Below the pieces are notes generated by a model. It ran no database searches. It worked only from the letters and a program-made list of their open reading frames with translations, and was not told the origin of the DNA. DNA of 55,693 bases from IMG/VR virus record IMGVR_UViG_3300020371_000012, positions 1 through 55,693 of that record; one strand, written 5' to 3'. The position numbers and the translations under genes are program-made. Of this stretch, positions 1 through 55,693 are shown one piece after another. Within the stretch, counting starts at the first letter, position 1. The number at the start of each line of letters is the position of its first letter. Origin of the DNA: a virus. Its lineage: Duplodnaviria > Caudoviricetes.

Positions 1-387
1 ATTGGAAGGGGAGAACAAGGAGTGCTATTGGTACGCCCTTACACTAACGATATATGCGCTCATTGGCGATTTGTAGATGAAAAAACGTCTATTAAATCTT
101 CTAATAAAATATACTCGATGTTCTGTGAGTATAAACAACGGAAAGATTTCATTGGAATGGATATGGCAAGAAAATTCCTTGAGATGGGATTTACCCGTGC
201 AAGACGCTACGCCAATCACTCTTCGGGACGCAAATATGCAAAAGATGGGAGTATATTACCCATTGAGTCCGACTGTCTTAAATCTGAAAAATCAAGGTCA
301 GCAAGAGTATTCAAGGAAGTAAGAGATAAAGCAGCATATGATCCAATATATCAAGAAATGAGAAGCGAATGGCGTCGTAACGAGTGA
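1..387 (+). CDS. DUF4385-family protein, 5'-truncated by the window edge
   Basis: Frame is open from base 1 (IGRGEQGVLLVRPY...). It contains DFIGMDMARKFLEMGFTRARRYANH, recognised as DUF4385-like motifs. Confidence 0.8.
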   Translation: MGRGEQGVLLVRPYTNDICAHWRFVDEKTSIKSSNKIYSMFCEYKQRKDFIGMDMARKFLEMGFTRARRYANHSSGRKYAKDGSILPIESDCLKSEKSRSARVFKEVRDKAAYDPIYQEMRSEWRRNE

Positions 388-455
388 CAGTGCCCGTAGT
401 GTCCACTATCGGTTGAAATGGACTCGTTTTCCTGTATTCTATAAGAGTCAAAGGA
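382..455 (+). promoter_or_regulatory. Early promoter cassette, copy 1
   Basis: GAGTGACAG-N8-GTGTCCAC, TTGAAA (413), TATTCT (435), ATAAGAGTCAAAGGA (441-455), upstream of ATG 466. Confidence 0.8.
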
Positions 456-465
456 ACGCAACTCA

Positions 466-696
466 ATGACCGTCATTCTTCAACCACGCAAGATCAACAA
501 CACAATGTACGATATGCCCACGGTTGGTGGACTTGACCGCTGCGAGATTAACACCAAACTTCACTATCTCAACGTGGAAATGGACAAACTTAAGATGAAG
601 CAAGCATCATTGATTGCCATGCGTGACCAACTCGATCGCCATGCAGAAATGCAGGAGATGGATGATCTTTTCGATCAAATGTTCGGAGGTGAGTGA
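466..696 (+). CDS. Hypothetical early protein (76 aa)
   Basis: ATG directly after the promoter cassette and AAGGA; coiled-coil-like middle region. Confidence 0.8.
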   Translation: MTVILQPRKINNTMYDMPTVGGLDRCEINTKLHYLNVEMDKLKMKQASLIAMRDQLDRHAEMQEMDDLFDQMFGGE

Positions 697-698
697 TA

Positions 699-860
699 AT
701 GAATAAAACTAGATCTTACAAAGAACTTCGCTCAATTCACATGAAATTTCTTCTTCTCTGTGGTGTCGGTGTCCTGCTCTGGACTAACTACGATGCTCGC
801 AAAATCATTGCCGATGGTTTACAACAATCTGCTGAGATTGTCCGCCCTCAACGTTATTGA
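699..860 (+). CDS. Small hypothetical membrane protein (53 aa; alternative start 741)
   Basis: Hand-translated MNKTRSYKELRSIHMKFLLLCGVGVLLWTNYDARK...RY*. GGAGG lies upstream and the ORF fills the gap between neighbours; not in the ORF track. Confidence 0.65.
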   Translation: MNKTRSYKELRSIHMKFLLLCGVGVLLWTNYDARKIIADGLQQSAEIVRPQRY

Positions 861-862
861 TT

Positions 863-1057
863 ATGCAATTCCAAGTCACACAAATTGATTTTGATTTTGA
901 TGATGCCTTTGAGGTTGAAAACTACGATCAGGATATTATTGATGAAGTTCTAGCAACAACTTGGGAAGCATCTGATGAAGATGATCTCATCGAAGAGATT
1001 ACATCTGCATCAGGTTGGTGTATTAAATCCATCGATTATGTTCACGTTCTAAAATGA
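863..1057 (+). CDS. Hypothetical acidic early protein
   Basis: MQFQVTQIDFDF...GWCIKSIDY; tightly packed between neighbours. Confidence 0.8.
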   Translation: MQFQVTQIDFDFDDAFEVENYDQDIIDEVLATTWEASDEDDLIEEITSASGWCIKSIDYVHVLK

Positions 1058-1221
1058 TTACTTCAAAAGCACAAATGCTCCGAGTGATGAAGAATTGCGA
1101 TGGAGCGGATACTCTCACCCGCGAACAAAAGTTTGAAGTTTTTGTTAGAGTCTGCGACAATATGCTGAAGGAAGGTAGACTTTCTAAAGCAAATCATAGT
1201 CGATGGACTAACATTTGGTAG
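1054..1221 (+). CDS. Hypothetical early protein (55 aa)
   Basis: Hand-translated MITSKAQMLRVMKNCDGADTLTREQKFEVFVRVCDNMLKEGRLSKANHSRWTNIW*; ATGA overlap with the upstream stop. Confidence 0.75.
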   Translation: MITSKAQMLRVMKNCDGADTLTREQKFEVFVRVCDNMLKEGRLSKANHSRWTNIW

Positions 1222-1222
1222 G

Positions 1223-1297
1223 GTGTGCCAGTCGCCGCAGTGTCTACTATCGGTTGATTTCTGCGGCGATTGCTGCAATACTATAAGAGTCAAAGGA
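1223..1297 (+). promoter_or_regulatory. Early promoter cassette, copy 2
   Basis: GTGTGCCAG-N8-GTGTCTAC, TTGATT (1254), AATACT (1277), ATAAGAGTCAAAGGA. Confidence 0.8.
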
Positions 1298-1306
1298 TTT
1301 CACCTC

Positions 1307-1534
1307 ATGCAACTTTCTTCCAAACGTCATTCCATGGTTGTTGAGTTTCGCCCTCACGCCATTTTGACTGATAAGTTTGTCTACACTTTGAAGTTCAAAG
1401 GTGAAACACAATCGATGCGATTGTTCACTAAAAAAGAGATGATTGAAACGTGCAATTCTCGTCTCGACATTCATGGTTATCAGGTCACAGATTTTCTGAC
1501 TGAACCACAACAATACATGCCTGCTTCTTGCTGA
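1307..1534 (+). CDS. Hypothetical early protein (75 aa)
   Basis: Start moved to ATG 1307 after the promoter cassette; the track start at 1223 lies inside the promoter. Confidence 0.75.
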   Translation: MQLSSKRHSMVVEFRPHAILTDKFVYTLKFKGETQSMRLFTKKEMIETCNSRLDIHGYQVTDFLTEPQQYMPASC

Positions 1535-1536
1535 TC

Positions 1537-1725
1537 ATGGAACAAACGACACCAACTTATTCGGAATTGCTTCAAATTCTGATTCGACTTTCTCCAGAAC
1601 AGTTGAATCAGAATGTCACAATCTACGACATCGAAAATGATGAGTATTTTCCTTGTTTTAGATTTGAAACGCTTCATCAATCCGATGACGTTCTTGACAC
1701 CGACCATCCCTACATTGCTTTTTGA
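1537..1725 (+). CDS. Hypothetical early protein
   Basis: MEQTTPTYSELLQILIRLSPEQLNQNVTIYD...HPYIAF; operon packing. Confidence 0.75.
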   Translation: MEQTTPTYSELLQILIRLSPEQLNQNVTIYDIENDEYFPCFRFETLHQSDDVLDTDHPYIAF

Positions 1726-1731
1726 TTGATT

Positions 1732-1920
1732 ATGCCAATGCACACTTCCTACACTGATCGCTACTCTGTCGATGAGGCATATGATGGTGATTGGGATGAC
1801 ATTATGTCGCCAGATGAGTACGAAGATTATATCGACCGAGTGCAATATGCCAAGAGTCAGGGTCTGAAACGTCCCGTATATCGTCCACAACGTAATGGTA
1901 ACCCTCTCAGCGATTATTGA
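1732..1920 (+). CDS. Hypothetical early protein
   Basis: Acidic N-half and basic C-half; operon packing. Confidence 0.7.
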   Translation: MPMHTSYTDRYSVDEAYDGDWDDIMSPDEYEDYIDRVQYAKSQGLKRPVYRPQRNGNPLSDY

Positions 1921-2102
1921 TGACTAACTATCAAATTGACACCATTATAGACGGTCTGCGTGATGCTGTCCGTGTCTGCGCCGATGTTGATGGAATGAGT
2001 GAAGATTACGAGAAGAGTTATCCCTATGCTGCGGGATATGCTCGTGCTTCAATGGAACATACTATTAAAACCTTGCTGGAGTTGAAGAACAATGAATCCT
2101 GA
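1920..2102 (+). CDS. Hypothetical early protein
   Basis: TGATG stop/start overlap; contains SYPYAAGY. Confidence 0.75.
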   Translation: MTNYQIDTIIDGLRDAVRVCADVDGMSEDYEKSYPYAAGYARASMEHTIKTLLELKNNES

Positions 2103-2310
2103 AATTGTTGATTCCTATCGCCAAAACATGCGACAGATGATGGCAGATATTATTGCTGATTATCTTGCCACTGATGAACTTACGCCCGATGATTTGGTCA
2201 ATGATTTTCGTGCCGAGATTAAATCGTGGATGGACTATCATCGACAACAAGAGATGAAAGCATCACAAATGTACTGCAAAACTGTCGGATTGACTAATAA
2301 CAAATTGTGA
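2092..2310 (+). CDS. Hypothetical early protein (72 aa)
   Basis: GGAG upstream; overlaps the previous gene end. Confidence 0.75.
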   Translation: MNPEIVDSYRQNMRQMMADIIADYLATDELTPDDLVNDFRAEIKSWMDYHRQQEMKASQMYCKTVGLTNNKL

Positions 2311-2314
2311 TGGA

Positions 2315-2387
2315 GTGGACAGTCGAGGCACTGTCTACTTTTTGTTGATTTGGTCCCGTTTGCCTGTATTCTATAAGAGTCAAAGGA
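2315..2387 (+). promoter_or_regulatory. Early promoter cassette, copy 3
   Basis: GTGGACAG-N8-CTGTCTAC (near-perfect inverted repeat), TTGATT (2345), TATTCT (2367), ATAAGAGTCAAAGGA. Confidence 0.8.
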
Positions 2388-2394
2388 ACCTCAA

Positions 2395-2562
2395 GCAACT
2401 TCCGCCGCAATCTACAAACAACTGTTCACGGGTGCCGAGTGGGATGCTATTGCTTTTGCCATGAAAGATTATGGTGATTTTCATGGCGGAATGGATGAAA
2501 CGATTGCTAACAATGTTCAAGCAAAGATTTCCAAAATCTTTGAACTGACCTCTTCTAAGTGA
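2395..2562 (+). pseudogene. Start-codon-less ORF, paralog of the 3563-3724 protein
   Basis: Reads ATSAAIYKQLFTGAEWDAIAFAMKDYGD...IANNVQAKISKIFELTSSK*. In-frame TAA at 2374, and no ATG/GTG/TTG before ATG 2461. Confidence 0.55.
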
Positions 2563-2567
2563 TCGAC

Positions 2568-2789
2568 ATGACTTACACTGATCCCTGCACAATCGCCCTT
2601 CAATCAGATCAAGAACTTATGTCCATTCATGAAGAACCGATGTTCCTTATTCATGGAGAATTTCATCGTGAAAATGGTTGGGTGATGCGTGATTGCCTGT
2701 CCTATATTAAACCAACTGCTGAGGAAGCGGTTGCTACATGTAGGCGACTCAATCCTAACTTTAAGATTGACTACGTTTCGATGGCGTGA
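2568..2789 (+). CDS. Hypothetical early protein
   Basis: MTYTDPCTIAL...CRRLNPNF; operon packing. Confidence 0.7.
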   Translation: MTYTDPCTIALQSDQELMSIHEEPMFLIHGEFHRENGWVMRDCLSYIKPTAEEAVATCRRLNPNFKIDYVSMA

Positions 2790-2792
2790 TTG

Positions 2793-2999
2793 ATGAAAAC
2801 AACAACAGCAACTTATCTCGTCAATGTAACAACTGACGATGAAAACATCATCACATTTTACAAGACAATGCCCACACGTCCAACAACATCTAAGGGTATC
2901 AAATCGCAGAACAATAAGATCGAAAACTGGACAAAACTTCAGTATCCTGACTGGACTGAAATTGACATCATTCCAGCATTTGAAGTAGGAAAGAGTTAG
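2793..2999 (+). CDS. Hypothetical early protein
   Basis: MKTTTATYLVNVTT...KTMPTRPTTSKGIKSQNNK; ends just before promoter copy 4. Confidence 0.75.
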   Translation: MKTTTATYLVNVTTDDENIITFYKTMPTRPTTSKGIKSQNNKIENWTKLQYPDWTEIDIIPAFEVGKS

Positions 3000-3011
3000 T
3001 GTAGCGAAATA

Positions 3012-3070
3012 GTGTGCCAGTGAACAAACCGCACACAAAACCTACCATTCCCCGCCAGATGCCTTATATT
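3012..3070 (+). promoter_or_regulatory. Early promoter cassette, copy 4 (variant)
   Basis: GTGTGCCAG-N8-CCGCACAC, with TATATT starting 29 nt after the box as in the other copies. It lacks the TTGA and AAGAGTCAAAG parts. Confidence 0.65.
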
Positions 3071-3120
3071 AGGTTCATGGGAGGGACACCACCCAATTCA
3101 CTTCACTAACTTCACTCAAC

Positions 3121-3471
3121 ATGCGTAAGATCGAACAACAAATGTGTGCCGCTGTTCAGAAGAACCTCAACTGGCAATCTGGCAACACTTCTGTTCACTT
3201 TGACGAAGAATCTGGCGTGTCTGTTGTTCGCCTTCACGGCAATAAGATTGCCGAGGTTTCTGACAACGACATGACCATTTTTGATGGTGGTTGGCAGACC
3301 AACACAACTAAGTCTCGTTTGAATGCTCTTTGCGAGTATTTCTGCTGCACTGGTGAAGGTGTTTTCCAGAAAGATTTTAAGTGGTTTGTTCGTAAGTTTG
3401 TCGCAGAATCTTCCATCACTGGTAAGGTCTACAACGTAGAAGATTTCACCAATGGTTATGTTTTTGCCTGA
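3121..3471 (+). CDS. Conserved cyanophage early hypothetical protein (116 aa)
   Basis: MRKIEQQM...VRLHGNKIA...GGWQTNTTKSRLNAL...VFQKDFKWFV, recalled as a recurrent cyanomyovirus family. Confidence 0.85.
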   Translation: MRKIEQQMCAAVQKNLNWQSGNTSVHFDEESGVSVVRLHGNKIAEVSDNDMTIFDGGWQTNTTKSRLNALCEYFCCTGEGVFQKDFKWFVRKFVAESSITGKVYNVEDFTNGYVFA

Positions 3472-3472
3472 T

Positions 3473-3724
3473 ATGATTACAACTGCAACTGCTAAAGATT
3501 GGGACGACTTTTGGCACGGTCCTGATCTCACTGACATTCCAAACATTTACTCACAAACTAACATGACCAATCTACAGAAATGTGCTAACGAACTGTTCAC
3601 AGATTCGGAGTGGCAAATCATTGATTATGCCTTGAGTGAGTATCAAGATCATCTGGAAGAAGGTGATAACGAAACTGAGATTTACGATTCAATTCAAACC
3701 AAACTCAACGCAATCTTTTCCTGA
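3473..3724 (+). CDS. Hypothetical early protein (possible internal start 3563)
   Basis: MITTATAKDWDDFW followed by MTNLQKCANELFTDSEWQIIDYALSEYQD. Confidence 0.7.
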   Translation: MITTATAKDWDDFWHGPDLTDIPNIYSQTNMTNLQKCANELFTDSEWQIIDYALSEYQDHLEEGDNETEIYDSIQTKLNAIFS

Positions 3725-3885
3725 TGACTGAACTCCAACTGCAAGCGATTGAAGTGATGGAAACGGTTGAAGATACCGTTGCTTATTTGTGTCAAGAGAA
3801 TCAACTTTCTGGTGAAAAAGTGTGGACAATGATTGCTGCACTTGCTGATGCCAAAATCGCAGAATTTCCTGATTATGATGAATGA
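3724..3885 (+). CDS. Hypothetical early protein (53 aa)
   Basis: Hand-translated MTELQLQAIEVMETVEDTVAYLCQENQLSGEKVWTMIAALADAKIAEFPDYDE*; TGATG overlap. Confidence 0.75.
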   Translation: MTELQLQAIEVMETVEDTVAYLCQENQLSGEKVWTMIAALADAKIAEFPDYDE

Positions 3886-4198
3886 TTTTCTGGACAATCT
3901 CGCTGCTAATCTTCACCACAAATCTCAACCTAAAATGAAACTCACCAAGTCACAATTAGAACAGTTCAAAGCGAACTATGCCGAGTTAATCGTTGATGGG
4001 ATGGATATGAAAACTCTCGAACAATTTGCCATTGAGAGTGTAGAACAAAACATCAAAGATTGGAATGAAGATGAAGTCAGGGAAGAAATTCTTGATTACT
4101 ATGGTGAAGAAGTTCTCAATGACTTGATGCCATCAATCGATGAAATCTCTAGTCTTGAGACTAATACTCCCCAATACGGAATGGGGGTAGGTAAGTGA
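3875..4198 (+). CDS. Hypothetical acidic early protein
   Basis: ATG 3875/3878 (or 3934); contains YAELIVDGMDMKTLEQFA. Confidence 0.75.
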   Translation: MMNDFLDNLAANLHHKSQPKMKLTKSQLEQFKANYAELIVDGMDMKTLEQFAIESVEQNIKDWNEDEVREEILDYYGEEVLNDLMPSIDEISSLETNTPQYGMGVGK

Positions 4199-4371
4199 CA
4201 ACTATTGTGTATGCGTCAGATGTAAAGACCAAGGAAAAACACTACGTCGTTCGCTTTAGTAATGGCACTCACATCTACTCTAATTCTGTTCTCCCTATTC
4301 TCCCGTTTTTCCAAGATCCTTATTCACACTTCCCAGGAGAAAACGCGCCGCCCCATTATCACTTTCCATGA
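4195..4371 (+). CDS. Hypothetical protein (58 aa, GTG start)
   Basis: GTGA overlap with the upstream stop; hand-translated MTTIVYASDVKTKEKHYVVRF...HYHFP*. Confidence 0.5.
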   Translation: MTTIVYASDVKTKEKHYVVRFSNGTHIYSNSVLPILPFFQDPYSHFPGENAPPHYHFP

Positions 4372-4502
4372 TGCCAACTGATTCACAAATCCGCAAAGTG
4401 TTCAATTACTATGCACAACTGCCTGTTAAATATCAAGAGAATTTGTATAAGGAAATCGTCAAGTATTATCAGGATGAAGAGTTACAAAAGATTGACAAAT
4501 AA
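4368..4502 (+). CDS. Hypothetical protein (44 aa)
   Basis: ATGA overlap; MMPTDSQIRKVFNYYAQLPVKYQENLYKEIVKYYQDEELQKIDK*. Confidence 0.55.
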   Translation: MMPTDSQIRKVFNYYAQLPVKYQENLYKEIVKYYQDEELQKIDK

Positions 4503-4520
4503 TCCCATTTAATATAAAAT
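4492..4520 (+). promoter_or_regulatory. Host-like sigma70 promoter
   Basis: TTGACA-17 bp-TAAAAT upstream of ATG 4545. Confidence 0.75.
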
Positions 4521-4544
4521 AGAACAGTTCAACTTTTCCCACCC

Positions 4545-4751
4545 ATGCTTCTCACTAATTCACAACTTACACGCTATCGTGTTACTATCGATTTCACAGT
4601 AGATGATACTAACTGTGTGCATCCTAGAGATTGGAATTGGAAAGAACTTCTAGAGTTAAAGAATGACGAGAAAGTTCGTGAGGTTTATGTAGAAAACCTC
4701 GGATATATTAACTCCAAAGGAAAGAAGCGGAAGGAGAAGAAAAATGGATGA
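4545..4751 (+). CDS. Hypothetical protein (68 aa)
   Basis: Follows the sigma70 promoter; YRVTIDF...HPRDWNWKELL; basic tail. Confidence 0.75.
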   Translation: MLLTNSQLTRYRVTIDFTVDDTNCVHPRDWNWKELLELKNDEKVREVYVENLGYINSKGKKRKEKKNG

Positions 4752-4860
4752 GGAAGAGTACGCAATGCTCATTGAATCTGAGGAGGAACAGTATAGGGAA
4801 GACCTAGCAGATTGCCCTGAGTATGATGACCCTATGGAGTACGATTATAGTTACGATTAG
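4744..4860 (+). CDS. Small, very acidic hypothetical protein (38 aa)
   Basis: AAGGAG upstream; MDEEEYAMLIESEEEQYREDLADCPEYDDPMEYDYSYD*. Confidence 0.6.
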   Translation: MDEEEYAMLIESEEEQYREDLADCPEYDDPMEYDYSYD

Positions 4861-4876
4861 TGCTCAAATACACTGC

Positions 4877-4925
4877 AAAGTGCCTTCGGATATGCTTCAC
4901 AGTATCTCCGAAGGTGTTTTATTTT
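4877..4925 (+). terminator. Long hairpin, probable intrinsic terminator
   Basis: AAAGTGCCTTCGGA-TATGCT-tcac-AGTATC-TCCGAAGGTGTTTT followed by ATTTT. Confidence 0.65.
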
Positions 4926-4970
4926 GCTATTAAATAAATGGTTAAAAAAACATACTTGAGTGTTGTATCT

Positions 4971-5126
4971 CTCGGAGATGTATGCGTGAATTAAACGCTC
5001 TCAGGAGTCGTTATCTTGGACCGCAGGCTATCACAAACTCGGAGAAATGTCAAGACCCTCGGAGCACACTTATGGACCCCGTATAAGGGATTCTGATAGT
5101 AGCAAATGACTTGACAATCCTCGGAG
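4971..5126. repeat. CTCGGAG heptamer x4 (4971, 5038, 5058, 5120) plus a CTCAGGAG variant at 5000
   Basis: Seen directly in the intergenic sequence. Confidence 0.7.
5025..5053 (-). promoter_or_regulatory. Leftward sigma70-like promoter
   Basis: Minus strand TTGACA (5053-5048)-17 bp-TAGCCT, with a TGn extension. Confidence 0.5.
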
Positions 5127-5139
5127 CATTCGTTATACT
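5111..5139 (+). promoter_or_regulatory. Near-consensus sigma70 promoter
   Basis: TTGACA-17 bp-TATACT; CTCGGAG in the spacer. Confidence 0.8.
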
Positions 5140-5210
5140 AACTCTGTAAGGGTTCAAAGGACAGGGCTTAGCTAATAGCTACCATACTTTCAGTCGTTAT
5201 GAGCAGCTCA

Positions 5211-5282
5211 GTGGACACTACGTGAACTGCACACTATTCTCCCAATTCCTCTCTGATTCGTGTATATTAAAAGAGTCAAAGA
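5211..5282 (+). promoter_or_regulatory. Early promoter cassette, copy 5
   Basis: GTGGACAC-N8-CTGCACAC, TATATT 29 nt later, AAAAGAGTCAAAGA. Confidence 0.75.
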
Positions 5283-5292
5283 AATGCTTCAC

Positions 5293-5490
5293 ATGACTCC
5301 GAACACTCTGAACGTTGCTACTGCATCCCGTGAAGATCTTCTGATTGCTGATGCTCGTGGTCAGGTAAAGTACACCGTGCTTAAGACTCAACGTCCTCGG
5401 AAAGATTTGCTGGTGCTGACACAAACTAAGGGTCTCCGCACTAACACTAACCGTGGTAAGATTAACGACAAGCACGCTACACTGATCTGA
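5293..5490 (+). CDS. Basic hypothetical early protein
   Basis: ATG 5293 (or 5284) after promoter copy 5. Confidence 0.75.
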   Translation: MTPNTLNVATASREDLLIADARGQVKYTVLKTQRPRKDLLVLTQTKGLRTNTNRGKINDKHATLI

Positions 5491-5510
5491 GAGGATATGT
5501 GAGGGGGTGC

Positions 5511-5539
5511 TTGACACTCCCTCTGATATCTGATAGAAT
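5511..5539 (+). promoter_or_regulatory. sigma70 promoter with its -35 inside an inverted repeat
   Basis: TTGACA-17 bp-TAGAAT with TGn; flanked by GAGGGGGTG/CACTCCCTC and GATAT/ATATC arms. Confidence 0.75.
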
Positions 5540-5544
5540 GACAG

Positions 5545-5666
5545 TAGCGAATGAGCAGGGTTTTTGCGGTTCTTATGTGTTAGGGTGCGATCCGATGGGT
5601 TTTAATATTCGCTAACTACCCTAACCTACAACGAACCAAAATCGAGAGAGTGATTTCGTGTTCATT
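5545..5666 (+). ncRNA. Candidate ~120-nt rod-like structured RNA or leader
   Basis: Nested complementary blocks: AATGAGCA/TGTTCATT, GGTTTT/AAAATC, GGTTC/GAACC, GTTAGGGT/ACCCTAAC, GCGA/TCGC. It starts at the expected TSS of the 5511 promoter, and no ORF of 60 aa or more lies here. Confidence 0.5.
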
Positions 5667-5734
5667 AAAAAAATTTTTCAGGTATAAAAAGTCCCTCAGG
5701 GTCGAGCATAGATAAGGAGGTAAATGAAGGACTA

Positions 5735-5932
5735 ATGGAAACCTATCATATTAACGAGATGCTCTTCCATGTATATGAGAAGAATACAGTGGGAGAAACA
5801 AGGGTACTTAATTGTTGTCTAACCGTAGATGAACTCGAAGATAAACTAGCAAATAAAGAGATTGATATCAGTAAAGTAGAAATTGAGGTTCTACCACCCA
5901 ACCAAGCAGAATGTGAAGATGCAAGTTATTGA
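5735..5932 (+). CDS. Hypothetical protein (65 aa)
   Basis: AAGGA upstream; ends in ..EDASY. Confidence 0.75.
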   Translation: METYHINEMLFHVYEKNTVGETRVLNCCLTVDELEDKLANKEIDISKVEIEVLPPNQAECEDASY

Positions 5933-6584
5933 CTTACCCAACTTCGGTATTATTGAAGCGCAGTTAACCGAGGAACATGTAGACCTTCTGTATAAGGATC
6001 TGATTCGCCAAGCACCTGAAGGATGGGAGTTTGACGGTCACAAAATTGTCAAGGGTACGGAAGTACCTCAGTGGGACTTTGATTGGTCTCCAGAGACCTA
6101 TGAGAAGTTCATGGGAGAGTGTCTCGGTCCTTGCATCAACACGTATGCCGAGAAGTACGGTAAGCATACTCTTATGTGTACTTCACAGATGCATGGAATT
6201 AGTGTAAGTAGGTGTTGGGTGAGATGCAGCAAGCCAGGAGAATATCTCTCAGTACATGATCATAGTGCTCTGTGGTCCTTTGCAGTATGGTTGAACATTC
6301 CATATGACTATAGGGAAGAGCAGAAAGATAATGAAGCGTTCACACCTTATGCAGGAGACTTCCAGTTAATCTATCCATCAACTACAGGTATTATGTTGAA
6401 GAAGAACTGGAGACTTGATAGGGCTATGGAGGGTCGTATGATCTTCTTCCCGAGTCAGATTAGTCATATGGTTTATCCGCATCATACCACCAGCGGCGCG
6501 GCGTTTGACGGTGAGTATCGTGTATGTGTTGCAGGTAATATCTCATTAGATAGTTACCAAGTATTAGATAATGTAGCTTCCTAA
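5919..6584 (+). CDS. Putative 2OG-Fe(II) oxygenase
   Basis: HxH (VHDH-SALWSFAVWLNIP), distal His in FFPSQISHMVYP, and RVCVAGN; this layout is typical of cyanophage TIGR02466-like oxygenases. Confidence 0.8.
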   Translation: MQVIDLPNFGIIEAQLTEEHVDLLYKDLIRQAPEGWEFDGHKIVKGTEVPQWDFDWSPETYEKFMGECLGPCINTYAEKYGKHTLMCTSQMHGISVSRCWVRCSKPGEYLSVHDHSALWSFAVWLNIPYDYREEQKDNEAFTPYAGDFQLIYPSTTGIMLKKNWRLDRAMEGRMIFFPSQISHMVYPHHTTSGAAFDGEYRVCVAGNISLDSYQVLDNVAS

Positions 6585-6624
6585 AGTATTAAACGTATAG
6601 ATATGGAGAACACTATATCTGTGC

Positions 6625-6777
6625 ATGATGAACGTAGAACTGGAACCTTATCACCTAGACTTGCTAATTGAGACACTTTCGTTTAGACTTGAAGAGGATA
6701 GTCAGTTACACTTTCTACCCGATGTACGTTCTGATCTAGAAGAATTACTTGCTACTTTTGAAGATGAATGTCTATAA
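6625..6777 (+). CDS. Hypothetical acidic protein (50 aa)
   Basis: Hand-translated MMNVELEPYHLDLLIETLSFRLEED...DECL*; fills the intergenic gap. Confidence 0.6.
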   Translation: MMNVELEPYHLDLLIETLSFRLEEDSQLHFLPDVRSDLEELLATFEDECL

Positions 6778-6931
6778 TGTTTATATCGGTGACGACATGA
6801 TTATTCATGAGTGCCGAGAAGAAGATCTAGAGCATAAGCTTGTATTTGTCAGAGAGTATTTTGATTGGTATAAAGATGATGATCTCCGAACAGAGAAGTT
6901 GAAAATCGTTAAGATTGAGACCTCTAAATAA
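6764..6931 (+). CDS. Hypothetical protein
   Basis: MNVYNVYIGDDMIIH...; overlaps the previous ORF end. Confidence 0.65.
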   Translation: MNVYNVYIGDDMIIHECREEDLEHKLVFVREYFDWYKDDDLRTEKLKIVKIETSK

Positions 6932-6941
6932 ACCAGAACCA

Positions 6942-6970
6942 TTGCAATGATTGATTTGCTGTGGTAGAAT
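6942..6970 (+). promoter_or_regulatory. sigma70-like promoter
   Basis: TTGCAA-17 bp-TAGAAT with TGn, upstream of ATG 6994. Confidence 0.65.
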
Positions 6971-6993
6971 AATTTCGTAAAACATTCAATGTT

Positions 6994-7746
6994 ATGGCTA
7001 AAGGATTTACTGTAAAAGCGAAAGCTCCTACTCCGAAAAAAGTAGAAGATGATTTTGATATCGCAGCAGCAAAGGAGATGGTAAAAGGCAAGAGTATTGT
7101 CTTCTGTCTCCCTGGTCGCGGTGTCTCTTATATTTTCCTCAAGGCATTTGTCCAACTGTGCTTTGATCTCGTCCAAACTGGTGCAAGCATTCAGATTGCC
7201 CAGGACTACTCTTCCATGGTTAACTTTGCACGATGCAAGGTACTTGGTGCTAATGTTCTCCGTGGACCCAAACAGATCCCCTGGGATGGCAAGTTGGAGT
7301 ATGACTACCAACTGTGGATCGACTCGGATATCGTCTTCGATGTTGAGAAGTTCTACCGTCTTGTGTGGATGAACAAGGACATCGCAGCTGGTTGGTACAT
7401 GACTGAGGATGGTAAGACCACCTCTGTTGCACACTGGTTGGAAGAAGATGACTTCGCTAAGAATGGCGGTGTCATGAATCACGAAACTGGTGAGTCTATC
7501 TCTCGTCGTCGTAAGCCTTTCACCGTGGACTACACTGGCTTCGGTTGGGTCCTGATCAAGAAAGGTGTCTTTGAGAATCTTGAGTATCCTTGGTTCGCTC
7601 CTAAGATGCAGGTCTTTGAATCTGGTGATGTTCAGGATATGTGTGGAGAAGACGTTTCGTTCTGTCTCGATGCGAAGGAAGCGGGTTATGAGATCTGGTG
7701 TGATCCTAAGATCCGTGTTGGACATGAAAAGACTCGCGTGATCTGA
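6994..7746 (+). CDS. Glycosyltransferase-like protein (GT-A fold), conserved in cyanomyoviruses
   Basis: YQLWIDSDIVF (DxD), VDYTGFGWVLIKKGVFE, CGEDVSFC, VGHEK; strongly biased codon usage. Confidence 0.8.
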   Translation: MAKGFTVKAKAPTPKKVEDDFDIAAAKEMVKGKSIVFCLPGRGVSYIFLKAFVQLCFDLVQTGASIQIAQDYSSMVNFARCKVLGANVLRGPKQIPWDGKLEYDYQLWIDSDIVFDVEKFYRLVWMNKDIAAGWYMTEDGKTTSVAHWLEEDDFAKNGGVMNHETGESISRRRKPFTVDYTGFGWVLIKKGVFENLEYPWFAPKMQVFESGDVQDMCGEDVSFCLDAKEAGYEIWCDPKIRVGHEKTRVI

Positions 7747-7901
7747 TGTTATACAAGGTCATGGAGTTAGGTACAGATGGTTGGGGGATTAATGACCCCC
7801 ACCGTGATCGTAACCTGACTAAAGAACAGGCTAAAGAGAGACTCGAACATTATATTCATGAGGGAGTCTCTCCTTCAAGACTCAAAGCAACTCCTGAATA
7901 A
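7746..7901 (+). CDS. Hypothetical protein (51 aa)
   Basis: TGATG overlap; MLYKVMELGTDGW...LTKEQAKERLEHYIHEGVSPSRLKATPE*. Confidence 0.75.
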   Translation: MLYKVMELGTDGWGINDPHRDRNLTKEQAKERLEHYIHEGVSPSRLKATPE

Positions 7902-7964
7902 AAACCCCTATCGGCGCGTTTTACCCGCGTCCGACCGCGAAAAACCTCTAAGTATTACTAAATA

Positions 7965-8111
7965 ATGGCTGTAAAGAAAATGAGCAAGAGTGGTTCGGTT
8001 TTTATCGAATCAGCTCCCAAGAAAACAAGGCAAGGAAGTGGACGTAACACTAAGTATGCTGCTACCTCCGCCAACAACAAACGTAAACGTTATCGAGGAC
8101 AAGGAAGGTAA
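7965..8111 (+). CDS. Small, highly basic cyanophage protein (48 aa)
   Basis: Hand-translated MAVKKMSKSG...PKKTRQGSGRNTKYAATSANNKRKRYRGQGR*. Confidence 0.8.
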   Translation: MAVKKMSKSGSVFIESAPKKTRQGSGRNTKYAATSANNKRKRYRGQGR

Positions 8112-8266
8112 TGGCTGATTCTGATCCAAGAAATGCACCTAACGCAGAAGCTCCTGCACCTGAGGGCGCTCAACAGTTTGGATATGATGTTGCTGCACAA
8201 GCAAGAAAGAGGGCAAAAGACTCTAGGAACGAAACTAATCCCAATTCTCCTTTAGCCGCTGGGTAA
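8111..8266 (+). CDS. Hypothetical protein (51 aa)
   Basis: TAATG overlap; MADSDPRNAPNAEAPAPEG...SPLAAG*. Confidence 0.7.
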   Translation: MADSDPRNAPNAEAPAPEGAQQFGYDVAAQARKRAKDSRNETNPNSPLAAG

Positions 8267-8271
8267 ATTAT

Positions 8272-8928
8272 ATGAGTTCACTAGTAGTTAATCTACCCGC
8301 ACAAAAAGTGTGGGTCCGTAAAGAGTATCTAAGAGACTTACAAGACGGACATGGTGAATTTGCAGAAGGCGTCTGGGTATCGGCTAAGTCGATACCTGGA
8401 CGTTCTTTTTATTTTGAAACATATCTGCCAGAATATGGTGCAATGTTTGATAAATTGCCCATCAGTGCATTTGTTTCTGAACCAAAGACACCCGATCCAG
8501 ATTTAGATCTACCTAATTTGCAGTTTTGGAATTGCATGGACTATGGTGTAGTCAATGTATGCAAACAATTTGTAGCATCTATGGACTGGCAAGTCCGAAC
8601 TAGACACTTTGGCAATCTAATGGGTACGTATATTTGTACTCTGGACAATTATCATGCTGATATTGATGTCATTGATTCCTCTACGAGTGAAATTCCACAG
8701 GAACATAAGTCATTTAATCTACTTGAATTGGAAAATGGACAGTTTGCTCTATATCCAAACAACAGGTGTAGAATTTTTGACATTAGTCTAACACCTCAAG
8801 AGCCAAAAATACCCGACTTCAAGGTCTCTACAGAGTATTATCAGGTAGAAAATGGCATCAATTGGGGTAGATTGGGTGATACGGATGAATATTTTTGGGA
8901 AACACCTGACGAAAAGGGTAATAAATAA
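8272..8928 (+). CDS. Conserved cyanophage hypothetical protein (218 aa)
   Basis: Motifs VWVRKEYLRD, YGAMFDKLPISAF, EHKSFN...NGQFALYPNNR. Confidence 0.85.
   Translation: MSSLVVNLPAQKVWVRKEYLRDLQDGHGEFAEGVWVSAKSIPGRSFYFETYLPEYGAMFDKLPISAFVSEPKTPDPDLDLPNLQFWNCMDYGVVNVCKQFVASMDWQVRTRHFGNLMGTYICTLDNYHADIDVIDSSTSEIPQEHKSFNLLELENGQFALYPNNRCRIFDISLTPQEPKIPDFKVSTEYYQVENGINWGRLGDTDEYFWETPDEKGNK
8920..8927 (+). promoter_or_regulatory. T4-type late promoter
   Basis: AATAAATA, a variant of TATAAATA, upstream of the structural module. Confidence 0.6.
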
Positions 8929-8988
8929 AAAGCAGAGATAGAACCTCTCTAAAAGTTCTGCTTGCAGAACAAATTAGGGAGACAGTTC

Positions 8989-9189
8989 ATGTCTAATCAT
9001 CCAATTCCCGATTCAAATCAGGAGTATATGGTTCAGCAGTGGGGTACTAAGTACCTTATTACTGATCCAAGATCAGATTATTACTTAAAAAAGGCCTCAA
9101 AATCAAAAAATGATCCCCCAGAAGACAGATTAAGTCGTCATTGTGGAGGAAAAGATGGTTTTGACGACTATGCCGAGTGGTTGACTTGA
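8989..9189 (+). CDS. Hypothetical late protein
   Basis: GGAGA 6 nt before ATG 8989; MSNHPIPD...WGTKYLITD. Confidence 0.75.
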   Translation: MSNHPIPDSNQEYMVQQWGTKYLITDPRSDYYLKKASKSKNDPPEDRLSRHCGGKDGFDDYAEWLT

Positions 9190-9215
9190 TATATAACGTA
9201 TAAAATCCAAGCAAA

Positions 9216-9632
9216 ATGGCATTGTCCAGAAGCAAAAAACGAATATCGAGAGTTTTCAAGGACATTAGTCTCTCTTTTGTAAAGCATCCTGTCACAAATG
9301 ACATTGGAACCTTCCATGATGCGGATGCAATTAAGAGATCGGTGACAAATTTGGTAAGAACTAAGCTTGGTGAGCGATTTTTTCAAAATTTTATTGGTTC
9401 CAGAGTTGAAGATTCTGTTTTTGAACAGCCTTCTGATGAATTATCTGCTTCAACTGAGGAAGATATTCGTTATTTGCTAGAAAATTTTGAAGAACGAATT
9501 GATGGGATCCTAGTTAGGTGCTATTATCCTCCAAATAGTAATGAATTTCACGTTCATATTACCTATAACATCGTTGGATTACCATTGCCAACACAAGATG
9601 TCGATTTCATCCTTCAATCTACTAGGACATAA
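9216..9632 (+). CDS. gp25: Baseplate wedge subunit, T4 gp25-like
   Basis: FKDISLSF.KHPVTND, DAIKRSVTNLVRT..GERFF, FEERI; directly upstream of gp6. Confidence 0.9.
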   Translation: MALSRSKKRISRVFKDISLSFVKHPVTNDIGTFHDADAIKRSVTNLVRTKLGERFFQNFIGSRVEDSVFEQPSDELSASTEEDIRYLLENFEERIDGILVRCYYPPNSNEFHVHITYNIVGLPLPTQDVDFILQSTRT

Positions 9633-11503
9633 TGTCATTTAATCAATTTACAAACCTAGATTTTGATAGCCTTAAGATTCAAATTAAGGATTATCTTCGT
9701 GCGAACAGCAATTTTAGTGATTTTGACTTTGAAGGATCTAATTTTTCGGTCCTAATTGACCTTCTTGCATATAATTCTTACATTACGTCATATAATACCA
9801 ATATGGCGGTCAATGAATGCTTCCTTGATAGTGCTACTTTAAGAGAAAATGTTGTTGCACTGTCGAGAAACATCGGATATGTACCTAGATCGAGTAGATC
9901 TTCCCGTGCAGTCATCAACTTTTCGGTGGATTTGGGTACAAATGACACTAGAATCCTAACTTTGAAAGCTGGAACTGTTGCATTGGGTTCTCAAGTCAGC
10001 GGACAGTACGTTTTTTCAATTCCTGATGACTTTGTTACGACTGTAGACAACAATAATGTAGCATTTTTTGAAAATTTGAACATTTATGAGGGAGTTTACC
10101 TTACAAAAACGTTCACTGTTGATTATTCTCTTCCAAATCAGAGATTTATTCTCCCAAATGCTAATATTGACACTACTTCTATTCGTGTTAAGGTTGAATC
10201 TACGACAAATGAGATTTATGAACTGTACGATAACATTTTGAGGGTCGATTCTACCTCAAGATTGTTCTTGATTCAAGAAATTGAAGATGAAAAATACGAA
10301 ATTTTGTTTGGTGACAATATTTTAGGTAAAAAACCGCCTGCAGGCGCCAAAGTTACGGTAAGTTACATCGTCACTAATGGTAGTAGGGGTAATGGAGCTG
10401 CTAATTTTACGTTTACGGGCATTCTAAAAGACGATACCATCTCTACAGTAACTAACGGTATCTCATTAATCACTACTCAACAAAAATCTGAGGGTGGTGA
10501 TGATGTTGAGAGCGTAAATTCTATTAAATACTTAGCACCTCGTATCTACGCGGCACAGTACCGTGCAGTGACGGCAAATGACTATAAGGGTATTATACCA
10601 TTCATATACCCTAACGTTGAATCTGTGACCTCCTACGGGGGGGAGGAGTTGGATCCGCCTGAGTTTGGTAAGGTGTTTATCTCCGTTAAACCAAGAAACG
10701 GTTCTTTCCTATCACAGGTAACCAAAGATCAAATATCGAGAGAACTAAAACAATATTCTATTGCAGGCATTAAACCAGAACTGGTTGATCTCAAGTACTT
10801 GTACGTTGAAACTAATTCTGCAGTTTACTATAATACAAACTCTGTTTTTGACGCTTCTGCATTGAGAACTAAGGTCTTTAATACACTTACGGTATATTCT
10901 CAGTCTACAGACATCAACAGCTTTGGTGGAAGATTTAAATACAGTAAAGTAGTGGGTCTTATTGACGATACTGATGGTGGTATTACTTCCAATATTACTA
11001 AAGTTAAAATTAGAAGAGACTTGGTTCCAGAAACAGGACTTTTTGCAACTTATGAGTTATGTTTTGGTAATGCTTTCTTTGTTAACACTGGCGGATATTC
11101 TGTAAGGTCAACTGGATTTACTGTTGATGGTATTGGTGGCACTTTATACCTTGCTGATATTCCCATTAGTAAAACTAGAGGAAGAATTTTCTTCTTCAAG
11201 TTAGAAAACAATGAACCAGTTATTGTTAAGAGCAATGCGGGAACCGTGAAGTATGACGAAGGAGAGGTTCTTTTAGATGTGGTAAATATATCAGGAACTT
11301 CTTTGACTAACGGAACTGTTCAAGTAGAAGCAATCCCTGAATCTAATGACATTATTGCTTTGAAAGACATTTATCTACAATATGATATTGGAAACAGTGA
11401 AGTGACCGCTCTCCAAGACGTTGTTTCTTCTGGTGAAAATACTTCCGCTACTTCATACGTCGTAACTTCCAGCTACTCCGACGAAGGATATATCAGATCG
11501 TAA
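9632..11503 (+). CDS. gp6: Baseplate wedge subunit, T4 gp6-like
   Basis: LDFDSLK...DFDFEGSNFSVLIDLLAYN, FLDSATLRENVV, AQYRAVTANDY, FGKVFISVKP. Confidence 0.95.
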   Translation: MSFNQFTNLDFDSLKIQIKDYLRANSNFSDFDFEGSNFSVLIDLLAYNSYITSYNTNMAVNECFLDSATLRENVVALSRNIGYVPRSSRSSRAVINFSVDLGTNDTRILTLKAGTVALGSQVSGQYVFSIPDDFVTTVDNNNVAFFENLNIYEGVYLTKTFTVDYSLPNQRFILPNANIDTTSIRVKVESTTNEIYELYDNILRVDSTSRLFLIQEIEDEKYEILFGDNILGKKPPAGAKVTVSYIVTNGSRGNGAANFTFTGILKDDTISTVTNGISLITTQQKSEGGDDVESVNSIKYLAPRIYAAQYRAVTANDYKGIIPFIYPNVESVTSYGGEELDPPEFGKVFISVKPRNGSFLSQVTKDQISRELKQYSIAGIKPELVDLKYLYVETNSAVYYNTNSVFDASALRTKVFNTLTVYSQSTDINSFGGRFKYSKVVGLIDDTDGGITSNITKVKIRRDLVPETGLFATYELCFGNAFFVNTGGYSVRSTGFTVDGIGGTLYLADIPISKTRGRIFFFKLENNEPVIVKSNAGTVKYDEGEVLLDVVNISGTSLTNGTVQVEAIPESNDIIALKDIYLQYDIGNSEVTALQDVVSSGENTSATSYVVTSSYSDEGYIRS

Positions 11504-11504
11504 A

Positions 11505-14500
11505 ATGCCTGACCTAAACAAAGTTAAGATCTCTCAATTAATTGAGTCCCAGATTCCTTCTTTTCTGAATCAGGAGTCTCCTCTTTTTCGTGAGTTTTTA
11601 GAACAGTATTACATATCCCAAGAACATCAATCTGGTGTTAACGATCTTGCTGTAAATCTTCCAGAATACAGACAAATTTCATCGTTTAACAATGAAACAC
11701 TAATTCCATATAATGTTCTTGGAGCTAAGATTTTTGCTTCTGATGATGTCATCACGGTTCAGTCAACTGCAGGATGGCCAGATCAGTATGGTTTGATAAA
11801 AATTGATAATGAAATTATTACATATAAGAGTAAAACTGCAAATCAGTTCTTAGATTGTAGTAGAGGATTTAGTGGAATTAGTAAAATTCAGAAAGATGGA
11901 AATTCTGAATTTCTAGATTTTTCTATTACTGAAGCTGATGAACACGAGGCAGGAACACTAGTATATAATTTAAGTAATTTATTTTTACAAGAATTCTTTT
12001 CTAAGTTTAAGAAAGAGTTTTTACCTGGGTTTGAAAATAGATCTTTTGTTACTGGAACTTCCGTTCAAAACATTCTTACCAGAGCTAAAGACTTTTATTC
12101 TGCAAAGGGAACCGACGCATCGTATCAGATTCTGTTCAAACTTCTATATGGTGAAGAAATTGAACTAATTAAACCCATTGATGATACTATTGTTGCTTCA
12201 TCAAACGTATATTTTAAAACTAAAAATGTTCTTGTAGAGAATCTTTTTGATGGAGATCCTTTAAGAACTGTAGGTAATTTCTTATTCCAGAATGTAAGTG
12301 GAATTGGAACGGTAAGTGCTTCGATCTATAATGTTGAATATAGACCGATTGATAGGAAAGATTTTTACGAACTTTCTCTGGACGCATCTTCATTCTCTGG
12401 AAGCTATCAGGTTCCTGGTAAAACAAAAACTCTTCAGACAATTCCTCAGTTCTCAAACAATCTTCTAGTTGACTCTACCATTGGATTTGAACAAGAGGGA
12501 ACTCTTTTAATTAAACCAACTGTAGATTCAAACTTCATTGAAGTATCTTACACCGATAAGACAGTTAATCAGTTTTTGGGTGTTAGTGGCATTTCTACTG
12601 ACTTGGTTTTTGGTGCAGAGGTTTTTGAAGATAAACTAGCATTTGCATATGCTGGATTTGGACAAACATCTTTAGTTCAGTTGAGAATTGTCAACGTTAT
12701 TGATAATGTCGATGTATCTGACACAGCCAACATGGTTGTTGGTGATAGTTTAAAGCTATCTACATTTGGTGCAGATAAGGGAGAAGATTCCCAGTTTAAT
12801 AGTTGGATTTATAATATTCCAACAATTCATAATATTAATACTGTTGATCAACTCAACATTAATACATTTAGAGTTAATTTGTTTGATGAGGTTGTTTTCT
12901 TTATTGGCGAGAAAATCACACTTTCTAATGGTACGCAAGAAATTATAGCAGAGATTAAAGATATTGAATATGATGCCTCTAGAAGTGAAAAGAGACTTAG
13001 TAACAGAGTAGTCGTTCAACTCAATGGAACTCTTCCCGCAAATCCTACGGTCCTTAAAAAGACCATTGTAAAGGCAGAACACAATTTAGGTAGATTTCCT
13101 GAAATTAATAAATTTCCTGTTGGTATTCAAAATAGTTATCTTTCAGATAATGAAGAAGACTATTTTGTAACTACTTCTGGTCTCCCAAACTATCCACTAT
13201 TTGCAACTGATAATAGGAAATTTGTCAAGACTGATAGTAATGAAACAGTAGATGGTAATGGAACACCAATCAATGGTGGTGGATTTACTTATCTTTTAAA
13301 ATCTGTTGATTCTGGTGGAGCTGCAGCTCAAGGACAACTTGCGTTAAACGTTGGTGGAAATACTCCTATCAAACATAATTATGTAACTGGTGAAAAAATC
13401 TTTTGGGATAATATCTACAATAGTGGAATTCAAACTGGAATCTATTTTGTTACTGCTGTAAGTGAGACTGAGTTCTACTTATCCTTTAGTGGTTCTGACG
13501 TATTCTCTAAAAAATATATTCCTTTCAAAATCAATTCTCCAGGACAATTTGTTGTTAAGTCTGGTTTTGAAAATAGGGAATTACAGCACCAAAAGATTTT
13601 AAGGAAGTTTCCATACGTCAAAAAACCATTTTTCTTTGATGATCCAAACAAAAGAGATATTAAAAATAGACCTATTGGTTTGTTAGCTAATGGTGTTGAA
13701 CTTTATCCGCCAACGGTATTTGATGAACAGATTTATTATGGTGATATCATCAATGTTAAGGTTACGAGTCCTGGTAGTGGATATGATGTAATCAACGGAC
13801 CAGATCTAGTAGTTCAGGATCAAAATGGGTCAGGTTGTAAAGCTTATCCAACAGTAACAGGATCTTTTTCCGAAGTAAGACTTGTATCTCCTGGAATTGG
13901 ATATCAGGAAAAACCAAAAATTACTGTTCAGGGTGGTAATGGATTTGGTGCTGTTCTTGAGTCTAACTTCGTAAGAGGAAAGATTATTGTTAATTTTAAA
14001 GCTGATGGAACTTCGGTAAACTCCAACTCAGATACAATTGATTTCCCATCAAAGCATAATTTTGATATTGGTGAAGAAGTTTTCTATGATGCAAAAGGAA
14101 ATACGCCAATTGGTAATTTAATTAGTGGATCTACTTACTTTGTTCGACCAATTGATTCCAAAACCATTTCTTTACATACATCATTCCAAGATGCAGTTAA
14201 TGGAACTAATGTGTTTAATATTGGAGCTCCAAGTTTTGGTTTCCATAGTTTCACTTCTTTGAAGTCGAAGAATACTATTACAAACATTTATGTAAAAGAA
14301 CCTGGAAGCGGATATTCAAATAGGAAAGTCGTTGTTCCTTCAAGAACTACTGCTGCTGGAACTAGATCTGGTATTGATACTTCTGATAATTACATTTTTG
14401 CAAGATCACACAAGTTCTCTAATGGTGATGTTGTAAGATATTCTTCTACTGGAAATTCGGTTGGTGGATTGAGTACCACCACAGAATATTTTATTAGAAC

Positions 14501-17500
14501 CATTGATGATGATAGATTTAAACTCTATGATGTCGGCATTGGGACTACAAGAGATACTACCAATTTTGATAAAAATAAAGAAGTATTTTTAGAAAATTTT
14601 GGATCGGGAGAGCATACAATTGCATATCCTCCAATTGTTGTAAACGTTGAGTCTCTTTCTGCTATTGGTGCAACAACAGTTATTCAACCAGAACTTGATC
14701 CAGTTGTTCTTGGTAGTATTGATAATGTATATCTTCAAGAGGGTGGAACTGGATATGGATCTACAAATATTGTAGATTTCCATAGAAGACCAAATGTTGG
14801 TATTTCTACAGTAGTATTCAAGGCATTATTGAAACCAATTATTATTGATGGTAGTATTGCCGATGTCCAAATTCTTGCAAGTGGAAAGGGATATAGAAAA
14901 GACTCCGATATCTTCGTTCATAGTGGAAAGGGTGATTTTGCCAAGATCAATCCAATTGTTGAAAATGGTGGAATTATTGGAGTCCAAATTCTTGATGGTG
15001 GTACTGGATATGGAGAAGAGACTCAATTAGAATTAAGGAATAGGGGTATTGGTGCCAAGTTCATTGCCGATGTCCATGAATGGAAAATTAACCAAGTAGT
15101 AAAATCCGATAATACCATCAGTAAAGAAGATGGTGCTTTATTGCGACCAACTACTAATCCAGATCTTGGACTCCAAGCGATTTCAATGTATCCTCCAAGA
15201 AAGTTAAGATATCAACTTGGAGATAATATTGATGTTGGTAATTTAGAACTGTCTCAAAATGCTATTCACTCCCCCATCATTGGTTGGGCATACGACGGCA
15301 ATCCAATCTATGGACCATATGGATATGAGAATGAAATTGGTGGTTCAGTTGTTAGACAAAACAGCGGTTATATTCTGAATAACGCAAGTCTTGTTGGCGT
15401 AAGACCTCCTGGATATTCTCTGGGATATTTTACAAATGATTTTGTTTACAATAACTCTGGAAGTCTTGATGAATATGGAGGAAGGTATTGCGTAACACCA
15501 CAATTCCCAGATGGAACATACGCATATTTTTATAGTATTGACGTTGATTCAAGTGGAGTTGCCGAACCTAAGTATCCATATGTTCTCGGAGAAAAGTTCA
15601 AAGATTTTCCAATCGAAGATAATTTCAATACATTCTTCAATCAAGATATTGATCTCTCTAAACAGAAATTATCTAGAAATGTTGGACCATATTATTTGTC
15701 ATTTGGCAATTCAAAATATGATCTTATCGACAAAGTTGATGATGATTTTCAACAGAAATTCTTTGTCCAAAAGGTAAGGACTTCTGGTATTGGATCTGTT
15801 AGTATTTTTAGTAGAGGTGACGGATATAAAGTTAATGATCTTCTAGATATTGACAATGAGGGAACTGATGGATCTGGTGCCACTGTTGTTGTTGGATCTA
15901 TTCTTGGAAAAGATGTCTCCACAATTGAAGTAGGCGTTTCCACATATAAAGAAACTGAGCTCAGAATTAATGGTCGTAGTGTAATAGGAATTACATCGAT
16001 TCCACATGATTTTGAAGATAATGAAATTATTCACATCTCTGGAATTACTACAGCTAAATTTGCACCTTTCTTTGGGGAACAGAAAATTACTGTTCCAAGT
16101 CGTCGATGTGGAATTAGCGAATTTGTCCCTAATATTGGAGTTACTGGGATAAGCACGTTTATCTACGTTACTAATACTGAAGGATTTAAAACTGGTGATC
16201 ATATCGGTGTTGGAACCGAGACGATGGTCATTACTGAAGTTGATAAGAAGTTTAAGAGATTTAGAGTCAGTAGAGAAAATTATGTTGGTATTGCAATTAC
16301 CCATCCCAAATCTACCAATTCCGTTTTCTTAAAACCAAGAGAATTTGAATTTAGTGCCAAAGTCGTAGATAAAGAATTCTTCACCTATGCGGTACAACCA
16401 AATAGAACCATTTACTTTTCCCCAGAAGAAACAGTTGGTATTGGTTCTACTGGATCGATTTATGATGTAATTAATACTGGTATTGGTTCTCTTGTAGCTC
16501 AAAGTTATGATACTAGATTTGTACCTCAACAGAGAATATATCTCCCAGATCACCGCCTTGCAACTGGACAACCACTTAGATACAATATAGGTATTGCTGG
16601 AACTTCACTTACAGTTGCAAAGACATCTGCTGGATCTACATCTGGTGTCGGAACTAGTAGGTTAGCTGATGATTCTATTGTATATGCAGTAAACTTTGGT
16701 CAGAATTATATTGGACTTTCCACTATTGGGTTTACTACAGGTGGAGATGCTCTGTATTTCTTCAATTTGTCATCAGGTATTGGATATGCACATTCATTAA
16801 CAACACAGTTCCCAACGGTAAAAGCAACAGCTCAAAGATATTATACGGAAGTTACTACTGATAAGGATCATGGATTGACTACAGGTGATGTTGTAAGATT
16901 TAATACAGCACCTACTCAATCGGAAACAGTTAAGTTTAGATTTGATCCAGTTATCTCTAAAGTTACAACCGATAAGGTTAGTTTCTCTAGCACTGATATT
17001 TCTGCAGATTATACATCTATTAATATTGATGATGAATCTTTCCAAAGTGGCGATAAAGTAGTTTTCTATGCCTCTGGTGGTAATCTTATTGGTGGTTTGG
17101 ATAATAACAGAACATATTTTGTCTTGAGACAAGATTCGGACTTTATTAAACTTGTAAAATACAAATCAGATATTAGTGATTCTGATGGAATTGTATTCAC
17201 TTCTGTTGATATTGGAACATATGAGATTGCTAAAGTTAATCCACCACTTTCGTTTACTAAAGGCAATAAAATCGTTATTGATGTTTCCGATGTCTCTTTG
17301 AGAGATATGAAGTTGGAATTTTATAGCGATGCTAATTACAATAATAGTTTAGAAACTACTGGTAGTAATCAAAATGGTTTTGCAATTACTAGAAATGGTA
17401 TTAGTGGTACTGCAAATGCTAGTATTGAAATTGACACCAGAAAAGAATATCCGACTAAGAGTTTCTATAACTTGATTCCAGTTGTACCTACTGACGAGAG

Positions 17501-20489
17501 AAAATTGAATATTCTCTCCGATAGAGATGTTATTGGTAACAACAGCATAAACACACAGGAACTTGTAGTTAATGGTGCAAGAGAAGTTACAGTAACAGGT
17601 GACAAGACATTTACATATAATCTGGATAGAAAACCATCTCAGTCACAAACGTATGTTTCTAGAGCTGGTGTTAGTACTATTTTCTATGAAACAGAATCTT
17701 TGAGTGCTACAGGTCCAGTCTTCAAAACAAAAACTAATTTTGAGGGTAGAGGATATAGAACTCTTCCAGTTGCTAATGGATTCATAAGTGAATCTGGAAA
17801 TAATGCAACATTGAAAGTTCTTTCTGAGAATATTGGAAAAATTGATACTCTGGAGAGAATTAAAGATGGATTTGATTATCCTACCGATCCTACTTTGACT
17901 CCATTTCTCAGTGTACCTGCTGTACTTGATATTGCAGGTGTTCAGAGAATTAAAGAGATTACAGTTCTTGATGGAGGTAAAAATTATTCTCAACCACCAA
18001 ACTTAATTGTACGTGGTAATGATACTGTAGACTTGCAGGCAAGACTTAGTGGTGGTGCTGTTGACAAGGTATTCATTCTCCAAAATGCATATGAGTTTGA
18101 TGAACCTCTAAGTATTATTTCGACACAAAACTCTAATGGTTATGATATTGATGCAATCACTCATGTTGGTGATACTGTTACTCTTGAATTGCTCCTTGAT
18201 GCTCAGTTTAATCTACCAATTAGAACTGGATACGGAGCTACAAATATTGAGTTTCCATTCAAAGTTGGCGACTCTATTTTTATTGAAGGTTGTAGACTGA
18301 AGGCTGATTCGTTGGCTAATGGAGAAATTAACTTCAACTCAGAAAACTTTGATCTTAAATTCTTTACCGTAACTGGTGTTGATACAAATAACTATACAGT
18401 TTCATATAGTGTTGCTGGAATCAATACTGGAACTTTAGGTTCTTATGATGATGATTTTGGATTGGGATATGTTGTCAACTATAATGACATGGCAAAATTC
18501 AGAATGGATCTCATCAATGATGCAACTTTCTTATCTGAAGAAAAAATTGTTTCTAAGAAATTTGAGGGATTTGTATCTCCTGGCGGATGGAACACGAAAT
18601 TGAGTCAACTTAGATTATCAAATACTTCTGGAGTCTTATCGGTAGGTGATGAGATTTATGGAGAACAATCCAAAATTAGGGGTAGAGTTGAGGCATTTAA
18701 CAAATTCAATATTAGAAGTACTCTCGGAGTAAGTAGAGATAGAATTGCTAAAAATGATAATAATGTTGGCATTCTTAACGACTTTAGTCAGAGGATTTCT
18801 GACAACTTCTATTATCAAAAGTTCTCTTATTCTATCAAGGGAAGAGTTCCTTATGATACATGGAAAGAATCTGTACGATCCATTGTTCACCCATCTGGAT
18901 TTAGAGAGTTCTGTGATCTCGAAATTATTAGCAAGCCTACTAAAAATATGAAGGTCAAGGCTTCTGATAACTCTGTAAGTCTACTTGTCAATATTGATAA
19001 TGACATTTACATGCAGGAGAGACAGAACTTTGCTCTTATTACTGAAGATGATATGGCTCCAGATGGAAGTATTCAAAGAATATTCTTCCCAGAAGGCAGA
19101 CCAATTAAGAGTTACATCCTGAATAAGACGAATAAAGTTCTTCTTATGGATGATATTTCCAGTGGTTTCAATGGAGACCATGATAGAACTGGAACTCTAG
19201 TTGGTAATGTTGGGTTTAAACTGAAGAGTAATAGTCAACCACTATTCAAAGCAACATTTGATGCTTCTTCTAGTTCAGTCATCGATCTAGTAGATAACAT
19301 TATTAGTATTCCAAACCATAACTTCCAGACAGGACAAGAACTAATCTATGACCTACAAGGTGGAAGTCCAATTGGAATTGCCACTACTTCTCATATCGCA
19401 GGTCTTAGAGATGTTGTGATGAGTGTAGAGTCTGCATTGGCTGGTTCTGGAGCAATGTTTGAGAATGGTTATAATGTAGAAATTCCAGAAGGTGGCGTTA
19501 CTGGTGTTGGTACTGTAGTCAATCCCATTGTCACATTTGTTGTATATGGATTTGGAAGCCCTGATGGTGGACTTCCTGGTATTTCCACCAGAGGAACTGG
19601 TGCCAGATTCCAAGTCAAATTCACTTATGATCAAAGTACAGGTCAACCTATTTCTACGAATGTTATTCTTACTCAAGGTGGAACTGGATACTATGTTGGT
19701 GACAATGTAAGTATTGCTGGTACACATCTTGGAGGAACAACTCCTGCAAACGATCTTACATTCCCTGTAACACGTATTACTGGTACTAGAACGGGTGTTA
19801 CTACTACTTACCTAGACGTACCATCCACCAGTGATTTGAGCGGTACTGGGGCGCGTTTTAACGTCACCCGTGATTCCAACTTGGATATTGAAAGTATCGT
19901 CGTTGTTACTGGTGGTAGTGGTTATGTCAGTACGGAAACGATTTCTATTGCTGGTACTTATATCGGTGGTAGTGGGTCTGGTGACGATCTTCTTTGCACA
20001 CCTGTTGAGTTGGGTGGTACGGCTATTCCAGAGAAAGTCTTTGTTCAGAAGATTGATGATGTTAAATTCAAGATTAGTGGATTGTCTACCGCACTGCCAC
20101 TAAACTTCATTGGTCTTGGAACTGGAACACATAAATTTAGTGTTGCTGATCCAAATACAAATGCATTGATTCTAATCGATAATATTATTCAGAGTCCTCT
20201 TAGAAATAAGAAACTCGATGTTGGCATTGGTTCACCAATTGGACTTTATGATCAAAGTATTGTTGTTACCACTGGTATCGCATCCCTGGCTCCAAATGAT
20301 ATTATCAAGTCTGGTGATGAATTTATGAAAGTCAAACAGATTGGTGATAGTGTTTATGTTCAGGGTAGAAGAGCTGAGATTGAAAATATCGTGGATAATA
20401 ATTTCTACTATGATGTAAATAGAATGAACTCTACTATCACTAGAGTTGATGAAACCATCGTAACTCATGATGATAGACCTCCATATTAA
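11505..20489 (+). CDS. gp7: Giant baseplate wedge initiator, gp7-like (N-terminal part)
   Basis: Follows gp6. Motifs IESQIPSF..FLEQYY, KDFYSAKGT..SY.ILFKLLYG, YYQKFSYSIK...WKESVRSIVHPSGF; many GxGY repeats; YHYH-like segment. Confidence 0.75.
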   Translation: MPDLNKVKISQLIESQIPSFLNQESPLFREFLEQYYISQEHQSGVNDLAVNLPEYRQISSFNNETLIPYNVLGAKIFASDDVITVQSTAGWPDQYGLIKIDNEIITYKSKTANQFLDCSRGFSGISKIQKDGNSEFLDFSITEADEHEAGTLVYNLSNLFLQEFFSKFKKEFLPGFENRSFVTGTSVQNILTRAKDFYSAKGTDASYQILFKLLYGEEIELIKPIDDTIVASSNVYFKTKNVLVENLFDGDPLRTVGNFLFQNVSGIGTVSASIYNVEYRPIDRKDFYELSLDASSFSGSYQVPGKTKTLQTIPQFSNNLLVDSTIGFEQEGTLLIKPTVDSNFIEVSYTDKTVNQFLGVSGISTDLVFGAEVFEDKLAFAYAGFGQTSLVQLRIVNVIDNVDVSDTANMVVGDSLKLSTFGADKGEDSQFNSWIYNIPTIHNINTVDQLNINTFRVNLFDEVVFFIGEKITLSNGTQEIIAEIKDIEYDASRSEKRLSNRVVVQLNGTLPANPTVLKKTIVKAEHNLGRFPEINKFPVGIQNSYLSDNEEDYFVTTSGLPNYPLFATDNRKFVKTDSNETVDGNGTPINGGGFTYLLKSVDSGGAAAQGQLALNVGGNTPIKHNYVTGEKIFWDNIYNSGIQTGIYFVTAVSETEFYLSFSGSDVFSKKYIPFKINSPGQFVVKSGFENRELQHQKILRKFPYVKKPFFFDDPNKRDIKNRPIGLLANGVELYPPTVFDEQIYYGDIINVKVTSPGSGYDVINGPDLVVQDQNGSGCKAYPTVTGSFSEVRLVSPGIGYQEKPKITVQGGNGFGAVLESNFVRGKIIVNFKADGTSVNSNSDTIDFPSKHNFDIGEEVFYDAKGNTPIGNLISGSTYFVRPIDSKTISLHTSFQDAVNGTNVFNIGAPSFGFHSFTSLKSKNTITNIYVKEPGSGYSNRKVVVPSRTTAAGTRSGIDTSDNYIFARSHKFSNGDVVRYSSTGNSVGGLSTTTEYFIRTIDDDRFKLYDVGIGTTRDTTNFDKNKEVFLENFGSGEHTIAYPPIVVNVESLSAIGATTVIQPELDPVVLGSIDNVYLQEGGTGYGSTNIVDFHRRPNVGISTVVFKALLKPIIIDGSIADVQILASGKGYRKDSDIFVHSGKGDFAKINPIVENGGIIGVQILDGGTGYGEETQLELRNRGIGAKFIADVHEWKINQVVKSDNTISKEDGALLRPTTNPDLGLQAISMYPPRKLRYQLGDNIDVGNLELSQNAIHSPIIGWAYDGNPIYGPYGYENEIGGSVVRQNSGYILNNASLVGVRPPGYSLGYFTNDFVYNNSGSLDEYGGRYCVTPQFPDGTYAYFYSIDVDSSGVAEPKYPYVLGEKFKDFPIEDNFNTFFNQDIDLSKQKLSRNVGPYYLSFGNSKYDLIDKVDDDFQQKFFVQKVRTSGIGSVSIFSRGDGYKVNDLLDIDNEGTDGSGATVVVGSILGKDVSTIEVGVSTYKETELRINGRSVIGITSIPHDFEDNEIIHISGITTAKFAPFFGEQKITVPSRRCGISEFVPNIGVTGISTFIYVTNTEGFKTGDHIGVGTETMVITEVDKKFKRFRVSRENYVGIAITHPKSTNSVFLKPREFEFSAKVVDKEFFTYAVQPNRTIYFSPEETVGIGSTGSIYDVINTGIGSLVAQSYDTRFVPQQRIYLPDHRLATGQPLRYNIGIAGTSLTVAKTSAGSTSGVGTSRLADDSIVYAVNFGQNYIGLSTIGFTTGGDALYFFNLSSGIGYAHSLTTQFPTVKATAQRYYTEVTTDKDHGLTTGDVVRFNTAPTQSETVKFRFDPVISKVTTDKVSFSSTDISADYTSINIDDESFQSGDKVVFYASGGNLIGGLDNNRTYFVLRQDSDFIKLVKYKSDISDSDGIVFTSVDIGTYEIAKVNPPLSFTKGNKIVIDVSDVSLRDMKLEFYSDANYNNSLETTGSNQNGFAITRNGISGTANASIEIDTRKEYPTKSFYNLIPVVPTDERKLNILSDRDVIGNNSINTQELVVNGAREVTVTGDKTFTYNLDRKPSQSQTYVSRAGVSTIFYETESLSATGPVFKTKTNFEGRGYRTLPVANGFISESGNNATLKVLSENIGKIDTLERIKDGFDYPTDPTLTPFLSVPAVLDIAGVQRIKEITVLDGGKNYSQPPNLIVRGNDTVDLQARLSGGAVDKVFILQNAYEFDEPLSIISTQNSNGYDIDAITHVGDTVTLELLLDAQFNLPIRTGYGATNIEFPFKVGDSIFIEGCRLKADSLANGEINFNSENFDLKFFTVTGVDTNNYTVSYSVAGINTGTLGSYDDDFGLGYVVNYNDMAKFRMDLINDATFLSEEKIVSKKFEGFVSPGGWNTKLSQLRLSNTSGVLSVGDEIYGEQSKIRGRVEAFNKFNIRSTLGVSRDRIAKNDNNVGILNDFSQRISDNFYYQKFSYSIKGRVPYDTWKESVRSIVHPSGFREFCDLEIISKPTKNMKVKASDNSVSLLVNIDNDIYMQERQNFALITEDDMAPDGSIQRIFFPEGRPIKSYILNKTNKVLLMDDISSGFNGDHDRTGTLVGNVGFKLKSNSQPLFKATFDASSSSVIDLVDNIISIPNHNFQTGQELIYDLQGGSPIGIATTSHIAGLRDVVMSVESALAGSGAMFENGYNVEIPEGGVTGVGTVVNPIVTFVVYGFGSPDGGLPGISTRGTGARFQVKFTYDQSTGQPISTNVILTQGGTGYYVGDNVSIAGTHLGGTTPANDLTFPVTRITGTRTGVTTTYLDVPSTSDLSGTGARFNVTRDSNLDIESIVVVTGGSGYVSTETISIAGTYIGGSGSGDDLLCTPVELGGTAIPEKVFVQKIDDVKFKISGLSTALPLNFIGLGTGTHKFSVADPNTNALILIDNIIQSPLRNKKLDVGIGSPIGLYDQSIVVTTGIASLAPNDIIKSGDEFMKVKQIGDSVYVQGRRAEIENIVDNNFYYDVNRMNSTITRVDETIVTHDDRPPY

Positions 20490-20490
20490 C

Positions 20491-20498
20491 TATAAATA
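20491..20498 (+). promoter_or_regulatory. T4-type late promoter
   Basis: TATAAATA, 20 nt before ATG 20519. Confidence 0.8.
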
Positions 20499-20518
20499 AC
20501 AGAAAAACTATTTGAGTA

Positions 20519-21547
20519 ATGGCAAAGCAAGGCATTAATACTGGTACTGCCCCTAATGATGGCACTGGAGATACCCTGCTGGCGGGAACTCTGAAGATTA
20601 ACGCAAACTTCGATGAAGTTTACGAAACCTTTGGTGATGGAACTAATCTTGTTAGTTTCGTTTCTTACGCCACTACTGCGGGGTATTCTACCAACGCTGG
20701 TATTGCATCTACGTCTACCTATGCTCAGACTGCAAGATATGTAACATCAGATATTGATATCAACACAACTGGTGTTGTTACTTCGTCATATGCTGATATT
20801 GGAAAGATTACTATTCAGCAACCAGGAGCTATTACAGACGGTCCTATTGAAGTTGGATTTGCAGCCACTATGTTTAGGATCCGATCTGACGGAATGGTTG
20901 GAATTGGAACCTCTCTTCCAACATCACAACTTGAAGTTGCATCGTTCTCTGCATCTAGACCTGCATTGTGGGCTATCGCAAAGGCTCAAGGACCTTCTTT
21001 TAGAGCCTCTGACGAAGACATTACTCCAGAAAGAACTTTCATTGTTACAAAAGATGCCAATATTGGTATTGGTACAAATGTTCCGGCTGCCAACCAAAGA
21101 CTTGATGTCAGAGGTAATGTAACTACTCAAGGTGTTGTTACTCTTGACGGCACTGTTGATTTTAATAGTGATATTACTGAAACTGTAGTTAATGATTTTA
21201 GTGACAATATAACCGTATCTGCTGGAGGGACACTTACTGTTGATTTGTCTCAGGGAACTGTAGTTTTGGGTGGAATTACCACCTCAGTTATGACCTGGGA
21301 CTTCACTAATGTTACTGCATTAAATAGTAAGGCGACTACAGCAACTCTTGTTATTAATGCTGGTGTTGGATACACCTATGGTGATGCGGTTAATGTGAAC
21401 GGTGGACCTATCGCTGGTGGTGTTAGATGGGTTGGTGGAAATCCACCTCCTGCTTCAAATGGAGAGGATATTCTAACATTCAGTATCATTAGAGACTCTA
21501 CGGGTCTAACAAGAGTTTACTGCAGTAGTTCTATTAATATTAGCTGA
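20519..21547 (+). CDS. Baseplate or short-fibre protein with gp9/gp10-like N-terminus
   Basis: MAKQGINTGTAPNDGTGDTL..GTLKINANFDEVY N-terminal motif; VGIGT repeats. Confidence 0.7.
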   Translation: MAKQGINTGTAPNDGTGDTLLAGTLKINANFDEVYETFGDGTNLVSFVSYATTAGYSTNAGIASTSTYAQTARYVTSDIDINTTGVVTSSYADIGKITIQQPGAITDGPIEVGFAATMFRIRSDGMVGIGTSLPTSQLEVASFSASRPALWAIAKAQGPSFRASDEDITPERTFIVTKDANIGIGTNVPAANQRLDVRGNVTTQGVVTLDGTVDFNSDITETVVNDFSDNITVSAGGTLTVDLSQGTVVLGGITTSVMTWDFTNVTALNSKATTATLVINAGVGYTYGDAVNVNGGPIAGGVRWVGGNPPPASNGEDILTFSIIRDSTGLTRVYCSSSINIS

Positions 21548-21555
21548 TAAGATAA

Positions 21556-24500
21556 ATGCCAAGAACTACACCTGGATCAGGAGCTATTCTAAGGCCCGTA
21601 TTCAACTCCTCATATGGTGTTGAAAGAATTGAAGTCATTGAAGGCGGAAATAACTATTCAAAAGCAGATCCCCCAAAAATTGTCATTGAGGGAACCCAAA
21701 ACCCTGTAGTTGAAGGTATTTTTTACCCAGTTATTACTGGTGTTGGAACTATTCGAGATGTAATTATTTTCAACACAGGTGCTGGATATTATCCTGTGTT
21801 TTCTACAACTACTGCATCAGAAGTTGTTGTAGAAAGAGGGTCTTTTGGATCTATTTCTACAACTCATGGTCTTGGCGTGTCTTCTGTATTTGTTGGTGAC
21901 TATAATATTGTAGAAGACAATATTTACTTTGTTGATGCTCCATATGGAAAGAGAGGTCCAGTTGGTTTAGAAACTGGATCGACTTTTAATGGAAGATTGT
22001 TCTCAAGAAAATTTGATCCGTTTGAACCACAAGATAAAAATTTGGTTCTTGATGATATTTCTTTAGAATTTACTGGAATTGCTGGTACTAATTTTAGAGT
22101 AACAGAAAATCTTGGTGTAGTAACTTCACTATACAATAGTGTTAACCAAGGCGTAGAAATTAATAATAACCCATTTATTCTGATCAATAATATTGTTCAG
22201 ACTCCAAATTTAGATTTTACTTTTACTGATTCTTCTGATAACCAGTTAAATTTTTTAAGTGGTGTACCTAGAGCGGGAAGAATTGATAAAGTTGGCATCC
22301 AAACTGGTGGTGGATATTATATTCCACTTGAAGCAGCAGCTGTTGCTGGTGTAAATTCTTCTGGATCTGTAGACTACATCGAAATTCGTGGTGGTGGACA
22401 GGGATATAGAAATCCACCAGAAGTTACTATTAGGGCTACAGATGGAACTGGAGCTACTGCTACTGCAGTTCTTGGAACAAAGGTAAACACTCCTGTTGCT
22501 ATTTCTACCGCTTCATTTGATATGTTTAGCGGTATTGGAACTTTTACGACATCTTCGCCACATGATTTTTATGATGGGGATAGAGTTGTTATTACTGGAG
22601 CTGGATTCACATTTACTGCTTTATCTGCGGTAAGAAATATTAATGAATTTGGATATGACTATATTACTGGTATTGCCACTCTCAGTGTTTATGGCGGTCA
22701 TTATATCGGTACAGGGAGTAATCAATCTAGACATCTGTTGATTAGAGGTGTTCAGGTAACTGATGGAATTAGTACCTTTACTCTTAGAGAAGATTCCTAT
22801 CCTATTGTTTCTGTTGGTAATAGTAGAGAAGCTAAAGTTAATATTGGTATTGGAACTACAGGATTGCAGTATGTTTCTGCTGGTACAGTTCAGGCTGGTG
22901 TTGACACCAACATTCTTGAAGCAAGAAATGTAATTGGTTTTGATGTTATCGATACCCCAACCGATGATACTTTTGAAGTATTTCTGGGAATTACTACTTT
23001 CCCACACAACTATGTAAGTGGTGGAGTCGTTCAGAGGGACCAGACAGGTATTGTAACAGCGATTAACCTTACCTCTGGTGGTACAGGGTATTTCCCAGCT
23101 AAGAAAGTCGTATATTCTGATAATACTCAAGAGAACGGCATCACTACATTTACTGCTCATGGAGCTCAAGTTGGTGTTGTGACTAATGTTGGTTCTGTTG
23201 AGTATGATCCTGTTGTTGGATTGATGACAGTTAGATTCAGCAGTCCTCATGGATTGACTGATGATAATGCAGTAAAACTTGAGGGATTAAAGTTTGATAC
23301 TATTAACGGACCAATTACTTTCCCTAGAGGTCTCAAAAAAGTATTTGGATTTACCGTTCCTAATAACGTTGATATCGTAATTGACGCTAAAGAGGAAATG
23401 TATGACCTAACAAGAAATGTTGGGGTCTATACAGGCGAAAATCTTACTGGAACAATTACTCGTTATGAGGGACATGGTTTAGAGACTGATGATTTTATTG
23501 TTGTTACTGGTGTTGGTCAAACCACTTCTAGTTCTGTAGATTTAAGACTGGCCGATGTTGAATATGACAATGTTAGTGGATTTGCAACAATCACTACACG
23601 AAGAAATCACAATTTCTCTAAAAATGATTTTGTGATTGTTAGTGGAATTGCATTTACTTGTGACTACTCTCCATCAATTGGCATTACTACTGCTGAATAT
23701 GATAATATCAGTGGTATTATGACAATTACCACCGCTGCTCCACATGGATATACCGAAGGTGGTAAAGCAGGAACTGTTGTTCTGAGTGGACTCGGATTTA
23801 CTTGTGATATTGATAATGGAGCATCTATCCATTACTATCCAAGACATAGAGACGAAGCATATCAGAAGTCAATCTCTATTGCTTCTACAACAAATACAAC
23901 AATTACTCTGGATGTAGGTAAATCTCCAAGAAATGAATCATATCCACATACTTTTGCTTCTGCAACAACTGGAGCTGTAGTTTCTGGTGGTGACTATCCA
24001 CATACTTTTGTTGGATCTGGGTCTAGTGCAATTATTCTTGGTGGCGATTACAATTACAATTTTGTAAGTGCCGACCCTCAAGGAATTACAATCGGTGGTG
24101 AATATGATCACACCTTTGTAAGTTCTGGATCTACTGCTCTATGGAGAGGTGGTGGATATCCACACACTTTTGTCAGCGCAGGAGCAACTGCCGTTATTAG
24201 TGGTGGGGATTACACATATACTTTCAAACCAGACACCAATAATGGTGGTGCTATTGCAAAGTATACTTGGGCTGGTCCATTCCTAACTCCAATTGATGCT
24301 TCATACATCCCAGCTACAGGTGTATTAACACTCGAATTCAATCAACCTCACTTCCTTACAACTAACGATACTATTGGTATTGCAACTGGATCTCTCACAT
24401 TTACTTGTGATATGGATGGCAATGCAACTGAACATGACTATCCTAGACGTAGAGATCCTGTTCATAATAGATCAGATATTCCAGTTGCTAGTGTTGTCAA

Positions 24501-27500
24501 TGCAACTACGATTACTGTAAACGTTGGAGCAACCCCTATTGTTTATCAACAACCAACTAATGCGGTTTATGATCCAGACATTGGTGAGTTGATTATTACA
24601 GTACCAAATCATGGCCATGTAAAGGGAGAAACACTCAAGTTGACCGAAAACTCCTTCACATTTACTTGTGCTCAGGATAATCATCAAACTCAACACACAT
24701 ATCCAAGAGCAACTGACCCTGCAGGTGGTGGATATGCTTCTACCACCAGTAGAGTTGCAATTACAACTCATACTGACGATACATTTACTATTCCCGTTGG
24801 TGCTTCTCCATTACAATATTTTGCAGCTACAGATGCTCAATATAATGCAACAACTGGTATTCTGACAGTTACTTCACCAAGTCACGGATATGTCAATGGT
24901 GACTTTGCTAGATTTACGGATAGTTCTTTAGTATTTACTTGTAGTCTAGACAATTATGCAACCGAACACGCATATCCAAGACCTACAGACCCAGCATCTG
25001 GAGTTGCACTTACGATCAGTAACGTAACTACAAATACTTTTGAAGTAAATGTTGGAACATCAACTAATTCATATATTCAAGCCGTCACTGCAAGTTACTA
25101 TCCCAAAACAGGTATTTTTGAAGTTGGTACTGGAAATACAGCACATGGATTATCAACTACTACTGGTAATTTAAAGATTCCAGATGGTTCATTCACATTT
25201 ACTTGTGATATGGACAATAATCAAACACAACATTCATATCCAAGATCAACAGATCCAGCATCCACCAAAGCTCTTGCTATTGTTGGATATACAACAAATA
25301 CTTTCCAAGTTAATGTTGGAACATCTACTCATATCTTTAGACCTGCTACAGAGGCATATTATACTGCTTCCACAGGAATTCTTACCGTAACATGTCCCAA
25401 TCATGGTATGAGAGTTGGAAGATCTATTAGATTCACCAATGATACTTTATCATTTACTTGTGGAATGGATGATCATTCCACGGTTCATACTTATCCTAGG
25501 TCTACTGATCCATATTCTGATACTAGAGTTGCTATTTCTGCAACAACCGTAGATACATTTACTGTTAACGTTGGTCCAACCACTAGTTATTTCTGGGATG
25601 TTAGTGGCGCTAATTATGTTCCAGATACTGGAATAATTGAGTTAACAGTTGGCGCTGGACATACTTTATACGCAGGTAAGCCAATACGAATTCAACCAGA
25701 GTCTTTGATCTTTACATGCACCAAGGATGGTAATGCTACAGAACATAGATATCCACAAAAAGGAGACCCATATTGGATCTCTGCGGGTATTGCATCTGTA
25801 CTAAACAGCACAAACGTCAGAATCAATGTTGGTCCTTCCACAACACCATCATATTACGTTGGTGGTGGAACTATTCAAGGTTCTATTGTTGCTCCCAGAG
25901 AACAAAATAACTCCGATAGTGGAATGGATTTCTCATTCTCTGGTGCCTTTGTGGAAAAGGTTGGTGGAGCAACTACATTTACTGTTCAGGTAGGTCCTTC
26001 TACAACACCACACAACTACAATAGAGGTGGTACTGTTTCTAGCGCACAAAGATTTGCAGATTCTCTGGATGATGCATATGATGGACTTTATGTTGGAGAA
26101 AAACTAACAGGTGCAACTTGGAGATCTAGAAGTGGAATCGTAACTGAGAAAAACTTCTATGCTGCACCAGGACGAGTACATAAACCAGTTAGGGTTGAAA
26201 TTGCTCAACCAGATCCATATTTCAACAGAGATTTGATTTATGCAGATGGTTCTAGTGGAATTGGAACTAATGCAGTTGTTGACTTTAGAGTTAACGCAGA
26301 TAAAGAAATTCAAGAATATTCGATTACCGAGGAAGGTGTTGGATTTAAAGTAAATGATATTCTAACAGTAGCTGGAATTGTTACTGATCCCAGAGTTGGT
26401 GTTCATACAGAATTTACTCTCAAGGTACTTGAGTTGACTAATGATAAGTTCTCTGGATTCTATCCTGGACAATTTATTGTATTTGATGATATCAGTCAGT
26501 ACTTTAATGGAATTAGAACTAAGTTTACTTTATCTGTAACTACTGGCGGAGAAACAGAAATTCTAAGTTTGAAGACACTTCCTGGAAGTGATATGGATAT
26601 CAGTAATAATATCTTTATCTACATTAATGATATTTTGCAAGTTCCTGGAGAATCTTACATCTTCAAGGGAAGTAGAATTATTTTTTCTGAGGCTCCTAAG
26701 TCTGGATCCAAGTGTTCTGTATTCTACTTCAGAGGATCTAAGAGAGACGTTGAAACAATTAATCCACCATTAACTGTTAAAGCGGGTGATACTGTAACTA
26801 TCCAAGAAAACAAGTTAAATCTATTTGATCTTGATCAATTCCCAAGACAGGCTAAGAGAATCGTTGCTTCTGATATTCTTGAGACATTTGCATATAAGAG
26901 TGTTGGTATTGACACTGATCCTACTGCAGAGAGGCCACTAACATGGGAAAAACAAAGAAGAGATAAGGTTCTTTCTGGAAGTCTCATTTCTAAAGCAAGA
27001 CCAAGTTTGAAGTCTAGAACTACACCAAATACACGACTTATTGCAGATGTAAATGAAACTGATCGAGAAATTTATGTGGAAAATGCTTTCCCAATTTTCT
27101 CTGATGTTGATTTGGTAACTCAGTCTGAAAGAAACGTTCTTATTTTGGATGATAGAACTATTGAAACTGGAATTGGTTCTGCTGTAGTTGGAAGTTCTTC
27201 TAGTGTATCCAATATCATCGTTGTTGATGGTGGTGCTGGTTATGCACTTACATCTCCTAGTATTACAATTTCAGAATCCAAGATCAATAGAAAGGATCCA
27301 ATCTCTGCTTGGAGTTTTGATGATATTATTACTGGATTTGCACCAAACTTGTATGATTGGAAAGAATTGGATTATGGTGATCAAGTAATTGCAGTAGGAA
27401 CAAGTAGTAGATACATCAATACTAAGAGTGGACTCTTCTGGGAAAGAGGTAGTGTTGGTTTTGGTGGAACTATTACAATGAATACCGTTGCTATTGGCAA

Positions 27501-29034
27501 ATCCTCTTCTTCTCCAATTAATTATGTAAGAGCTGCTGGAGAATATGCTAAAATTGTCAAGGGTGTATCAGTTGGTAATACCTTTACCGATTGGCAAGAA
27601 ATTAAGTTGATTGAACAACGACAAGTTCCTGCAATTCAGTCTTCACTAGACTTTGATTCTGAATATACTGGAACGTTCAATAAAATTATCTTTGAACCAA
27701 CTAGAGATGCTTGGGTAACAGTCGGAACTGGTGGATCTATCTTCACTGGTGTTGGTATTGGAACTACGACGATGTATAGTCGTTATTCTAGAGTTTTGGA
27801 TGATCTCAATTCTATTACATATGGATTGGGTCAATTTATTGCTGCTGGAAATGGCGGAGCTCTTATTTCTTCTAATGAAGGATTGATTTGGACTCCACTT
27901 TCTAGTAATACTCCAAAGAATATTACTGATATTATATTTGATGGAAATAAATTTGTCTTTGTTGGTGATGGTGGTCTTATTGGAATTTCTTCTGATAAAA
28001 ACTTCTGGATGATCTATACGGATCCAAATGCTACAAGTCCTGCAACGTTTGACTTTGCTAGAATTAGATATCAAGATGGATTCTATGTTGGTATTGATAC
28101 CTCTGGAACACTTCACTACTCTTTTGATCTTGCTAACTGGACTGAAAGAGAAATCGATCACTCTCAAACTCTATCCGATTTAATTAGAACTGATTATGGT
28201 GAGAATGGAAGAACTATTGCAGTCGGATCTGGATCAACAGCATTCTATGCAGATCCAATTGTGAACAGAGCTACTGCAAAAACATCTGTTTCTAACGGAA
28301 TTGTTACCAGCATCACTGTTGAGAATGGTGGATTTGGATATGATGTTGGGTCAAGTCCACCAGTTATTATTGAAACTGATTCCTCAGTAAGTGAAGAGTT
28401 ACTTTCCGTTGATGCAGTTGGCGATTTTGGTGTTATCGTTGGCGTAAATACCAATATACTTGGAATTGGATTTAGTGTTCCACCAACAATAGAATTTGTT
28501 CTTAAATCCGAGTTCTATGACAACACTAACCTTGGATATGGTTATTCTTCGTTAAATACATTAGGCGTATCTTATTCCGAACTATCTAAGGGAGATTATT
28601 TCGTCATTTATGATAGTCCTCTTATCACTGGTCATGCATTGACTGGTATTACGACTTCTATTGGTGGATATTTGAATTTCCCAGCTAATAAGATTGCAGA
28701 AATTCCTGCAGGGCAACCCTTACAAGGAAGATTCTTTGTTGAGAAGGTAACACCTGTTGATGTTGTTTCTGGATTAGTTACTGTAACTTGCGCTTTCCAA
28801 CCTAAACCATTCTCTTCTCTTGAGATTGAGGTTGGTCTTGATCCAAATGGACCATACTTATTGGATAATCAGTTTGATTATAAACCATATTATGGAAAAT
28901 ATACTTGGGGTAAAATTAGAAATTACCAAAATAGAGCTGGAGGAAGTCCAAAACAATTCTTCGTCAATCCAGATAATGGAGCGACTGGATTGTCAACTGC
29001 TGCGGTAGTTACCAGAATTCAACCTCTATCTTAA
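21556..29034 (+). CDS. Giant virion structural protein (2492 aa), possibly the C-terminal part of a split gp7
   Basis: ~87-aa FTC..D...H.YPR.TDP repeats, GGDYPHTF repeats, a propeller-like C-terminal region, and YGKYTWGKI near the end; lies immediately upstream of gp8. Confidence 0.75.
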   Translation: MPRTTPGSGAILRPVFNSSYGVERIEVIEGGNNYSKADPPKIVIEGTQNPVVEGIFYPVITGVGTIRDVIIFNTGAGYYPVFSTTTASEVVVERGSFGSISTTHGLGVSSVFVGDYNIVEDNIYFVDAPYGKRGPVGLETGSTFNGRLFSRKFDPFEPQDKNLVLDDISLEFTGIAGTNFRVTENLGVVTSLYNSVNQGVEINNNPFILINNIVQTPNLDFTFTDSSDNQLNFLSGVPRAGRIDKVGIQTGGGYYIPLEAAAVAGVNSSGSVDYIEIRGGGQGYRNPPEVTIRATDGTGATATAVLGTKVNTPVAISTASFDMFSGIGTFTTSSPHDFYDGDRVVITGAGFTFTALSAVRNINEFGYDYITGIATLSVYGGHYIGTGSNQSRHLLIRGVQVTDGISTFTLREDSYPIVSVGNSREAKVNIGIGTTGLQYVSAGTVQAGVDTNILEARNVIGFDVIDTPTDDTFEVFLGITTFPHNYVSGGVVQRDQTGIVTAINLTSGGTGYFPAKKVVYSDNTQENGITTFTAHGAQVGVVTNVGSVEYDPVVGLMTVRFSSPHGLTDDNAVKLEGLKFDTINGPITFPRGLKKVFGFTVPNNVDIVIDAKEEMYDLTRNVGVYTGENLTGTITRYEGHGLETDDFIVVTGVGQTTSSSVDLRLADVEYDNVSGFATITTRRNHNFSKNDFVIVSGIAFTCDYSPSIGITTAEYDNISGIMTITTAAPHGYTEGGKAGTVVLSGLGFTCDIDNGASIHYYPRHRDEAYQKSISIASTTNTTITLDVGKSPRNESYPHTFASATTGAVVSGGDYPHTFVGSGSSAIILGGDYNYNFVSADPQGITIGGEYDHTFVSSGSTALWRGGGYPHTFVSAGATAVISGGDYTYTFKPDTNNGGAIAKYTWAGPFLTPIDASYIPATGVLTLEFNQPHFLTTNDTIGIATGSLTFTCDMDGNATEHDYPRRRDPVHNRSDIPVASVVNATTITVNVGATPIVYQQPTNAVYDPDIGELIITVPNHGHVKGETLKLTENSFTFTCAQDNHQTQHTYPRATDPAGGGYASTTSRVAITTHTDDTFTIPVGASPLQYFAATDAQYNATTGILTVTSPSHGYVNGDFARFTDSSLVFTCSLDNYATEHAYPRPTDPASGVALTISNVTTNTFEVNVGTSTNSYIQAVTASYYPKTGIFEVGTGNTAHGLSTTTGNLKIPDGSFTFTCDMDNNQTQHSYPRSTDPASTKALAIVGYTTNTFQVNVGTSTHIFRPATEAYYTASTGILTVTCPNHGMRVGRSIRFTNDTLSFTCGMDDHSTVHTYPRSTDPYSDTRVAISATTVDTFTVNVGPTTSYFWDVSGANYVPDTGIIELTVGAGHTLYAGKPIRIQPESLIFTCTKDGNATEHRYPQKGDPYWISAGIASVLNSTNVRINVGPSTTPSYYVGGGTIQGSIVAPREQNNSDSGMDFSFSGAFVEKVGGATTFTVQVGPSTTPHNYNRGGTVSSAQRFADSLDDAYDGLYVGEKLTGATWRSRSGIVTEKNFYAAPGRVHKPVRVEIAQPDPYFNRDLIYADGSSGIGTNAVVDFRVNADKEIQEYSITEEGVGFKVNDILTVAGIVTDPRVGVHTEFTLKVLELTNDKFSGFYPGQFIVFDDISQYFNGIRTKFTLSVTTGGETEILSLKTLPGSDMDISNNIFIYINDILQVPGESYIFKGSRIIFSEAPKSGSKCSVFYFRGSKRDVETINPPLTVKAGDTVTIQENKLNLFDLDQFPRQAKRIVASDILETFAYKSVGIDTDPTAERPLTWEKQRRDKVLSGSLISKARPSLKSRTTPNTRLIADVNETDREIYVENAFPIFSDVDLVTQSERNVLILDDRTIETGIGSAVVGSSSSVSNIIVVDGGAGYALTSPSITISESKINRKDPISAWSFDDIITGFAPNLYDWKELDYGDQVIAVGTSSRYINTKSGLFWERGSVGFGGTITMNTVAIGKSSSSPINYVRAAGEYAKIVKGVSVGNTFTDWQEIKLIEQRQVPAIQSSLDFDSEYTGTFNKIIFEPTRDAWVTVGTGGSIFTGVGIGTTTMYSRYSRVLDDLNSITYGLGQFIAAGNGGALISSNEGLIWTPLSSNTPKNITDIIFDGNKFVFVGDGGLIGISSDKNFWMIYTDPNATSPATFDFARIRYQDGFYVGIDTSGTLHYSFDLANWTEREIDHSQTLSDLIRTDYGENGRTIAVGSGSTAFYADPIVNRATAKTSVSNGIVTSITVENGGFGYDVGSSPPVIIETDSSVSEELLSVDAVGDFGVIVGVNTNILGIGFSVPPTIEFVLKSEFYDNTNLGYGYSSLNTLGVSYSELSKGDYFVIYDSPLITGHALTGITTSIGGYLNFPANKIAEIPAGQPLQGRFFVEKVTPVDVVSGLVTVTCAFQPKPFSSLEIEVGLDPNGPYLLDNQFDYKPYYGKYTWGKIRNYQNRAGGSPKQFFVNPDNGATGLSTAAVVTRIQPLS
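23780..25800 (+). repeat. Intragenic tandem domain repeats (7 x FTCxxD...HxYP[RQ]; ~5 x GG[DEG]YxHTF-type)
   Basis: Seen in the translation; period ~260 nt from 24397 to 25708. Confidence 0.85.
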
Positions 29035-29036
29035 CC

Positions 29037-29044
29037 ACTAAATA
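29037..29044 (+). promoter_or_regulatory. Late promoter variant
   Basis: ACTAAATA upstream of gp8. Confidence 0.6.
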
Positions 29045-29076
29045 CTAAAAGAAAAAAACGTCTCGTTTTCATCAAA

Positions 29077-30672
29077 ATGCCTGCAATTATATCGGAACAG
29101 TTTAGAATTCTAAACGCCGAAACCTTTGTAAAGAGTTTCGTTGGCGTTGGGTCTACAGTTAACAAATATTATGCCTTCATTGGACTGCCTAATGCTTTTG
29201 AAACAGAAGCTGGTGGAACATCCGATTGGTCTACCAATACTCCAGCTCCCCTAGATGGATTCCTTGAGGAAAATCAAATCAAGGAATCTATCATTGCAAT
29301 GAAAAAAATTACGGACAAGGATGTTCGTAGATTAGTTCGTAAAGTCGAATGGGTTGCTGGTACAACTTATGAGATGTATAGGCATGACTATACCATTTAC
29401 AACACGACTCCAATTACAAAACAAGGCAATTTGTATGAAGCAAATTACTATGTTGTAAATGAGGATTTGAAGGTTTATGTTTGCCTTCAAAATGGATCTG
29501 ACCCAGAAAACCCAAGTGGTAGACCTTCTTACGACCAACCAACTTTCATTGACTTAGAAGCTAGAGCTGCAGGCACTTCTGGTGATGGTTATGTTTGGAA
29601 GTACCTCTATACTATCAAACCATCAGAGATCGTAAAATTTGACTCTATCGAATATATTCCAGTTCCAGAAAACTGGGGAATGGAAGGTGAGTCCGTATCA
29701 ACTAGAAATAATGCTATTGATGGAAAAATTGAAATCGTTGTTATTGATTCCAGAGGATCTAATTATCAACCCATTTCAACTTCATTTTCCAATGTTCCCA
29801 TCTTGGGAGATGGTATTGGTGGAAAAGCAACAGTAACCATCGATTCTTTTGGTAAAGTATCAGAAATCTTTGTTACTGATGGTGGATCTGGATATACACA
29901 TGGATCTATCCAATTTTTCCCAGGAGCTCCTGGAAGTGAAGCTGGTGGACCTTTAGAAAACCTTACTAATACTGGTATTGGTACTACTGCACTTGGCAAT
30001 TTTAGTGTAATTATCCCACCAAAAGGTGGACATGGATATGATGTTTATAGAGAATTAGGTGCATATAGAGCGCTTCTATATTCTAGATTTGAGACTATTG
30101 AAACCAACCCAGATATTATTGAAGGTAATGATTTTGCTAGAGTTGGAGTTATTAAAAATCCAACAATCTTTGGTAGTAACACCGAATTACTAGAGACCTC
30201 TCAGGTTAGTGGACTAAAAGCAATTAAGATGGCTGGAGTTACTACTGGAACAACATATGCAGTTGACTCCGAGATTACTCAAACAGTGGGTCTTGGATCT
30301 ACTGCTATTGGATATGTTGCATCTTGGGATAATATTAGTGGAGTATTAAAGTATTACCAACCAATGGGTCTTGCTTCTAGTGAAACTGGATATAAGATTA
30401 TTCCATTTACATCCACACCTGATCCTGGATATGGATTAACAATCAGTGGAGAAACCGTTACTGGACCTCTACTATCGGTAAATACTGATTTTAACGGTGT
30501 AAGTACCTCAATAAATAATAGGACATACCAACTTGGTCTTAACTTCGTTGCTGGTATTGCATCTGCTGAATACAACACTAAGTCTGGCGAAATTATCTAC
30601 ATTGATAACAGAGCCCCTATTCCTAGATCTGCAAGTCAGAAAGAAGACATCAAGATTGTTCTGGAGTTCTAA
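29077..30672 (+). CDS. gp8: Baseplate wedge subunit, T4 gp8-like
   Basis: MPAIISEQFRILNA, W.AGTTYEMYRHDY, YYVVNEDLKVYVCLQNG, DGYVWKYLYTI, SGEIIYIDNR..I.RS..QKEDIKIVLEF. Confidence 0.92.
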   Translation: MPAIISEQFRILNAETFVKSFVGVGSTVNKYYAFIGLPNAFETEAGGTSDWSTNTPAPLDGFLEENQIKESIIAMKKITDKDVRRLVRKVEWVAGTTYEMYRHDYTIYNTTPITKQGNLYEANYYVVNEDLKVYVCLQNGSDPENPSGRPSYDQPTFIDLEARAAGTSGDGYVWKYLYTIKPSEIVKFDSIEYIPVPENWGMEGESVSTRNNAIDGKIEIVVIDSRGSNYQPISTSFSNVPILGDGIGGKATVTIDSFGKVSEIFVTDGGSGYTHGSIQFFPGAPGSEAGGPLENLTNTGIGTTALGNFSVIIPPKGGHGYDVYRELGAYRALLYSRFETIETNPDIIEGNDFARVGVIKNPTIFGSNTELLETSQVSGLKAIKMAGVTTGTTYAVDSEITQTVGLGSTAIGYVASWDNISGVLKYYQPMGLASSETGYKIIPFTSTPDPGYGLTISGETVTGPLLSVNTDFNGVSTSINNRTYQLGLNFVAGIASAEYNTKSGEIIYIDNRAPIPRSASQKEDIKIVLEF

Positions 30673-30678
30673 AGAAAA

Positions 30679-33600
30679 ATGCCACAGAATACCAACTTAA
30701 ATTCATCTCCATATTTTGATGACTTTAGTGAGTCAAATAATTATCAAAGGGTTTTATTTAAACCTGGACTTCCAATTCAATCTAGAGAACTAACTACTCT
30801 GCAATCTATTCTGCAGAATCAGATTGAAAAGTTTGGTAAGCATATGTTCAAGGAGGGGTCGGTAGTTATCCCTGGACAAGTTGCTTACGATAATGAGTAC
30901 ACTTCTGTTCAAATTGATGAGTCTCATTTGGGACTTCCAGTTTCCTTGTACCTGGATTTTCTGAAAGGTAAGAGAATTAAGGGTGAAACTAGTGGTGTTA
31001 AGGCAAAAATTGAAGAATGTCTTACAAATTCACAGTCTGAAAAAGGCAATTATACTCTTTATATCAAGTATGAAGGTGCTAGTGAAAATGATTTCTCTGG
31101 AACCACTTTTACAGATGGTGAAAATTTAATTGCAGAAGAAGATATCAATTATTCATTGTCCAGTATTAGAGCTGGATCTACTTTTGCTACGGCAATTATT
31201 TCAAATGCAACTGCTGTAGGATCCGCTGCAAAACTTGCCAATGGTGTGTATTTTATTCGTGGATTTTTCGTAGATGTACCAGATTCTACGGTTATTCTTG
31301 ATCAATATGACGACGAACCAAGTTATAGAGTAGGATTAAACATTTCAGAAGAACTTGTAACTGCTTCTGAAGAATATAATGATCTTTATGATAATGCTAG
31401 AGGATTTTCTAACTTTGCAGCTCCTGGTGCAGATAGATTAAAAATTTCAACCACTCTCATCAAGAAATCTCTTACAGACTTTAATGATGAGAATTTCATT
31501 GAACTTATTAGGATTGAAAATGGAGAAATTAGAAAGTTTAGCAATCCATCTCCATCAAATCTTGTCAATGATGAGTTGGCAAGAAGAACTTATGATGAAT
31601 CTGGTGATTACTATGTCACACCATTCTCAGTAGATGTTAAAGAGACCCTGAATGATAGAATTGGTAATGATGGATCATATTATTCTAATCAAACAACCCA
31701 ACAGGGAAATATTCCTAGCGACGATTTAATTTCCGTTTCTATTGGACCAGGAAAAGCATATGTTCGTGGATATGAAATAGAAACTCTGGCTACAAGTACT
31801 TTAGATATTTCAAAACCAAGAACAACTGGTAAAGTTGAAAACGAATCTCTACCCTTTACGGTTGGTAGACTTATTGAAGTCGATAATGTTTACGGATCTC
31901 CAGCTGTTGGAGTAGGCACTGCAGGGCTTCTTAATCTTTACAAGTCAAGAACAGTAACCCCAGGAACACCGAGTGGTCTCCATATTGGTGTTGCTAGACT
32001 CTATGATTTTAGATTGAGAGATGGAGCATATCAAAATGAAGGAACTACTTTTAGAGCATCGTTATTTGACGTTCAAACATTTTCATATCTAACGTTAAAC
32101 GCCAAGTCATCAATTAATGTTCCTGGATTTGTAGAAGGTCAAAATAGTGGTGCAACTGGTTATGTATATTCCGCTTCAGATGATGAAACACAACTTATTT
32201 TATATCAGGTTAATGGAGAATTCCAAAAATTAGAAGAAATTCTTCTAAATGGACAATCTATCAATAGATCCATTATTGATATTGATGATTATGGTATTCA
32301 GGATGTTCGTCAAATTGTTGCTGCTGGTGGTGTAGCTTTCACTGCAGATACAAAACTGACAAATAAAATTAAGTTTGCAGAACCTGGAAGTGAATATACT
32401 ATTTCTGGAGAATCTGCAGGGGTATCTACGATTACCTCACCCAATGCTAACTTTAGTGCAGTATCTGGTATCTCTACAGGAGATGTTATTGCTTATAGTA
32501 AAGTGGCAACTTCTACACCATCATATGCAACTGTAAAAGCTATTGGAACTAATGCCAGAAGTGTTATTGTAGAAGCAACTACTACTGTAAATAATGTGAA
32601 TGTTGGTACTCTTCCAACTTCTGAAATTACTGCAAGTGATGTAAACAAAGTTACATTAGAGGTTCTGAATAGTGGAAATAACTCCATGTATGCAGAAATT
32701 ACAGAACCAAATGTTGCTTCTGTAGACCTCAATGGTTCCGAAATTATTTTTAAGAAAACATATTATATTACTGTATCTGCTGGTGCATATAGTGCTACGT
32801 TGGAGTCTGAAGCTGCTTTAACTCTAGAACCGTTCGATTCTGAAGATTATAATGTAACGTTTGATTCAACTGGAACAGTAGAATCTCTAACGGATCAGAA
32901 GTTGACAGTTTCTGGTAGAACCATTACTCTTTCGCAGTTAAGTGAAAATGGTGCTGCTACCCTTACAGTAACTTGGAAGAAGAGAAATCCAAAAGCAAAA
33001 AATAAAATATATCGCAAAGCACAAACAGTTACAATTAATAGATCCAATACTAATATTTCTGGGGTTGGAAATACTAGTGCAAATGATGGACTAACATATT
33101 CCACCATTTATGGAACTAGAGTTCAGGATAAGAAAATTTCTTTGGGAATCTCTGATGTTGCTAGAGTCCAGGCTATCTTTGAGTCTTCCTCTGCAAACAA
33201 TCCTCAACTTCCAAAGATTATTTTAGTGGACTTGAACGCATCTGTCACAAATGCTCTTAAGGGAGAAAGTATTGTTGGTGAAACTTCTGGTGCATCAGCG
33301 ATTTTTGTGGAGACTAATGGGACAAATGAAGCGTCGTTTATTTACGAAAACGAGAATGTATTCCAGCCTGGAGAATCTGTAGTTTTCCAAGAATCTAATA
33401 TTACTGCTAATGTTCAGTCTTTTGTTGCTGGGGACAGAGACATTAAGGCTAACTTTGAATTTGATCCTGGACAAAATGAAGATTATCTAGATTTTTCTGC
33501 AATCGTCAGAAAAAATTCTGCCAATGCTCCAACAAAGAGACTAACAGTTGTGTTTGATCACTTTGTTATTGAAAATTCCGATCCTGGAGATCTTGTTTCT

Positions 33601-36600
33601 GTCAATTCTTACGATCCAACTTTATATGGAAACACTCTTCCATATGTTGGAGATATTGGAGTTTCTGACATTATTGACCTGAGGCCAAGAACAGTTTCTA
33701 TTGCATCTACATTATCGCCTTTTGAATATAAGTCTAGAGAGTTTGATCCTCTTACCTCTTCTACTACGCACGTATTTTCTAGTGGAAAAACTTTGAATCT
33801 TAGTTATGAGTATTATCAAGGAAGAATTGATAAAATTTTCTTGACAAAAGATGGAGTTTTCAATGTAAGCACAGGTGTTCCATCTGATGATCCACAATCC
33901 CCAAATCAGATTGATAATGCTTTGGAGATTGCTACTCTTGATATGGCTCCATATCTATACAATATTGAGGATATTGATATTCAGGTTGCTAAACATAAAC
34001 GATATCAAATGAAAGATATCGCTGAATTAGAAACTAGACTTACTAATGTTGAATATTACACAAGTTTGTCTCTTCTTGAGACTGAAACTTCCAGTTTAAC
34101 GATCAAAGATCCCACTACAAATTTAGATAAGTTTAAGTCTGGATTCTTTGTCGATAACTTCAGATCAAAGACTGGCGGTGGTGATATTGATAATAGTCAA
34201 TATAGATGCAGTATTGATACTGCTGAAGGAGAAGCTAGACCAGAACATTATACGACATCTATCGACTTACTGTTGGGATCTGAGTCTATTATTGGTGCTG
34301 CAACTTCTGCTTCTCCAGCTGCAGACTATCAATTTGTTGAAGATCTTGGCGATAATAATGTCGTTAAGAAAGGTGATGTCGTAACTTTAAAATACGAAGA
34401 TAAAAGATGGCTCGATAATAAGTTTGCTACTAGAAGTGAAAATGTAAATCCATTCCATGTTGTAAACTGGATTGGTGTTTTGGAACTAAATCCTGCAACA
34501 GATACTTGGATTGACAGTAGAAAAATTCCTAGCAGAACCGTTACCATGGAAGGCAGTTATGATGCCATCCAAGGAATGGTTGGTGGAACTGATAGTAACA
34601 CTGGATTATCTCCTGTTCAGTGGGGAGCTTGGGAGACAACGTGGACTGGCAAACAAAGGATTAAAGGTCCAGTTGTACTGAGGAAGAAAAAGAGAGTCAA
34701 GGGCTCTATGAGGAAAAGGAGAAGAAGAGGGTCCTTTGTACGTGGTAGAGGTATTCCCATCACTACTACCAAGAGATGGAAACAGAAGATTACTAAGATT
34801 AGGGAAGTAACCACAATCAAAACGGGGATGAGGACCAGGGAAGGTATTCAATACAAGGTCCAAGAAGCATTCGATTCCAAGAGTCTGGGTGAAAGAGTAG
34901 TATCTAGTGATGTTGCTGCTGTAATGAGATCCAGAAATATTGAATTTGTTTGTAAGAGACTTAAGCCCAATACGAGACTCTATGCATTCTTTGACAATAT
35001 CGACATGAATGCATTTATTGTTCCAAAACTAATCGAAATTGAAATGATTAGTGGAACATTTGCTGTTGGTGAAACTGTACTTGGAAATGGAACCAACTCT
35101 ACTAATAAGAGTATCAAATTCCGACTTGCACAACAAAATCATAAGTATGGTAAATATAATTCTCCATCACAAACATATAAACAGAATCCATATAGTACTT
35201 CTAATACTCTTTCATCATCCTATTCTTCAACCACAACTGTATTGAATGTAGATACAGCATCTTTGCAACTCCAGTCTGCATCTGGATTCTTTGGATGTCT
35301 TGCTAAGGATATGAAATTGATTGGTCAATCTAGTGGTGCTACTGCAAAGGTTAAGGATATTAGGATTGTTACTGATAGAGCTGGTGTTGTAATTGGATCT
35401 TTGTTTATTCCAGATCCAACTCAAAAATCTGCACAGGTATTCAATACTGGTAGCAAAACATTTACTTTAACTTCTAGTGCAACCAACCAAACAATTTCTG
35501 GATTTACAGATAGTTCTGCGGAGACTACATTTACTTCTTCTGGAACAATCAACAACATGCAGGAGACTACTCTTAGAATTCGCAATGCTACGGTTGAAAG
35601 AGTTCCAACATCACAATCTAGACGGGTTACGAGAAGAAGTAAGAGACTAGTTGCTAAAGTCAAATTTAGAAATAGAAAGAAAGTTCAAACAAGATGGGTT
35701 GACCCTCTTGCACAATCTTTTGAAGTTCCTGATGAAAATGGTGTATATCTAACCAAATGTGAGATTTTCTTTAGAACAAAGGATACTTCAGACCTACCAG
35801 TAACACTTCAAGTTAGAGAACTTGAATTGGGTCTACCAACTCAGACAATCTTACCATTCGGTGAGGTAGTTCTGGATCCAGATGATGTTGTTACTTCTGA
35901 TGATGGTAGTAAAGCAACAACATTTACTTTTGAGTCTCCCGTATATTGCCAAGGTGCTAGCCAGTTTGCTTTGGTTCTTCTTTCTGCATCCAATGAATAT
36001 ACCGTATTCATCTCTAGAATGGGTGAGGAAGATATCTCTACAGCCAATAGTCCAGATTCCGAAAAGATTATTGTTTCTCAACAACCACTTCTTGGATCAC
36101 TATTCAAGTCACAGAATGGTGCCACATGGGATCCAAGTCAGTTTGAAGATCTTAAATTTAATCTGTATCGAGCTAAGTTCACAACTGAGAGTGGTACGGT
36201 TAAGTTCTATAATCCAGATCTAGATATCGGAAACAAACAGATCGTGACTTTGAGTAATAACCCACTCAACATGATTTCCAAGAATACTATTATTGGTCTT
36301 GGTAAGAGTTTAACTTCCAATGAAGTCTCTGGTCTAATTTCTGGCACAACCATTGGTCAAGAAAATAATCCAAATTTCTCTGCAAAACTAATTAGAGTTC
36401 TTGGTGCTGTTGGTATTAATTCGGATCTCACATTAACAAATGCAGGAAGTGATTTTGCAAGTGGAACACCAACTTACACTGATGTTCCTTTAGTTAGTTT
36501 GACTGGTAGAGGATCTGGAGCTAAGGCAACTATTGTTGTTGGGTCTGGTGCAGTAACTTCCGCTACTGTATCTGCTGGTGGTACTGGTTATTCTGCTGGT

Positions 36601-38208
36601 GATATGTTAACTGTAGACCCATCTAATACAGGTGGATTTGGCAAAAATCTTACTTTGTCTATTCCAAATGAAGTCGGTATTATTAGTGCCTTCAATACAT
36701 TAATCGTAGATAAAGTACAGGGTATTCCAAACCTTGATGCATCTTCCGCAGTTGTATTTACAACTGGAGCTGGATCTACATCAATTATATCTGGAGCTTC
36801 TATTGGGTTTATTAATAATATTAGTGATGGTTTGACCTTCATGGTTAAACATAGTAGTCATGGAATGTATAGTACACAAGATATGGTTATACTTTCTAAT
36901 ATTGAAAGTGATGTAAAACCAGAGAAGTTAACTGCTGCGTATGATTCTTCATCCACAGATAATATTTCTGTTACTAACGTTGGAATCTATACTAGTTTTG
37001 AAAATGTACCTGTGGATTCTAACAACCCTGGATATTTGAAACTTGGTGATGAGATTATCAAGTATACTGGAGTTACCACAACTTCTAGTGCAATCACTGG
37101 TATCACTAGAGCATTAGATGATACTATTGCTGGAGAATACTCTGTAGACGATCTCCTATTTAAGTATGAATTGAATGGTGTTTCTTTGAGAAGAATTAAT
37201 TGTCAACATTCTCTTGGCAATGTGAATCAAACCCAATATCCAATTGATGTTGATTCTTACTGGTTGAAAGTTGGTATTTCTAGTAGAGGAGTTGACAGAA
37301 GTGTAGGAAATTCTAATGGATTCCCAGAATTGCATTGGAATGAAACAAAGTCTGCTGGATCTTATATGGCAGATGGCGTAAACACTGGTTCTGGAAATGT
37401 TCCAAGAGCAACTCAGAACATTCCATTTAATTTACTGAGACCAAACTTCACCATCATGCAACCTGATGGCACTAGTGTTTCTGCTCAATGTAGAACATTC
37501 AGTGGTGATAGTCCAGATGGAAACCTAGGAGCATTTATTGATCAAGGATATCAGTCAATTTCGTTGGAAGGTAATAATGAATTTACTACACCTCGAATTG
37601 TTGCATCTAAGATTAATGAATTGACTAGACTGGAAAATTATCCTGGAAGAAAGTCATTCACAATTGAAGTTACTTTGGGTACTGAAGATGATTCGGTTGC
37701 TCCACAGATTGATTTGGATAGAGTATCTGCAGCTTTCGTTATGAACAGACTTAATAGTAAAGTTGTTAATTATGCAACGGATAAGAGAGTAAATTCTCTT
37801 GATAATGATCCAAATGCTGCAATTTACCTAACACAGGTTATCAATCTTGATAAAGCTGCTGATGGATTGAAAGTCATGTTTGATGCTTATAGACACGCCA
37901 CTAATGATATTAGAGTTCTTTATAGAGCATTACGTGTAGATGCTCCAGATGGAGATCAACAGTTCCAGCTGTTCCCTGGATATAATAATCTAGATAATGC
38001 TGGTGGAATTATTGATCCTTCTAAAAATGATGGTTTGCCTGATAAATTTGTTCCTCCTTCCGAAGGATATGATGATTTCAATCCATATGAATTCAATATA
38101 TCCAATATCCCACAGTTTAGTGCTTTCCAAATTAAGGTTTGTATGTCTGGAACCAACTATGCTTATGTTCCAAGACTGAAGGACTTCCGAGTTATTGCAA
38201 CGATTTAA
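30679..38208 (+). CDS. Large virion structural protein, DUF4815/VrlC-like
   Basis: NLNSSPYFDDF..NYQRVLFKPG.PIQSRELTTLQSILQNQIE, APGADRLKI, LARRTYDESGDY, DPLAQSF, GSLFKSQNGATW, PRLKDFRVIA. Confidence 0.85.
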   Translation: MPQNTNLNSSPYFDDFSESNNYQRVLFKPGLPIQSRELTTLQSILQNQIEKFGKHMFKEGSVVIPGQVAYDNEYTSVQIDESHLGLPVSLYLDFLKGKRIKGETSGVKAKIEECLTNSQSEKGNYTLYIKYEGASENDFSGTTFTDGENLIAEEDINYSLSSIRAGSTFATAIISNATAVGSAAKLANGVYFIRGFFVDVPDSTVILDQYDDEPSYRVGLNISEELVTASEEYNDLYDNARGFSNFAAPGADRLKISTTLIKKSLTDFNDENFIELIRIENGEIRKFSNPSPSNLVNDELARRTYDESGDYYVTPFSVDVKETLNDRIGNDGSYYSNQTTQQGNIPSDDLISVSIGPGKAYVRGYEIETLATSTLDISKPRTTGKVENESLPFTVGRLIEVDNVYGSPAVGVGTAGLLNLYKSRTVTPGTPSGLHIGVARLYDFRLRDGAYQNEGTTFRASLFDVQTFSYLTLNAKSSINVPGFVEGQNSGATGYVYSASDDETQLILYQVNGEFQKLEEILLNGQSINRSIIDIDDYGIQDVRQIVAAGGVAFTADTKLTNKIKFAEPGSEYTISGESAGVSTITSPNANFSAVSGISTGDVIAYSKVATSTPSYATVKAIGTNARSVIVEATTTVNNVNVGTLPTSEITASDVNKVTLEVLNSGNNSMYAEITEPNVASVDLNGSEIIFKKTYYITVSAGAYSATLESEAALTLEPFDSEDYNVTFDSTGTVESLTDQKLTVSGRTITLSQLSENGAATLTVTWKKRNPKAKNKIYRKAQTVTINRSNTNISGVGNTSANDGLTYSTIYGTRVQDKKISLGISDVARVQAIFESSSANNPQLPKIILVDLNASVTNALKGESIVGETSGASAIFVETNGTNEASFIYENENVFQPGESVVFQESNITANVQSFVAGDRDIKANFEFDPGQNEDYLDFSAIVRKNSANAPTKRLTVVFDHFVIENSDPGDLVSVNSYDPTLYGNTLPYVGDIGVSDIIDLRPRTVSIASTLSPFEYKSREFDPLTSSTTHVFSSGKTLNLSYEYYQGRIDKIFLTKDGVFNVSTGVPSDDPQSPNQIDNALEIATLDMAPYLYNIEDIDIQVAKHKRYQMKDIAELETRLTNVEYYTSLSLLETETSSLTIKDPTTNLDKFKSGFFVDNFRSKTGGGDIDNSQYRCSIDTAEGEARPEHYTTSIDLLLGSESIIGAATSASPAADYQFVEDLGDNNVVKKGDVVTLKYEDKRWLDNKFATRSENVNPFHVVNWIGVLELNPATDTWIDSRKIPSRTVTMEGSYDAIQGMVGGTDSNTGLSPVQWGAWETTWTGKQRIKGPVVLRKKKRVKGSMRKRRRRGSFVRGRGIPITTTKRWKQKITKIREVTTIKTGMRTREGIQYKVQEAFDSKSLGERVVSSDVAAVMRSRNIEFVCKRLKPNTRLYAFFDNIDMNAFIVPKLIEIEMISGTFAVGETVLGNGTNSTNKSIKFRLAQQNHKYGKYNSPSQTYKQNPYSTSNTLSSSYSSTTTVLNVDTASLQLQSASGFFGCLAKDMKLIGQSSGATAKVKDIRIVTDRAGVVIGSLFIPDPTQKSAQVFNTGSKTFTLTSSATNQTISGFTDSSAETTFTSSGTINNMQETTLRIRNATVERVPTSQSRRVTRRSKRLVAKVKFRNRKKVQTRWVDPLAQSFEVPDENGVYLTKCEIFFRTKDTSDLPVTLQVRELELGLPTQTILPFGEVVLDPDDVVTSDDGSKATTFTFESPVYCQGASQFALVLLSASNEYTVFISRMGEEDISTANSPDSEKIIVSQQPLLGSLFKSQNGATWDPSQFEDLKFNLYRAKFTTESGTVKFYNPDLDIGNKQIVTLSNNPLNMISKNTIIGLGKSLTSNEVSGLISGTTIGQENNPNFSAKLIRVLGAVGINSDLTLTNAGSDFASGTPTYTDVPLVSLTGRGSGAKATIVVGSGAVTSATVSAGGTGYSAGDMLTVDPSNTGGFGKNLTLSIPNEVGIISAFNTLIVDKVQGIPNLDASSAVVFTTGAGSTSIISGASIGFINNISDGLTFMVKHSSHGMYSTQDMVILSNIESDVKPEKLTAAYDSSSTDNISVTNVGIYTSFENVPVDSNNPGYLKLGDEIIKYTGVTTTSSAITGITRALDDTIAGEYSVDDLLFKYELNGVSLRRINCQHSLGNVNQTQYPIDVDSYWLKVGISSRGVDRSVGNSNGFPELHWNETKSAGSYMADGVNTGSGNVPRATQNIPFNLLRPNFTIMQPDGTSVSAQCRTFSGDSPDGNLGAFIDQGYQSISLEGNNEFTTPRIVASKINELTRLENYPGRKSFTIEVTLGTEDDSVAPQIDLDRVSAAFVMNRLNSKVVNYATDKRVNSLDNDPNAAIYLTQVINLDKAADGLKVMFDAYRHATNDIRVLYRALRVDAPDGDQQFQLFPGYNNLDNAGGIIDPSKNDGLPDKFVPPSEGYDDFNPYEFNISNIPQFSAFQIKVCMSGTNYAYVPRLKDFRVIATI

Positions 38209-38417
38209 TGGATTATTTAAAAGTTGAAAATAGTGGATCTCTTTACAGAGATCCCGATACTGGTGCGATTGTAAACCGCAGTGACAGTGAGTATGAGTCC
38301 TATTTGAAAAACAAAAGAATTGCGTCTCAAAAAGCGCAAGAAATTGATCAATTAAAGAACGACGTTAGTGAACTTAAGGACATGATGAAACTCGTTCTAG
38401 AAAAATTGGATAAATAA
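38208..38417 (+). CDS. Small coiled-coil structural or assembly protein
   Basis: TAATG overlap; MDYLKVENSGSLYRDPDTGAIVN...EIDQLKNDVSELKDMMKLVL. Confidence 0.8.
   Translation: MDYLKVENSGSLYRDPDTGAIVNRSDSEYESYLKNKRIASQKAQEIDQLKNDVSELKDMMKLVLEKLDK
38409..38416 (+). promoter_or_regulatory. Late promoter variant
   Basis: GATAAATA upstream of ATG 38440. Confidence 0.6.
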
Positions 38418-38439
38418 TTAAAATCTCCCTTTTTGTGTA

Positions 38440-38772
38440 ATGGCAGCTAGAAATGTCAATTTAGTCATTGAACAAAACGTTGATTTTGAAGCAACCTTCA
38501 CTATTAGAAATGCGAATAATTCGCCATTGAATTTGACGGGGTATTCTGCTCTTGCTAAGATTAGAAAACACCCAGATGCAACAAAATACACGGATTTTGT
38601 TATTTCTTTTCCGAATAGGATCAATGGAGTTGTAAAAGTTGCTCTTGCAGTAACTTCTACTGCTACTTTGGAGGGAGGAAGATATGTGTATGATCTGGTG
38701 CTCGTTTCTCCAAACAATTATAAGACTAGACCTATCGCAGGAAATGTTTTAGTGTTGCCTGGAGTATCATGA
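38440..38772 (+). CDS. Small virion protein (Ig-like or BppU-like)
   Basis: NLVIEQ..DF, LNLTGYSA.AKIRKH, TATLEGGRYVYD motifs. Confidence 0.75.
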   Translation: MAARNVNLVIEQNVDFEATFTIRNANNSPLNLTGYSALAKIRKHPDATKYTDFVISFPNRINGVVKVALAVTSTATLEGGRYVYDLVLVSPNNYKTRPIAGNVLVLPGVS

Positions 38773-39446
38773 CTGATTACCTAGTTAATTTAAATAGTTC
38801 TGGATCATATTCTGTTGGTGTTGACTACGAAATTCCATCGAAGTCAACTCAGAATACTAACCTAATCATTGATGACATTAATGGTCAATTCAATGGCATT
38901 GGAGTTACATTTTCGTTAAATAGTGGTGGCGATTCATATAGTCCATTAAATGACCAGCAATTGATTGTTTGTAAAAACAATCTGGTCATGGAACCTGGAG
39001 AAGATTTTACTATTGCTGGTGATCAGCTCATTTTCTCAGTTCCACCAATTGCTGGAGATGATGTGTTCATCATCGCTCTTGCAACAACAGCGGATCTAAC
39101 AAGATCTGTTAATTTTGTTATTGATAGTGGATCTCAAGCTATTTCCCCAGGAAGTAAAGGCAAAGTAACTGTCGATGTTTCTGGAACAATTGAGTCTATT
39201 AAAGTATTGAGTGATCAAACTGGAGATATTGTCTTAGAAGTTTCAAAATCCAATTTCCAAGACTTCCCTACGTTCACAACAATCACCAATAACCAAAGAG
39301 TTCAACTACAGTCCCAAAATAAGTACATTGATGATGTACTAAATAACTGGGATAAGACAATAGTTGCTGGTGATATTTTGGATTTCTCAGTAGTCAGTTC
39401 AACAAACATGCGAAGACTGCTGATCTCTTTAAAATTAAAATTATAA
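38769..39446 (+). CDS. Putative virion structural protein (225 aa)
   Basis: IDDINGQFNG...F.L...QQLIV..NN..MEPGEDF module, also seen in the giant proteins. Confidence 0.75.
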   Translation: MTDYLVNLNSSGSYSVGVDYEIPSKSTQNTNLIIDDINGQFNGIGVTFSLNSGGDSYSPLNDQQLIVCKNNLVMEPGEDFTIAGDQLIFSVPPIAGDDVFIIALATTADLTRSVNFVIDSGSQAISPGSKGKVTVDVSGTIESIKVLSDQTGDIVLEVSKSNFQDFPTFTTITNNQRVQLQSQNKYIDDVLNNWDKTIVAGDILDFSVVSSTNMRRLLISLKLKL

Positions 39447-39449
39447 ATA
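39442..39449 (+). promoter_or_regulatory. T4-type late promoter
   Basis: TATAAATA upstream of ATG 39492. Confidence 0.75.
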
Positions 39450-39491
39450 AGTATAGTTCTTAAAGTCTAACCCTTACGAGGAGTTGTTTCG

Positions 39492-40499
39492 ATGGCATTA
39501 CTAGTTCCCAATATTGGTGAAATTGAGTCTCTCCGTTATCTGATTGCTCAGAATAACTTCGTTGCAGACCTAGAGGATACCTCACCAAGGAATCTCGTAC
39601 TCAAACTGTTTACGAGTAACACCACACCCGCTGAAGGTGATGTACCTTCCCAAACTGCGTATTTCGAGCCTTATATTGATGGTAACGTCAATGGTTACGG
39701 AACTACCGCAAACACTGGTTATCCTAATTGCGTGGATAACAGAGTCGATCAGGATTATACCGCACAGTATGGCATTCTCCTAAATGGATCTCGTTGGGTT
39801 ATTAAGAACGTTGGTAGTGGTACAACCGCAACCTATCCCGAACAGACTTTCACCTTCACTGGACCTGCTGGTAACATCTATGGTTACTATGTAACCAGAG
39901 CAAACAACATGCCGATTTCGGTACAGGGTGTGCTCCACGGTGCTAGTGTCGGTATCGGAACAACCGTCACAAAGGGTAACAACACTGATCCATGTATTGG
40001 AGTTGTTGGTAACAGATATTTCACTGTTGACCCACAGGTCTCCATCAACGATCTGACTCTTGGACAGTATGTTGCTGGTAACGCAGGTGTTCAGACTGGA
40101 ACGCGAATTATCGGTATTGACCGAGCGTTGCAAGTCGTCTATCTAGACAAACCTCTGGTTGATAACATTCAGGTCGCAACTGACCCATCTGTTACATTCA
40201 GTTTTGGTAAGATTGCTATCACAGACCACGGTCTTAAGAGAGGAGATATCCTTTACGTTGCTGCTGGTGCAGGTAACACAACTCTTGAATCGAATGTTTA
40301 TACCGTCTTCGACGTACCAAACAACGATGAGTTTGTAACCACACCTTCTCTAACTGCAACATCTAACGGTGTTCTTGGTCTGAATACTGCGACCCTCTAC
40401 TCCAGCATCATGTACGCTGAGAGATTTACGAACGGTCCATACAACATTCAGAACAACGGTGACCAAATTAAGATCACCCTGAACGTCGCACTTGACTGA
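39492..40499 (+). CDS. Putative highly expressed virion protein (335 aa)
   Basis: GAGGAG RBS and C-ending codon bias; MALLVPNIGE, LVLKLFTSNTTP, YAERF..GPYNIQNNGDQIKIT. Confidence 0.8.
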   Translation: MALLVPNIGEIESLRYLIAQNNFVADLEDTSPRNLVLKLFTSNTTPAEGDVPSQTAYFEPYIDGNVNGYGTTANTGYPNCVDNRVDQDYTAQYGILLNGSRWVIKNVGSGTTATYPEQTFTFTGPAGNIYGYYVTRANNMPISVQGVLHGASVGIGTTVTKGNNTDPCIGVVGNRYFTVDPQVSINDLTLGQYVAGNAGVQTGTRIIGIDRALQVVYLDKPLVDNIQVATDPSVTFSFGKIAITDHGLKRGDILYVAAGAGNTTLESNVYTVFDVPNNDEFVTTPSLTATSNGVLGLNTATLYSSIMYAERFTNGPYNIQNNGDQIKITLNVALD

Positions 40500-40530
40500 T
40501 ACATATATACAATAGAATATTCGTCATGGT

Positions 40531-40564
40531 GGGGATTGCTTTATAATTGGGCAATCCCTTTTTT
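40531..40564 (+). terminator. Intrinsic terminator
   Basis: GGGGATTGCT-loop-GGCAATCCCT followed by TTTTT. Confidence 0.8.
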
Positions 40565-40587
40565 CATCTAATGAATAGAACTAAACT

Positions 40588-43500
40588 ATGGCCGTTTATG
40601 TCTACGATGAAAATAAGGTAGATGTATTCGTTGCGGAAGATGCAGGTTCGGTAACCGCTTCTGCGACGATAACGGCTGACTATGGCAACATTTCAGACAC
40701 CGCTGACGATGATCGCGGTGCAGACAATTTTAATCCTTGGTATTTTGGTCTAATTACAGACCTTGCTGATGTTCTACCATTTGGCAAGTTGGACGTTGGT
40801 GGAGAAGCAGAACCACTAATTGCTCCACAAGTTCCTGGTGGTGGACTATTCCGTATAGAAGATATTGCAGAAGTATCGTATGTAACCCCCTGGAGAGGGT
40901 CTGGAACCCTCTTCGAGATTGGTGGCGGTCTGGAGAGACTGGTCATCCCAGATTTGGGTGCCGCAGGACCATCTCCGTCCATTTACGGACAAGCCCACGA
41001 ATCCAACACATTCGTTGAAATCGGATCTGGTACACTCGCTCAACTCTCTGACGAAGGAGCGACAGCCAAGTTTAACAGGTATCCCTGGGACGCTTCAGGT
41101 ACTCTTACCCTCAGTGGATACAATTCCACCAGATTTCCAGATGATTTCATTGCGGTCATCAAAAATGTCGCGAAAGTCAAGGGCAAGGCTCATGATCGCG
41201 TCATCTTTGACTATAGTCTGGATCCAGATACTAAGTTTGACGCTGAAAACTACGGATTCGTATTTAATACAGCAGGAGGCAAGTTCTCCGATACTGAAGA
41301 TCTAACCTTTGATAGAATCATCACTAAGAACAAGGATAGATCCTTCAGTGATGATGATCAACTTGCATACGAAGATTACGGTGATATTACCGTATCTACT
41401 CAAGAAAAAGTCCTCCCAGTTGATATTCTGCCAGATGATCTGGCCAACTATGAGGTCTCTTACAGTAGAACATCCATCCTAGACAGTGGTTCTGGAACTG
41501 GTGCTACTGGTGGATTTAACATCGGAAGACATGTTAAGTTCGGTAATGCTGGTGGAGCTAGACAGTTCTATTGGAGATTTGACACTACAGATTCAGAATA
41601 CATCAAATTCACTGCCATTAGAGGTAATGATGTTAATGGTGGTGAAGATCCAGACACTGCTCAGGAAAGTCTATATCTTGATAGATGGACTGGAAGTAGT
41701 TGGATAAGAATTGATACGGTCATTGCATTTAATGACACTTCTTTCAATTCTCTCAAAGAAGTATCTATTCCTCTTACTCCAGCAAACAGAGGAAATTACT
41801 TCTATAGACTTAGACAAGATAATTCAAGTAACAGTGCTCAGTGGGATCATTACGGTATTACTAGTATTACCTATGATCTCAGACAAACCTTCCCAATTGA
41901 TACCGAAGATGGTGGATTCATTGAGAGGAAACTGGGTGGTGGACTCTTTATGCACGATTACCAGGCAACTGGTATCAGGGCTCAAGAGGCAATTCCATTT
42001 GCATATCTTGGTCTTGGATCTCTATTCTCTCTTGGAGAACTCGATCCAGAGAAAGATGTCGATCAGGTATTTGCATATGCAGGTTCTGGTGGATTCAATG
42101 TTACTGGAGAGAACTTCTTCAGTCAGGCTCCACAGAGTACAATCTTCGGTGAAGAAGGCGAATTCTCCTTCGGTGGATCTGCTACAGAAGCATTTGTACC
42201 TGCAACTGTTGATAATACTGTACTGTTCAATCAGGTTGGATCTGCTGATGATAAGGTCATCTGGCAGGCTGGTGAACGTAAGGTTACCATCAGACCAATT
42301 GGATTTGGTTCTGTACTTCTTTCCGATACTCCACCAACGAATACGGCAACTCTATCCGTATCTGGTGCTGCAACAAATATCGAAAGAACATTTGCGGATG
42401 GCAATGTAAATCTATTCGATATCGGTGGAGATGCTGGCAATCCACTGGATTCGAGATTTACTCCACACTTCAGATCTGCTAGAGGAGACATTATCCTCCC
42501 AGATGAAGATTGGGGTCTCATTACCAACTCGGCTACTGAGTTTGAAGATTGGGGTTATATCAGAGAAGTTGCAACCACTTCTCTCGTATTTGGAGATATT
42601 CTTTCTCCATTCAATTATATTCAAATTGGTGGTCAACATTATCCAAGTACAGATACATTCTCTGTTGGGGAGTCGTCTCTCACCAAACAGACACTTGGAT
42701 TTACAGGTATTGCAACCTTCAGACTATCCGAAGATTCCAGTCAGGAAAGAACATTCGATTACGAATCTTCAGGTATTACTGGTATTGCTACCTACAAGGC
42801 TGGTATCAATATCTTTGGTTACAACTGGTTCAGTCAGGCTCCACAGAGTACAGTATTCGGCCTTGAAGGAGAACTTACTCTTAGTGGTTCTGCAGGTGAG
42901 TCGATCACTCCATTCATTGAACCTCAAGGAACTGATGGTAACTTCAGATTCCTCACTGGATCTGCCGAAATTGTTCGTGATTCGATCACAAGAGCAGTTG
43001 CACCTGAACTACTTGGTGATGTTTATATTGGTGGAACTGCTGATATTGGATTCAGTCCTGCTGTCACTGGTGTTGGTATTGCCACACTCCGTACAGGTAG
43101 AGAAGAATTCCAGACATATCTCAGAATCATTGATCCTGATATGGATCTGGTCCTCACCACAATTGGCGGTGGACTTATCAATGAGGACTTTGTTAAGAGC
43201 TACAATGAGTCTTCCATCTACTATGGTCCTCAGGATGAGGATTATGGATCAATTCTCAGTGCAGCTGCATATGGGATGGGTCTCAACTTCTCTGGTACTG
43301 CATCTAATGTCGAAACCTTTGATGATGAGACTAATACTTATGACCAAGATGTACTCTTCAGTAACAACGGTCTAACTTACGACCAGAGCACTGGCGGAAA
43401 CACTGTTCTCCCAAGTTTCGACAAAACAGATTCGTTCCCTGTCAACTTCTCAACTACTGTTGTATCTGAAGATCTTGGTAGTATCAACGAAGGTATTCCA

Positions 43501-45717
43501 ATCCCAGGTGGTAAGGCATACGATCAATATCTATTCCCATATTATACTGGATTTGTTGATCAAGATATTGACCAAGGTTACGATGACTTTGGATTCATCA
43601 ATGCTACTACTGACTCGGTAACAAGAGTACCTTACGGTACATATGAGTTTGAACAACCCAGACCACTGGCGAAGACCATGTGGATTCCCAAGTGGAATGG
43701 TTCTGGTACTATTGTTCCTTCTGGTACTGCAAACGAAAGATTTGTTACCTCAGACGGCAACACTGTTCTCTTCGATTTTGTTGGAACAACTTCACCAGAG
43801 AAGTTTATTGCTCAGACTCCAGAAGATACAGTTCTTCTCACCTTCGCTGGTGCAGCCGAAGACGAATCGGTCACCTTCAGCGAAGTTGGAATTGGAACCG
43901 CATACTTCTCTGGTGCGGGTGTCGAGAGTGTCAGATTTGTCGAAATCGGAACTGGAATTCTTTCCTTCTCTGGTGCGGCAGTCGAGAGATCCACTATGGA
44001 TCCACCAGAAGGAACATACCTCCACATATTCAGTGGAGCCGATGTTCGTCCTGGACTTACTTTTGCTGCGGAGACAACAAAGGCAACTCAACGTCTGTAT
44101 GGGGAACTCAATCACCCACAGATCGACTTTACTCCACATTATGGTATCGACAGAAATATCGGTATCGAAACTGGTATTACTCTCAAACCTGGAAGTTCTC
44201 CTGGAGAATACGGCAATCCTGGTATTGTTACTACAAGATTTGTTCCAAAATACACTGGTGGTCCTGGTGTTGGAACAGACGGAGTTCTCCTCTTCAGTGG
44301 CAGGGCTATTGGTCGTACCAATGCACCAATCTTTACCGATGGTACAATTTACATCCTCGGTGTTCACACCGCGGCTCAAGGAATCAGTTCTGGAAGAGAG
44401 ACTGGTCTTGTCGAGAGTTTCACTCCTGGAACAATATTTGGTGGTCCTGGTCAAGTTACCTTCAAAGGTATTTCTCCAACTCGTCCAATTCAGGTCTTTG
44501 GTTATTATGGAGACGACAGAGATCCTGGTGCTGGTACATCTGGAGTTATCACAATCAATCCTTCCCAAACGGGAATCGAAATCAGATCTCTCAAAGATTA
44601 TATTGGTGTTGGAACTGCATACTTCTCTGGAGGATATTCCGATCTCTCTGCGACATTCAGCGAAATTGGAACAGGAGAACTCTTCAAGTTCTCTGCTCTA
44701 TACGAAAGAAGAACCTTCGATTATGTTGGTTCTGGTACACTTACTGCATCTGGAACAACAGATGCTCCAAGTACCTTCCAGACTCCAGACAATACAGTTC
44801 TATTCACAGTTTCTGGAGAGGCACAAAAACGTGCCTCCCTCAAGGACGACATGGGTGGAACGATTTCCATCTACAATACGGAAAGAGTTGTTACTGGAAT
44901 TACTCTTTCCATTGCAACTGGAGGCACATTCAGTTTCTTCTCCAGTGGTGCAGAATCTATTGTTATTCCTTCGGAGACCACTACGGCTCTCTTCGATATC
45001 GAAGGAATTGCCGATACCAGAGAAATTCAGGTCTACGGTTACTACGGAGATGATAGAGATCCTGGTACATCTGGAACTATCACAATTGTTGGTGAACTCA
45101 CTCACCCACAGATCGACTTCACTCCTGCCGAGACTGGATTTGGAGATCTCACTTTCGTTGGCGAATCTATCGTCAAGGTCGATCTCAAGATCGTCGGAAA
45201 AGGAACTCTTCCACTATCTGGTACTGCAACGGAGAAATTCGTCAGTGCCGCGGGCGAAGATACGATTCTCTTCTCCATCGATGGGGACGGAGAAACTGCT
45301 CTCAATTCTGTATATGGTTACTACGGAGACGACAAGGATCCTGGTACATCTGGTCAGGCTACATTCTCTGGAATCGGAGATACCAGAAAGATTACCGTAT
45401 ACGGATACTACGGAGACGACAAGGATCCTGGTACATCGGGAACATTTACATTCTCGAACACTCCACTTGTTCATCCAGAAGTCGATTACACTCCACACTA
45501 TACAGCCAGAGGAGTTATCAACTTCACTGGCGGCGTTTCTGTCAAGAGAACTTTCCCAGAGGTTGTTGGTTCTGGATCGCTCTTCGGATTTGGAACAAAA
45601 GACGAAGCGTATGCGAGAACAACATACGTCGGTATCGGTGTTGCAGGGTTCTTCGGAGCTGCATTTACAGAGACAGTTGCATTTGAACCATCTCGCGTAT
45701 ACGTTACTATCATTTAA
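40588..45717 (+). CDS. Large acidic, Gly/Thr-rich virion (fibre-like) protein, 1709 aa
   Basis: Long ORF in the tail region with ED[YW]G repeats, GSG.L.F.G repeats and 4 x GYYGDD[RK]DPG..TSG. Confidence 0.85.
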   Translation: MAVYVYDENKVDVFVAEDAGSVTASATITADYGNISDTADDDRGADNFNPWYFGLITDLADVLPFGKLDVGGEAEPLIAPQVPGGGLFRIEDIAEVSYVTPWRGSGTLFEIGGGLERLVIPDLGAAGPSPSIYGQAHESNTFVEIGSGTLAQLSDEGATAKFNRYPWDASGTLTLSGYNSTRFPDDFIAVIKNVAKVKGKAHDRVIFDYSLDPDTKFDAENYGFVFNTAGGKFSDTEDLTFDRIITKNKDRSFSDDDQLAYEDYGDITVSTQEKVLPVDILPDDLANYEVSYSRTSILDSGSGTGATGGFNIGRHVKFGNAGGARQFYWRFDTTDSEYIKFTAIRGNDVNGGEDPDTAQESLYLDRWTGSSWIRIDTVIAFNDTSFNSLKEVSIPLTPANRGNYFYRLRQDNSSNSAQWDHYGITSITYDLRQTFPIDTEDGGFIERKLGGGLFMHDYQATGIRAQEAIPFAYLGLGSLFSLGELDPEKDVDQVFAYAGSGGFNVTGENFFSQAPQSTIFGEEGEFSFGGSATEAFVPATVDNTVLFNQVGSADDKVIWQAGERKVTIRPIGFGSVLLSDTPPTNTATLSVSGAATNIERTFADGNVNLFDIGGDAGNPLDSRFTPHFRSARGDIILPDEDWGLITNSATEFEDWGYIREVATTSLVFGDILSPFNYIQIGGQHYPSTDTFSVGESSLTKQTLGFTGIATFRLSEDSSQERTFDYESSGITGIATYKAGINIFGYNWFSQAPQSTVFGLEGELTLSGSAGESITPFIEPQGTDGNFRFLTGSAEIVRDSITRAVAPELLGDVYIGGTADIGFSPAVTGVGIATLRTGREEFQTYLRIIDPDMDLVLTTIGGGLINEDFVKSYNESSIYYGPQDEDYGSILSAAAYGMGLNFSGTASNVETFDDETNTYDQDVLFSNNGLTYDQSTGGNTVLPSFDKTDSFPVNFSTTVVSEDLGSINEGIPIPGGKAYDQYLFPYYTGFVDQDIDQGYDDFGFINATTDSVTRVPYGTYEFEQPRPLAKTMWIPKWNGSGTIVPSGTANERFVTSDGNTVLFDFVGTTSPEKFIAQTPEDTVLLTFAGAAEDESVTFSEVGIGTAYFSGAGVESVRFVEIGTGILSFSGAAVERSTMDPPEGTYLHIFSGADVRPGLTFAAETTKATQRLYGELNHPQIDFTPHYGIDRNIGIETGITLKPGSSPGEYGNPGIVTTRFVPKYTGGPGVGTDGVLLFSGRAIGRTNAPIFTDGTIYILGVHTAAQGISSGRETGLVESFTPGTIFGGPGQVTFKGISPTRPIQVFGYYGDDRDPGAGTSGVITINPSQTGIEIRSLKDYIGVGTAYFSGGYSDLSATFSEIGTGELFKFSALYERRTFDYVGSGTLTASGTTDAPSTFQTPDNTVLFTVSGEAQKRASLKDDMGGTISIYNTERVVTGITLSIATGGTFSFFSSGAESIVIPSETTTALFDIEGIADTREIQVYGYYGDDRDPGTSGTITIVGELTHPQIDFTPAETGFGDLTFVGESIVKVDLKIVGKGTLPLSGTATEKFVSAAGEDTILFSIDGDGETALNSVYGYYGDDKDPGTSGQATFSGIGDTRKITVYGYYGDDKDPGTSGTFTFSNTPLVHPEVDYTPHYTARGVINFTGGVSVKRTFPEVVGSGSLFGFGTKDEAYARTTYVGIGVAGFFGAAFTETVAFEPSRVYVTII
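43653..45053 (+). other. Candidate overprinted -1-frame ORF (466 open codons, GTG at 43680, ends TGA-TAG)
   Basis: The ORF track shows 43680..45053 and 43643..45751 overlapping the main ORF, so all three + frames are open. Upstream, -1-frame stops are frequent. Confidence 0.45.
44491..45441 (+). repeat. Four dispersed copies of a GYYGDD(R/K)DPG(AG)TSG-encoding repeat
   Basis: Copies at about 44491-44544, 45028-45075, 45310-45354 and 45397-45441. Confidence 0.85.
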
Positions 45718-45720
45718 CTT

Positions 45721-45728
45721 TATAAATA
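45721..45728 (+). promoter_or_regulatory. T4-type late promoter
   Basis: TATAAATA upstream of ATG 45762. Confidence 0.8.
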
Positions 45729-45761
45729 ACTCAGAAGCATACCTTTCATAAGTTCTGATTC

Positions 45762-46220
45762 ATGACAAAGCAGGTTCAATTTAGAAAGGGAACTACAGCT
45801 GAACACTTTAACTTCACTGGAGCCCTTGCTGAAATTACTGTTGATACGGATAAAAATGTTGCTGTTGTTCATGATGGTGTAACTCCTGGTGGTTTTGAAC
45901 TTTCAAAATCAAGATGGACTTACGTTGCAGGCGATACTACAACTGGTACTAACCAAAAGTATACCGTTGATTCTACGTATAGTCCAACAGGATTAAACGT
46001 TACCCTACCAACACCTCGTGCAGTTGGTGACTGGGTTTGGATTGAAGACTTTGGTAATTTTATGAGTATCAATCCAGTAAACATCATTTCAGATCAATCT
46101 TTTGAGAATGGTCATCTCGTTAGAGAAAGCTCACCCTTTATTATGGATGTATCTGGAGCTTCCGTAACATTCATTTGGAATGGAAGCCTTTGGAAAGTGT
46201 TCAACAATAGAGGCAGTTAA
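45762..46220 (+). CDS. Tail-fibre-associated protein with Mtd/hyaluronidase-type N-terminal domain
   Basis: QVQFRKGTTAEH..FTGALAEITVDTDK.VAVVHDGVTPGGF; its C-terminal module resembles the end of the 1479-aa protein. Confidence 0.75.
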   Translation: MTKQVQFRKGTTAEHFNFTGALAEITVDTDKNVAVVHDGVTPGGFELSKSRWTYVAGDTTTGTNQKYTVDSTYSPTGLNVTLPTPRAVGDWVWIEDFGNFMSINPVNIISDQSFENGHLVRESSPFIMDVSGASVTFIWNGSLWKVFNNRGS

Positions 46221-46222
46221 CC

Positions 46223-46627
46223 ATGGCATTAACCCTAAGTAATTCTATTTCAGGTCGTTTTGAACCCTCAGAATCATCTGGATTTTTCGTATATGCATTA
46301 AGAAGAGATGCAGAAAATATGCTGTATTTCTCCAAGGTTAGTGCTGCATCTACTGAACTAGGTGAGTTCTATCGTAACGACGGAACTGCAATTCCAGAGT
46401 TTGGTGACGGTATTGATTACGGTACATATGATGTTGGTGTTGGTAAAACATCAGTCATCCGTAATGATATTGCCACTGAGAAGAAAGCTTTAGATGATCC
46501 GAATGATAAATATCAACAGATCCGCTTTGACAGAAGGAACCTCTACTATTACATAGATGATGATGGTTTTTTCGTCATCAGGTTCAATGGACCAGATTAT
46601 GATTACAACTCTATCGGACCCAAATAA
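46223..46627 (+). CDS. Hypothetical virion protein (134 aa)
   Basis: FFVYALRRD..MLYF, DKYQQIRFDRRNLYYYIDDDGFFVIR. Confidence 0.8.
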   Translation: MALTLSNSISGRFEPSESSGFFVYALRRDAENMLYFSKVSAASTELGEFYRNDGTAIPEFGDGIDYGTYDVGVGKTSVIRNDIATEKKALDDPNDKYQQIRFDRRNLYYYIDDDGFFVIRFNGPDYDYNSIGPK

Positions 46628-46646
46628 TAATTAAAAAGGAGAAACA

Positions 46647-49600
46647 ATGGCTGAGTTTAGACTTGGAAGAGTAAAATTCAACTGGACGGGCAACTGGGCA
46701 CCTTCCAAATCCTACCTGATTGACGACATCGCCAAGTTTGGTGGTAATACTTATGTAGCGGTCGCTAACCACACTTCCACGGCAAGCACTGCTAACTTCT
46801 ATACCGACCTTGGAAATTGGAATCTACATATTGAGGGTCTGGAGCAAAGAGGTGCTTGGACTAGTGATACGTATTACAGAGTAAACGATCTCGTCACCTA
46901 TGCTAACGTAGTATATCGCGTTACTGAGGCACACACTTCTGTCGGTACATTTATCGATGAAACGAAGGTTGTTCAGTATGTCGCAGGCTTCAATGCAGAG
47001 GGGGATTGGGAACTTTCTACGGAATATCAGAAAGGCGATGTTGTTAACTACAACGGATCGTCCTATGTTGCAATTACTACTTCCGCTGCAGGATTTAACC
47101 CACCAGAGTACATCGGTTTAGGAACAGGTAGCAAGTGGAATATTCTTGCTGATGGTCTTGCTGGTGCGGCAATCACATATACTGAGGGTACATACTATAG
47201 AGGAGATATGGTCCTCTATGGTGGTAATACGTATCGCCATAAAGTTGGTGTTACTACTAACGTTTCTCCGATTCAAGTTGGCTTGGGAACTGTTGGTGAT
47301 GGCGCTCGCTTTGGATCCTCAACTTGGGATCTATTGGTCAAAGGTATCAATTTCGTTGGCAACTTCTCTACAACATTCTCATACCACCCAGGTCACGTTG
47401 TTAGATATGGATCTAACTCCTATGTCTCGGTTGGTAATTCCTTCGTAAATATTGACCCAATTGCTGGTGTAGGCACCTATTGGGAGACACTGGCTGCTGG
47501 TGACTCTGCAGCTGCACTGAACACCAAGGGTGATTTGCTCACCTATAATGGTGGTCCTACTAGAATCGGTATTGGTTCTACTGGTTACGCTCTTGCAGTT
47601 CAGTCTAATGGACTACCTGGATACGAAATTGTAGGTAACCAGACTAGAATTTACTATGTTGACTCCGAGGATGGAGTTGATACAAACAACGGTCTTGCAC
47701 CTAACCTGGCATTTAAGACTATTAAGAGGGCTTGTGCTGCTGCACGTCCTGATAATAATATCACGGACTTCCAGTATACAGCTTCCACTGGTGTTGCGAC
47801 AATCACATCTCCTGGTCACGGACTGGCTAACGTTGGTACGTTTATCCAGTTGGCTGAGATTGAGTTTGAGTGTCTGTCTGGTGGTAATGTCTTCAACATC
47901 CTGGGCATGACCTACAACAAGGCTGTTGGTCTTGCAACTATCACGGCTATTGGTCTTGGTGCTGCTCCAGAAATCGGAATCGGTGCTACTGTAAGACTAA
48001 GAAATCTTGGTGTTTCGTTCACTGGTAATGCAAACTTCGATCACCAGTTCTCCAGTGCATTGGATGATGCAGTTATCACTGGTGGTGATTACATCCACAA
48101 CTTCGTTGCTGCTCAAACTGGTGCAATCAACGTTATGACTGGATCCCTTGCAGGTTCTCAGTTAACTCCAACAAACGCTGTTTACTCTGCAACCAGTGGT
48201 GATCTGGTTATCACCGTTGGATCTCACGGTCTGTCCATTAGTGACACCATCAGCTTTGACGCTAACTCCATGACATTTACTTGTCAGATGGACGGTGGTA
48301 CTGCTAACAAGACATATCCAAGAACAACTGACCCCGCATACGGCGTCAACCTTCCAATCAACTCGATTAGTGCAAACACTTTCACAGTTAACGTTGGACC
48401 TTCTCCAATTGTAAACTTCAACGTTAATGATGCAACATATAACCAGAACACTGGTGACATCACAATGAACATCGGTGTTCACCAACTTGATGTTGGCACA
48501 TCGGTCAAACTCCGCACCGAAGGTCTGATCTTCAAGTGTTCCATGGACGGTTATCTAACCGACCACGCATATCCAAGAGCAACTGCTGGTGATGGTTCTC
48601 CTGACCCTGCATACAACACTGCTCTGTCAATTACTGCTGCAACAACTGACACTATTACGGTTAATGTTGGTACTGCAAGTTCTTCTCAGACAATTAACGG
48701 TAAGTTCCCTGCAGTTCACACTCAGGCATCTACCTTCCAGTTCCCAGTACAGGCTGTTCCCGATGCGAACTCTATCGTAGTTAACGTTGGTGTTTCTAAC
48801 ACTGATTACCTCTACGTTTCTGGTGGTACTGCATTCGTTGGTGTTACTACAACCGTCTATCCTGATAAGGTCTCCAAGTCTTACTTTGAAGTTCTTCAGG
48901 TTATTGACGCTAACACCATTAGAACTAACGTTGGTATTTCTACTATTAACCACACATATGTAAGAGGCGGTCACCTAACTGACTTGACTCCTGCTATTCT
49001 GAAACTGTCTGCTTCTCAGTTCTATGAGCAACTGCCAATTAAGGTTCCTCCTTTCACCTCGATTGTCGGTAACTCTCTGAGAGGTACTCAGGTTCTACCT
49101 GCTGCTGGTATTTCTGACGACTCTGTTACTCCTAACAACAGATCCCAGATGTTCCAAATGTCTGACGCAACTACGCTTCAGGCGCTTTCCATGAAGGGAA
49201 TGGAAGGATTCCACTATGATGATCAGGCACCTTTCGTACTCGATAACTCCAACCTAAGAACTGGTATCGGTACTACCGCTTGTGGTGTTGTTTGTGCTCT
49301 GAACCCAGATTCCCCAATTAATAACAAGTCTCCTTACGTTAAGGATTGTACTGTATTCTCCGACAACGCAACTGATTACGGTCGCTTCGGTGGTGGTGCA
49401 GTCGGCGTCTTCTGTGACGGTGGCGTCCATGACGAAGGTGCAAAATCGATGGTCTTTGACTCCTTCACCCAGGTATCTTCCGATGGTGCTGGATTCATCC
49501 TTGATAAGAGTGCAATTGCTGAGATTGTCTCCTGCTTCACATACTACTGTCAGTGGGGTTACTACTCTGGTGGTGGATCTAGAATCCGTTCCGTTGGTGG

Positions 49601-51086
49601 TAACAACTCTTACGGTGACTATGGTGTTATTGCATCTGGTTTCTCCACTGAGGAGACTCCAAGAACTGCAAGAGTCTTTGGTGAACTGATGTCCGTCAAC
49701 GGCGTCACTAAGGCAGGTACACTGGCAATCGGTGCTACAATGTTCGGTGCAACATCTGGTGCTCGTGCATGGTTCCTGAATGACCAAACTTCTGCAGATA
49801 AGATTTACTTCAAGTATCATCCTGGTTACGGTTCTGTTGGTCTTGGCACCACTGGATTCGTAGATGGTGAGATTATCTGGTTCGGTGCAGGTGGTGACAG
49901 TCAGGCTGGCGTTGGTTCCATCACAGTCTCTGGTGTTACTTCTTCCATCAGTGGTCAGAAGGGTACAATCCTTGAGGTTGACAACACTTCTGGAACACTA
50001 CTGGTTGGTGACGCAATTGGATTCACTACCGCTTCTACTTACGGTAATGATGACCTCTTCTACATCATTAACACCATTACAAACGTCTCTGCCGCTTCTA
50101 CTTACACGTATTACACAACTTCTGGCATCGCAACCGTAACATATCCTGGTCGCGCTACTCTGACAATCTCTCCAGAGAAATCTTCTGGAACATGGGATAC
50201 CAGAGAAAACAATGCTGGCGGTTCCGCAATTGATATCAGAACCCTCTTCTCGCAGTGTCGCCTAACAGGTCACGACTTCCTGAGTGTTGGTACTGGTAGT
50301 AAGGCAGAAACCAACTATCCTGATGTTGATCAAACTAGAATTATTCAGGGTAATGAGACTAACTACTTCGGTCCTGGTAAAGTCTTCTTCGTCTCTACTG
50401 ACCAAGGTGGTAACTTCAGAGTTGGTCAATTCTTCTCCGTTGACCAGTTGACTGGTCGCGCTACCTTGGACGCCTCTGCATTCAACCTGTCTGGTCTGAC
50501 TGAACTGAGACTGGGTGCAATTGGTGGTCAGGTCGGTGAGGCAATTAACGAATTCTCCTCCGACGAATTCATGTCTGGTATGTCCAACAGTGCATGTCCT
50601 ACTGAGGCTGCAGTTGCTGGATTCCTCCGCCACGGTGCGATGGGTTCCAAGGCAATGACTCCTCCAGTTGGTACTACCGCTCAAAGACCTGGCGGCGTTG
50701 ATGAAGAGTTCAACACTGGTGCTCTAAGATTTAACACCGATCTCGGTGCTCTTGAGTACTACAACGGAACTACTTGGGTACAACCTGGACTTTCCTCTTA
50801 TTCCACTCTGTCTACCTCCCAGGCAGTCGGTGCTAAGGGTAATGTCTACTTCGTCAACACCACTGGTGGTCAGATCACTGCGACTCTGCCTTCCAACCCA
50901 GACCTTGGCGATACCGTCAGATTCTACGATGTTGCCAAGACCTTTGATTCCAACAGCCTGATCATTGGACGTAACGGAAAACTGATTCAGGGTGACTCCT
51001 CTAACATGACTGTCTCGCTTGAGGGTGCGGCATTTGAACTCACCTTCTCGGGTGACTCCTACGGTTGGAGACTGTTCTCCGTCTGA
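46647..51086 (+). CDS. Tail fibre or spike with N-terminal carbohydrate-binding-like repeats and a beta-helix-like region
   Basis: AGGAG RBS; MAEFRLGRVKFNWTGNW; repeated W....Y...D.V.Y.G.SY; YYVDSEDG.D.NNG....AFKTIKRA; FYEQLPIKVPPFTSIVGNSLR; PVGTTAQRP..G.LRFNT. Confidence 0.85.
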   Translation: MAEFRLGRVKFNWTGNWAPSKSYLIDDIAKFGGNTYVAVANHTSTASTANFYTDLGNWNLHIEGLEQRGAWTSDTYYRVNDLVTYANVVYRVTEAHTSVGTFIDETKVVQYVAGFNAEGDWELSTEYQKGDVVNYNGSSYVAITTSAAGFNPPEYIGLGTGSKWNILADGLAGAAITYTEGTYYRGDMVLYGGNTYRHKVGVTTNVSPIQVGLGTVGDGARFGSSTWDLLVKGINFVGNFSTTFSYHPGHVVRYGSNSYVSVGNSFVNIDPIAGVGTYWETLAAGDSAAALNTKGDLLTYNGGPTRIGIGSTGYALAVQSNGLPGYEIVGNQTRIYYVDSEDGVDTNNGLAPNLAFKTIKRACAAARPDNNITDFQYTASTGVATITSPGHGLANVGTFIQLAEIEFECLSGGNVFNILGMTYNKAVGLATITAIGLGAAPEIGIGATVRLRNLGVSFTGNANFDHQFSSALDDAVITGGDYIHNFVAAQTGAINVMTGSLAGSQLTPTNAVYSATSGDLVITVGSHGLSISDTISFDANSMTFTCQMDGGTANKTYPRTTDPAYGVNLPINSISANTFTVNVGPSPIVNFNVNDATYNQNTGDITMNIGVHQLDVGTSVKLRTEGLIFKCSMDGYLTDHAYPRATAGDGSPDPAYNTALSITAATTDTITVNVGTASSSQTINGKFPAVHTQASTFQFPVQAVPDANSIVVNVGVSNTDYLYVSGGTAFVGVTTTVYPDKVSKSYFEVLQVIDANTIRTNVGISTINHTYVRGGHLTDLTPAILKLSASQFYEQLPIKVPPFTSIVGNSLRGTQVLPAAGISDDSVTPNNRSQMFQMSDATTLQALSMKGMEGFHYDDQAPFVLDNSNLRTGIGTTACGVVCALNPDSPINNKSPYVKDCTVFSDNATDYGRFGGGAVGVFCDGGVHDEGAKSMVFDSFTQVSSDGAGFILDKSAIAEIVSCFTYYCQWGYYSGGGSRIRSVGGNNSYGDYGVIASGFSTEETPRTARVFGELMSVNGVTKAGTLAIGATMFGATSGARAWFLNDQTSADKIYFKYHPGYGSVGLGTTGFVDGEIIWFGAGGDSQAGVGSITVSGVTSSISGQKGTILEVDNTSGTLLVGDAIGFTTASTYGNDDLFYIINTITNVSAASTYTYYTTSGIATVTYPGRATLTISPEKSSGTWDTRENNAGGSAIDIRTLFSQCRLTGHDFLSVGTGSKAETNYPDVDQTRIIQGNETNYFGPGKVFFVSTDQGGNFRVGQFFSVDQLTGRATLDASAFNLSGLTELRLGAIGGQVGEAINEFSSDEFMSGMSNSACPTEAAVAGFLRHGAMGSKAMTPPVGTTAQRPGGVDEEFNTGALRFNTDLGALEYYNGTTWVQPGLSSYSTLSTSQAVGAKGNVYFVNTTGGQITATLPSNPDLGDTVRFYDVAKTFDSNSLIIGRNGKLIQGDSSNMTVSLEGAAFELTFSGDSYGWRLFSV

Positions 51087-51125
51087 TACGTGACTATCTT
51101 TGTTATGATTTTTCTTTATCCTTCG

Positions 51126-51133
51126 TCTAAATA
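51126..51133 (+). promoter_or_regulatory. Late promoter variant
   Basis: TCTAAATA upstream of ATG 51154. Confidence 0.6.
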
Positions 51134-51153
51134 AAACTAATCTAGGATCGTAA

Positions 51154-51936
51154 ATGGCCAACTATAGATCATATAAAAAAGTCACGGCGGCCCAGGTTCC
51201 CGATGGGTCCATCACCATTGAAAAACTTGCAAATGGTGTTGGGCCTTCTTGGTGTGTAAAAACTTTCTACGGTTCACCAGGAGTTTGTACTGCTGGTTGT
51301 TGCTGTAATTGGACAGTGCCATCAGGAGTTGCTAAACTAACTTGGGAACTTTGGGGTGCTGGAGGAAATGGACACGGAGCCTGTTCCTGCAGAAGATGTC
51401 ATCACTATAGAGGTGCTGGTGGAGGTTCCTTCACAACCAAAACAATCAGTACAAACTCAGGATGTTCATATACAGTATGTGCTGCTGGAGTTTACAGATG
51501 TTGCTCTAGAGAATGTGTTGGATGTTATGGATGTGCATCATATGTTAATGGATATAACTTGAGTAATTTCTGTGCAGTTGGCGGTGGTAGAGGAGAGGCC
51601 AATACCGATTGGTCTAACCTTTGTCATTCAACAATTGCTTGTTGCGTTCAACCTGGAAGTTACAATAGTGACTTTGGAATGAATGCACATTGGCCTGGAT
51701 TCAGTGGTCACTGGAACTGCCATTGCGGTGCATCGGTAACTCAAACTTGTTCTGGTGCTGCTCCATTTATTGGAGTCGGTAACAAAACGTTCTCCAACTA
51801 CTGTTGGATTCGTTGTGGTTGCTGGACCTCTCCATACGGTGCAGGTGGACAGGGTGCAATGACTTCATATTGTGAGAGATGCTGCGGACAAGGCGGTACA
51901 GGTGGATCTGGACTCGTAAGACTCACATACATGTAA
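51154..51936 (+). CDS. Cys/Gly-rich putative tail-fibre tip protein, paralog 1
   Basis: WTVPSGV...ELWGAGGNG...GGSGLVRLTY Gly-rich fibre domain; ~28 Cys in 260 aa. Confidence 0.8.
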   Translation: MANYRSYKKVTAAQVPDGSITIEKLANGVGPSWCVKTFYGSPGVCTAGCCCNWTVPSGVAKLTWELWGAGGNGHGACSCRRCHHYRGAGGGSFTTKTISTNSGCSYTVCAAGVYRCCSRECVGCYGCASYVNGYNLSNFCAVGGGRGEANTDWSNLCHSTIACCVQPGSYNSDFGMNAHWPGFSGHWNCHCGASVTQTCSGAAPFIGVGNKTFSNYCWIRCGCWTSPYGAGGQGAMTSYCERCCGQGGTGGSGLVRLTYM

Positions 51937-51948
51937 TAGAGGGAATCA

Positions 51949-52746
51949 ATGGCTGACTATTTAAGTTACAAAAAAATTCAAGGCGACCAGTTGGATGATG
52001 GCATCCTGACTGCTGCCAAGTTTTCCACATCCCCAACTTCCACATTTGGAGTGAAGTGGTTTTACGGGACAATGTGTCGTTGTTCTGGTGGTTGTTGCTG
52101 TCTTTGGACTGTACCAACTGGAGTTAAGAAACTCTGGATTCAGGCTTGGGGATCTGGTGGTAATGGATCTGGATCTTGTTCCTGTAGAAGATGTCAGCAC
52201 TATAGAGGTGCAGGCGGTGGATTCTACAATAGTGTCATGATTGATACTGCTGCAGGATGTCAGTATAGAGTCTGTGCAGGTGGTGTATATCCATGTCTCT
52301 CTAGAGAATGTAATGGATGTATTGGTTGTGCATCATATGTTAATGGATATAACTTGAGCAACTTCTGTGCTTATGGTGGTTCATGTGGTCATGCTAACAG
52401 TAGTTGGGCTGAGGCATGTAACGCGACTTGGCACTGCTGTGTAGGACCAACATCTAATGGTGGTCAGTTTGGTATGGGTAACCTAAGAGATACTTGGTCT
52501 TCGGCTGGTTACTCAACCAATAGAGGTAGATGGTGTCACTGCTATACTCAGATGACTAATCCAACTGCCGCTCCATTCATTGGAACCGAAGTTATTCAAT
52601 CACTTCGTGAGTGTTGGATTCGTTGTGGTTGCTGGATCGTTCCTTATGGTCATGGTGGACAAAACGCAATGACTACATACTGCGAAAGATGCTGCGGACA
52701 AGGCGGTACAGGTGGCGGCGGTCTAGTCAAAATCACGTACTTCTGA
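51949..52746 (+). CDS. Cys/Gly-rich putative tail-fibre tip protein, paralog 2
   Basis: Colinear with paralog 1; ~27 Cys in 265 aa. Confidence 0.8.
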   Translation: MADYLSYKKIQGDQLDDGILTAAKFSTSPTSTFGVKWFYGTMCRCSGGCCCLWTVPTGVKKLWIQAWGSGGNGSGSCSCRRCQHYRGAGGGFYNSVMIDTAAGCQYRVCAGGVYPCLSRECNGCIGCASYVNGYNLSNFCAYGGSCGHANSSWAEACNATWHCCVGPTSNGGQFGMGNLRDTWSSAGYSTNRGRWCHCYTQMTNPTAAPFIGTEVIQSLRECWIRCGCWIVPYGHGGQNAMTTYCERCCGQGGTGGGGLVKITYF

Positions 52747-52772
52747 TAAATAACTATTAAATAGGACTCCTA

Positions 52773-53570
52773 ATGGCTAATTACTCATCATATAAACAGA
52801 TTAGCAACTCTCAAATTGTTGACGGGTCTATTACAAACACCCAGTTACAACAGGGAGCTTTCTCAAACTGGAATGTTAAATGGATCTATGGTGATCCACA
52901 GGCAATGACATCTGGTTGTTGCTGTAATTGGACAGTACCTTCTGGAGTCCAAAGAGTTTATTGGGAACTCTGGGGTGCTGGAGGAAACGGACACGGAACG
53001 TGTTCTTGCAGAAGATGTTATAACTGGCATGGTGCAGGCGGTGGATTCTATAACGCAAAATCAATGGGCGTTACTGCTGGAAATAGTTACACTGTTTGTG
53101 CAGGTGGCGTTTATCGTTGTTGTTCTAGAGACTGTGTTGGATGTAGGGGATGTAGTTCTTACGTAAACGGATCTGGACTATCCAACTTCTGTGCTGCTGG
53201 TGGAACAAGAGGTTGTGCAACCAACTCTTGGTCTTCTACTTGTTACTCTGCATTTATGGACTGCTGCGTTCAACCAGGAGCTTGGGGTGGAGACTTTGCA
53301 ATGGGTAACCACGCTGGTGGTACTAGAAAAGGATTTGGTGGTGCTGGTTGGAACTGTCACTGCTACTACAACGAAAGTCTACCTACAGGTGCTCCATTCA
53401 TGGGTACTATGGGTGTCAACTCTGCTGTTAGACACTGCTGGGTTCGTTGCGGTTGCTGGAGAGTTCCTTACGCACATGGTGGTCAGGGCGCAGTTACATC
53501 TTACTGTGAAAGATGCTGTGGACAAGGTGGAACAGGTGGTAGTGGTGTTGTTAAAATCAGCTACATGTGA
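52773..53570 (+). CDS. Cys/Gly-rich putative tail-fibre tip protein, paralog 3
   Basis: Colinear with paralogs 1 and 2; ~25 Cys in 265 aa; preceded by GATAAATA (52745) and ATTAAATA (52756). Confidence 0.8.
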   Translation: MANYSSYKQISNSQIVDGSITNTQLQQGAFSNWNVKWIYGDPQAMTSGCCCNWTVPSGVQRVYWELWGAGGNGHGTCSCRRCYNWHGAGGGFYNAKSMGVTAGNSYTVCAGGVYRCCSRDCVGCRGCSSYVNGSGLSNFCAAGGTRGCATNSWSSTCYSAFMDCCVQPGAWGGDFAMGNHAGGTRKGFGGAGWNCHCYYNESLPTGAPFMGTMGVNSAVRHCWVRCGCWRVPYAHGGQGAVTSYCERCCGQGGTGGSGVVKISYM

Positions 53571-53589
53571 TCCATCATTGGTATTATCC

Positions 53590-53614
53590 AGACCCCGAAA
53601 GGGGTCTTTTTTTT
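53590..53614 (+). terminator. Intrinsic terminator
   Basis: AGACCCC-GAAA-GGGGTCT followed by a T run. Confidence 0.9.
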
Positions 53615-53623
53615 ATGTTTTTT

Positions 53624-53631
53624 TATAAATA
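53624..53631 (+). promoter_or_regulatory. T4-type late promoter
   Basis: TATAAATA just after the terminator, upstream of ATG 53669. Confidence 0.8.
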
Positions 53632-53668
53632 GTCGAGAAGGACGTTAACCTGAAAAAATTTAACCGCC

Positions 53669-54439
53669 ATGGCAACAGAAATTATTTCTCACGCTTGGAA
53701 CATGCCAGTTCCAAATGACTTCCTAAGAGATCACTCTTTTAGTGAAGGTAGAACAAGAGCCGTCAACTATGACGGACCAGACAAGATTTGGCTTCAACTC
53801 GGTGCAGATGGTACTGAAAAGTATGGTCCACTGACCGAAGATGATATGGCTGATGGACGCCCAATCCCAGCTGATGTCACTCAGATGTTTGAAGTAGACT
53901 GTACTGAGTATCCTCTTATTTGTCAGTTAAGAGCACCAGTTATCAACGAAAGACAAGAAGATAGAAGTGTAGATGATGAAATTCGTCATCCAGATTGTCC
54001 TGATATGACCGCCCAAGGTTACAGGAATTTTACTTATAATGAAACTCTTTTTGTGGAAGATATCTATGACGGTTCAAGTGTCAGAGTTGTTGATGGAGTT
54101 CCAACAGTTCATGCATTTACCGTCAATGAAAAACTGATTGGTAGAGAAGAAGATCTAACTTGGGATGAAATCAGAGCTCACAGAAACGCTATTCTTGAAG
54201 GTAGTGATCACTCTATTGCAGAGGACATGCCTGAAGATATGAAGAATACTTGGAAGGCATATCGTCAGAAGTTGAGAGATCTCCCTAACGATCTTGAGGC
54301 TGCTGGAGTCTCTCCAAATATTGCATACTACATGTTCCCATCTCAACCATTCTATAGTGCTCCACCTGATGATCCAGAACCACCTGCAGATGCAACTGCG
54401 GATTGGGCTCCACCTTCCAGTGGTGTAGCGGGACTCTGA
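53669..54439 (+). CDS. Tail fibre assembly chaperone-like protein
   Basis: C-terminal WDEIRAHRNAILEGSD...WKAYRQKLRDLP, the phage tail assembly chaperone signature. Confidence 0.8.
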   Translation: MATEIISHAWNMPVPNDFLRDHSFSEGRTRAVNYDGPDKIWLQLGADGTEKYGPLTEDDMADGRPIPADVTQMFEVDCTEYPLICQLRAPVINERQEDRSVDDEIRHPDCPDMTAQGYRNFTYNETLFVEDIYDGSSVRVVDGVPTVHAFTVNEKLIGREEDLTWDEIRAHRNAILEGSDHSIAEDMPEDMKNTWKAYRQKLRDLPNDLEAAGVSPNIAYYMFPSQPFYSAPPDDPEPPADATADWAPPSSGVAGL

Positions 54440-54461
54440 TAAAAATTGAATATATAATTTT

Positions 54462-54484
54462 AGGGGGAGTTATCCCCCTTTTTT
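54462..54484 (+). terminator. Intrinsic terminator
   Basis: AGGGGGA-GTTA-TCCCCCT followed by TTTTT. Confidence 0.8.
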
Positions 54485-54497
54485 AATGGGAGGAATT

Positions 54498-55130
54498 ATG
54501 TTTGAACTGAATGAATCTCGCAAAACAACAGTGAAAAAAGTTTATGATCATGCTAAAAATGATGCAGGATATGTGTGGAGATATGTAATTACCGTAGATG
54601 ATTTCTACAATAATCCCGATGAGGTTAGAGAGTTTGCTTTAAATTGTACTCCTAAGATGGATATCAAATATACTGGTAATCTTATTGGTTCTAGAGTTGT
54701 TGAAGATGTTAGTGAATTTGATAAGAATTTAAAACCCGTTTTTGAAAAAGCATGTCAATTTGATTTTTGGAATCCAGAGTTCGATGAAACTTTTTGGAAA
54801 GATACAAAATTCATGGTAAACGTAACTACTTCAGATGATATTGAAACTAGATTTAATGAGAAAAAACATACCTATACATTCCATAAAGACTCTGCAAGTT
54901 ATAAGTGGGCTGCCGTAATTTACCTCAATAAGGATGACGAGTGTGACGGTGGAACTAATTTCTATGCATGGATGCCAGATGATCCATGTGCCGTACCAAG
55001 ATTAGAACACAGTGCAGAAATGAAGTATAATAGAATGGTTTTATATGAGTGCAATCATATGCATGGAGCTGTCCTAAAAAAAGGTATGTTCAGTGATTTT
55101 CCGAGACTCACACAAGTATTATTCATGTAA
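54498..55130 (+). CDS. DUF6445-like putative 2OG-Fe(II) oxygenase
   Basis: GGAGG RBS; VDDFYNNPDEVREFAL, HKD (HxD), AAVIYLN....GGTNFY, MKYNRMVLY...MHG, RLTQVLF. Confidence 0.8.
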   Translation: MFELNESRKTTVKKVYDHAKNDAGYVWRYVITVDDFYNNPDEVREFALNCTPKMDIKYTGNLIGSRVVEDVSEFDKNLKPVFEKACQFDFWNPEFDETFWKDTKFMVNVTTSDDIETRFNEKKHTYTFHKDSASYKWAAVIYLNKDDECDGGTNFYAWMPDDPCAVPRLEHSAEMKYNRMVLYECNHMHGAVLKKGMFSDFPRLTQVLFM

Positions 55131-55139
55131 TTTTGGTGT

Positions 55140-55147
55140 ACTAAATA
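55140..55147 (+). promoter_or_regulatory. Late promoter variant
   Basis: ACTAAATA upstream of ATG 55191. Confidence 0.55.
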
Positions 55148-55190
55148 AATCAGAATAGATCATTCTTTATCATCCCGTTTGGAGTTGTAT

Positions 55191-55693
55191 ATGAGACCCA
55201 AGGCATTTTTTATTAATGGAGGAGCTGGCAGAGTACTTTGCTCCATCCCTGCATTTGAAAAATATGCAGAAGAACATGATGATTTTATCATTGTTGCTGA
55301 AGGAGGCACTGACTTTTTTAAAGGTCACCCCACCTTAGATGGTAAAGTCTATGATGTTTGGCACAAGAATTTGTTCCAAGAACATCTGAAACACAGAGAT
55401 TGTGTTTCTCCAGAACCATACAGAATGTGGCATTACTACAACCAGAAGTGTAGTTTGACACAGGCTTTTGATATGGAAATCAACGGTTTAGAAGAACCGA
55501 GAGAACTTCCCAAACCAACTCTCAACCTCACCAAGATGGAGGTTATTGCTGGTTACAATATGGTTCAGGAAGTAAAAGCAGTAACTGGTAAGGATAAAGT
55601 AGTTGTTATCCAACCCTTTGGTAGAGGTGTTGAACAAGTAGGTGACTTTATTGCAGACGCTTCTTCTAGGAGCATGTCTCTAGTAAACACTGT
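55191..55693 (+). CDS. Partial ORF, putative GT-B (GT9/heptosyltransferase-like) protein; runs off the window
   Basis: GGAG RBS; hand-translated MRPKAFFINGGAGRVLCSIPAFEKY...PEPY...VVVIQPFGRG...RSMS, with no stop to the window end. The GGxG..L.S.PA and IQPFG motifs resemble GT9. Confidence 0.65.
   Translation, partial: MRPKAFFINGGAGRVLCSIPAFEKYAEEHDDFIIVAEGGTDFFKGHPTLDGKVYDVWHKNLFQEHLKHRDCVSPEPYRMWHYYNQKCSLTQAFDMEINGLEEPRELPKPTLNLTKMEVIAGYNMVQEVKAVTGKDKVVVIQPFGRGVEQVGDFIADASSRSMSLVNT

What the first reader, a model, noticed from the sequence alone, without database searches (positions are those of the whole stretch)
43653..45714. A 2-kb, strand-specific stop-codon desert: all three forward frames open inside a virion gene
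Seen: after TGA 43644 and TGA 43650 the + strand has no TAA, TAG or TGA in any frame until TGA-TAG at 45051-45056. After that only TGA 45093 and TGA 45684 occur before the real stop at 45715. In the ~170 codons just upstream I count roughly 19 -1-frame stops (NNT followed by GA/AA/AG), about 1 per 9 codons. About 50 would be expected in the 466-codon stretch, and none occur. T-ending codons stay common but switch to C/A/G endings before D/E/N/K/R (GTC GAG, ATC GAA, TTC GAT, GCC GAT, GGG GAA). The minus strand is not depleted (TCA/TTA/CTA are common), which argues against a double-stranded DNA motif or restriction effect, and neighbouring genes do not show it. Inference: selection at the RNA or translation level to keep alternative frames open. 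Options are overprinted proteins, programmed frameshift or bypass isoforms of a fibre, a frame-tolerant hypervariable segment, avoidance of an RNase site, or an RNA read through all frames (e.g. a circular form). I know no description of this in T4-like cyanophages.
Basis: partly seen in the sequence, partly recalled or inferred. Interest (0 to 1): 0.92.

Follow-up and report, generated by a model that had tools for sequence, protein, structure and literature searches.

The report
Fibre gene purged of off-frame stops
One long tail-fibre-module gene of marine T4-like cyanophages keeps its two alternative forward reading frames almost free of stop codons, in dozens of diverged relatives and without encoding a second protein, and I found no published description of such a pattern in a DNA phage.

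Summary
The + strand has no TAA, TAG or TGA in any frame from 43653 to 45050, and only four more before the gene's stop at 45715. Synonymous shuffles of the 466 stop-free codons give 39 off-frame stops on average and never fewer than 26 in 5000 trials.

The gene is 40588-45717 (1709 aa) and sits in a baseplate and tail-fibre module. The depletion is specific to this gene:
- No other ORF in the window shows it.
- None of the other ORFs of at least 200 aa in the 233-kb genome of phage S-SSM7 shows it.
- No stop-free run of 200 nt or more lies outside this gene in 691 kb of related loci.

It is conserved. All 56 metagenomic homologues are depleted, 54 of them at z -7.4 to -13.8.

The alternative frames are not second genes. 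Synonymous sites evolve freely and no frame-swapped homology exists. No conserved slippery site or RNA element was found.

My best reading (confidence 0.4) is translation-level selection that stops out-of-frame ribosomes from terminating inside the gene. The most likely reason is that truncated fibre fragments are harmful. The closest precedent is the stop-free non-coding frames of ambigrammatic narnaviruses. The mechanism is untested.

The parts
40588..45717 (+). Host gene: a 1709-aa structural protein of the baseplate and tail-fibre module (homologue of S-SSM7 SSSM7_110, 'hypothetical protein'). The first ~150 alignment columns (and the first 100 codons in the window's gene) have normal off-frame stop density.
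   Evidence: ORF and translation. Weak PHROG hit phrog_11522 only, no Pfam hit. Synteny with gp6/gp7/gp8-like and fibre genes in S-SSM7. Off-frame stops 13 (+1) and 104 (-1) against 32 and 165 expected, z -10.
43653..45050 (+). Absolute desert: no TAA, TAG or TGA in any of the three forward frames.
   Evidence: Observed 0 against 39 expected; minimum 26 in 5000 synonymous shuffles.
45051..45714 (+). 3' continuation of the desert. It holds only four stops, all in the -1 frame: an island at 45051, 45054 and 45093, and a single stop at 45684, 11 codons before the gene's end.
43643..45751 (+). +1-frame ORF of 702 codons overlapping the gene. It is open but shows no sign of being a gene (L/S/E/R-rich off-frame translation).
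   Evidence: No Pfam or PHROG hit. No constraint at the amino-acid level.
43680..45053 (+). -1-frame (+2) ORF of 457 codons overlapping the gene. It is open but shows no sign of being a gene (about 25% W/Y/C).
41732..43375 (+). Upstream extension of the +1-frame depletion: two long +1-frame ORFs, 41732-42409 and 42431-43375. Across the family, +1 stops fall from 3-10 to about 0.1 per 100 codons at alignment column ~495.
41922..42150 (+). Mid-gene stretch free of stops in all frames (228 nt). It adjoins the first copy of the conserved FSQAPQST repeat.
42543..42864 (+). Mid-gene stretch free of stops in all frames (321 nt). It adjoins the second copy of the FSQAPQST repeat. The matching alignment columns 750-850 hold 0.4-1.1 stops in the -1 frame per 100 codons across the homologues.
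40531..40565 (+). Terminator-like hairpin followed by T6, 23 nt upstream of the start codon. It marks the 5' edge of the gene's expression unit.
   Evidence: Conserved with compensatory stem changes in 32 of 37 distinct upstream regions.
45721..45728 (+). TATAAATA, which matches the T4-type late-promoter consensus (the consensus is recalled, not tested). It begins four bases after the gene's stop codon ends. It also supplies the stops that close the 0 and -1 frames.
   Evidence: present within 70 nt of the stop in 52 of 53 loci, with 0 copies inside 237,769 nt of gene bodies.

Best explanation
Shown: purifying selection removes UAA, UAG and UGA from the two alternative forward frames of this fibre-module gene through context-dependent synonymous codon choice. 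It does not otherwise constrain what those frames encode.

Inferred: Ribosomes that have left the correct frame, mostly through spontaneous +1 or -1 slips during the 1709-codon translation, are kept from terminating inside the gene. Instead of being released within about 4-15 codons, as in neighbouring genes, they run on for hundreds of codons, often almost to the normal stop.

Most speculative step: the likely benefit concerns the product. A prematurely released chain would carry the conserved N-terminal part plus a short tail. Such a chain could occupy a site in the baseplate or fibre as a defective 'poison' subunit. A chain dragging a long hydrophobic or W/C/R-rich nonsense tail would more likely be degraded or excluded.

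This is the reverse of the 'ambush' idea that off-frame stops are useful.
For: (1) Specificity to stops. In an unbiased test of all 64 trinucleotides over 18 homologues, TGA, TAG and TAA are the three most depleted in the +1 phase (ratios 0.00, 0.03, 0.05). In the -1 phase they are the most depleted together with TTT (0.17-0.25). TGG, TAT and TAC are enriched.

(2) Strand specificity and synonymous mechanism.

(3) Gene specificity. In the window, other ORFs have z -2.7 to +2.1 against -10. In the whole S-SSM7 genome, of 118 ORFs of at least 200 aa, only this gene (z -10.5) and its own 1237-codon +1-frame ORF (z -14.7) stand out; the next is -3.8 and the major capsid gene is -2.5. Outside the gene there are 0 stop-free runs of 200 nt or more in 691 kb; inside it there are 228.

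(4) Conservation under synonymous turnover. All 56 loci are depleted, 54 at z -7.4 to -13.8, and 46 of 56 have zero +1 stops. Stop-free runs reach 2145 nt. Differences at four-fold sites between diverged pairs reach 0.4-0.6.

(5) No second protein. The synonymous-identity profile is flat (0.83-1.09). Alternative-frame identity is only 0.02-0.05 above that of the N-terminal region. Given stop-freeness, the +1 peptide composition matches a constrained null (|z| up to 1.5), while the -1 frame departs modestly (fewer K/R/D/E, z -3.9 in 2 of 3 homologues).

(6) The two frames behave differently in the same segment. At alignment columns 900-1200 the observed/expected ratio is 0.25 for +1 stops and 0.86 for -1 stops. 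A frame-blind reader would not obviously produce this.

(7) Residual -1 stops are clumped. 92 adjacent pairs lie within 20 codons, against 27.8 +/- 3.9 for random placement among risk sites (0 of 2000 nulls reach this). This is expected if a stop just downstream of another one costs little.

(8) Neither the stop depletion nor the slippery-motif depletion is seen in the first ~150 alignment columns. This fits harm that requires an intact N-terminal part.

(9) The consequence in the window: the median nonsense tail after a slip in codons 1021-1709 would be 355 codons (+1) and 159 codons (-1), against 13-22 and 4-6 in four neighbouring giant genes.

(10) The N-terminal part is the more conserved and the C-terminal part the more variable between close relatives. 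This is the usual layout of a fibre with an anchor at one end and a binding tip at the other; that layout is from general knowledge and was not tested here.
Against: No expression or ribosome data exist for this gene. The only RNA evidence is three short metatranscriptome contigs that cannot show frame or level.

Spontaneous frameshifting is rare, so the harm from truncated chains has to be assumed to be large. Nothing here shows that the protein is oligomeric or that fragments are dominant-negative.

Other giant structural genes and the neighbouring 1479-aa fibre gene lack the trait, so a special property of this protein has to be assumed.

Stop islands recur at the same alignment columns in several lineages (1248-1299, 1474-1547). 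That could mean local relaxation rather than the shadow of an upstream stop.

Mid-gene deserts are followed by stop-rich stretches, so 'run to the end' cannot be the whole story.

The depletion of slippery motifs is only the extreme of a continuum. The Z_ZZN ratio is 0.36 here against 0.52-0.61 in the next genes. T-runs are equally absent from the capsid, sheath and other fibre genes.

Avoiding +1-phase stops costs less in codon choice than avoiding -1-phase stops, which weakens argument (6).
Confidence: 0.4

Rival explanations
1. Ribosome transit or cover, as proposed for ambigrammatic narnaviruses. What matters is that ribosomes in any frame, including ones that start internally out of frame, stay on this mRNA segment. 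That would shield it from endonucleases or keep it unfolded. The product would be irrelevant.
For: Stop-freeness without protein-level constraint is exactly the pattern reported for the narnavirus reverse frames, whose authors surmise ribosome association that protects the RNA (PMC8155312, abstract and Discussion read). The depletion is strongest towards the 3' end, and all frames close within 4-68 nt after the main stop.
Against: Alternative-frame start codons are not enriched: ATG ratio 0.98 in the +1 phase and 0.74 in the -1 phase, similar to the controls. Making 460-700-residue nonsense proteins would be costly. No other long late gene of the same phage does this. Upstream deserts are kept even in lineages where a downstream island ends the frame.
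Confidence: 0.15
2. Frame-blind avoidance at the RNA or single-stranded DNA level. A nuclease or binding factor of host or phage recognises UAA, UAG and UGA as plain triplets on this transcript.
For: The effect is confined to the sense strand and needs no alternative-frame product. The sequence alone cannot exclude an unknown factor.
Against: The avoided set is exactly the three stop codons, while UGG, UAU, UAC, UGU and UGC are normal or enriched. I know of no nuclease with that specificity (recalled, not searched). A factor acting in trans should affect other transcripts, yet 0 runs of 200 nt or more occur outside this gene in 691 kb and none elsewhere in 233 kb of S-SSM7. The two phases are depleted to different degrees in the same segment.
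Confidence: 0.12
3. Functional trans-frame products. A programmed frameshift or transcriptional slippage yields fibre isoforms with alternative C-terminal parts. Alternatively, fast-evolving overprinted proteins are made whose composition, not sequence, matters.
For: Very long open frames: 702 and 457 codons here, and 1237 codons in S-SSM7. The +1 frame opens at a fairly constant alignment column, around 486-500, in many lineages.
Against: No conserved slippery heptamer was found. X_XXY_YYZ motifs number 8 against 32 expected and Z_ZZN motifs have a ratio of 0.44. The highest peak of synonymous conservation is 1.34-fold. There is no Rfam element. Alternative-frame identity is at background and the alternative-frame peptides have no family hits. 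The boundaries of the open -1 frame differ between lineages. Composition matches the stop-free null for the +1 frame; for the -1 frame it departs modestly (fewer K/R/D/E, z -3.9 in 2 of 3 homologues).
Confidence: 0.1
4. Evolvability. Open frames let insertions and deletions, or out-of-register recombination, create new fibre sequence without truncating the protein.
For: The C-terminal part is the more variable part of the protein, and modules of about 170-200 aa come and go between close relatives.
Against: There are 0 protein matches between any alternative-frame translation and any main-frame homologue. There are 0 out-of-frame ungapped nucleotide matches, against 2.98 Mb in frame, among about 59 genes. 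The laid contigs show no insertion or deletion polymorphism. Short compensated shifts would not need 2-kb deserts. Shifts shorter than about 25 nt could not be detected here.
Confidence: 0.07
5. Chance, base composition or codon usage alone.
For: The gene uses more C-ending and fewer NTA/NTG codons than its neighbours. That lowers the baseline for +1-phase stops.
Against: The shuffles keep the segment's own codon usage and still give 39 +/- 4 stops, against 0 observed. G+C is only 42-49%. The pattern recurs in all 56 loci.
Confidence: 0.01

Closest known systems
Ambigrammatic narnaviruses (stop-free reverse frames; Dudas et al. 2021, PMC8155312, abstract and Discussion read)
   Same: A long reading frame other than the coding one is kept free of stops by synonymous codon choice. 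It is maintained in diverged relatives. Polymorphism analysis indicates that it does not encode a functional protein. The proposed reader is the ribosome.
   Different: There the frame lies on the complementary strand of a whole RNA genome segment in a eukaryotic virus. Here both alternative frames of the sense strand of one gene of a dsDNA phage are open, while the complementary strand is normal. The depletion here is graded and broken by islands rather than running the full length.
Ambush hypothesis (off-frame stops favoured so that frameshifted translation ends early; seen in passages of PMC8410138 and of bioRxiv 10.1101/2025.10.02.679949)
   Same: It has the same actors: off-frame stop codons, and selection acting through ribosomes that have slipped out of frame.
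   Different: The sign is opposite. Here off-frame stops are removed, in one gene family only, which implies that early release is worse than running on.
Overlapping (overprinted) viral genes detected by ORF length (Schlub et al. 2018, PMC6188560, search listing only)
   Same: The alternative-frame ORFs are far longer than codon or synonymous permutation allows, which is the criterion such screens use.
   Different: Both alternative frames are open at once. There is no drop in synonymous rate, no conservation at the alternative-frame amino-acid level and no family hit.
Programmed -1 frameshift of phage tail assembly chaperones (lambda G/GT type; recalled)
   Same: It occurs in a phage tail-module gene and gives translation continuing in another frame.
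   Different: That system has a conserved slippery heptamer and a short, conserved trans-frame product. Here slippery motifs are depleted and the alternative-frame sequence is unconstrained.

Membership tests
Overlapping (overprinted) protein-coding gene | Alternative-frame ORF longer than expected by chance | tested here: met
   702 and 457 codons. In synonymous shuffles the longest run free of off-frame stops averages 141 nt and never exceeds 297 nt, against 1401 nt observed.
Overlapping (overprinted) protein-coding gene | Reduced synonymous variability of the host frame over the overlap | tested here: not met
   Four-fold-site divergence is equal or higher in the desert. Synonymous codon identity is 0.83-1.09 of expectation along the gene.
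Overlapping (overprinted) protein-coding gene | Amino-acid conservation or family membership of the alternative-frame product | tested here: not met
   Alternative-frame identity at fixed main-frame identity is only 0.02-0.05 above that of the N-terminal region, whose alternative frames are closed. There are no Pfam or PHROG hits.
Programmed ribosomal frameshift or transcriptional slippage site | Conserved slippery motif at the entry to the open frame | tested here: not met
   Slippery heptamers number 8 against 32 expected and tetramers have a ratio of 0.44. No such motif appears in the codon alignment around columns 484-592.
Programmed ribosomal frameshift or transcriptional slippage site | Conserved stimulatory RNA element (local synonymous conservation) | tested here: not met
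   The highest 15-codon window is 1.34-fold. Rfam gives only two chance-level matches, E 0.3 and 0.91.
Ambigram-type stop-free non-coding frame (narnavirus) | Long stop-free non-coding frame kept in diverged relatives without protein-level constraint | tested here: met
Ambigram-type stop-free non-coding frame (narnavirus) | The open frame lies on the complementary strand and spans the whole RNA segment | tested here: not met
   Stop complements for the minus strand are at normal density, 61 against 67.9 expected. The open frames are on the sense strand and cover only part of one gene.
Ambigram-type stop-free non-coding frame (narnavirus) | Ribosomes occupy the non-coding frame | not testable with these tools
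   No ribosome profiling was available. The RNA contigs cover three short parts only.
Ambush-type enrichment of off-frame stops | Off-frame stops at or above expectation | tested here: not met
   Observed 4 against 58 expected in 688 codons.
Diversity-generating retroelement target (considered because the next gene has an Mtd_N domain) | Template and variable repeat pair | tested here: not met
   Only in-frame internal repeats of 62-80% identity were found in 38000-55693. A reverse transcriptase was not searched for.
GC-driven 'shadow' ORFs | High G+C that makes stops rare in all frames and on both strands | tested here: not met
   G+C is 0.42-0.49 in the region. The minus strand is normal.

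The most novel reading that the evidence does not exclude
A DNA phage has evolved a sense-strand counterpart of the narnavirus ambigram. In one fibre gene, all three frames are kept readable because a biologically meaningful share of ribosomes translate it out of frame. Where those ribosomes stop then decides the quality of the virion or the fate of the mRNA. If so, off-frame termination would be a selectable, gene-specific trait, and its sign would reveal which proteins are vulnerable to truncated 'poison' chains. The trait would also give a handle for measuring frameshift error rates in nature.
Probability: 0.3. Interest if true: 0.9.

Novelty: new variant of a known kind. Interest (0 to 1): 0.82.

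Why it matters
Off-frame stop codons are usually discussed as neutral or mildly useful (the ambush hypothesis). Here selection runs strongly the other way. It is confined to one gene family, held for long evolutionary times and not explained by a second protein.

That makes several things testable:
- Whether truncated chains of long virion proteins act as poisons.
- How often ribosomes slip on long phage messages.
- Whether ribosome run-through without a useful product, proposed so far only for narnaviruses, is a wider viral strategy.

It also has a practical side. Screens that call overlapping genes from ORF length alone would wrongly call two giant overlapping genes here. Gene finders may also be misled by the 700-1237-codon shadow ORFs.

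Tried and rejected
Overprinted genes were rejected on synonymous-site and alternative-frame conservation tests and on family scans.

Frame-swapped evolution was rejected. blastp of all alternative-frame translations against all main-frame homologues gave 0 hits at E <= 1e-3. Ungapped blastn gave 0 shifted matches.

A first pairwise nucleotide alignment with cheap gaps produced many 1-2-nt gap pairs. I judged these to be alignment artefacts and did not use them.

No tandem repeats were found. The self-blastp for internal protein repeats gave nothing beyond the self hit. The DNA repeat finder showed only short in-frame motif repeats.

No Rfam family was found. Alternative-frame start codons and Shine-Dalgarno-like motifs are no different from the controls.

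Structure: the AlphaFold2 monomer model of the C-terminal 688 residues, built with a 30-row alignment, was unusable (mean pLDDT 26.5), so no fold search was run. The job for three copies of residues 389-688 returned no answer and is used neither for nor against anything. Sequence searches of solved structures found nothing meaningful.

RNA runs X19 and X20 hold only three short contigs over the region. They cannot show transcription level, strand or frame. The two joints in DNA run X15 have short sides (27-32 nt), lie at the repeated YGYYGDD motif and were disregarded.

The idea that depletion of slippery motifs is a special mark of this gene was weakened by the whole-genome comparison.

Literature: five full-text searches found no description of gene-specific off-frame stop depletion in phages. 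Supplementary files were not consulted and may hold relevant tables.

Full report
THE OBSERVATION.
On the + strand the stop trinucleotides fall at 43644 and 43650. The next are at 45051, 45054, 45093 and 45684, and the gene's own stop is at 45715. The 1401-nt gap is the longest in the 55,693-nt window. The four longest + strand gaps all lie in the ORF 40588-45717. Outside it the longest gap is 142 nt on the + strand and 108 nt on the minus strand; the longest minus-strand gap of all, 123 nt, lies inside the gene at 45542-45665.

G+C is only 0.42-0.49 here. A first-order Markov expectation for the 1398 nt is about 60 stop triplets, against 0 observed, while TGG, TAT, TAC and TGC are over-represented.

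Synonymous shuffles that keep the amino-acid sequence and the segment's own codon usage give 36.1 (-1 frame) + 2.9 (+1 frame) stops for the 466 stop-free codons, and never fewer than 26 in 5000 trials. For all 688 codons up to the gene's end they give 52.5 + 5.5, against 4 + 0 observed.

The mechanism is visible in codon choice. A codon ending in T precedes a codon starting with GA, AA or AG in 4 of 141 cases. Upstream in the same gene the figure is 26-41%. T before GG, GC, GT, AC or AT remains at 38-66%. The complements of minus-strand stops are at normal density, 61 against 67.9 +/- 3.6.

THE SEQUENCE IS REAL.
The stretch is held by runs from 10 studies. A 4892-nt contig of run X9 covers 43000-45348 with 3 differences, and a contig of run X15 covers 43000-44892 with 23. 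Most of the listed variants are at third codon positions, and none creates a stop triplet.

WHAT THE GENE IS.
The 1709-residue product has no Pfam family and only a weak match to a PHROG of unknown function. No relative has a solved structure.

The gene sits in a baseplate and tail-fibre module:
- Upstream: a 2509-aa protein, a homologue of a fibre-assembly protein, and proteins whose best PHROG matches are a virion-structural-protein family (38769-39446) and a family of unknown function (39492-40499).
- Downstream: a small tail protein with an Mtd_N domain, and a 1479-aa fibre protein with CBM_5_12 modules.

In phage S-SSM7 the homologue SSSM7_110 follows the gp25, gp6, gp7 and gp8 homologues. 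At least 514 database proteins belong to the family, and all those listed that carry a name are called hypothetical.

HOW SPECIFIC IT IS.
In the window every other ORF of at least 150 aa outside this gene has z between -2.7 and +2.1, against -10 for this gene.

In the complete 232,878-nt S-SSM7 genome there are 118 ORFs of at least 200 aa. Only SSSM7_110 (z -10.5) and the 1237-codon +1-frame ORF inside it (z -14.7) are depleted. The next lowest is -3.8 and the major capsid gene is -2.5. The six longest stop-free runs on the + strand all lie in this gene.

In 691 kb (the window plus 60 loci) there is no stop-free run of 200 nt or more outside the gene on either strand; the maximum is 170. Inside the gene there are 228 such runs, 126 of them 400 nt or longer.

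HOW CONSERVED IT IS.
Of 56 IMG/VR loci encoding relatives (83% down to 28% identity), all are depleted in the matched C-terminal region. Fifty-four have z -7.4 to -13.8. The two most distant have -5.0 and -3.7. Forty-six have no +1-frame stop at all. Stop-free runs reach 2145 nt. Several loci are near-duplicates; 42 distinct full-length sequences were used for the profiles.

Along their alignment:
- +1-frame stops fall from 3-10 per 100 codons in the first ~500 columns to about 0.1 thereafter.
- -1-frame stops go from 5-17 per 100 codons in most of the first 1200 columns, with a dip to 0.4-1.1 at columns 750-850, to 0-4 in the last 800 columns.
- In the last ~30 columns they rise again to about 5.

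Expressed against shuffles, the ratio for -1-frame stops runs 0.75, 1.09, 0.66, 0.43, 0.86, 0.28, 0.13, 0.17 from the 5' to the 3' end. For +1-frame stops it runs 0.91, 0.76, 0.13, 0.23, 0.25, 0.10, 0.00, 0.07.

An unbiased test of all 64 trinucleotides in both off-frame phases puts TGA, TAG and TAA at the bottom. Only TTT is comparably depleted, and only in the -1 phase.

WHAT IT IS NOT.
- Not a second protein. Four-fold sites differ as much in the desert as elsewhere. Codon identity at conserved residues is 0.83-1.09 of expectation in every 100-column bin, and no 15-codon window exceeds 1.34. At a given main-frame identity, the alternative-frame identities are only 0.02-0.05 higher than in the N-terminal region, whose alternative frames are closed. 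Given stop-freeness, the +1 peptide composition matches a constrained permutation null; the -1 frame departs modestly (fewer K/R/D/E, z -3.9 in 2 of 3 homologues).
- Not frame-tolerant evolution. No alternative-frame translation matches any main-frame homologue. All 2.98 Mb of ungapped nucleotide matches among the homologues are in register.
- Not a programmed shift, as far as sequence can show. Slippery heptamers and tetramers are depleted (8 against 32, and a ratio of 0.44). Nothing conserved marks the point where the +1 frame opens. Rfam finds nothing.
- Not a circular or spliced RNA, as far as the thin RNA evidence goes. The depletion is also not absolute in most homologues.

FURTHER ANATOMY.
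Residual -1-frame stops come in tight islands: 92 neighbouring pairs lie within 20 codons, against 27.8 +/- 3.9 for random placement. In the window's lineage the island is at 45051-45093. Other lineages have islands at alignment columns 1248-1299 and 1474-1547. Most have a cluster in the last 40 columns.

After the main stop, the alternative frames close within 4-68 nt.

Depletion of slippery motifs starts at about column 150 and runs to the end. The whole-genome comparison shows that this is the extreme of a continuum shared with other late structural genes.

In the window, a slip in codons 1021-1709 would give a median nonsense tail of 355 codons (+1) or 159 codons (-1). In four neighbouring giant genes the figures are 13-22 and 4-6.

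INTERPRETATION.
The avoided set is exactly the three stop codons. The effect is confined to the sense strand and to one gene, and it differs between the two phases within the same segment. The only known reader that fits is the ribosome.

The alternative frames carry no other constraint, so what is selected is non-termination, not a product.

I therefore favour selection acting through ribosomes that have slipped out of frame. Three observations fit the idea that early release of a chain with an intact N-terminal part is harmful while a long nonsense tail is not:
- the normal first ~150 columns;
- the clumping of residual stops;
- the conserved N-terminal and variable C-terminal layout.

This last step is inference. 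Nothing here shows oligomerisation, copy number or a dominant-negative effect. The islands that recur at the same columns and the mid-gene deserts do not follow simply from the model. I give the whole chain of reasoning 0.4.

The rivals are ribosome cover in the narnavirus sense (0.15), a frame-blind RNA-level factor (0.12), functional trans-frame products (0.10) and evolvability (0.07).

COMPARISON WITH WHAT IS KNOWN.
The nearest precedent I found is the ambigrammatic narnaviruses. There a stop-free reverse frame is maintained without coding for a functional protein, and the authors surmise that ribosomes associate with and protect the RNA (PMC8155312, abstract and Discussion read). The present case differs in strand, in the number of frames, in genome type and in being confined to one gene.

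The ambush literature concerns the opposite sign (passages of PMC8410138 and of bioRxiv 10.1101/2025.10.02.679949).

Five full-text searches found no report of such depletion in a phage gene. Supplements were not seen.

VERDICT.
This is a real, strongly selected, family-wide and gene-specific depletion of off-frame stops with no second protein behind it. I class it as a new variant of the 'stop-free non-coding frame' phenomenon. The mechanism is open.

Noticed in passing
window 40531-40565: A terminator-like hairpin (11-bp stem) followed by T6 ends 23 nt before the gene's start codon. A hairpin followed by T5-7 is present in 32 of 37 distinct upstream regions of homologues. The stem sequences differ in a compensatory way, while the loop keeps TTTATAW. 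It may both end the upstream transcript and carry a promoter-like element for this gene.
   Followed up: partly
window 45721-45728 (also 20491, 39442, 53624): TATAAATA matches the T4-type late-promoter consensus (recalled). It occurs only four times on the + strand of the window, each time just before or after a gene boundary. It follows this gene's stop within 70 nt in 52 of 53 loci and never occurs inside the gene bodies (0 in 237,769 nt).
   Followed up: partly
L062 (S-SSM7 record 89120-92830): In S-SSM7 the +1-frame ORF inside the homologous gene is 1237 codons long. That is long enough to be called as a gene by ORF-length criteria.
   Followed up: yes
window 51154-53570: Three tandem paralogous genes of about 260 codons each (51154-51936, 51949-52746, 52773-53570) share repeat families at 68-80% identity, with spacing of about 795-824 nt.
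   Followed up: no
window 42090-42182 and 42801-42893: A 93-nt in-frame repeat encoding FSQAPQST(I/V)FG is unusually conserved at the codon level across divergent homologues (AAC TTC TTC AGT CAG GCT CCA CAA AGT ACA ...). It gives the highest synonymous-conservation window, 1.34-fold.
   Followed up: partly
window 44467-45450: There are four in-frame copies of an 81-nt unit encoding (V/I)(Y/F)GYYGDD(R/K)DPG(A)GTSG. They explain the spurious 'skip' joints seen in the contigs of DNA run X15.
   Followed up: partly
window 45762-46220 and 46647-51086: The next gene has an Mtd_N domain (E 2.5e-12). The following 1479-aa fibre gene has three CBM_5_12 modules. No template/variable repeat pair of the diversity-generating kind was seen nearby.
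   Followed up: partly
window 40588-45717: The protein is poor in methionine (7 of 1709 residues). It contains no M-[IMTNK] dipeptide, the only dipeptides that would force a +1-frame TGA (expected about 1.7). The giant neighbouring proteins are also Met-poor (0.5-1.35%).
   Followed up: partly

Follow-up and report, generated by a model that had tools for sequence, protein, structure and literature searches.

Our analysis of the window, i.e., the whole 55,693-nucleotide stretch of viral DNA under study, identified a single long gene in which stops in the alternative sense frames deviate from the frequency expected from its protein sequence and codon usage, with a depletion of about ten-fold. 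This depletion, in a cyanomyovirus structural gene of the baseplate/tail-fibre module (the main gene; Table 1), is specific to the stop trinucleotides and is not a by-product of composition, and selection on the openness of the -1 frame is supported. The 457-aa ORF of this frame, which a preliminary description had put forward as a candidate overprinted protein, would be a local read-out of a gene-wide removal of stops from both alternative sense frames. We regard it as probable that selection keeps both of these frames open so that ribosomes that have slipped do not terminate within the C-terminal domain.

Table 1. Positions in the window of the main gene, its alternative sense frames and the neighbouring signals
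Feature	Position	Strand	Remarks
Terminator-like hairpin and T run	40531-40565	+	22 nt upstream of main ATG; context only
Main gene, 1709 aa	40588-45717	+	Cyanomyovirus baseplate/tail-fibre-module structural gene
Smaller -1 stop-free island, 106 codons	42546-42863	+	N-terminal part; matches family-wide depleted bins, codons 600-749
+1 open frame, 698 codons	43622-45748	+	After stop 43619-43621; ends in TAA 45749-45751
+1 ATG ORF, 702 aa	43643-45751	+	From ORF listing
Last two upstream -1 stops	43644-43646; 43650-43652	+	taT GAg; ttT GAa
-1 stop-free run, 466 codons	43653-45050	+	The ORF of the preliminary description without its start
-1 ORF, 457 aa, GTG start	43680-45053	+	From ORF listing; -1 relative to main gene
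Proposed -1 start, GTG	43680-43682	+	From atG TGg of a Met-Trp pair
Second -1 GTG	43692-43694	+	aaG TGg
YGYYGDD(R/K)DP repeat, four in-frame copies	44506, 45043, 45322, 45409	+	Span 44506-45428
Tandem -1 stops, TGA TAG	45051-45056	+	From GAT GAT AGA in repeat copy 45043-45062
Next -1 stop	45093-45095	+	ggT GAa
Further -1 stop	45684-45686	+
TATAAATA	45721-45728	+	Right after main stop, ahead of next gene (ATG 45762)

Off-frame stops in the main gene

The main gene contains 100 stops in the -1 frame within its first 1021 codons and only four within its last 688 (at 45051, 45054, 45093 and 45684), and the corresponding counts for the +1 frame are 13 and 0. To obtain a null expectation, we shuffled synonymous codons among the last 688 positions 1000 times, with the protein and the codon counts held constant. 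The shuffled sequences contained 52.4 ± 4.7 stops in the -1 frame (minimum 37; z about -10 for the observed four), their longest -1 open run was 50 ± 13 codons (maximum 127, versus the 466 observed), and neither the observed stop count nor the observed run length was reached by any of the 1000 shuffles. In the +1 frame the shuffles gave 5.6 ± 1.5 stops, versus none observed, and two control genes subjected to the same shuffle test were normal.

Examination of codon context demonstrated that the depletion works through context-dependent synonymous choice, with a third base other than T before codons starting with AA, AG or GA, and with NTA and NTG codons placed only before a safe base. In the C-terminal part of the gene (C part), T occupies the third codon position at 4 of 141 sites before AA/AG/GA codons (T|AA, 0 of 33; T|AG, 1 of 31; T|GA, 3 of 77) and at a frequency of 0.48 before all remaining codons; for the N-terminal part (N part), these values are 99 of 278 and 0.46. 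The control contexts of the C part gave T|GG at 65 of 99 sites, T|AC at 35 of 90 and T|AT at 20 of 52. In addition, NTG followed by A is found at 0 of 20 sites in the C part, versus 124 of 307 in six other large genes, and the leucine codons of the C part are shifted, with TTA and TTG together at 0% (36% elsewhere) and CTC at 59% (8% elsewhere). TTA and TTG are thus abandoned in the depleted gene, even though the relative S-SSM7 has a tRNA-Leu(UUA) gene.

The preliminary description had noted that the -1 ORF ends in a tandem stop carried by one repeat copy only, and our translation agrees. The motif TAYGGNGAYGAYARRGAYCC occurs four times, the copy at 45043 is the only one with GAT GAT AGA, giving TGA at 45051-45053 and TAG at 45054-45056, and the copies at 44506, 45322 and 45409 have GAC GAC followed by AGA or AAG, i.e., -1 stops are avoided in three of the four copies of the YGYYGDD(R/K)DP repeat. 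The contrast drawn there between GGT GAA CTC (45090) and GGG GAA CTC (44100) is likewise correct.

The +1 frame is open as well, which the preliminary description had overlooked. Its TAA lies 34 nt beyond the main stop, and the openings of the two alternative frames in the window are 33 nt apart or less (+1 at 43622, -1 at 43653). On the opposite strand, the antisense frames as1 and as2 have normal stop densities, and in as0 the density is down to 0.7 per 100 codons; an antisense ORF of 258 aa (43792-44568) is accounted for as a by-product of the avoidance of TTA and CTA codons.

It had also been held that the Trp/Arg/Cys-rich composition of the -1 product is what this frame gives automatically. 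This stands, in that the composition follows from the main-frame codons; the openness of the frame does not follow from them, as judged from the 1000 shuffles. The wider proposal, that alternative frames open by themselves in a gene rich in Gly, Thr and Ser whose codons end in T and C, as a by-product of composition, codon bias or chance, has next to no probability in our estimate. Codons starting with AA, AG or GA are indeed somewhat fewer in the C part (0.20, versus 0.27 in the N part), but none of the 1000 shuffles reaches the observed values, T is found before GG at 66-72% of sites versus 4-5% before GA, three homologs with similar proteins have no depletion, and the effect is absent from the other genes of the window and of S-SSM7.

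Specificity of the depletion and its distribution among homologs

No other gene in the window shows such a depletion. In the 19 other ORFs of the window, the fraction of T before susceptible codons is 0.36-0.53, and the density of +1 stops per 100 codons is 2.7-7.6 in all but one of them (0.8). Using the 155 ORFs of S-SSM7 as a whole-genome control, we observe that the homolog of the main gene is the sole outlier, with a longest -1 open run of 398 codons (68 in the next ORF) and a longest +1 open run of 1257 codons (199 in the next ORF). The neighbouring giant structural genes show no depletion, and the reason for it must therefore be special to the main protein. Together with the stop densities of the antisense frames, these findings show that the depletion is specific to the sense strand and to the main gene.

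A strand-specific effect that extends over all three sense-strand phases would also fit a constraint at the level of the RNA, or another non-translational constraint, that removes UAA, UAG and UGA, for example through recognition by a factor or nuclease, or through avoidance of promoter-like elements. TAA lies within TATAAATA, which we take to be the T4-type late promoter consensus, and which in the window is found before gene starts only. We consider a constraint of this kind improbable, since the removal of UAA, UAG and UGA without UGG matches exactly the specificity of release factors, since adjacent late genes are undepleted, and since promoter avoidance would leave TGA and TAG in place; to our knowledge, no nuclease or binding protein has a specificity for UAA, UAG and UGA that leaves out UGG. 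TATAAATA is kept at most of the 29 gene junctions listed, with three distant ones carrying TACTAAAT or TTAAAAGT instead. Translational coupling of the main gene to the next gene is unlikely, because this conserved motif lies between the genes and because the position of the +1 stop is variable, ranging across the family from -11 to +52 nt around the main stop.

Homologs of the main gene are present in S-SSM7 (SSSM7_110, 46% amino-acid identity), Sf-FS3 (gene 93, 83%) and S-SCSM2R (gene 111, 30%), all within gene neighbourhoods like that of the window's main gene, and are annotated as 'hypothetical protein' or 'TolB', with an overlapping gene annotated in none of the three. The main protein matched no family in Pfam, its sole match in PHROGs was weak (PHROG 11522, of unknown function), and sequence and profile searches of the PDB returned nothing below E 0.29. 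An AlphaFold2 model of the main-frame C part, built from a 34-sequence alignment, had a pLDDT of 25.9, and a search of the ESM Atlas with the same part gave no usable match.

Our survey of the family comprised 46 homologs whose genes are complete at the 3′ end; these are related by kinship, so that counts among them are not independent events. Depletion is present in 43 of the 46, with 0-26 -1 stops per ~135 susceptible sites in the C part and with 0-6 +1 stops. In these 43 homologs and the window's gene, -1 open runs are 174-715 codons long, with borders that vary from clade to clade. Clearing of the +1 frame begins at about codon 450 and continues through the rest of the gene, and that of the -1 frame covers about codons 620-750 and again about 1100-1650 (in the window, 1022-1488). 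Some lineages have no -1 stop at all (L045, 0 of 140 sites) or none until codon 1669 (L027 and L028), and the undepleted, distant homologs with similar proteins have 51 of 146 (L075), 52 of 144 (L076) and 44 of 166 (L003). Of the named phages, S-SSM7 and Sf-FS3 share the depletion, with stops at different positions, and S-SCSM2R is undepleted (44 of 166).

Among 36 distinct genes, codons 1100-1649 have T before AA/AG/GA at 4-5% of sites, before GG at 72% and before AC at 43%. Clade representatives differ from one another at 29-58% of four-fold sites, and T is absent throughout at 34 of 56 conserved susceptible sites, showing that the depletion is maintained across lineages near synonymous saturation. 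The depletion was also shown to shape the protein, with Met avoided before codons that start with A (1 of 58 in C parts and 6 of 67 in N parts, versus 27 of 76 in other genes).

The same pattern was examined at the population level in contigs assembled from three DNA runs and one RNA run, which differ from the window by ~1% and in which strand, RNA ends and rare variants are not visible. None of the 39 substitutions checked, out of 40 listed (56 in all), creates an off-frame stop; among these, none of the seven third-position changes before susceptible codons introduces a T (all are to A, C or G), and all five changes to T are before safe codons. No indels relative to the window were seen in these assembled contigs of four runs. 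One contig from the RNA library spans 44922-45337 and carries no frame information.

Indels bear on the proposal that open frames provide for evolvability: frameshift mutations, or compensating indels in pairs, could introduce radically different stretches into a fast-evolving receptor-binding protein and leave it untruncated. The protein does change fast relative to synonymous sites (between the window and L007, the amino-acid difference is 0.16 and the four-fold difference 0.26), many indels are found in the alignments, and three distant pairs have paired gaps with lengths that are not multiples of 3, located 20-30 nt apart or less. We nevertheless regard this proposal as highly unlikely: gaps are all multiples of 3 in 17 of the 20 nucleotide pair alignments, the contigs of the four runs hold no indel variants, the alternative translations have no counterpart elsewhere in the window or in the S-SSM7 genome, and second-order selection would need to hold ~140 sites. 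In addition, when 47 genes were translated in the +1 and -1 frames and compared by blastp with the 47 main-frame proteins, no match reached E <= 1e-3, and we reject frame-switched homology on this basis; the spacing in each of the 13 internal DNA repeat families is a multiple of 3, and out-of-frame internal repeats are rejected likewise.

Evidence bearing on a separate -1 product

The 457-aa ORF starting from the GTG at 43680 is present exactly as first described, both in the ORF listing and by translation. Like overprinted viral genes, it is a long alternative-frame ORF in a structural gene, with an odd composition, a significant absence of stops and a length beyond that given by composition. 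Unlike them, it lies in a gene with both alternative frames open, is interrupted in the closest relatives, and has neither conservation, nor reduced synonymous variation, nor a start codon of its own that is kept, the start being unconserved and usually absent.

The tandem stop had been read as a defined end point. Its position is conserved among close relatives, since all eight (81-83% identity in the C part) have the stops at codons 1488, 1489 and 1502 (45051, 45054 and 45093), but distant relatives have no stop at 1488/1489, and their run ends near codon 1670. T occurs at this distant end at neutral frequency (16 of 34 and 15 of 28), i.e., it is not enriched there as a selected stop would be, which speaks against a defined end point. 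The eight close relatives also carry 6-20 further -1 stops within the equivalent of 43653-45050, leaving a longest -1 open run of 174-250 codons. The GTGs at 43680 and 43692, located 27 and 39 nt into the open run, are the only ATG, GTG or TTG codons in the -1 frame of the window's run; the Met-Trp pair that gives the first of them is not conserved in Sf-FS3 or S-SSM7, and 36 of the 47 longest -1 open runs of the family contain no ATG, GTG or TTG.

Relative to amino-acid divergence, four-fold sites in the C part have diverged about as much as those in the N part, or more (18 pairs; a raw count with no codon model). As these sites show no slowing in the open region, the -1 amino-acid sequence appears not to be constrained, and these sequence comparisons show that the alternative-frame amino-acid sequences are unconserved beyond what the main frame imposes. 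Searches of Pfam and PHROGs with the -1 and +1 products identified no family, and the best ESM Atlas score for the -1 product was 0.82 (recognition 1500), below lead level. With an ORF that relatives interrupt, a GTG that is not conserved and four-fold sites that are not slowed, a discrete overprinted -1 protein of 457 aa appears poorly supported.

Programmed -1 frameshifts are found in phage structural genes, e.g., the lambda G/GT tail assembly chaperone and T7 10A/10B, which combine a conserved slippery heptamer with a trans-frame extension beyond the main-frame stop. As in these genes, a -1 frame entered from the virion-module gene described here would give a product with the same N terminus and another tail. 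The differences are that no heptamer is conserved, that the -1 end lies before the main stop and that the tail is unconstrained. The absence of a canonical slippery heptamer at the -1 entry, stated in the preliminary description, is borne out: X_XXY_YYZ heptamers occur in frame in the window at codons 122 and 1655 only, none is conserved near codons 1000-1100, and the window's C part has no homopolymer of at least 6 nt.

Real trans-frame or overlapping products might still arise by frameshifting (-1), or by frameshifting or internal ATGs (+1), if their function depended on length and composition and not on exact sequence. Such isoforms would join the usual N-terminal part to a tail rich in Trp/Arg/Cys or in Leu/Ser, and the version of the window would be the 457-aa ORF or a ~1490-aa fusion. 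Stop-free stretches of 600-700 -1 codons in L045, L027, L028, L021 and L038 would fit an all-or-none constraint; several lineages lack stops altogether at 130-140 susceptible sites, which resembles an all-or-none ORF constraint more than a small cost per site and thereby favours such products. In the S-SSM7-like clade the limits of the run recur (stops at codons 1056/1066 and 1669-1671), the window's two frames open close together with the only two -1 starts just inside, and the depletion is strong enough to alter the protein sequence. We nevertheless judge these products unlikely to be the reason for the open frames, given unconstrained synonymous sites, the lack of a start codon in most runs, the absence of a conserved slippery heptamer or homopolymer, the interruption of the ORF in all eight closest relatives, border stops at neutral T frequency, a +1 stop without a fixed position, and products that match no family. 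Going further, the C-terminal domain might be built for translation in all three frames, with slippage at non-canonical sites giving fibres whose Trp/Arg/Cys-rich (-1) or Leu/Ser-rich (+1) tails serve as functional minor virion components, e.g., as sticky or membrane-active tips. We hold this to be a long shot; if true, such a three-frame C-terminal domain would represent translational diversification of a receptor-binding protein, one that needs open frames and composition and not conserved sequence.

A proposed role for slipped ribosomes and the meaning of the open frames

In the reading that we prefer, selection acts on the fate of slipped ribosomes. As -1 start codons are mostly lacking and the effect is stop-specific, the -1 frame would be reachable only by ribosomes that have slipped from the main frame, and these would run on to about 50 codons or less before the normal end. 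The weakest step is why this would matter, and the reason we favour is tentative and open to considerable doubt: prematurely released subunits of a multimeric virion protein may be harmful. A truncated subunit could assemble and yet be non-functional, and a product with a long nonsense tail would fail to assemble or be open to degradation; in that case, the -1 frame would not encode a separate protein of defined sequence. The extra-strong avoidance of T_TTN in the main gene (6 of 73 and 6 of 46, versus 253 of 782 in other genes) fits selection against premature ends. However, a subunit with a nonsense tail is also without its true C terminus, and the benefit to the phage is not obvious. The main gene has a terminator-like hairpin upstream and no late-promoter motif of its own; its expression may thus be low, and selection on translation errors would then be less effective. 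In addition, the depletion is patchy, with borders that vary by lineage, and this is predicted by no model considered here.

The ambush hypothesis (treated in, e.g., PMC3700767, PMC5909447 and PMC2996987) concerns selection on off-frame stops through synonymous choice, in relation to slipped ribosomes. The debate on it is over weak, genome-wide enrichments of hidden stops. The main gene resembles this proposal in that synonymous codon choice acts on off-frame stops, and differs from it in that stops are removed, in one gene, about ten-fold and in a region-specific manner. The excerpts returned by a full-text literature search do not describe the off-frame stop depletion of the main gene.

One gene in ~155 of a phage genome shows the reverse of ambush, with both frames cleared about ten-fold over 600-1250 codons, and this clearing is so strong that it alters the use of codons (TTA and TTG are abandoned) and even of dipeptides. 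The long alternative-frame ORFs of this gene family will mislead gene callers; for example, in S-SSM7 an ATG-only ORF caller chose the +1 ORF over the true gene. Culturable phage-host pairs are S-SSM7 on Synechococcus WH8109 and Sf-FS3 on WH8102. If slipped ribosomes are the cause, the main gene would be a clear natural case of strong selection on the fate of frameshifted products; if the cause lies in hidden trans-frame products, the gene would represent a new route to tail-protein diversification in phage.

Stop codons in the alternative frames of the main gene

Selection clears stops from both alternative sense frames of one gene of the baseplate/tail-fibre module (the main gene), region by region, and leaves the encoded content of these frames unconstrained. 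Our analysis confirms the open -1 frame noted in the preliminary description, in a stronger form than was held there, and shows that the +1 frame, not mentioned there, is likewise open. The -1 frame contains 100 stops in the first 1021 codons (the N part) vs 4 in the last 688 (the C part), and the +1 frame contains 13 vs 0. A -1 stop arises only where a codon ending in T precedes one that begins with AA, AG or GA (a susceptible codon). In the C part, T precedes susceptible codons at 4 of 141 sites, compared with 48% before all other codons, and this T depletion is stop-specific: T occurs before AA, AG and GA codons at 0/33, 1/31 and 3/77 sites, and in the control contexts, before GG, AC and AT codons, at 65/99, 35/90 and 20/52. 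Openness of the +1 frame is maintained by context-dependent codon choice, as for the -1 frame. For example, NTG codons are followed by A in 0 of 20 cases in the C part vs 124 of 307 in six other large genes, T follows every one of the eight NTA codons in the C part, the combined TTA and TTG share of Leu codons is 36% for other genes, 3% for the N part and 0% for the C part, and the CTC share rises from 8% in other genes to 59% in the C part.

Shuffling synonymous codons 1000 times within the region, which left its protein and its codon counts unchanged, demonstrated that the open frames exceed chance by a wide margin. Shuffles gave 52.4 +/- 4.7 -1 stops (minimum 37) vs 4 observed, a longest -1 open run of 50 +/- 13 codons (maximum 127) vs 466 observed, and 5.6 +/- 1.5 +1 stops vs 0 observed; two control genes were in line with their own shuffles. 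Stop density is normal in two of the three antisense frames; avoidance of TTA and CTA codons makes it low in the third and also explains a 258-aa antisense ORF. The main gene also avoids short homopolymer runs spanning codon borders, with T before TT-starting codons (T_TTN) at 6/73 and 6/46 sites (8% and 13%) vs 253/782 (32%) in other genes, and A before AA-starting codons of the N part at 13% vs 28%.

Features of the window and their coordinates
Feature	Position	Strand	Details
Main gene	40588..45717	+	1709 aa
Inserted module of main gene	41420-41875		residues about 278-429 (roughly 150)
Stop-free -1 frame	43653 to 45050		466 codons; preceding stops at 43644 and 43650
-1-frame ORF	43680..45053		457 aa, GTG start
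Tandem TGA-TAG	45051-45056		closes the -1-frame ORF
Open +1 frame	43622 to 45748		698 codons
+1-frame ORF	43643..45751		ATG start
Stem-loop, then TTTTTT	40531-40565		11-bp stem; 22 nt upstream of main gene ATG; -16.1 kcal/mol, z -3.3
TATAAATA	20491, 39442, 45721, 53624	+	all just before a gene start
Gene with overlapping ORF	52773..53570		265 codons; 2 +1-frame stops only
+1-frame ORF within it	53191..53628		145 aa; extends 58 nt beyond the gene end

Distribution among genes, homologs and strains

Among 19 other ORFs of the window, T precedes susceptible codons at background frequency (0.36-0.53), and +1 stops number 2.7-7.6 per 100 codons, except in one small gene (0.8); the main gene overall has 0.8. 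As a genome-wide control, we surveyed the whole genome of phage S-SSM7 (155 ORFs of at least 150 codons), where the homolog of the main gene, SSSM7_110, is the single outlier, with a longest -1 open run of 398 codons (next ORF, 68), a longest +1 open run of 1257 codons (next ORF, 199), and a ratio of T before susceptible to T before other codons of 0.43 vs a median of 0.95. The annotated GTG start of SSSM7_110 (locus L002; S-SSM7 88146-88246) is probably too far downstream, judging from many homologs that read LTVFVYDNTK from a likely TTG further upstream. There is no in-frame ATG before 89563, so an ATG-only ORF caller prefers a 1236-codon +1 ORF over this gene. Elsewhere in the window, the ORF at 53191..53628 may be a genuine small overlapping gene; its S-SSM7 counterpart, SSSM7_116/117, is annotated as an overlapping pair.

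A scan of viral contigs yielded 73 loci and, with three isolates, 46 genes with a complete 3′ end. In 43 of these 46, the C-terminal roughly 690 codons contain 0-26 -1 stops per roughly 135 susceptible sites, with T at position 3 elsewhere at 0.44-0.52, and 0-6 +1 stops. Open -1 runs reach 700 codons (locus L045), and many S-SSM7-like genes have runs of about 600-660. Depletion is absent from the three most distant genes, at 32-35% identity (L003, 44/166; L075, 51/146; L076, 52/144). Positional binning over 36 distinct genes placed the clearance of the +1 frame at about codon 450 and onward, up to the gene end, and that of the -1 frame at codons about 600-750 and 1100-1650, with the latter frame returning to 0.20-0.29 in the last 60 codons; at codons 1100-1649, T precedes AA, AG and GA codons at 5%, 4% and 5%, and GG and AC codons at 72% and 43%. 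Since 29-58% of four-fold sites differ between clade representatives, the depletion is actively maintained and not passively inherited, and 34 of 56 conserved susceptible sites lack T in every homolog. Only one dipeptide type, Met followed by a residue with an A-starting codon, forces a +1 stop, and the protein avoids it: it occurs at 1/58 in C parts, 6/67 in N parts and 27/76 in other genes, counts that come from related sequences and are not independent.

We also compared the window with near-identical strains in marine metagenome contigs from four runs, in which we saw no indel relative to it. None of the 39 substitutions checked, out of 40 listed and 16 further ones, created an off-frame stop: all seven third-position changes before susceptible codons were to A, C or G, and each of the five changes to T lay before a safe codon. 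Sequence near-identical to window 43600-45800 (70-98% of sampled 31-mers) is present in marine/seawater metagenome runs from at least nine studies dated 2014-2025, and the lineage is widespread and persistent.

Candidate products of the alternative frames

The preliminary description proposed a 457-aa overprinted protein closed by a tandem stop. Both the ORF and the tandem TGA-TAG are present exactly as described, as is the four-copy YGYYGDD(R/K)DP repeat, which reads GAT GAT AGA in the 45043 copy only and GAC GAC in the other three. The proposal of a defined protein is only partly supported, and most of the evidence speaks against a discrete second protein defined by its sequence. The eight closest relatives (C part identity 81-83%) all keep stops at window codons 1488, 1489 and 1502, but all carry 6-20 more -1 stops inside the ORF equivalent, with longest open runs of 174-250 codons. 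Nor does the tandem stop hold as a conserved end point beyond these eight, since other clades have an open site 1488 and a run that extends to near codon 1670, where T occurs at neutral frequency (16/34, 15/28, 14/36 and 15/24); stops there are thus not enriched, unlike a selected end point.

In 18 pairs, the C part showed no lower four-fold-site divergence than the N part. Between the window and homolog L007, for example, it is 0.263 (C part) vs 0.245 (N part), with amino-acid differences of 0.163 vs 0.144. The main-frame third position is the first position of the -1 codon and the second of the +1 codon, and alternative products therefore evolve freely save for stop avoidance. For the -1 frame to contain ATG, GTG or TTG, the main frame must have a Trp or Cys codon at that place, and there are almost none of these; 36 of the 47 longest -1 runs contain no start codon, and the window run has GTGs at 43680 (a Met-Trp pair, not conserved) and 43692 (a Lys-Trp pair). 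No conserved X_XXY_YYZ heptamer or homopolymer of at least six was found near run starts in the family. Alternative-frame products matched no family in Pfam, PHROGs or the ESM Atlas and, within the window and the S-SSM7 genome, match their own locus only.

Frame-switching evolution is improbable: when the alternative-frame products of 47 genes were searched by blastp against all 47 main-frame proteins, none matched. In 17 of the 20 pair alignments, the gaps between close alleles are multiples of three; paired gaps that are not occur in three distant pairs and may be alignment noise. All 13 internal DNA repeat families of the main gene are in phase. Translational coupling to the next gene is also improbable, given the conserved TATAAATA between the genes and a +1 stop lying -11 to +52 nt from the main stop.

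Genomic setting and possible readers

The contig is from a T4-like cyanophage. Among isolates, Synechococcus phage Sf-FS3 is nearest, sharing 85% nucleotide identity across 43000-46000, and the genes follow the same order as in S-SSM7: gp25, gp6, gp7, a structural protein, a second gp7-like giant, gp8, a 2509-aa protein, two small structural genes, the main gene, a tail protein with an Mtd N domain, a small gene and a 1479-aa fibre-like protein. The main protein has no Pfam family and no relative among solved structures by sequence and profile search; its sole PHROG match, to PHROG 11522 (unknown function), is weak, and AlphaFold, given an alignment of 34 sequences, produced an unusable model for the C-terminal 688 residues (pLDDT 25.9). 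The 41420-41875 segment is missing in Sf-FS3, S-SSM7 and S-SCSM2R, matches pieces of proteins annotated as baseplate wedge subunit/initiator in many other cyanomyoviruses (38-41% identity) and, on this comparison, is a module inserted in the window lineage; its off-frame stop density is normal.

The four copies of TATAAATA are no more than chance would give in the window (3.4 expected). Their placement is consistent with T4-type late promoters, whose consensus we take to be of this form, and of the 29 homolog junctions listed, most conserve the 45721 copy. The main gene has no copy of its own, the nearest being that at 39442, and is preceded by a stem-loop and T run, so its expression may depend on read-through and be reduced. 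The loop contains TATAAT.

Because the -1 frame lacks starts and the signal has release-factor specificity, the relevant readers would be ribosomes displaced from the main frame by slippage. What is selected would then be that such ribosomes are not released inside the C-terminal domain. Speculatively, and with some doubt on our part, prematurely released virion-protein subunits might be harmful where long nonsense-tailed ones are not; the unusually strong T_TTN avoidance fits selection against premature ends or slippage. The main rival, that trans-frame isoforms are truly produced and have a composition-dependent function, is favoured by several lineages that have no stop whatever across 600-700 codons; we regard it as unlikely. 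Literature searches at the level of titles and abstract openings gave no description of such off-frame stop depletion. The underlying feature is unusual and robust, and can be tested in cultured phage-host pairs.
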